Source: a virus (taxonomy: Duplodnaviria > Caudoviricetes). From it: DNA of 24,785 bases. Location: the IMG/VR virus record IMGVR_UViG_3300027777_000139, positions 1 to 24,785 of that record; one strand, given 5' to 3'. Under the pieces are notes generated by a model, which searched no databases, had not been told where the DNA came from, and saw nothing but the letters and a program-made list of their open reading frames with translations. This document shows, piece after piece, positions 1 through 24,785 of this stretch (position 1 is its first letter; every line of letters begins with the position of its first letter). The position numbers and the translations under genes were made by a program.

Positions 1-177
1 GTATCTGCCTTTTAACAAAGAGTGAATAGCTTTTGCTTCACGACCGCTAATTTTTTCTCTAGAGCGATTGATTTGTTTGTCCACTGCTTCTTTGCTGTAA
101 GAAGGAGGAGGAGCGTCAATTAATTGCTGTTTTTCTTTTGGGGACTTATTTATTTTTGCCGCAAGACTGTATTCCAT
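1..177 (-). CDS. Hypothetical basic protein, truncated at the left window edge (MEYSLAAKINKSPKEKQQLIDAPPPSYSKEAVDKQINRSREKISGREAKAIHSLLKGRY...)
   Basis: Hand-translated, not in the ORF track. ATG at 177 is preceded by TAAGGAAAAATC and the frame is open to position 1. Confidence 0.7.
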   Translation of the reverse strand, partial: MEYSLAAKINKSPKEKQQLIDAPPPSYSKEAVDKQINRSREKISGREAKAIHSLLKGRY

Positions 178-187
178 GATTTTTCCT

Positions 188-439
188 TTACCAGTTAGGA
201 CAATTCCAACGTTTCAAAGAGGCTTTTGCTCTCGGCGCATCACCTTTTGCATGCTCTACAACACCACTCATTCTCGCGCAAAACGAGTCCTTACGGGCTC
301 CTCCTTGAGGTTGTGGAGCCTTTAAATGGCTACCAGTCTCACGGTTGTATTTTGCACGCCCTTTAGCGGTTAATCCAGCGCCTTTTGACTCAGGAAGTTT
401 CTCACCGCGTCCAACAGCTAATGATGGATTCTTTGCCAT
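188..439 (-). CDS. Small basic phage protein, DUF6321-like
   Basis: Motifs GLTAKGRAKYNRETGSxLKAP, RKxSFCARM and terminal RWNC match a family I recall from aquatic phage structural modules. The DUF label is from memory. Confidence 0.65.
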   Translation of the reverse strand: MAKNPSLAVGRGEKLPESKGAGLTAKGRAKYNRETGSHLKAPQPQGGARKDSFCARMSGVVEHAKGDAPRAKASLKRWNCPNW

Positions 440-442
440 GAC

Positions 443-1045
443 TTACCAGCAAGTCTTTTTAGCCGAGCCGCCAGTTTTCATTTTGGCCGTTTTAGCAGAC
501 TGCTTAAATGCATCGGCAGTTGGCGCACCTTTGCTACCAACTTTTCGCATTTTTTCGCCAGAGCCTTCAGAAATTCTTTGCTGTTTTGCATGAATATTTG
601 CATATAGTCCGCCTCCCGACTTTCTGTTTGGAAGTTTCTCTAATGCCGTATCACCAGAAGCTTTACGGCGCTCATTTACTTGCGCAAGAATACGCTTGTC
701 ATACTCAGCATTCTTCTGAGCATTTTTAGCGTAAAAAGCCGCGTTGTCAGCCTTTTCTTTTTCTTGTTTGGCTTTATACATAGAGCCAGTACGTATCGCC
801 TCACGATCCGCTTGAGTGTATGGGCGAGGGGCTTTTATACCTTTTGCTTTAAGCGAGTTGTAATAGTCCTCATCGCTGTCATAGTCCATTGGATTGACAG
901 AAGCACGACCACCAACAGCTTTCTTGGCCGCACGCTTGGTGCTGTAAGCGATCGCCACGGCTTGCTTTTGGGGCTTGCCTGCGGCCATTTCTGCCTTGAT
1001 GTTGGACTTAAAAGCTTTGTCAGATTTTGATTTGATCAATGGCAT
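443..1045 (-). CDS. Lys-rich putative virion/core protein with three modules separated by xxxGG motifs
   Basis: N-terminal MPL...GKPQKQAVAIAYS module and C-terminal GLYANIHAK...KGAPT module; linkers KAVGG, RKSGG, MKTGG; SD AAGGA upstream. Confidence 0.7.
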   Translation of the reverse strand: MPLIKSKSDKAFKSNIKAEMAAGKPQKQAVAIAYSTKRAAKKAVGGRASVNPMDYDSDEDYYNSLKAKGIKAPRPYTQADREAIRTGSMYKAKQEKEKADNAAFYAKNAQKNAEYDKRILAQVNERRKASGDTALEKLPNRKSGGGLYANIHAKQQRISEGSGEKMRKVGSKGAPTADAFKQSAKTAKMKTGGSAKKTCW

Positions 1046-1053
1046 GATTATCC

Positions 1054-1473
1054 TTAAGCGTATGGATTGACGTAATGCTTTTGCATTTCTAAAACTACGG
1101 TATACGAATCACCAGCAGATCCATCAAGCGTAGTAAACGAAATTGAACCCGTTTTTCCAGCGCCAGAATTATTGTTTAAACCGCCAATTTTGGAATAGTC
1201 TTGCGTATACGCATTGTTTTGCGGGATAGTTTCAATTACAACGGGAGCCGTAGCTACCCAATTCATTTGAACTTCAAGTCCATGAGTCAACGCCGTCACT
1301 TTTAAGATGGTAACGGCGTCACAAGCTCCGCCAGCGGCAGATGCAGTCAACGTTGAAGGATTTACCTTGACAACAGCAGACTCATTTTCAGTTGCGCTCA
1401 TGGTTGCGTAAAACTTCATGATGGCAATTCTTTCGCCATCAAACAATGTTTGTGATGTAGCTGTTATAGCCAT
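1054..1473 (-). CDS. Putative structural protein (beta-rich); probable start MAITATS at 1473
   Basis: GGAG 6 nt before the ATG at 1473; Thr/Ser/Gly/Val-rich composition; located downstream of the capsid genes. Confidence 0.6.
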   Translation of the reverse strand: MAITATSQTLFDGERIAIMKFYATMSATENESAVVKVNPSTLTASAAGGACDAVTILKVTALTHGLEVQMNWVATAPVVIETIPQNNAYTQDYSKIGGLNNNSGAGKTGSISFTTLDGSAGDSYTVVLEMQKHYVNPYA

Positions 1474-1487
1474 ATATATCTCCAATT

Positions 1488-1514
1488 AAAAGTAGGGGGC
1501 ACGTAGCCCCCCAC
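1488..1514 (-). terminator. Probable intrinsic terminator after the 431-aa gene
   Basis: Minus strand GTGGGGGGC-TACGT-GCCCCCTAC stem followed by TTTT. Confidence 0.7.
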
Positions 1515-1519
1515 TCAGT

Positions 1520-2815
1520 TTATGCTCTTCCGCCGCGTTTGCGGGGCGCCACCGTCACTGATTTCTCAGTTTTTGTAACGCTACCTGCGGGTGCTGGCTT
1601 GCTAGTGAAGTAGTCTTTGATCTTTCCGTAACCTTCTTTGATCATGCTCAAAGGGTTCAGCGCGTCTTCAAGCTCACGGCTTGCTTTGTCTGTAACCACT
1701 TTGGGATCACCAGCGGGGGTAACGGAAGAACCTTCAGCATACTTCTTAGCCTTGCCACCTTTGGCGTAGCCTCTGTTTACTTCGTGCTTGGCCGTCATGT
1801 GAGCATCTTCTAGGTCGTCGGTGTGTGAATCACCTTCGCTTAGATGCTTACCTTCAGGTGAGTAGAACTTGGTTCTGTACTCTTCCCAATCACGGTCTTT
1901 GTAAACTTTAGCTACATGGCCTTTTGGGCCAGTATGGGTCTTAATCAATCGAAGATTGGGTTTATCCTCTTTTTTTTTAACCTCACCACCTTTAGCAAAG
2001 GTGCCAGACTGCAAGCTGTTTGCCACTGGACGTGACACAGGCTTGCGTGGCATAGCGACGGGTTTGCCTGAATCAACAGTACCCCCCGTCGCGTAGGCTT
2101 TTTTTGTTGAACCACCCTTCTTGTAGCCGCCGCCGTTGCCGTTCTTCACGCCACCAGTGGTTGCGTTAGTAACACCAGCTTTTGCTGTGTCAGCAGGACG
2201 GTTTTCCCAATTGACGTTGCCGCCTTTTTTGTAGCCACCAGCGTTGCCCATCTTGACGCCACCAGTACCAGAAGCCTTGTCAGCCTTGTCGCCGTCCACC
2301 ACTTTGGTGTTCAAAAACTTGCCTGCATTGCCTTCAATGGTGCCACCGTTTTTGAAGCCACCAGCGTTCTTTTCCTTGATGCCTTTGGTGCCAGAAGCCT
2401 TATCGGTCTTGTCACCATCAACAACTTTGGTATTAACGAACTTACCAGCATTACCTTTGATGGTAGTTTTGGTTTCATCTTTATCGATTGCGCCACCAGA
2501 AGCGAACTTCTTGCCAGCCATAGCCTTCTTGATCATTGCGCGATCTTGAGCGGCATCTTCATGCATGTCAGCCTTGCCACCTTTTTTGGCCATCATCATA
2601 GGGTTCATCGCTTTACGACGAGCCATCATTGAAGGCTTTTTAGGAGCCATGCCCATAGGAGCACTTGCCATTGCTGGTGCTTGAGCAGGCATAGTAGATT
2701 GCATAGGCATGTAACCGCCGTCCATCTTTGAAGCAACTTTGCCGCCTTTTTTAAGCTTCAGGATTACTGAAGGCTCTGTGGTCATCATTTTGACCATTGG
2801 TTTGAATTGACCCAT
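1520..2815 (-). CDS. Lys/Gly/Met-rich repetitive putative internal virion protein (431 aa) with about 10 xxxGG motifs
   Basis: LKKGG, AKKGG, FASGG, FKNGG, YKKGG x2, YATGG, FAKGG, YAKGG, RKRGG; SD AAGGAG upstream; lies in the structural operon. Confidence 0.7.
   Translation of the reverse strand: MGQFKPMVKMMTTEPSVILKLKKGGKVASKMDGGYMPMQSTMPAQAPAMASAPMGMAPKKPSMMARRKAMNPMMMAKKGGKADMHEDAAQDRAMIKKAMAGKKFASGGAIDKDETKTTIKGNAGKFVNTKVVDGDKTDKASGTKGIKEKNAGGFKNGGTIEGNAGKFLNTKVVDGDKADKASGTGGVKMGNAGGYKKGGNVNWENRPADTAKAGVTNATTGGVKNGNGGGYKKGGSTKKAYATGGTVDSGKPVAMPRKPVSRPVANSLQSGTFAKGGEVKKKEDKPNLRLIKTHTGPKGHVAKVYKDRDWEEYRTKFYSPEGKHLSEGDSHTDDLEDAHMTAKHEVNRGYAKGGKAKKYAEGSSVTPAGDPKVVTDKASRELEDALNPLSMIKEGYGKIKDYFTSKPAPAGSVTKTEKSVTVAPRKRGGRA
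2219..2464 (-). repeat. In-frame tandem duplication, 2 x 123 nt (41 aa)
   Basis: TIKGNAGKFVNTKVVDGDKTDKASGTKGIKEKNAGGFKNGG (2342-2464) versus TIEGNAGKFLNTKVVDGDKADKASGTGGVKMGNAGGYKKGG (2219-2341). Confidence 0.9.
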
Positions 2816-2827
2816 GACTGCTCTCCT

Positions 2828-3793
2828 TTAGGCTTGTGTTACGCCAAGAGCGCCAACGCGAGTAGCGTTAGGCCCAACAGCGATTGCAGGCAACAAGATT
2901 CCCATTGTTGTACGAACGATACCGTTCGATGCAGTGGCAGGGGCGTATGTACCGCGAACGTCACCAGTACCTGTGGTTGCCGTTGCAGTGTCTGCGGCGA
3001 CAAACGTACCAGCGTCTTGCGCTAATGTGTTGTTGCTTTTGACGCTAGCAACGTATGACACGTTGAACACGCGAACTGGAAGACCCAGAACGTCGCTTGT
3101 GCCAACCACAACAGCAGTTGCAGAGCCAGCAATAGTCACACCACTGATTTGGTAGAAAGCCTTCAAACCAGTCACAGCAGTTGCGGCAGTCACCACAGTG
3201 ATAACTTCACTCATTGCCTGTCCGTAGTAGTCGTAACCACTGACGGTGAAAGCACGAGCAGTTGTTGAGGAGTTCACCTTGATTGCGCGAGGCAAGTCCA
3301 ACTGAAGAACAGTTGTACCGTCAGTGCGAACAACTGACTTGACCGAAGTACCAGCCGTCAAAGTGACTGCCTGACCAGCGGTGGTGGTTGTTTGCGACGC
3401 GGCAATGTTGTTAGTGACGGCGGCTTGAGGAATGACGTCCCAAACGTAGATGCGACCCAGAGGGCCAATACCCAAGTCCATAGGAGAAGGATTATCAAGA
3501 GTCGTATTGGTGTGCGCAGAGATGGTTGTACTAGAAGCGGTCACCGATTGGTTAACCGTGTAAGTACCCGTACCTCCAGTACCAGTAACAAACGCAGTGA
3601 TGTAAGTACCGTCGGTCACGCTGGTGCCGTCGATGTACATACCAAGCACGATTGGTGAGCCAGACAGCATTGCGGTTACCGTCAATGTTGTGGTAGCAAT
3701 CGAGCCAGTAAAAGTAGAGGTGTAAGGACGCAGACCCGTACCCATGTAGGTTTGGGCTGGACCTAAAAATAGGTCGTCAGAATATTGAGGCAT
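2828..3793 (-). CDS. Thr/Ala/Val-rich structural protein (head decoration or fibre-like)
   Basis: Immediately downstream of the major capsid gene; strongly beta-type composition; SD AAGGAG. Confidence 0.6.
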
Positions 3794-3830
3794 TTTGTCT
3801 TCTCCTTGAAAAGTTTGACAAATACAAATT

Positions 3831-3863
3831 AAAAAAAAAGGGCTGGCTTTTTAGACCAGCCCT
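3831..3863 (-). terminator. Intrinsic terminator after the major capsid gene
   Basis: AGGGCTGG/CCAGCCCT 8-bp stem followed on the minus strand by a run of 9 T, just after the capsid stop codon. Confidence 0.85.
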
Positions 3864-3870
3864 GTTTGCT

Positions 3871-4785
3871 TTAGACGCCAGCAGTGCCGTAAGCGGCACG
3901 CGGATCTGTAAAGCCTACGTCGTAACGCTCTGTAGCCTTGTAACGCATGGAGTCGGTTTCAAAGTCACCTTCCATGGTCTTCTCAAGACGACGACGCATC
4001 AACAACTTGAAGCCTTCTGGAGCGTCGGTCTGCACCCACCATGCGGTAGATGAAGTCAAACGTGACAGAACTGCGGCACCCTCGTCCAACAAGCCAATTG
4101 CCTTGATGGGGTTGATGTCGTTGTTTGCGTTGCCTGTACGGAGGACAGACTTCAACAACACTTCGGCTTGGAAGATGTTGCCCGGTGCCACGATCAATTG
4201 ACGTGGAACCAAACGAATCTTCTTACCGTTGTTGTCAACAGCTTGGCGGATTTGGATCAACATTTGTTCCAATGATGTCTGCGACAAGTTAGCTGATGTA
4301 GCCAACTGGTTGCTGAACGTACCGTTCACGATTGGGTGAGCAGTGTTGATCAAAGAAACGCCGTCGCCACCGGGGTAGCTGGAGTTGAAGGCTGTGTTCA
4401 ACACGTTAGCTGACAACAACTCTTTGGTTTCCACCAAAGACTGTGCCAAGTGGCGTGCATAAACTTGACCGATACGGATGTGATCGCCGTCTTCAACAAG
4501 CACTTTGGTCAAAGCGAAGGCCAAGCCATACACTTTGTACACATAGCGCTTCAAGAAGAGTACGCCACCTTGCTGATAGGTAACTGGAGTACCGTCAGGC
4601 AATTGTGGAGCGGCGCCAAATCCATAAAGGACAGGCTCTTCGTGGTAGTTACGTGGAATACCGTCTTCTTCGCGGAACACTCGGCTCCACTCGTCGGCAC
4701 GTTGGTCATAGACTCCATCGAAGCATTCATTGAGGATAGGTTCAACAATACTTCTAAAGTCCGTACTGCGCATTGGTGCGGCCAT
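3871..4785 (-). CDS. Major capsid protein (HK97 fold, Mu gpT-like family)
   Basis: 304 aa; motifs GGDGVSLxxxAHP, PRQLIVAP, WWVQTD, GDFETDSMRYKATERYxxGFTDPR; strong SD (AAGGAG); followed by a terminator; synteny with scaffold and portal. Confidence 0.9.
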   Translation of the reverse strand: MAAPMRSTDFRSIVEPILNECFDGVYDQRADEWSRVFREEDGIPRNYHEEPVLYGFGAAPQLPDGTPVTYQQGGVLFLKRYVYKVYGLAFALTKVLVEDGDHIRIGQVYARHLAQSLVETKELLSANVLNTAFNSSYPGGDGVSLINTAHPIVNGTFSNQLATSANLSQTSLEQMLIQIRQAVDNNGKKIRLVPRQLIVAPGNIFQAEVLLKSVLRTGNANNDINPIKAIGLLDEGAAVLSRLTSSTAWWVQTDAPEGFKLLMRRRLEKTMEGDFETDSMRYKATERYDVGFTDPRAAYGTAGV

Positions 4786-4796
4786 GATTTAGCTCC

Positions 4797-5396
4797 TTAT
4801 GCAATAGCAGTCACAGAACCGAAGAACTGAGACTGAGCGTTAACAACTCGAACAACGGTGTAGCTATCGCCCCACGCATTGTCCACATACGGTGCCAAAT
4901 CAACGACACGCATCTGACCTTGGACTCCGTTACCAGCGGCAGTAGCAGAGCCTAAAGTAGCTTGCGACAGACCAGTAGTAGAAGAACCTGCGGTAGTGGC
5001 GGTGAAGTTGTATTCATTACCAATCGTGGTTTGTGCCATAGCACCATCGGCTTGAATTTCATAAACGATGTTTTGGTCGTTGTAGAAATAAGCTATAGCA
5101 GAACCTGCTGTGTAAGAGGTGCTAGCTGGATAGTAGTTAGAGACACGGCGACGACCAGTTGTATCAGTCCATTCAAAACCTGCAAAAGCACCAGACCACG
5201 CAACAGCGGATCCAGATGCAGGAGCGGTAGTTAAAGGAACGATTACACCAGCGGAAGCTGAATAGGCAACAGGTTGCCCTTTCAGGATTTGGGTTCCGTA
5301 ACCCGACGTAATACCGCCAGCAAGCGCCTGAGCGCGATCCAAACCAAAGGGATGGAACGCAGGACGCAAGCCAAACGGAGCATTAGTACTAGACAT
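4797..5396 (-). CDS. Putative capsid decoration/cement protein
   Basis: 199 aa, Ala/Gly/Thr-rich, N-terminal NAPFGLRP motif, directly upstream of the capsid gene. Confidence 0.6.
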   Translation of the reverse strand: MSSTNAPFGLRPAFHPFGLDRAQALAGGITSGYGTQILKGQPVAYSASAGVIVPLTTAPASGSAVAWSGAFAGFEWTDTTGRRRVSNYYPASTSYTAGSAIAYFYNDQNIVYEIQADGAMAQTTIGNEYNFTATTAGSSTTGLSQATLGSATAAGNGVQGQMRVVDLAPYVDNAWGDSYTVVRVVNAQSQFFGSVTAIA

Positions 5397-5417
5397 AAAA
5401 AACTCCTTAGTTAAAGA

Positions 5418-5963
5418 TTACCCAGCGAAAACTGGGACTTTGCTTGGTTGCTGATCAAAAGAGCCAAGACCTTCACCTTCAACATTAACTAGTGACTTAC
5501 CGTTGCTATCTCTTTGCCCTTGGAGACTTTCTAGCTGAACGCGAACTTTGTCGCTTTCCTCACGAGGCTTGTCATGGTGGTGATACAACATGAGATCCTG
5601 ATAAATATCCATTGGCAATTTAAACAGCAACATTTCGTTACAAGCTATATGCCCAATTTGCTCTCCAGATTTAACCTTGTAATCTTCATAGCCGGGTAAC
5701 TCTTCAGATTTAACTGGCACGTACCCATTGCGAATCCGTTTATCGATTGAATCGTAGCTATTGGTTGTCGAAAGCCAGCAAAGGTGCCACCCATCCATGT
5801 TGGGCAGTTTTGGCAGTGCTGATTGCGTCCATTCCTCGTCCCACATCTTGCGACGTTCTTGCGTAGAAATGAACTTAGTCTCTGGGGCTGAGCGGCTTGC
5901 CTCCACACTTGCGCGTTCCTGACGTCCGCCAGCCTTCAAAGATTTTTTTAAACGTGATTCCAT
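5418..5963 (-). CDS. Conserved head-module protein of unknown function (181 aa; start MESRLKK)
   Basis: GGGAG 7 nt before the ATG at 5963; the longer ORF-track start would overlap the scaffold gene. Lies between scaffold and decoration genes. Confidence 0.7.
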   Translation of the reverse strand: MESRLKKSLKAGGRQERASVEASRSAPETKFISTQERRKMWDEEWTQSALPKLPNMDGWHLCWLSTTNSYDSIDKRIRNGYVPVKSEELPGYEDYKVKSGEQIGHIACNEMLLFKLPMDIYQDLMLYHHHDKPREESDKVRVQLESLQGQRDSNGKSLVNVEGEGLGSFDQQPSKVPVFAG

Positions 5964-5980
5964 ATTATTACTCCCATGTA

Positions 5981-6961
5981 TTAGTTGCGGTTCAAGCGAT
6001 CGAACTTGACGAATTCGGCGATCATCTTCTTTTTGCGTTCTGGGTTGTCCCATGCACCAATCTCTTTCATTGCTTTGACCCTTTCAGGTGAAAGCATGAA
6101 CTGAGAGCGGTTGTTACCCCCAAATGCGGCTGAAGCTTCACGACCAGAACTTCCCACTACGTTCCTCGGTTTCCTAACGACGGAATTATCGTTTGTGTTC
6201 TGATTGTAACGGTGTGGTAGAGATTTTTGCAAGCGACTATCTAACTCATCCCAATAATCAGGATCAGATGGATCCCAACCTTCGGTTACTAGCAACTCAT
6301 CTACCTTCTTTGCGACACGACTATCAGTTTCGTTTGACTCTGGGTTGTACCAAGAGTTACGCTTCATCCAATCAGCGGCATTACGCTGTACTGTTGGGTC
6401 TGGCAACTCTTGACGAGGCTGTTCTTGCGCCTCTTGTGATGCACGGTTCTTAATTCCTTGCAGTTGCACAAGTTGATTCTCAGCATCACGCCACAAAGTC
6501 TGTGCTTCGACCATTGCGTCGCCGTCACTGTTCTCCGCGGCCTCTTTAAGCTTCATCTTGGCGTATTCCAAACGTACTTGGCTGTCCTCGATGTTCTTAT
6601 CGATGCGTGAAATCTGCCCTTGTTTGGTTTCGCGCTCTACATTCGACAATCTGCGCTTGAATTCTTCATTCTCACGCTGTAATTGACTAAGGCGAATGTC
6701 TTTTTCTTCCCTTGTAGCCCTCTGAGCTAGTCTTTTGGCCTTGCGGATGTTGCGTTTAGCTTCCCTAAGCTCTGCATTGTCATCAGGATGGTCTGCATCG
6801 TCGGAATCAACGTCGCCACCCTTTGATTTTTCATTAGAAGACTGATTGTTTTGGTCTGAATCGTCGTCATTGATCATGTTGTCAGGCAAATCTACGACTG
6901 CGGAACCGTCTTTACCCTCTTCAATGTTCAATTCCAACTGTTCTTTGGTATCTGTACTCAT
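5981..6961 (-). CDS. Putative capsid scaffolding protein
   Basis: Acidic N-terminus, long coiled-coil middle, WxxRNxWY and YWxELDxRL motifs, helical C-terminus (LSPERVKAMKEIG); between portal and capsid genes. Confidence 0.7.
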   Translation of the reverse strand: MSTDTKEQLELNIEEGKDGSAVVDLPDNMINDDDSDQNNQSSNEKSKGGDVDSDDADHPDDNAELREAKRNIRKAKRLAQRATREEKDIRLSQLQRENEEFKRRLSNVERETKQGQISRIDKNIEDSQVRLEYAKMKLKEAAENSDGDAMVEAQTLWRDAENQLVQLQGIKNRASQEAQEQPRQELPDPTVQRNAADWMKRNSWYNPESNETDSRVAKKVDELLVTEGWDPSDPDYWDELDSRLQKSLPHRYNQNTNDNSVVRKPRNVVGSSGREASAAFGGNNRSQFMLSPERVKAMKEIGAWDNPERKKKMIAEFVKFDRLNRN

Positions 6962-6973
6962 TTTTTTGTCCCC

Positions 6974-7429
6974 TTAAACATAAGCTTTGAAAGACAGCGG
7001 ATCGTCAGTGATTTTTGCAATCACTTCGTGGTCATTTATCGTCATGAACAGCACTGGATCTTCTTTGGAGTCTGCATTGGGGTCATTACGCTCCCAACGA
7101 TCTCCACCCCAGCGTGGTACACGCACGAAATCACCTACTTGTGCCCAAGTTCCCTCTGGCCAAGACTCCATGGTGTCGCGGTTTTTGTATGCCAAAGGCC
7201 CAAGTGCCACGACCTTACCGATCATGTTGTTCCACTTTTCGTTTTCTTTGGTTTCATCGACGATGATGATCATTCCAGCCTTCTTTTTGATGCGGCGTAA
7301 CTGAACAATTACGCGCCCTCCAAGAGGTGTCTGACCTGCATTCACTTGCGGGAATGCCCACTCCAGCTCTTGAGGATCAGACGCTTGCGCGCTTCCCTCG
7401 ATCGTTGGGATCTTTTCTTTCTCACTCAT
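6974..7429 (-). CDS. groES: GroES/Cpn10-like co-chaperonin (start MSEKEKIP)
   Basis: PLGGRVIVQ, mobile-loop-like AGMIIIVDETKENEK, GKVVALGPLAY, VGDFV, INDHEVIAKI match the Cpn10 pattern; AGGAG before the ATG at 7429. Confidence 0.8.
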   Translation of the reverse strand: MSEKEKIPTIEGSAQASDPQELEWAFPQVNAGQTPLGGRVIVQLRRIKKKAGMIIIVDETKENEKWNNMIGKVVALGPLAYKNRDTMESWPEGTWAQVGDFVRVPRWGGDRWERNDPNADSKEDPVLFMTINDHEVIAKITDDPLSFKAYV

Positions 7430-7507
7430 ACTAACTCCTAAAATGCACCATAATTGCAGATGCGTCATTTATGCGTTTTTCAACGCGGCCTCGTCCTTTA
7501 GGGGGAC

Positions 7508-7687
7508 TTATTCTTGATTTCTGTCTTCGTCTAACATTCGGTTAATGGTATCAAGCACAAATTGCAGTCCCTGATACTCACCAACCATTCGTTGATACGC
7601 TTCCCACGTAATTGCGTTGCCAACAGCAAGAGATGAGGCAATCTCTCCTTGGCGTAGCTTCAATACGTGAATAACGGGGTCAATCAT
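7508..7687 (-). CDS. Small helical protein (59 aa, MIDPVIHVLKLRQGEIASSLAVGNAITWEAYQRMVGEYQGLQFVLDTINRMLDEDRNQE)
   Basis: Hand-translated, below the ORF-track cutoff. ATGA overlap with the upstream gene; fills the gap before groES. Confidence 0.75.
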   Translation of the reverse strand: MIDPVIHVLKLRQGEIASSLAVGNAITWEAYQRMVGEYQGLQFVLDTINRMLDEDRNQE

Positions 7688-7842
7688 TTCTTTTTAGCTT
7701 GCGACAAACCGCCTTGTGGCTTCTTGTCTTTTTGGCTTCCGCCCTTTGGCTCCAAGCTTGTGCCGTCCAGCTTTACGCCTTGAGCCAAGCGTGCGTGATA
7801 ACGCACCATTGGGCCTTTTTGTTCTGCATCAGATATTGCCAT
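7684..7842 (-). CDS. Small basic protein (52 aa, start MAISDAEQKG)
   Basis: AAGGAG before the ATG at 7842; overlaps the portal stop by 14 nt; Lys/Gly-rich tail. Confidence 0.65.
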   Translation of the reverse strand: MAISDAEQKGPMVRYHARLAQGVKLDGTSLEPKGGSQKDKKPQGGLSQAKKK

Positions 7843-10366
7843 TTTCGGCTCCTTGAGGTTGTGACGTTTCCGTCGGTTGTTGCATAGCCGCTTGTTGCAT
7901 GGCTGTTTCCTGCTCCAGTGCGTGCTTCTGCATGTCGTTAGCTTGCTCTGCGCCATGCATCTGCAAGGCGTTTTGCTGGGCTGTGTTTTGTTGAATCACT
8001 TGACCAGTGATCTTAGCGTTTTCTATTGCAATTTTGGCGGCTATCTCTTTGTCGTGCTCAGCAGATTGAGCAGATATTTTCAATTGTGCTTCTTGAGCAC
8101 GCTGTTGATCTGCCTGTGTCTTGCGTTGCGTCTCTGCCATGCTTGTGTCGTGAACGACCTGTGCATCTGGTGGCAGGTTCTGCTTGGCAGACTGTGCGCG
8201 CTGTTGTGCTTGCTGTATCAACTGCTGGAAGGCAGGTATGAACTGCTGGAACACTTCTTTAACATCCAACGTGATGTGGGCGCCAACCGTTGTGTACAAC
8301 TGGTCGATTACCGCGGTCATCTTTGGATCATCGTAGTTATCCACAGGCTTGCCCTTATTAGCTTGAGCCACATAGCCGTTAGAGCGGTTCAAGTACCACA
8401 AAGTCATGTGTTGCTTCAAATGCTCGATCAAGTGGTTTAGGTACTGTGGATCCGCAAATGGCGACTGTCCCAAGAATGGGTTTAAGCCAAACTGCAAGTG
8501 ATCCTGTATGTGAGCGATGTGATCCTGTTGCATGTACGCGTAGGCTGGCTGTCCAATCAGCATAGCCGCGTTTTCGTCAGCAGAAGTCCGCTGTTCAGGC
8601 GCAGGCACATCCTTCATCAACTCATTGATGTTAGGCACCTTCATCTGCTTGAGTGAACGAGACAACACAGCGCTCATGTTGAACTGGTCAGGATGCTTCT
8701 CAGCCAACTGAATCACAGCCTGCATCTGAGCCATACGCTGAGTCTCAGAGAAGATGTGTGGGTCAGAGACTGGCACCACGTCTGTGTTCTTTGAGAAGTC
8801 TTGGCGGTTGATCTCTAGATCTGCCACCACGTCAGACTTGCGCATCTCATCAAAGTGCCAACGGTTTAGGCGGCATAAGATTTTCAATACGCGTGCTTGG
8901 CTTTCGTGTAATCGTGCATGAATAGCACTAAACACCGCGGCGCCTTGCTCAATCAAAGCCTGTGTGGTGCCTACAGGCGCGTTAGCGTTGACGTCAGCGA
9001 TCTTTTCTTCACTGGTGGTCACTACCCCCTTGGCCGCGTTGTCAAGCCAGCCTAGGAGCTGGAATAGAACCGCGCTGGGTGGGTTAAAGGGCATAGGCAT
9101 AGCGATCTGGCGGATGTCTGTGACGCCCGGCGCGCCCTCTATCTCCACAATCTGCGTCACATCCACCGACTGACTCTGCCCCGACATCTTCGCTCCCTTG
9201 AGCTTGAGCATCGTCGCGGCGTTGTTAATGTGAGCACTATCCAAAAGGGCACGCAAAGAACCAGTAAGAGCGGCAGACAAGCCACCGATAAGATGAGGTA
9301 ACCCAATCGCATATGCGCCCCTCCAAGGAATAAACTTGAACTCCACAATCCAATCTAACTTGGTCATGGTTTCGTCTTGCTCTTCCCAGTTACGGTACAA
9401 ACCAATGACTTCGTTATCAAGTTCATCGATCATCAAGATGTAAGGCGCCATCTCACCCTTGGTGTACTTGTCGTCGTCCAACTCCAAGAAGGTGTAGACG
9501 TGATAGACCTTGCGCAGTCCATCTTCGTTGTCTTCCCACTTCTTGCCTTCAATCTTGTCGTTGGCTTTCTGTGGTCTTGTAAGCTCAGGTGACATGGTGG
9601 CTTGCACCATATCGATATCACGATACATGCCACTAGCTATACGTCGATTGAATTCCCAGTGCGTAATCTCATGCACTTCCGCCGCACGTTCTGCGGTGTA
9701 AAAGTTACTGGCCGCGAAGGGCAGAATCACACGATCGATAGGCAAAAACTCTACGCATGGGCGCTTTTTCTGCTCATCAAACCATAACTTAAAGTACTGT
9801 GAGCCACCTAGCGGTAATTGTGTAAGTAATTGTTCTTGTTCGTCACGGAATTCTTCGATCTGTTCGGTGATTTGCCAGTTGAGATAGTCACGCTTACGCT
9901 CTGCGCGCTCGGACTTGATCTCATCCATCTTGCCTAGGATTTTGGTTCGGACGGGGCCGTCAGGCGGAAACATCTCTTTAATAGCGCGTGCCGCGAAGTC
10001 CACACATCCTTCAGCCATAGAAGGGTGTACCACTTTGCTAGCGCCCATGAAGGTGGCACCGCCGGGCGCGTCATTCCCCATACCAGTGCGCCGAATACCC
10101 TCTTCATACTGCTTGTCTCTTTGCTCACGCGCATCTTTGTCCTTCTTCAGCAAATCAACGTACCGACTAGCCAACGTCATCAACTTGAAGTCGTCGTAGT
10201 CTTCAGCCATGTTGGCGTAGAAGTCTGGATTGGCCTCTGGGCCATCCTCCTCCATAGTAACTATGGCGCTACCGTCAGGCTGTTCTTCCGTTTCAATCTC
10301 AGGTAGATCTACTGCGGCACTGCCGTCTTCGTTCTCTGTGATCTGTGGGTCTAGTTCATCCATCAT
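7829..10366 (-). CDS. Portal protein with long Gln-rich C-terminal extension
   Basis: 845 aa; GASKVVHP...FxARAIKExFPPDGPVRTKILG, helical core, APVGTTxALIEQG, VVPVSDP motifs; between terminase and scaffold/capsid genes. Confidence 0.85.
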   Translation of the reverse strand: MMDELDPQITENEDGSAAVDLPEIETEEQPDGSAIVTMEEDGPEANPDFYANMAEDYDDFKLMTLASRYVDLLKKDKDAREQRDKQYEEGIRRTGMGNDAPGGATFMGASKVVHPSMAEGCVDFAARAIKEMFPPDGPVRTKILGKMDEIKSERAERKRDYLNWQITEQIEEFRDEQEQLLTQLPLGGSQYFKLWFDEQKKRPCVEFLPIDRVILPFAASNFYTAERAAEVHEITHWEFNRRIASGMYRDIDMVQATMSPELTRPQKANDKIEGKKWEDNEDGLRKVYHVYTFLELDDDKYTKGEMAPYILMIDELDNEVIGLYRNWEEQDETMTKLDWIVEFKFIPWRGAYAIGLPHLIGGLSAALTGSLRALLDSAHINNAATMLKLKGAKMSGQSQSVDVTQIVEIEGAPGVTDIRQIAMPMPFNPPSAVLFQLLGWLDNAAKGVVTTSEEKIADVNANAPVGTTQALIEQGAAVFSAIHARLHESQARVLKILCRLNRWHFDEMRKSDVVADLEINRQDFSKNTDVVPVSDPHIFSETQRMAQMQAVIQLAEKHPDQFNMSAVLSRSLKQMKVPNINELMKDVPAPEQRTSADENAAMLIGQPAYAYMQQDHIAHIQDHLQFGLNPFLGQSPFADPQYLNHLIEHLKQHMTLWYLNRSNGYVAQANKGKPVDNYDDPKMTAVIDQLYTTVGAHITLDVKEVFQQFIPAFQQLIQQAQQRAQSAKQNLPPDAQVVHDTSMAETQRKTQADQQRAQEAQLKISAQSAEHDKEIAAKIAIENAKITGQVIQQNTAQQNALQMHGAEQANDMQKHALEQETAMQQAAMQQPTETSQPQGAENGNI

Positions 10367-13300
10367 TTAGCTTTCTTTGTTCTGCGGCTTAATTCTAAGT
10401 TAATGGTATCCATATTTGTGGATAGGTTCACTTTGCCGCCTTTTTTATATCCATGTCTTTGCAAGTGTGTGAGAAATTCTTCAGACAAATGCTGTGACGG
10501 TGTATTGCGTGTTAAGTCCATAAAGCCAACATCACGTCCTTTTGCTTGTTTGATCTTGCCATGAAACTCAGGCAACATGATCTGACGTGGAACTGGATGG
10601 AACATCTGACCTAAGTCTTCTCCATGCAACATGTGAGGGAATGCTGGGTTTAGATCTGGTTGTACAGAACGCTGTCCACTCAACTGAAATAGGCGAGGGC
10701 CAATTGCGTGTGTAGGTGCACCAAGCAACTCAGGCTCTGTTGTGTCGGCCACTGTCTTGTCGTAGTTCAAGATTTGCCCCTTCTTACCACCCACAGCTTT
10801 ACCGCCCATTAAGTCAGCCATAACGCGACGTTGATCGAAAGTATTGAGGTTTTTAAAGAAGTTCTTGCTTGCAATGTCTGCGTTAGAAAAGATTGGCTTG
10901 CCTTCGCTGTCTGCCGCCATGGCCAATTGAGCATTGATGCGATCACGCAATTCAGGCGTCATCTTGCCAGACTTAATACCACTCTTGAACTGCTTCATCA
11001 GCATATCAAACACCATTTGGTTTGATGTGTGTTGGTTAGGAGCGCCGAGCAATGTAGACCACAACACATCACCCTCTGGGTGAGCGGCATTGGCGTTAGC
11101 GATCTTGGAGGCGGCGCCTGATGAGTTCACGCCCCACGCGACGTCTTTGTGTGAAGGGTAAAGGTGTTGCAGACCAGAAAACCCCGGGCCTCCGAGGAAC
11201 CCGCCACCCACCTTTGTGCGATCAGACTGTGTAACCTTCAAATGCTTTCCCTCATGCTTACCCAACGCCTCCGATGCCTTTGTGACTTTAGGTCTGAACT
11301 TGTCTGGGCTCTTCTGCGTAGGGCTTGCCGATCCGCCTTCTTTAAATCCATAGTCAGCCAAGTTTTGTTTCTGCATACGTGGCAGATCTTTTGCCTTTGC
11401 CGCCTTGTTGATTGCTTTGACTTCCTTGTCATGCAATATACGGTTGACCTTCATCGCTCCACCAATCAGCCAGTTGCCTGTCATGTTGGAATTGGTCTTG
11501 TATCTGTAGTGACCGCCCTTGGGGATCTGGTCAGTGATGTGTGCTTCGCGTGCGATCAGCTTGCCCTTGGGGTTCATGCCACGCTCATTGGCTTCTGTTT
11601 GCCAATCGACATCGTTAGGCATCTCGACCTCAGCCCATACGTGGTTGTGGGGACGGACGTCTGGTGCTGTTAGTTCAGGGTCAGACTTCTCACCGATGTG
11701 GGTAGCGACGGGTAGATCACCAGCGTGCCAACCGGGTCGATACGCCAGCGGGCCAATCTTGCTCTTCACCTTGCTACCAGCCATCTCACCCTCTTGAGCG
11801 TCCACCCATTTGTTCATCTCTACGGGATCGTTGGCGTTGACAAAAAGAGGGAACAACTTGCCGGGATGCTTCTTGTGTACGCGGAACAATTTGTACGCCT
11901 TAACCGTGCTCTTTGGTTCCTTAGAAGACTTTTTTCCTGCACGCCCTCCATCAGCATATCCATGGTCATGCGTCATACATGGCGTGCCCTTGGACTTCAT
12001 CTCTTGCTTCATCTTCTCAATAGAACCACCCTTAGCAATTTGCTGTACGTTATCGATATTAAATGTAGTAACACCGTTGTCTGGCTTCCATCCATTGTCT
12101 ACTGGAGCCATGTTGTCACTTCCACCAATCTTGTATGGTGCAGGTACAGATCCGCCCACAGCCATGCGTGGAGGCGCCTGTGGTGGGCTCATAGCGTTCA
12201 ATGCTTGCCCTTGCTTAGTCATCTGCAAGATGTTGCTTGGTGGCTGTGGAGATGGTGCTCCTGCGCCCAAAGGGGAGGGCATACCACCAGCTTGTGGGGG
12301 CTGGCCTTGTGGCGCTCCTTGTGGTGGAGCCATGCCAGCAGGCATTAACTGTTGGCCGCCTTGTTGTTGGCTCATATCAATGCCGCCGATAGGCAATGGC
12401 TGGTCACCCATGCTCACACCACCTACAGGTAGTTCACCGCCAGATGGTGGGACATAAGCCTTGACGTTCATGCTAGGCGCTTCGTTAGCACCGATGGTAG
12501 ATAAGTCAGACAGGCTTACAGGCTTCTTGCCTATTAGCTCTGCACGCATTTGATTCATTGATGGCACAGCACCGCCGACGGCTTTGTTGATCACCATCTT
12601 GTTGAGCTTCTTGCCAGTCTTCTCTTGTGTGTAGTAAGAGTTGTGGCCAGCCTTACGTAGCCCCATCTGTACGCGTGGGTCTTCCATGTGCTTGTAGCTA
12701 CCAGAGGAAAGCACTTCGCCTAAGCGTGTATGGGCTTCAGGCAGATCTTTAAAGTCTTTGTGCTTGGATACATGCCCAGCAACTGTACTTACATGCTCAG
12801 GGTTCTCATAGTCAAATGGGTTCACAGCGCCTCCTTCGGCTTTACGTATTATCCCGCCATTCGCTTTGTTTAGATTCCTACTAGCGAATGCGCTTTCTTC
12901 TTCAGGTGTTAAAGCTTCTATATCTTCTTTGTTCAAATATCTTTTGCCCCACTTGTGCAATTCAGCGTTATGTATGTCACCAACGTCAGACCAATTACCA
13001 CTCTTTACAAAGTCTTGAACAAATGGAATGTAATCCTTCTTGGGCTTCTTATTGCCCTTGCCTTTGATCTGAACAATCTGTTGTGGCACCTCACCCATAT
13101 GGGACTTGATGGCGTTGCTTAGTGCCTGCCCCCAAGTAAATCTATCCTCTTCTGGGGTACGCTTTTGTTTTGTCGCCTCGTGCTCAGCAAGCGCTTGCTT
13201 TGTAATTGCATCTTGCAATTCTTCAGGTTGACTTGTGAACCAATCAGTTTCGTACTTGCTTCGCGCTTGGTTAGGTCTAACCTCAATCGTTACGTGTGGT

Positions 13301-15144
13301 TCATTATTGGCATCACGCAAGCTGAAGATGCGTGTACGGCCTTCCAGCACGTCAGGGCAATATCCACCAACGCAATGACCCATGGTGTTGCCTTCGTACT
13401 TGAGGGCTTCCTCAAGAGCTTTTTCATCTTCAGCACCAATCGTTGATTTTTCATGCGCCACCTTGAGGGCTTCTTCTTTTGTTTCACCAAGGTATCTACG
13501 GGTTCTTTGAGGATCAAGAATGCTTGGGCCTTCTAAGCGCTCATAACCACTTTTTGGCTCAACCCATCTAAATCCTTCTGGCAATGGTTTGTTGACATCA
13601 ATCTTTGGCTTGGCCAACTCAATCCACTTGTAACCTTCTGGATACTCTTTGTGGACTGCCATGCCTTCGGTAGCCTTGAGAGCCGTCTCAGCCATAGCCT
13701 TCTTCTTCTCTTGATCGTACTCATGTGCACGACGTACAGCCTGCTCAATGCTGACCTTATTCAACTGCTCAGGACGAATACGCCCACTGGCTAAGTCTTC
13801 TTTTAATACATCCACCAAGTGATCAAAGCCCAAACTACTGGCTTGCATGTTACTGCTTGCATGTAACAACTTAGTGCTTGGGTCAGCCTTCTCCATCCAA
13901 GGTTCTTGGAATCGCTTGTGTAACTTCTCTATCGATGTAGGAGTAATCGCTACGTCTGCGGCATCTTCCCAAGCCTTTGCCTCTTCTGACTTGCCAAAGC
14001 TCTCACCACCATGAGTAGTCCGATGTTCGCCAGCTTTGTATCTGTTTATTCCAACTTGTTCGCTAGGAATGTGGACGATGCCTTGCTCCGCTAGGTTGCG
14101 GATTGGATCGTTTTGTGTGGCCATCTGCTTTTTGATGTAGTTGCCTAAGTTGCTCTGAATCCATTTGTTCAGGTGAACCTTGTGCTCTAGCTCTGTCTTT
14201 TGGCGAGGAATCATCTCGCGGACATTGGGCTGTGTCTGTGCTACTTGCTCGATTGCTTCTGGTGTCCACTTTTGGTTCATCTCTGCCAAAGTCTCAGCAG
14301 GGTCGCTTCCCACCGCTGTTCTTTGCTTCAATGGATGCAAGACTTGCTCAACGGATCCGCTCACCCAATTGCGTGGGCCTTGGCCTCCGATAGCAAGGTG
14401 AGCTACACCGCCTTTGGACTTCCTGTTCATCAGCTCAAGGCGCATCCTGTCCATGTCTACTTGACCGCCGTTGGCTTTGCGCTGTGCTATTAGTTTCTTT
14501 AACTCTTCAAGACGTTGTGCGTGGCGTTTGTCCATGTCAACGTACTGCCTGTCAAACTCACCTTCGTTAATATTGCCCAGTGCTTTCTGCGCATCAAACT
14601 CAACAGGCCGTGGCTCCATGCCAATCGCTTTTCTGGCCGCATTAGCTATGTGAATTTTGGCATCGTTGACATCGTTTGCATTTGTACCTGATGTTTTAAT
14701 CGCCGAGCTTATGTTATTGATTACAGACTCATTCAAAGGGTTGTACACGTTTCGCTCGAATGTCTTCTGCGCCAACTGGCGGAACGGCAACATGGCGTCT
14801 AAGCCTCGTTGGATATGCGGCGCTATGTATCTGTTGAACTGCTCAGGAATAGTAGGTGCTCGATCTCTAAGCGCCTCATTTAAGTCATCCAAGCTGATGC
14901 TGTTGGAGCCACCTACATCAAAGCGCCTGATCGATCCGCCCTCTGCCGCCAATGGATACTGGTCGCCAGTATCTGCCGCACTCAATGGGCGCAGAGGCTG
15001 TATCTTCTTAGCCTCCTCCTCCATACGCTTAGATCCGATCTCACGTCGGCGGTAGGCTTCAGCATCAGGCACCATAAGAGCACGTAGCCTTGCTAGCTCT
15101 GCTTTGATGTGTGGGGGCATGGGAACGGATTGGTTGTCAGCCAC
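10363..15144 (-). CDS. Large modular (polyvalent-type) protein, 1593 aa, with a PcfJ-like domain; putative packaged/ejected protein
   Basis: Single long ORF; AAGGA upstream; ATGA overlap with portal; PcfJ-type signature EGNTMGHCVGGY...IFSLRD...PHVTIEV...QIKGKGN; 14 linker xxxGG motifs. Confidence 0.75.
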   Translation of the reverse strand: MADNQSVPMPPHIKAELARLRALMVPDAEAYRRREIGSKRMEEEAKKIQPLRPLSAADTGDQYPLAAEGGSIRRFDVGGSNSISLDDLNEALRDRAPTIPEQFNRYIAPHIQRGLDAMLPFRQLAQKTFERNVYNPLNESVINNISSAIKTSGTNANDVNDAKIHIANAARKAIGMEPRPVEFDAQKALGNINEGEFDRQYVDMDKRHAQRLEELKKLIAQRKANGGQVDMDRMRLELMNRKSKGGVAHLAIGGQGPRNWVSGSVEQVLHPLKQRTAVGSDPAETLAEMNQKWTPEAIEQVAQTQPNVREMIPRQKTELEHKVHLNKWIQSNLGNYIKKQMATQNDPIRNLAEQGIVHIPSEQVGINRYKAGEHRTTHGGESFGKSEEAKAWEDAADVAITPTSIEKLHKRFQEPWMEKADPSTKLLHASSNMQASSLGFDHLVDVLKEDLASGRIRPEQLNKVSIEQAVRRAHEYDQEKKKAMAETALKATEGMAVHKEYPEGYKWIELAKPKIDVNKPLPEGFRWVEPKSGYERLEGPSILDPQRTRRYLGETKEEALKVAHEKSTIGAEDEKALEEALKYEGNTMGHCVGGYCPDVLEGRTRIFSLRDANNEPHVTIEVRPNQARSKYETDWFTSQPEELQDAITKQALAEHEATKQKRTPEEDRFTWGQALSNAIKSHMGEVPQQIVQIKGKGNKKPKKDYIPFVQDFVKSGNWSDVGDIHNAELHKWGKRYLNKEDIEALTPEEESAFASRNLNKANGGIIRKAEGGAVNPFDYENPEHVSTVAGHVSKHKDFKDLPEAHTRLGEVLSSGSYKHMEDPRVQMGLRKAGHNSYYTQEKTGKKLNKMVINKAVGGAVPSMNQMRAELIGKKPVSLSDLSTIGANEAPSMNVKAYVPPSGGELPVGGVSMGDQPLPIGGIDMSQQQGGQQLMPAGMAPPQGAPQGQPPQAGGMPSPLGAGAPSPQPPSNILQMTKQGQALNAMSPPQAPPRMAVGGSVPAPYKIGGSDNMAPVDNGWKPDNGVTTFNIDNVQQIAKGGSIEKMKQEMKSKGTPCMTHDHGYADGGRAGKKSSKEPKSTVKAYKLFRVHKKHPGKLFPLFVNANDPVEMNKWVDAQEGEMAGSKVKSKIGPLAYRPGWHAGDLPVATHIGEKSDPELTAPDVRPHNHVWAEVEMPNDVDWQTEANERGMNPKGKLIAREAHITDQIPKGGHYRYKTNSNMTGNWLIGGAMKVNRILHDKEVKAINKAAKAKDLPRMQKQNLADYGFKEGGSASPTQKSPDKFRPKVTKASEALGKHEGKHLKVTQSDRTKVGGGFLGGPGFSGLQHLYPSHKDVAWGVNSSGAASKIANANAAHPEGDVLWSTLLGAPNQHTSNQMVFDMLMKQFKSGIKSGKMTPELRDRINAQLAMAADSEGKPIFSNADIASKNFFKNLNTFDQRRVMADLMGGKAVGGKKGQILNYDKTVADTTEPELLGAPTHAIGPRLFQLSGQRSVQPDLNPAFPHMLHGEDLGQMFHPVPRQIMLPEFHGKIKQAKGRDVGFMDLTRNTPSQHLSEEFLTHLQRHGYKKGGKVNLSTNMDTINLELSRRTKKAK

Positions 15145-15172
15145 GGCTATTCCTTCATTGTGGGATGCATCG

Positions 15173-15201
15173 ATTATGCCTTTGCAACTATGTCAAGTCT
15201 A
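15173..15201 (-). promoter_or_regulatory. Possible sigma70-type promoter for the 1593-aa/portal operon
   Basis: Minus strand TAGACT-N17-CATAAT in the intergenic gap after terminase. A perfect TTGACA also occurs, but only 12 nt from the CATAAT. Confidence 0.4.
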
Positions 15202-15255
15202 GGGGTGAACTGGGTTCATCCCTAATTGTTGTGCCGCGAACTGGGTTCACCCCTA
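15200..15255. repeat. Combined inverted and direct repeat
   Basis: TAGGGGTGAAC (15200-15210) is complementary to GTTCATCCCTA (15214-15224, 1 mismatch) and to GTTCACCCCTA (15245-15255, perfect); 18-nt direct repeat at 15207-15224 and 15238-15255. Confidence 0.85.
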
Positions 15256-16683
15256 CTCAGCATATGGGTTGCCCTTCTTACGCTTGTTGTACTCCTCAGC
15301 GTCGAAGATGTCATCATCGTCGTAGTCATCACGCGGTGCCACATCAATGCTGATCCATCCAGCATCCCTCATGTACCGTAAGCCCTGACTGATGCAGTCT
15401 ACAAACTCGTCGTGTACTGTCTCAGGGAAGGAGCAGATCTGGCTCACCATGCCTTCAGCCCAGTCCCTCACGTAGCCTTTGCGTTGGCTGTGCTCTGGCA
15501 CCCAAACACGGCCAGCTTTAATGATGTTGGCCACGATGCTGAGCCTTTGCGTCTTGTCAGCGCGACCGGGGTTATAGGGCATCACGGGTAGGTGCGCACG
15601 TTGCAAGTCTTGTATAAGACTTATGCCAGCGCTCTTATCTTCCACCAGCAATAGGTCAACGCGTTTCTTCTCACGTCCATCGCCATAGAACACCTCGAAC
15701 TCCTCGATCACTTTGGGGCGTAGGTCAGGATACTGTAGGTGCTCCTGCCAGCAGTCCAGCACCAGCACGCACATGCCACCATCCAATGGCTTGAATGCAC
15801 CCAGTGTGATGCATCCTGTAGGGTCGTTGATGGTCTTGTCGCTGGTCGCGCAGTCATAGGACTGGATGATGTACTCCAGCTTGGGGAAGGGCTTGCCATC
15901 TGGCCACAGGCGGAACCAATCACGCTTGACTATGCCACCCTCTTCAGGGTCGATGATCTCCGCATGGATCTCCTGACGGCCTAGGTTGGTGCCCTCGTAC
16001 TGCAAGATCTGCTTCTGGAACGATGGAGCTAGGTTCTTGATGTTGCTGTACGTGCTGGCGCGCGTGATAGTCACGTCGTCACCCTCACGTCCTATCAGGT
16101 CGAGCACCACGTCCTTTGGCTTAGGCGTGGTCGAGCATATGAGCTTAGTACGGTTGCCCAGACGTATACCGAACTGGATCATGTCCCACGACTCTTGCAG
16201 GTAGTCCCAAGCCGCAAGCTCGTCTAGCCATCCACCGTGGAACTGCGGACCGCGGAAGCGCTCTGGCTCCGACGCTGGTATGCCTTTGATAAACGATCCA
16301 TTGATAAGCCTGATCTCGTGCAGTGCTTTGTTGTAGTCGGCTACCAGTTCCTTTGGTATGACGTTGAGCAGTCCAGAGTCACCCTCGAAGCAGGTGCCCT
16401 TCACGTCTCCGCTAGTAGGCGCTGATACAAGCCATCTGGTATTAGGTTGCTCCCATGCCCACCATGCTAGCGTCTCTGCCGCCGCTCTAGTCTTACCAGC
16501 ACCACGGCCAGCCAGCATTAGCCATATGCTCCACCAATCACCGTTAGGCTCTATCTGATGCTTGTGTGCCTGTGTGCTCAGCCACTTCAACTGCCAGTTG
16601 ATGACAGTCTGCTCGATAGGCGTCCTAAGAGCAAACTCCTCAATGACCGCGGGGTCGGAGAGGATCTCGTCTAAGGCGCTCAT
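15253..16683 (-). CDS. terL: Terminase large subunit
   Basis: Walker A AGRGAGKT, RFRGPQFH, Walker B GWLDE, STTPK coupling motif, RNase H-like nuclease acidic motifs SYDCA, VEDKSAG, HDEFVD. Confidence 0.95.
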   Translation of the reverse strand: MSALDEILSDPAVIEEFALRTPIEQTVINWQLKWLSTQAHKHQIEPNGDWWSIWLMLAGRGAGKTRAAAETLAWWAWEQPNTRWLVSAPTSGDVKGTCFEGDSGLLNVIPKELVADYNKALHEIRLINGSFIKGIPASEPERFRGPQFHGGWLDELAAWDYLQESWDMIQFGIRLGNRTKLICSTTPKPKDVVLDLIGREGDDVTITRASTYSNIKNLAPSFQKQILQYEGTNLGRQEIHAEIIDPEEGGIVKRDWFRLWPDGKPFPKLEYIIQSYDCATSDKTINDPTGCITLGAFKPLDGGMCVLVLDCWQEHLQYPDLRPKVIEEFEVFYGDGREKKRVDLLLVEDKSAGISLIQDLQRAHLPVMPYNPGRADKTQRLSIVANIIKAGRVWVPEHSQRKGYVRDWAEGMVSQICSFPETVHDEFVDCISQGLRYMRDAGWISIDVAPRDDYDDDDIFDAEEYNKRKKGNPYAE

Positions 16684-16997
16684 GTCGGCTTAATTAGGGC
16701 GTATGGCTCATTAGTGCGCTTTACGGTGCACTCCATGGCATTAAGGTCTTCCAGAACCTCTTTGTGCACAAGCTCAAGATCATGAGCCATCAGGTAGCTA
16801 TCGATCACATTGAACTTTTTAACCTCCCACATGATGCGAGGCGCCATGTGTAAGCGGATGCGCAAGCGGTAAGTTGTGGCCGTATGGGTGGCAAAGTCAT
16901 ACCAAGCCCACAGCAGGCGTAAGCCGCCCTTGGCTCGGCTGAAGTTCAGCCCTAACTTGATGTGGTGGCCTTCAGGTGTGTGATGAATCATGATCAC
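16680..16997 (-). CDS. Hypothetical protein inserted between terS and terL
   Basis: 105-aa ORF with ATGA overlaps at both ends. Confidence 0.7.
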   Translation of the reverse strand: MIMIHHTPEGHHIKLGLNFSRAKGGLRLLWAWYDFATHTATTYRLRIRLHMAPRIMWEVKKFNVIDSYLMAHDLELVHKEVLEDLNAMECTVKRTNEPYALIKPT

Positions 16998-17299
16998 TCT
17001 GCCTGTCGTTGCAGTCTGATGCTCTTGAGCAACTCACCAAATACATTGACGTTGTTCTCAATCACCAATGGTTGGTTGTCGTCACCACTTATTTGTACGC
17101 TACTTAGGTCAGGTAATGCCTTACCTAGCAGTATCTGTATAGCTCTCATCTTGCTATTAGATATCTCTGCCTGATCGTCAGCACTAAGTGCATGTTCCTC
17201 AAGCTTTTTTATTAAAAGACTTACTTGTATCTTTTTGCGTATATCGTCCTGATGTAGCTTACCCATTGGGCGGCCAACTTTTCTTTTCTCTTCGGTCAT
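16994..17299 (-). CDS. terS: Probable terminase small subunit
   Basis: N-terminal KRKVGRP, helical core IQVSLLIKKLEEHAL...AIQILLGKALPDL, C-terminal ISGDDNQPL; upstream of terL. Confidence 0.7.
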   Translation of the reverse strand: MTEEKRKVGRPMGKLHQDDIRKKIQVSLLIKKLEEHALSADDQAEISNSKMRAIQILLGKALPDLSSVQISGDDNQPLVIENNVNVFGELLKSIRLQRQAE

Positions 17300-17331
17300 G
17301 TTTCAGTCCTTTCGCGCATGCTTTCAGCGCA

Positions 17332-17517
17332 TTACAGGTCTGAGTTTAACAATAAGTTTATAAGCCTGTCTAGGTCTGTGTCGATGAGAGTAGCTGTGTG
17401 CTCCTCATCGTCTGTTATGAGCGCCCATCTTTTTAGGCGTTTATTCCAATACAAGCCACATCTGTCGTAGCCCATCATCAGGCTTTGTAGCTGTGTGAAC
17501 TTGTCTAGGCTATTCAC
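17332..17517 (-). CDS. Hypothetical protein (61 aa)
   Basis: Fills the gap in the operon and overlaps the upstream stop. Confidence 0.55.
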   Translation of the reverse strand: MNSLDKFTQLQSLMMGYDRCGLYWNKRLKRWALITDDEEHTATLIDTDLDRLINLLLNSDL

Positions 17518-17722
17518 TGCTCATCCCCATTACTCTTTGCTCCATTAGCTTGTGGGTACGTTTGAGTTGTTTGTTCTCTTCTTTGAGGCGCGCGATTTCT
17601 GATGTCATGTGTGCCATTCTGCTGGATGCTTGGTCTATCCATTCTTTTACCTCCATAGGCATAGCAAACTGTGGTTCTGTCTTTGTTGTTTTCTTTGACG
17701 CGGGTTTTTTAGCTGTTGTCAT
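17510..17722 (-). CDS. Small coiled-coil hypothetical protein (70 aa)
   Basis: AAGGAG SD; heptad pattern IARLKEENKQLK. Confidence 0.7.
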   Translation of the reverse strand: MTTAKKPASKKTTKTEPQFAMPMEVKEWIDQASSRMAHMTSEIARLKEENKQLKRTHKLMEQRVMGMSSE

Positions 17723-17734
17723 GTGTTCTTCTCC

Positions 17735-17809
17735 TTATCTGTTTATTGCCCATATAAAAAATCCAATCATAAAAAACAAAAAAGCGTTGTTTAAAACATC
17801 CACTGTCAT
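17735..17809 (-). CDS. Possible 24-aa membrane peptide (MTVDVLNNAFLFFMIGFFIWAINR)
   Basis: Hand-translated; ATGA overlap with the upstream gene, AAGGAG upstream; its stop is fused to the next SD (TAAGGAG). Confidence 0.5.
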   Translation of the reverse strand: MTVDVLNNAFLFFMIGFFIWAINR

Positions 17810-18276
17810 GCGTTCTTCTCCTTGAGTTTGGCTTCGGTTAATTCAACCGCTTGTTCGTAACAAATGCTGATTTTTTGAATTTCAACGCTTTCCTCATCTG
17901 TCAGTCCTACCCATGTGCGTTTTTGTGGTGTGTTTGATTTAGGTATCAACTTTACGCCAGTCAGTTTGAACAACAATTCCTCAACTTCCATTCGATCCCA
18001 TATTGCACACGCTAACGCGCTATGAACCTTTTGCAATTCATCATCTTGCTTCTCTGCCTTTGGCATCTGAAAGAAAAACCCAGTTGGTGCTGTCATGTTC
18101 TCTCTGCCAGCAGTGCCGTTGCTTGAGTAGGACACTTGATTCTCTGCCTCTGCGATGGCTTGGCGTAGGGATGTGATGGTGTCATACATTTGAGGCTCAA
18201 AGTCTGCCAATATCCAACCGTCTTTATTGATACGCTCAATAAAATCAAGCGCCTGTTTCATTGCTTCTACGCTCAT
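17806..18276 (-). CDS. Phage accessory protein with conserved-looking ends and a variable middle
   Basis: N-terminal EAMKQAL...ITSLRQAIAEAE and C-terminal WVGLTDEE...EAKLKEKN modules that I recall from proteobacterial phages. Confidence 0.65.
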   Translation of the reverse strand: MSVEAMKQALDFIERINKDGWILADFEPQMYDTITSLRQAIAEAENQVSYSSNGTAGRENMTAPTGFFFQMPKAEKQDDELQKVHSALACAIWDRMEVEELLFKLTGVKLIPKSNTPQKRTWVGLTDEESVEIQKISICYEQAVELTEAKLKEKNA

Positions 18277-18374
18277 AGTGGCGCCTCTGGCAGTTGGTTG
18301 CGTTGCTTTTGCTCATACTCGCGGATCTGCTTAGGCGTCCACGGTACCAATGGGTGTGTAGGGAATGGCCACAT
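18273..18374 (-). CDS. 33-aa Pro/Trp-rich peptide (MWPFPTHPLVPWTPKQIREYEQKQRNQLPEAPL)
   Basis: Hand-translated; TAATG overlap upstream and ATGA overlap downstream. Confidence 0.6.
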   Translation of the reverse strand: MWPFPTHPLVPWTPKQIREYEQKQRNQLPEAPL

Positions 18375-18589
18375 TATTCTGCCTCAATGTGGTTAACGAT
18401 GCGGATCAATGCGGCGATCATGTCTTTGGCCTGCTGTTTGTTCATGATCATGCGTGTACCGCCAGCGCTTGAATTAACGCTCAACCATACGCCATCATCA
18501 TCATATACATCCACAAACAAGTGGCTGTTGTACTCGCGGCCTTTGACCTGCGTTTGAAAGTCTTCTGTTGTCGTCATTGTGTTCTCCAA
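18374..18589 (-). CDS. Hypothetical protein (true start probably MTTTED)
   Basis: ORF track; GGAG precedes the internal ATG. Confidence 0.65.
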   Translation of the reverse strand: MENTMTTTEDFQTQVKGREYNSHLFVDVYDDDGVWLSVNSSAGGTRMIMNKQQAKDMIAALIRIVNHIEAE

Positions 18590-18601
18590 TAATTAAAAGT
18601 T

Positions 18602-18624
18602 AAAAGATGGGGGCTGAGCCCCCT
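18602..18624 (-). terminator. Probable intrinsic terminator
   Basis: GGGGGC-TCA-GCCCCC followed by ATCTTTTAACTTTT, just after the 208-aa gene stop. Confidence 0.6.
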
Positions 18625-18628
18625 GTTG

Positions 18629-19255
18629 TTATGCGTTCTCTAGCTTGCGCCAAGCTTGTGTACCGATCCATCCATTGAGGCTAGCGCCGTTCTTGTCTAG
18701 CACGTAGTACACACGGCCACCTTCTACGCGTCTGCATTCGTATGTGTAGCTCTTGTTCTGGGATATCTTCTTATCGCCGCGATAGATGGGTGTTGGTGGC
18801 TCTTTTTTCTCTACCTCGATCAATGGTGTGCCGTGGTACTTGTCGGCCACTTCTACCAGCATGTCAGCGAACTGGGCGCCCATGCTAGCTTTAAATGTCA
18901 TCTCGTGAATGACTTTTCTGGTGGTCATGCGTTGCTGATACTCATCGCCTTCAGCAAATGGGATTAGGTCAGGCTTGCGCTCTGTACCGCGGTTGATGAA
19001 CTCTGGCTTAGCTGTGCCTGCTTCGAGCTTGTTCTTTTGCTCTAACAGCTTAGCTACATCAGCGCGGACTTGAGCCACGATGCCGTCTGTGCGTGTGCGG
19101 CTCTTTTGCATAGGCTCACTAGACTCGCCAGAGCAGGCGCCTTGGAACCAACCGTGCTCGACTGTGTAGCCGTGCTTGGCCATCCATCTACCTACTACGG
19201 CCTGCTGGCGGCCACAGCATTGGCAGTTACCGCGAAGTTGTGTTGATGATTGCAT
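18629..19255 (-). CDS. Hypothetical protein with N-terminal putative Zn-binding motif
   Basis: GNCQCCGR...KHGY...FQGACSG; has its own promoter-like element and AAGGA SD. Confidence 0.7.
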   Translation of the reverse strand: MQSSTQLRGNCQCCGRQQAVVGRWMAKHGYTVEHGWFQGACSGESSEPMQKSRTRTDGIVAQVRADVAKLLEQKNKLEAGTAKPEFINRGTERKPDLIPFAEGDEYQQRMTTRKVIHEMTFKASMGAQFADMLVEVADKYHGTPLIEVEKKEPPTPIYRGDKKISQNKSYTYECRRVEGGRVYYVLDKNGASLNGWIGTQAWRKLENA

Positions 19256-19270
19256 TTTGATTTCCTTTCT

Positions 19271-19323
19271 AAACCTGCTTGATTGCAGTAATGACAGTAT
19301 AACAGAAAATTAGAGTGTTGCAA
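19271..19323 (-). promoter_or_regulatory. Repeated promoter+hairpin element, copy A
   Basis: TTGCAA-N16-TATACT with extended -10 TG; core CTAATTTTCTGTTA; followed by a CTGC-AATCAA-GCAG hairpin. Confidence 0.7.
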
Positions 19324-19903
19324 GCTTGGGGCGCTGGATAACGGTTTGCTTGACGCCGTTACGTACACCGTGCTCTTTTACGGTAGCTGTGATGGTGGCA
19401 GTCTCGCCCTTCTCTGGGAAGCCCTTGGCGTTGCCTTTGTAGATGATCGTGTTGTTGTTTGCGTCTTCGCAGATGTTGATGTACACGGTGCCAAAGCTAC
19501 CGTCCAGTTCGACAATGTGAACGACTTTGAGGGTAAGGGTGATCTTTTCGCCTACGGTGCCTACGAAGTCGCGTGTAGCGTCGATAGCGGCCTTCTTGTC
19601 AGCCCATTCTGCTTTGCGTGCGGCACGGGCGTCTATGCCCTTTAGGATGGCTTCGCACTGCTTAGGGGACAGCTTGCCATAAGTGTAGAAGGCTTGAGCC
19701 ATGGAACCCATGAAGTCGTCGGTATAGCCTCTGAATCCGCCACGATCGTTGTGAAGCATACCAACTACCAAAGCGCTTTCAATCTCACTAGCACGCTCAG
19801 TTTTAGCACGCCATGTTTTTTGTGCGTTACCAATGATGTAGCTTTTGACGGCATTCTCATAAGCTACTGGATTTTCAATGATGGGTGAAAAGTTTGTTGC
19901 CAT
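19310..19903 (-). CDS. Hypothetical protein with C-terminal OB-fold-like domain
   Basis: FVGTVGEKITLTLKVVHI...GETATITATVKEHGVRNGVKQTVIQRPK has an OB-type beta-barrel pattern; AGGAG SD. Confidence 0.65.
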   Translation of the reverse strand: MATNFSPIIENPVAYENAVKSYIIGNAQKTWRAKTERASEIESALVVGMLHNDRGGFRGYTDDFMGSMAQAFYTYGKLSPKQCEAILKGIDARAARKAEWADKKAAIDATRDFVGTVGEKITLTLKVVHIVELDGSFGTVYINICEDANNNTIIYKGNAKGFPEKGETATITATVKEHGVRNGVKQTVIQRPKLATL

Positions 19904-19914
19904 TTGATTCTCCT

Positions 19915-19959
19915 AAACCTGCGTCATTGCAGTGATAGGAACTATAACAGAAAATTAGA
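19915..19959 (-). promoter_or_regulatory. Repeated promoter+hairpin element, copy B
   Basis: CTAATTTTCTGTTATAGT (TGn-TATAGT) followed by a CTGC-AATGAC-GCAG hairpin and SD. Confidence 0.65.
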
Positions 19960-19979
19960 TTATTTACTAGGTGTTTTCA

Positions 19980-20081
19980 CTAATCATCCTGATCCATCAT
20001 CAGCATGACCACTGCCACCAGTGCAAATATCACAAATCCTGAACACAAGAGTAGTACAACCCAAGCAACTGTCTCTAGCAT
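19980..20081 (-). CDS. 33-aa single-pass membrane peptide (MLETVAWVVLLLCSGFVIFALVAVVMLMMDQDD)
   Basis: Hand-translated; strong SD AGGAGG; long hydrophobic stretch with acidic tail. Confidence 0.65.
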   Translation of the reverse strand: MLETVAWVVLLLCSGFVIFALVAVVMLMMDQDD

Positions 20082-20090
20082 GATGTCCTC

Positions 20091-20486
20091 CTAAAGTTCT
20101 AATTCTAATTGCCTGCTTTGTACAGGGCTTTTTTGCCACCAGTGGATTCGCATACGCATGGCTTTGACTTCGTTGTATTTGAGGTAAGGGATCTTGGTCT
20201 TCTTGTCGCTCTCGTCCTCATATGTACGGCGCTCCAATGCCGCCCTGAAGCTGGTGGGCTCCAGCCCAATCATGGATGCGTAAGCTCTGAACATTGACTT
20301 GTCACCAAAGAAAAAGTTGAGCGATCCAATTGCATGGTGGTTCAGGTTGCAGTTGTGCCTAAGCTCTTCGTCGGTGGGGATCATGCACAAGTCTTCTATG
20401 GCCATAGCGATCACGCCTGCGACTAGATGTGCCGCACTGCGTGTTTCCTCTTCTATGCCCTCCTGTGTGCTTATGAGGTCAATCAT
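20091..20486 (-). CDS. Hypothetical protein (131 aa)
   Basis: ORF track; ATGA overlap with the upstream gene. Confidence 0.7.
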   Translation of the reverse strand: MIDLISTQEGIEEETRSAAHLVAGVIAMAIEDLCMIPTDEELRHNCNLNHHAIGSLNFFFGDKSMFRAYASMIGLEPTSFRAALERRTYEDESDKKTKIPYLKYNEVKAMRMRIHWWQKSPVQSRQLELEL

Positions 20487-20737
20487 GTTTTTTTTATCCC
20501 CATCGCTTTTGCAAAGTGGTTGTCATAGCGATTACGCATCTCTTCTAACGTAGCGGCGGCGCCTGCGTTCTTTTCCAGCTCAGCAACCCTATCAGTCAGC
20601 ACGCGCACCAGCTCAGTCAGGATAGCAACCTCTGCCATTAGTTGTTCTCTGGATGGTTGCTTCATGTCGCGCACATAGTCTTGCTTGATGCGAGACTCCA
20701 TCTCTATGCGGTTGAACTCTTCGTCTTCTGGTGTCAT
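20483..20737 (-). CDS. Small coiled-coil hypothetical protein (start MTPEDEEF)
   Basis: The ATG at 20737 overlaps the upstream TGA; heptad pattern. Confidence 0.65.
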   Translation of the reverse strand: MTPEDEEFNRIEMESRIKQDYVRDMKQPSREQLMAEVAILTELVRVLTDRVAELEKNAGAAATLEEMRNRYDNHFAKAMGIKKT

Positions 20738-20958
20738 ATATGCCCCTTTAATTCTGCTAGCTTTTTTTGCACTTCCCAATTGATGATGGCCTGCACTTCA
20801 CGGTAGCTGGTGAAAGAAAAATAGTTTTCTGCATCCAAAAATGTTTTAACCGTAGGGGTGATGTCGAGCCCATGCTGATATGCTTGGGCTTCTATCTTAT
20901 TGGGGAATAATTTGCCGTCGCTTGTAGCGTAGGCTTCCATAGGCGTTATTTCAGTCAT
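20734..20958 (-). CDS. Hypothetical protein (74 aa)
   Basis: TAATG overlap; N-terminal AYATSDGKLF motif that I recall from small phage proteins. Confidence 0.65.
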   Translation of the reverse strand: MTEITPMEAYATSDGKLFPNKIEAQAYQHGLDITPTVKTFLDAENYFSFTSYREVQAIINWEVQKKLAELKGHI

Positions 20959-21215
20959 TACTGCCTCTGTGTTGGTATACGGTTACGGATAGCCTCGCCC
21001 AGCTTCTCAATGTCCACGCATTCGTCGGCTAGCTTGGCGCACTCTTCACGCTCGATCATGATGGCGCGCTTGGTCGTCTCGATGGCCACCGCCATGATCT
21101 CTGCTTTAGCTATTGCCAGTTCACCGTCAAACTCTTGTTGTGTGAAAAACTTCACATGTTCTTGGCCAAGTAATTGGCGCGCAAGTTGGCTTGTCTCTTT
21201 CATTAACTTCTCCAA
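20958..21215 (-). CDS. Hypothetical protein with ERExCAxxA motif
   Basis: C-terminal IEREECAKLAD...AIRNR helical module recalled from proteobacterial phages; true start may be the second Met. Confidence 0.65.
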   Translation of the reverse strand: MEKLMKETSQLARQLLGQEHVKFFTQQEFDGELAIAKAEIMAVAIETTKRAIMIEREECAKLADECVDIEKLGEAIRNRIPTQRQ

Positions 21216-21367
21216 ATAAATAAATCAAAAATGATTGCAATTACCGCGACCACAAAAATAACAGCCATCAAGATTCCAAACTCGGATGGCTTCTTGTGGA
21301 ACGGCCCCTCGATCACTGGATTCTTTTCCACGTTACGTGGGAACACTTTGGTGGTTTGATTAAGCAT
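21203..21367 (-). CDS. Small protein with C-terminal transmembrane helix (start MLNQTTKV)
   Basis: GGAGG SD before the ATG at 21367; hydrophobic FGILMAVIFVVAVIAIIFDLFIW. Confidence 0.65.
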   Translation of the reverse strand: MLNQTTKVFPRNVEKNPVIEGPFHKKPSEFGILMAVIFVVAVIAIIFDLFIWRS

Positions 21368-21719
21368 GGGTTTCCTCCTTTGCTTTGATGTTGCCGAGCG
21401 CAACCTGCTCTTTATACGCGAGTAGCACGTATTCGTCCATGGTGGTTTCAATGACTCTTTCAGTGCTCTCATTGAGGTCACCGTAGCGCATTACTTCGCG
21501 CAAACCGTACAGCTTGAACAGGTTTGCAAACTCGCGTGCGCGGTTCCACAGTCCGTTGTTGTACAGGTCGTAGTACGCGTTCACAGCCTTGCGAAAACGC
21601 TCTAGATGCATGTTCTTTGTGCGGCGGTAGGGTACGGCACCCACCATAGGAATAATCGCCTGCAAAGCCTTAGATTCCTCGTTGTAACGACCTCTGTCGT
21701 CCCAGTATCGATTAGACAT
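21360..21719 (-). CDS. Hypothetical protein (start MSNRYWDD)
   Basis: GAGG before the ATG at 21719; YYDLYNNGLWN motif. Confidence 0.7.
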   Translation of the reverse strand: MSNRYWDDRGRYNEESKALQAIIPMVGAVPYRRTKNMHLERFRKAVNAYYDLYNNGLWNRAREFANLFKLYGLREVMRYGDLNESTERVIETTMDEYVLLAYKEQVALGNIKAKEETHA

Positions 21720-21984
21720 ATTCAACCTCATAAAATTTAGAAATAATCTTGCCAAGCACATGCATTGGCTCTGTGTCACTGGCGCCGTACTCAGACATGC
21801 GATCCATGAACTTGTCGCAGGCGCGCACAGCTTCTCTGAAGTCTTCTGTTGTGTTGAGAACCTGAGCTACGTTTAGGTTCAAGAAGTTGGCGGCATTGCT
21901 ACTGCCCTTCATGTTGGTGTATAGATCCCAGTCTTCAGCAGTTAGCTCAAGTCTGATGTGTTTTGATATGGTTACGTTTTTCAT
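21712..21984 (-). CDS. Hypothetical protein (90 aa)
   Basis: ORF track; GGAG SD; abuts its neighbours. Confidence 0.7.
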   Translation of the reverse strand: MKNVTISKHIRLELTAEDWDLYTNMKGSSNAANFLNLNVAQVLNTTEDFREAVRACDKFMDRMSEYGASDTEPMHVLGKIISKFYEVEYV

Positions 21985-22242
21985 TTAATTCTCCCAAACG
22001 ATTAAACAGCCTGCGTTTTCCCACTCGCAGTACAGGCCATGCTTCTTCATGATTTCTTCCAGCTTAGGGCTGGTGTTCTCGCCCTTCCAGCGGCCATCTG
22101 CGTAGGCGTAGTAGTCAGCCCACTTGTATGACTCTGGATCCTCAGCGCTAATCAGGAATCGGCCTTCATAGTCGCTACGCTCGAACACTGGGCAACCCAG
22201 CTTCTTAAGTTCATTGAATGCTTTGATAAATGCGCGTTTCAT
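21985..22242 (-). CDS. Hypothetical protein (85 aa)
   Basis: AAGGAG SD; C-terminal KHGLYCEWENAG motif. Confidence 0.7.
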   Translation of the reverse strand: MKRAFIKAFNELKKLGCPVFERSDYEGRFLISAEDPESYKWADYYAYADGRWKGENTSPKLEEIMKKHGLYCEWENAGCLIVWEN

Positions 22243-22252
22243 GTTGTGCTCC

Positions 22253-22444
22253 TTACGCGTAGGCTTCTAATTGATGCTCATACTTACCATGACCAACATG
22301 CTTGGTAGTCAGGTAACCCATACTTGTTTTGCTACAGATGGCGCCGTGGTCAACCACCCAGCCAAAGTTTCCAAACGTACAACCAAGCTTGGTAGCTTTT
22401 CTCTGGTGTGCGTTGCGCAATAATGTGTACTGATAATTTGTCAT
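22253..22444 (-). CDS. Hypothetical protein (63 aa)
   Basis: AGGA SD; fills the operon gap. Confidence 0.6.
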   Translation of the reverse strand: MTNYQYTLLRNAHQRKATKLGCTFGNFGWVVDHGAICSKTSMGYLTTKHVGHGKYEHQLEAYA

Positions 22445-22453
22445 GGTGTGTTC

Positions 22454-22657
22454 CTAATTTAAAAACGTGTTGTCTCTGACAGACTCGTAAATATCCAACA
22501 ATGAGATGTATTCGCCATAAGCCATGACGCGATCAAAATCTGTTTTATCTTTAATTTGGTTTGTACCGTTAGTGGTAACAAAGCCCCACATCTCTTCCAT
22601 CTTTGCAATTTTTGTTTCTAATGCATTGATTAAGTTTTCTTTGCTAAATCGAATCAT
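22454..22657 (-). CDS. Hypothetical protein (67 aa)
   Basis: AGGAG SD; visibly AT-richer than its neighbours. Confidence 0.65.
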   Translation of the reverse strand: MIRFSKENLINALETKIAKMEEMWGFVTTNGTNQIKDKTDFDRVMAYGEYISLLDIYESVRDNTFLN

Positions 22658-22671
22658 GTTGTGCTCCTAGT

Positions 22672-22687
22672 GGGGGCCGAAGCCCCC
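22672..22687 (-). other. Stable C(UUCG)G tetraloop hairpin without U-tract
   Basis: Minus strand GGGGGC-TTCG-GCCCCC directly followed by ACTAGGAG (SD). Confidence 0.7.
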
Positions 22688-22693
22688 GATTGA

Positions 22694-22957
22694 TTAACCT
22701 AAACAGAAGATGTCGTTGATACCAACCAACGGGCCATGGGTGCTGATAGAGTGCTCGACCTGCTTGATGGTCGGAGTCATCAGCATTGATGCGTCGATGC
22801 CTTGAGCACACATCTTTTCGCCTTCATACCATTGCACTTCAACCATGTTGGAATCTTTGAACACATGTGTAATGGTTCTTACTTGGGCATGTAAAAAGTC
22901 TGATGTAACTACCAACATGCCTTCGTACATATCTAATTTTTTGATCTTGCGGTTCAT
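22694..22957 (-). CDS. Hypothetical small beta-rich protein (87 aa)
   Basis: AGGGAG SD; ORF track. Confidence 0.65.
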   Translation of the reverse strand: MNRKIKKLDMYEGMLVVTSDFLHAQVRTITHVFKDSNMVEVQWYEGEKMCAQGIDASMLMTPTIKQVEHSISTHGPLVGINDIFCLG

Positions 22958-22968
22958 GATCGACTCCC

Positions 22969-23259
22969 TTAGTTAGACAAGGCTTCGGTGGTGGCAGACA
23001 TGATGTCTTTGGTGATCTTGGTGTGCTTAGCAACCAAGTCAGCAGGAGCATTCAACTCCTTAGCTACAGCAGACCATGCTGTGCTTTTCTTTTCTGGAGT
23101 GTGCTTGACGATGGTGACGTACATAGTGCCAGCGTAGGTGCCTGCACCGAGCAATTTGATTTGGTCTTTTAAAGACTCTGCTTGCTCTGTCAATGCTTCG
23201 ATCTGGTCTTGGATTAAACCGAGTTGGTCTACGACCTTGAGTGCTGTGGATACTGTCAT
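22969..23259 (-). CDS. Hypothetical protein with N-terminal coiled coil (96 aa)
   Basis: First gene after promoter copy C; AAGGA SD; heptads LGLIQDQIEALTEQAESLKDQIK. Confidence 0.7.
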   Translation of the reverse strand: MTVSTALKVVDQLGLIQDQIEALTEQAESLKDQIKLLGAGTYAGTMYVTIVKHTPEKKSTAWSAVAKELNAPADLVAKHTKITKDIMSATTEALSN

Positions 23260-23280
23260 GATAATTTCCTTTAAGTTGAT

Positions 23281-23327
23281 GAACCCGCTTTCTGTTGCGG
23301 TAAAGGAATGTTAACAGGAAATTAGAG
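23281..23327 (-). promoter_or_regulatory. Repeated promoter+hairpin element, copy C
   Basis: CTCTAATTTCCTGTTAACAT (TGn-TAACAT) followed by a CCGC-AACAGAAA-GCGG hairpin. Confidence 0.6.
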
Positions 23328-23401
23328 TTTGAAACACCCTAAACAGACTATTTTTCTAAGGAAAACCCTAATACGCACCCTTAGTTTGTATACTTGTGTT
23401 T

Positions 23402-23674
23402 TCAGTTTTGGTTTATGTAATGAATGACGTTCTCAATTGTTTTATTGAGGGCATCCAATTCGTCCATCTTTGCAATAGCCCATGCACGCTTCTCACCATG
23501 CCAGCCCATCTTTGAGCCTTGGTGGCAGGACTTGCACAGGGCAACAACTGTGTATTGCCTATGCTGTTTTACGTGGTGTGCATCGCTTGGGCCAGAGGCA
23601 TCGCATACGGAGCAGGGCATAAGTTTCACCAAGCCCACGTATGCGCGCTCCTTAGCAGTCATGCTGTTATTCAT
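23402..23674 (-). CDS. Zn-binding HNH-type nuclease (Ref/DUF968-like)
   Basis: PCSVC...DAHH...ALCKSCH...GWHG motif set. Confidence 0.7.
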   Translation of the reverse strand: MNNSMTAKERAYVGLVKLMPCSVCDASGPSDAHHVKQHRQYTVVALCKSCHQGSKMGWHGEKRAWAIAKMDELDALNKTIENVIHYINQN

Positions 23675-23909
23675 CGTATTCCCACATGATGATTGGCGTC
23701 GATAGCCCCATGTAGGCGCCCTCGATGTTGAACGCGATCCACTCTATGGCCTCCTCATCCGTCATGCCTTCGTCCATGAATATTTCCATGAGCTTCTGGC
23801 CACTGTAGATGAGGGTTTCAACACGCTGGTTGCCTTGCCATACAGAGGCGATGCCTGCTATGGCTTTGTTGTACTTCTGGCCTGTGATTTTTAAGAGTTG
23901 CTCTTCCAT
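23667..23909 (-). CDS. Conserved hypothetical phage protein (80 aa)
   Basis: GMTDEEAIEWIAFNIEGAYMGxxTPII motif; TAATG overlap. Confidence 0.7.
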   Translation of the reverse strand: MEEQLLKITGQKYNKAIAGIASVWQGNQRVETLIYSGQKLMEIFMDEGMTDEEAIEWIAFNIEGAYMGLSTPIIMWEYDE

Positions 23910-24247
23910 TACGCCACCGACCTATCCATGAGGCGGTTAGAAGCCTCCAAAGAGCGCCAGACCTCTACGCGTGCCTGTGCTGACACCAACCCCCAGCGAA
24001 AGCCTTCTGCGACCTCTACGGCCTCTTTCAGGGCTTGTAGGTGCTCTTCGTAGGCAACGTCAGCGTAGGCTTCCATTTCCGCCGTAGCGGCTGATCTACA
24101 GCCATTGGCGAGGGCTTGCTTCATGAGCTTGGCTTTGAGGGTCTTACGGTACTCCTCCATGTACGTCAGTTCAGCCTTTGCTTGGGCGTACTTTTGTCCA
24201 TGGGTGTATATGTAATCAACTGCATCATTTATCTGTTTTTGGTTCAT
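23909..24247 (-). CDS. Helical conserved phage protein (possibly a recombination accessory)
   Basis: All-helical 112 aa ending VEVWRSLEASNR; next to the resolvase; AGGAG SD. Function is a guess. Confidence 0.65.
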   Translation of the reverse strand: MNQKQINDAVDYIYTHGQKYAQAKAELTYMEEYRKTLKAKLMKQALANGCRSAATAEMEAYADVAYEEHLQALKEAVEVAEGFRWGLVSAQARVEVWRSLEASNRLMDRSVA

Positions 24248-24404
24248 ATCGTTCTCCTATGATTCTTAAATTTTCTAAGTGTCTGTGATAGCCAGCGATT
24301 TCGCCAGCTTCGTATCCAATGTCAAATGCATTGATTGCTAAGTTAACGGCGTTCTCTTCTACGCCTGCGCTTCTTAAAAGCGACACCAAGTCGTCTTTGG
24401 TCAT
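24225..24404 (-). CDS. Hypothetical protein (59 aa, MTKDDLVSLLRSAGVEENAVNLAINAFDIGYEAG...)
   Basis: Hand-translated; ATGA overlap with the resolvase stop. Confidence 0.65.
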   Translation of the reverse strand: MTKDDLVSLLRSAGVEENAVNLAINAFDIGYEAGEIAGYHRHLENLRIIGERYEPKTDK

Positions 24405-24784
24405 AGTCCATACCTCGCTAATAAAGCCGCATCCGCCAGAGCTTGCCCCTGACCCTTCTTATCCAACTCACGCCAGTGTGGCCACATTTGTATAGCCAAC
24501 GACCGAGCCGCATCTTTGTCCTTGTTTGTCAAGTGCGCGCGCATCTTCCACATCTGTGGAGTGACGTAAGTCACAGGTATCTCAAACGCACCTAGTACGC
24601 CTGCAATAACACCGCAGGAATGTCCAAAGCTGAACATACTGGCTACGCCTTGCTTAGGCATTGCGTGCACTTGCTCGACGTATGCAAATATCTGGCGGTA
24701 GCTCTGGCCATAGCCGCGAAGCAGTGCCGCCAAAGCAACTGCGTTTACGCGGTTCTGGGATCCAATCTTCATGGTGGGCATCAA
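24401..24784 (-). CDS. RuvC-like Holliday junction resolvase, N-terminus beyond the window edge
   Basis: YVEQVHAMPKQGVASMFSFG, VTPQMWK, KDAARSLA, ADAALLA match the phage RuvC-like family; the first catalytic Asp strand is missing. Confidence 0.8.
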   Translation of the reverse strand: MMPTMKIGSQNRVNAVALAALLRGYGQSYRQIFAYVEQVHAMPKQGVASMFSFGHSCGVIAGVLGAFEIPVTYVTPQMWKMRAHLTNKDKDAARSLAIQMWPHWRELDKKGQGQALADAALLARYGL

Positions 24785-24785
24785 A

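Follow-up and report, generated by a model that had tools for sequence, protein, structure and literature searches.

A Gly-Gly motif at the joints and tails of unrelated head-gene proteins of a short-tailed phage: candidate docking tag or cut site

The head genes and their Gly-Gly motif

The window, the whole stretch of 24,785 nucleotides that was analysed, comes from an uncultured short-tailed phage, in whose head genes we studied a recurrent Gly-Gly motif. The strict form of the motif has seven residues, [FYMLK]-[AK]-x-G-G-x-[VIAM]; the first-pass annotation had described it as [F/Y/M/L/I/K]-[A/K]-x-G-G, often followed by a small residue and then V or I. The genes concerned are the following:

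443..1045, minus strand: 200-aa basic protein (pI 10.0), with phrog_2423 (aa 1-46) ending at KAVGG
1520..2815, minus strand: 431-aa basic protein (pI 9.9), with eight strict copies and three variants
3871..4785, minus strand: major capsid protein, a context gene without the strict motif
6809..6829, minus strand: KSKGG variant, within the acidic linker at the N-terminal end of the probable scaffold (5981-6961)
7829..10366, minus strand: portal, a context gene without the motif
10363..15144, minus strand: 1593-aa modular protein between terminase large subunit (TerL) and portal, with six segments joined by Gly-Gly motifs (aa 85-222; 256-758, PcfJ-like match; 774-853; 860-993, Pro/Gln/Gly-rich; 1070-1266, phrog_30118; 1273-1565)
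15253..16683, minus strand: TerL, a context gene without the motif

Within the 1593-aa gene the motif copies are arranged as follows, with residue numbers in brackets:

14902..14949, minus strand: variant pair AAEGG (66) and FDVGG (75), then a helix element at 14869-14895
14377..14478, minus strand: triple KANGG (223), KSKGG (242) and LAIGG (250), where the PcfJ module starts, together with a helix element at 14431-14457
12823..12867, minus strand: pair KANGG (760) and KAEGG (768) at a boundary between modules
12535..12585, minus strand: KAVGG (854) with a helix element (862); a separate ORF of relatives begins just downstream
11938..12165, minus strand: cluster MAVGG (994), YKIGG (1004), IAKGG (1036) and YADGG (1063), with a helix element (1041) accompanying IAKGG
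11326..11346, minus strand: FKEGG (1267) at the end boundary of the phrog_30118 module
10780..10800, minus strand: KAVGG (1449), a conserved glycine loop inside a domain, not a tag
10390..10449, minus strand: C-terminal YKKGG (1566), then a helix element (1577) and a basic tail

All 14 copies previously listed for the 1593-aa protein were located; 11 fit the annotation's own pattern, while AAEGG, FDVGG and KSKGG are variants. The helix element that is linked to the motif had been overlooked. A twelfth pattern match, KAVGG at 1449, had rightly been flagged as lying inside the last presumed domain. Its first two residues are not conserved in 10 of 11 other distinct homologue windows, so we take it for a loop of the domain that fits the pattern by chance. 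Pfam assigns only the PcfJ-like match to this protein; the zincin MPTase and the other hallmark domains of polyvalent proteins gave no match.

In the 431-aa protein, for which about ten copies had been claimed, strict copies start at aa 21, 104, 154, 195, 231, 241, 273 and 350 and variants at 30, 76 and 425, and a phrog_7884 module lies between the copies at 273 and 350. The gene shows no evident conserved -1 frameshift product (four slippery heptamers, with -1 frames of 2-15 aa). The three copies reported in the 200-aa protein comprise two pattern matches and one variant; phrog_16028 (146-190) lies between RKSGG and MKTGG, and in relatives the modules of this protein are separate genes or DUF6321 fusions. 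The product of 5981-6961 is probably the scaffold, judging from its position and coiled-coil appearance, without a family name. Its KSKGG variant is present as described, but is optional, with 15 of 58 non-redundant homologous scaffolds carrying a copy. As had been judged by eye, the Gly-Gly pairs of TerL, portal and capsid are off-pattern, and the motif is absent from all three. About 2300 IMG/VR stretches matched the capsid patterns; the capsid has no motif match (its 98 distinct sequences amount to one non-redundant sequence), and 30 portal homologues have one match against 1.9 expected.

Enrichment, module boundaries and gene ends

The motif is a real signal in the 1593-, 431- and 200-aa proteins, far above chance. 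Twelve pattern matches in the 1593-aa protein compare with a mean of 0.63 and a maximum of 5 in 2500 shuffles, and with a mean of 1.8 and a maximum of 8 when Gly-Gly pairs are preserved. The corresponding values are eight against 0.66 (1.8 with pairs preserved) in the 431-aa protein and two against 0.11 in the 200-aa protein, each leaving aside its three variants or one variant; with pairs preserved, the 200-aa protein has an expectation of 0.48 (p=0.08). The scaffold has no pattern match, the 11 core genes show one match in 2937 aa against 0.64 expected from shuffling, and none occurs in the 22 other ORFs (2257 aa).

Because the pattern was defined post hoc, we ran held-out tests with a matrix trained on 40 relatives of the 431-aa protein and nothing else. 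The matrix found 137 matches in 101 TerL-to-portal proteins, against 1.0 in shuffled sequences, and none in the portal, TerL, GroES, 199-, 181- and 321-aa families or in 219 tail proteins. Position +6 is V, A or I in 80% of 362 contexts, although it lies outside the search pattern. The residue three before the first glycine is conserved as hydrophobic and the one two before it as A or K, a spacing that the search pattern fixes and the held-out enrichment supports. Glycine-rich tail-fibre repeats matched the loose pattern falsely; allowing no G or P at +2 and no G at +5 removed them. Among named relatives, whole-genome enrichment is clear only in MW202545 (21 against 4.2), DSL-LC04 (8 against 3.1) and MinM2 (5 against 2.0); HTVC023P, HTVC027P, RW, CRP-901, QDWS535, MW202785 and MW202796 show little or none. 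Several of the genomes compared are partial. A literature search, with most subscription journals outside its coverage, found no description of the motif.

Relatives rearrange their modules at the motif, as one would look for in homologue breakpoints. The breakpoint test used motif masking, which can itself end alignments; the shuffled order is also plain in an unmasked search. The large TerL-portal proteins carry the motif in 60 of 60 cases (median five copies) and keep it at nearly every internal junction. At 21 split-gene junctions it ends 13 upstream ORFs and starts no downstream ORF. Among tagged ORFs, the last copy is no more than 30 aa from the C-terminus in 39 of the 77 of the TerL-portal slot and in 41 of the 87 that lie after the capsid gene. 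The helix element begins stand-alone ORFs without a preceding Gly-Gly in 14 of 14 cases. Copies are often Lys-rich. Across 1166 contexts every one of the 16 possible Gly-Gly codon pairs is found, and codon use is close to background, which rules out a DNA-level recombination site; the motif is selected at the protein level. It is limited to three gene slots, ejection slots 3-4 being without it, and is confined to proteins that are probably internal or ejected.

The motif in crAss001 gp45 and in the hook domain

Cargo protein C1 of crAss001, gp45, is proven virion cargo (PDB 7QOG and others; PMC10172136). It corresponds to Pfam PF25725 (crAss_CARG1), of which the motif is the N-terminal element. 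Eight motif variants, three of them strict, occur in gp45, against no strict copy in the 27 other proteins of crAss001 that were examined. One gp45 copy is C-terminal; another opens the portal-bound domain. The gp45 gene slot, directly after the tail hub/muzzle gene, is that of the first ejection protein in the group studied here, but crAss001 has the motif on gp45 only, whereas this phage has it over three gene slots; the crAss001 cargo proteins gp46, 47, 49 and 50 are without it. The resolved segments of gp45 comprise 214-245 in the tail and 425-552 bound to the portal in the head (PMC10172136, in part). Motif copies bracket both segments, and since one copy occupies 424-428, its Gly-Gly lies inside the modelled range. 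The sections of PMC10172136 drawn on here mention neither the motif nor any cleavage.

Outside the window, the motif is found on the first ejection-slot protein, where it opens a conserved C-terminal domain shared with the tape-measure proteins of siphophages, among which it is the ‘hook’ of JBD30. This domain was overlooked in the first pass. The motif is its N-terminal element in the ejection-slot protein, in gp66c of Caulobacter phage RW, and in the Douge and JBD30 tape measures. The ejection-slot hook resembles the tape-measure core in sequence, with PHROG tape-measure matches to E 3e-8, PDB 8zdo at E 5.5e-4 (6.8e-10 via RW gp66c) and 8rk3 at E 0.25. Tape-measure hooks include JBD30 gp46 1022-1066 (PMC11445458), Douge gp16 (PDB 8zdo) and lambda gpH 733-782. 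The ejection-slot protein and RW gp66c share this core sequence, opened by the motif, and in both the domain is C-terminal. The tape-measure hook, a proposed anchor, occurs in one or two copies within one tail protein, whereas in this phage group many other proteins carry the motif by itself, with no hook domain. RW has the hook domain and none of the other tagged proteins. A model of the hook domain (pLDDT 79) has no fold match. Compared with crAss_CARG1, the hook gave no Pfam match, an hhalign probability below 1% and no fold match; an Atlas score of 0.82-0.83 is a lead only.

Docking, cutting and other readings

These genes had been proposed to encode strings of virion cargo modules. The modular part of the proposal holds, with modules shuffled at the motif, a signal at the protein level and the motif on gp45; the cargo part stays provisional, packaging of the window proteins being suggested by analogy with gp45. 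The motif had also been proposed to act as a cut site or a docking tag, and it does mark joints and tails of unrelated proteins. We hypothesize, tentatively and at somewhat below an even chance, that it is an uncut docking tag that gathers injected cargo in the virus head. The tag would be a small hairpin, possibly a beta-hairpin whose aromatic and Val side chains share one face. While the head is being assembled, it would dock cargo to the protein core at the portal; its reader may be the portal wing or the hook domain. Strings such as the 1593-aa protein may have arisen by fusion of stand-alone genes, each with a tag at its end, and additional copies would add avidity.

We favour docking because stand-alone genes keep a C-terminal motif where cutting would free almost nothing, because the ORFs searched gave no match to a prohead or di-glycine protease family, and because capsid and portal are without the motif, yet both are protease substrates in SPN3US (PMC10052503, in part). 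The Gly-Gly of gp45 inside the modelled segment, the motif as N-terminal element of both CARG1 and the hook domain, and the optional scaffold copy point the same way. Against docking, a single tag would suffice for loading, yet junction copies are near-universal; ORFs that start with the helix lack the Gly-Gly, as if it were needed only for removal; several crAss001 cargo proteins and ejection slots 3-4 do without it; and in siphophage tape measures it cannot be a capsid tag. Homology of hook and CARG1 is not significant, and RW has the domain without other tagged proteins.

A maturation cut site is a somewhat less probable reading. Polyprotein cargo would be loaded and then severed at the motif or next to it, perhaps directly after the first residue of the motif, by an unrecognised protease, either the hook domain (in cis and in trans) or an enzyme of the host. 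The modules would thus be released for ejection in order. Retention of the motif at every junction and the helix-first ORFs fit cutting, as does gp45, whose resolved segments both lie between copies, the second beginning at the motif's second residue. In our re-analysis of public MALDI lists, gp45 does not rise above chance in any of the 13 excised bands, even around 77-100 kDa, where the portal, with its 12 copies, scores 11 against 2.1; this is weak evidence for cutting, since the motif-free gp46 is likewise not clearly seen. About 14 kDa of lambda gpH is removed by an unknown enzyme at an unknown site (PMC12617516, in part), both called open by a 2025 paper. A cut at its first copy (733) would release 12.2-12.5 kDa, but the estimate for gpH* (about residues 1-710) ends some 25 residues before the motif. 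Against cutting, T5 pb2 is cleaved after R1127 (PMC10038345, in part), and cuts at C-terminal copies would remove just 2-30 residues.

The protease search also speaks against cutting. Prohead and di-glycine protease families gave no match in the 22 window ORFs, in 29 selected ORFs of relatives or in 122 ORFs (70-900 aa) of two complete relatives, most of which have no family; the sole peptidase match is an M15 endolysin. The 181-aa gene (5418-5963) is at most an unsupported candidate for the protease, with no PDB sequence match and no Foldseek match at E<=0.001. VIA matches to its model span the C-terminal helix only, and neither this model nor that of the hook gave a clear match to a protease fold. 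Conservation of His, Asp and Glu among 143 nearer homologues does not extend to the distant phages RW, HTVC023P and CRP-901, across which no His, Cys or Ser is invariant.

The adenovirus protease has the consensus (M/L/I)xGG, and ASFV pS273R also cuts at di-glycine sites. Our motif resembles these in placing Gly-Gly at putative junctions of structural polyproteins, but the analogy drawn in the first pass does not carry over: two residues rather than one separate the hydrophobic position from Gly-Gly, conservation after Gly-Gly is strong, capsid and portal are not substrates, and no C5/C48-type protease had a Pfam match in the 22, 29 and 122 ORFs (mostly without family). As with the T4 CTS and with T4 and SPN3US prohead processing, one short motif recurs across unrelated internal proteins and the scaffold. 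The CTS-type trait, a short motif at or near termini restricted to presumed internal cargo, is present. Loading and cutting can be coupled in T4 and SPN3US, whose sites end in Glu, mostly serve to remove N-terminal propeptides and require an encoded prohead protease (PMC10052503, in part); no site of this type, capsid or portal substrate, or prohead protease, the marks of the T4/phiKZ/SPN3US system, is seen here. The 1593-aa protein also resembles phage polyvalent proteins, large shuffled multi-domain proteins among late genes (Iyer et al. 2017, PMC5512222). These adjoin virion genes and are thought to be packaged and processed; the main text of PMC5512222 contains neither ‘glycine’ nor ‘PcfJ’.

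It is improbable that the motif has neither receptor nor protease and serves as a flexible hinge, or as a point of unfolding, in proteins threaded through the portal or tail, its spread being due to recombination at the DNA that encodes it. The linker location on proteins thought to be ejected and the coincidence with breakpoints fit, but conservation extends to residues other than glycine, among them +6, which the search did not select, the codon usage leaves no DNA site, and C-terminal copies need no hinge. Slightly less probable still is that the hook is an unrecognised self-processing domain that reads the motif and cuts, in cis in siphophage tape measures (the gpH cut) and crAss gp45, and in trans across the tagged cargo strings of these podophages; if true, a single processing code would be common to sipho-, podo- and crassviruses. 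A KGG/RGG-like nucleic-acid-binding repeat of basic internal proteins would suit the pI of 9.9-10.0 and the numerous Lys-rich copies, but is very improbable given scaffold copies in an acidic linker and uncharged or acidic copies in gp45 and the hook domain.

How short-tailed phages load and choose the proteins that they inject is largely unexplained. Culturable phages relevant to the motif are crAss001 (gp45), lambda (gpH 733), HTVC027P and Caulobacter phage RW. A portable seven-residue tag would permit sequence-based cargo prediction across a very common phage group and crassviruses, and could allow chosen proteins to be loaded into phage heads.

The head operon and its relatives

The window holds the head operon of an uncultured phage on the minus strand, with the gene order TerL, the 1593-aa gene, portal, a GroES-like gene, a probable scaffold, two small conserved genes and the capsid, followed by genes of 321, 431, 143, 200 and 83 aa. 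The capsid is 77% identical to that of Caulobacter phage RW and ~42% identical to those of HTVC023P and CRP-901. Capsid and portal are 100% identical to those of a related phage record, G001, which also covers the tail hub and ejection genes lying downstream; one of these matches a 'DNA ejection protein' PHROG. The layout of small modules differs between these near-identical phages (window 188-1045; G001, L165:208-981): phrog_16028 is joined to DUF6321 via a Gly-Gly motif in G001, and is the terminal part of the 200-aa gene in the window.

The GroES-like co-chaperonin (6974-7468), located between portal and scaffold, is retained in named relatives with the same capsid type. Upstream of the capsid gene, the ORF called at 5418-6053 with 211 aa has its most likely start at 5963, giving a 181-aa protein that is conserved group-wide, with a confidently predicted fold (pLDDT 84) and no clear fold match.

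A Gly-Gly motif at module boundaries

The first-pass annotation had listed 14 Gly-Gly motifs in linkers of the 1593-aa protein; all are present, and 11 match its own pattern. Enrichment over shuffles is strong in this protein (12 versus 0.63, or 1.8 with GG kept) and in the 431-aa protein (8 versus 0.66). The 200-aa protein, also claimed to carry the motif, shows modest enrichment (2 versus 0.11), with p=0.08 once GG is kept, and core and other window genes have none against shuffles. Among non-redundant relatives, the TerL-to-portal slot contains 303 copies (21.7 expected) and the slot following the 321-aa gene 487 (versus 24), while 58 scaffolds contain 15 (versus 1.3). Portal, TerL and capsid of relatives are at or below chance, as had been judged by eye for the window, and so are the GroES, 199-aa and 321-aa families. 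All 60 TerL-to-portal ORFs of at least 700 aa are tagged, as are 16/20 of 100-699 aa and 0/21 below 100 aa. In a held-out test, a matrix trained on a single family recovers the motif in the other families. As a working consensus, the motif reads [FYMLK]-[AK]-x-G-G-x-[VIAM]; tandem copies are mostly spaced by 8-12 residues, the glycine codons are freely chosen, and a literature search found no published description of the motif. Terminase small subunit homologues in relatives' DNA (L110:1599-1961, L113:4921-5271 and four more) open with K-K-x-G-G-R, which matches the loose pattern and is probably an ordinary basic TerS N-terminus.

The same modules occur in relatives in a different order and on separate genes. 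With motifs masked in 86 non-redundant relatives, 138 of 191 internal alignment ends lie at most 10 residues from a motif, versus 16% of positions, in a count that lacks a random-mask control and in which masking alone could terminate alignments; homologue breakpoints lie mostly at the motif. Edges of stand-alone PHROG families coincide with motif copies in all three proteins. The copy at 1449 lies within a domain, as flagged earlier, and the motif itself is not conserved there.

Of 334 motifs, 82 have a short amphipathic helix after the GG (6.4 in the random control, maximum 14); the window's 1593-aa protein has five such helices:

Helix elements following GG in the 1593-aa protein
14869-14895, minus strand, amphipathic helix
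14431-14457, minus strand, amphipathic helix
12535-12561, minus strand, amphipathic helix
11998-12024, minus strand, amphipathic helix
10390-10416, minus strand, amphipathic helix

GG before the helix is absent in 14/14 free ORFs that open with this element, and the recurrent helix could itself be a loading signal. Of 77 tagged pre-portal ORFs, 39 carry the motif close to the C-terminus and 2 close to the N-terminus. Among 21 split junctions, 13 have it at the end of the upstream ORF and none at the start of the downstream ORF. In these upstream ORFs the conserved tail runs into the start codon of the following gene, and some of its sequence may therefore serve as a ribosome-binding site. Small tagged post-capsid proteins of relatives (for example L130:19873-20049 and L122:15556-15741) mostly terminate a few residues past the motif, with Cys, Cys-Trp or x-Trp at the end, possibly for cross-linking or as a second terminal signal.

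The hook domain and crAss001 gp45

The first large gene past the tail hub contains 49 copies in 43 proteins (versus 10.9), with 22 of 28 complete ones tagged, and the second ejection slot 6 (versus 2.4). In slots 3 and 4 the motif occurs at chance frequency, and the 219 tail proteins encoded upstream have 10 copies (versus 12.7). The slot-1 signal stems mostly from a single inherited feature, a C-terminal domain of 160 aa that is conserved and opens with the motif. This domain is similar to PHROG families of tape-measure proteins and to the Douge tape measure, and weakly to a JBD30 region named 'hook', for which an anchor role was proposed (PMC11445458, in excerpt). The lambda tape-measure protein gpH has two copies (733, 778) flanking a similar core, which compares pairwise to the hook with E 0.002 and a probability of 14%. 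Found in the fetched regions of 6/10 named relatives, the hook is a tandem duplicate in most close relatives (L179:14940-15449) and single in the related record G002, RW, MinM2, DSL-LC04 and HTVC phages, which suggests that the single form self-pairs. Three phage groups have the motif built into a folded domain.

The slot of the first ejection protein is that of gp45 in crAss001, a virion cargo protein according to mass spectrometry and cryo-EM (PMC10172136, in excerpt). On a relaxed reading gp45 has 8 motif variants, 3 of them strict; 27 other crAss001 proteins have no strict copy. Pfam CARG1 begins at the gp45 motif. Modelled segments 214-245 and 425-552 sit between motif copies, the latter opening at the motif's second residue, so that GG lies inside the modelled range by the published residue numbers. 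Processing was probed by re-analysis of 13 public MALDI peak lists (PMC6235969, in part), with the size order of bands inferred from assignments. While gp44, 47/50, 49, 20, 26, 22, 25, 23, 32, 36 and 29 far exceed shuffles, gp45 is at chance in 13/13 excised bands, which excluded small ones, and motif-free gp46 likewise, save a marginal 4 versus 1.7 in one. The absence of gp45 is weak support for processing.

A possible docking tag or cut site

Functionally, the motif would resemble either a capsid-targeting tag or the site of a head protease. We tentatively place first that it would be an uncut docking tag, with the hook domain or the portal wing as its likely candidate reader. This ranking reflects that no protease was found in the searched ORFs of the window and relatives, that capsid and portal lack the motif, that a cut at terminal copies would remove almost nothing, and that the motif lies within a folded domain. 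In SPN3US, unlike here, capsid and portal are both substrates of prohead-protease processing (PMC10052503, in excerpt). In the features tested, the motif departs from the adenovirus and ASFV sites, a parallel drawn earlier, and from T4/SPN3US processing; polyvalent proteins are alike in architecture only (PMC5512222, in excerpt).

Cutting at the motif, also raised by the first-pass annotation, is possible and somewhat doubtful. It would fit the retention of the motif at each junction, the asymmetry between the GG motif and the GG-less helix at free ORF starts, and the gp45 fragments bounded by motif copies. It would also fit the loss of ~14 kDa from gpH at an unlocated site (PMC12617516, in excerpt), for which a cut at the motif predicts 12.2-12.5 kDa. 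A receptor-free hinge is unlikely and nucleic-acid binding very improbable, both fitting more poorly than a tag or cutting. Docking and cutting are compatible, not exclusive.

Scaffold and portal N-termini have a second element in common, E-x(1-2)-D-G-S-A-x-V:

Second element in the window
6881-6937, minus strand, scaffold aa 9-27
10256-10345, minus strand, portal aa 8-37

It is absent from TerL, capsid and either cargo slot, and present in 54/58 scaffolds and 30/30 portals (18 with two copies), where it may act as a distinct docking hairpin in head nucleation.
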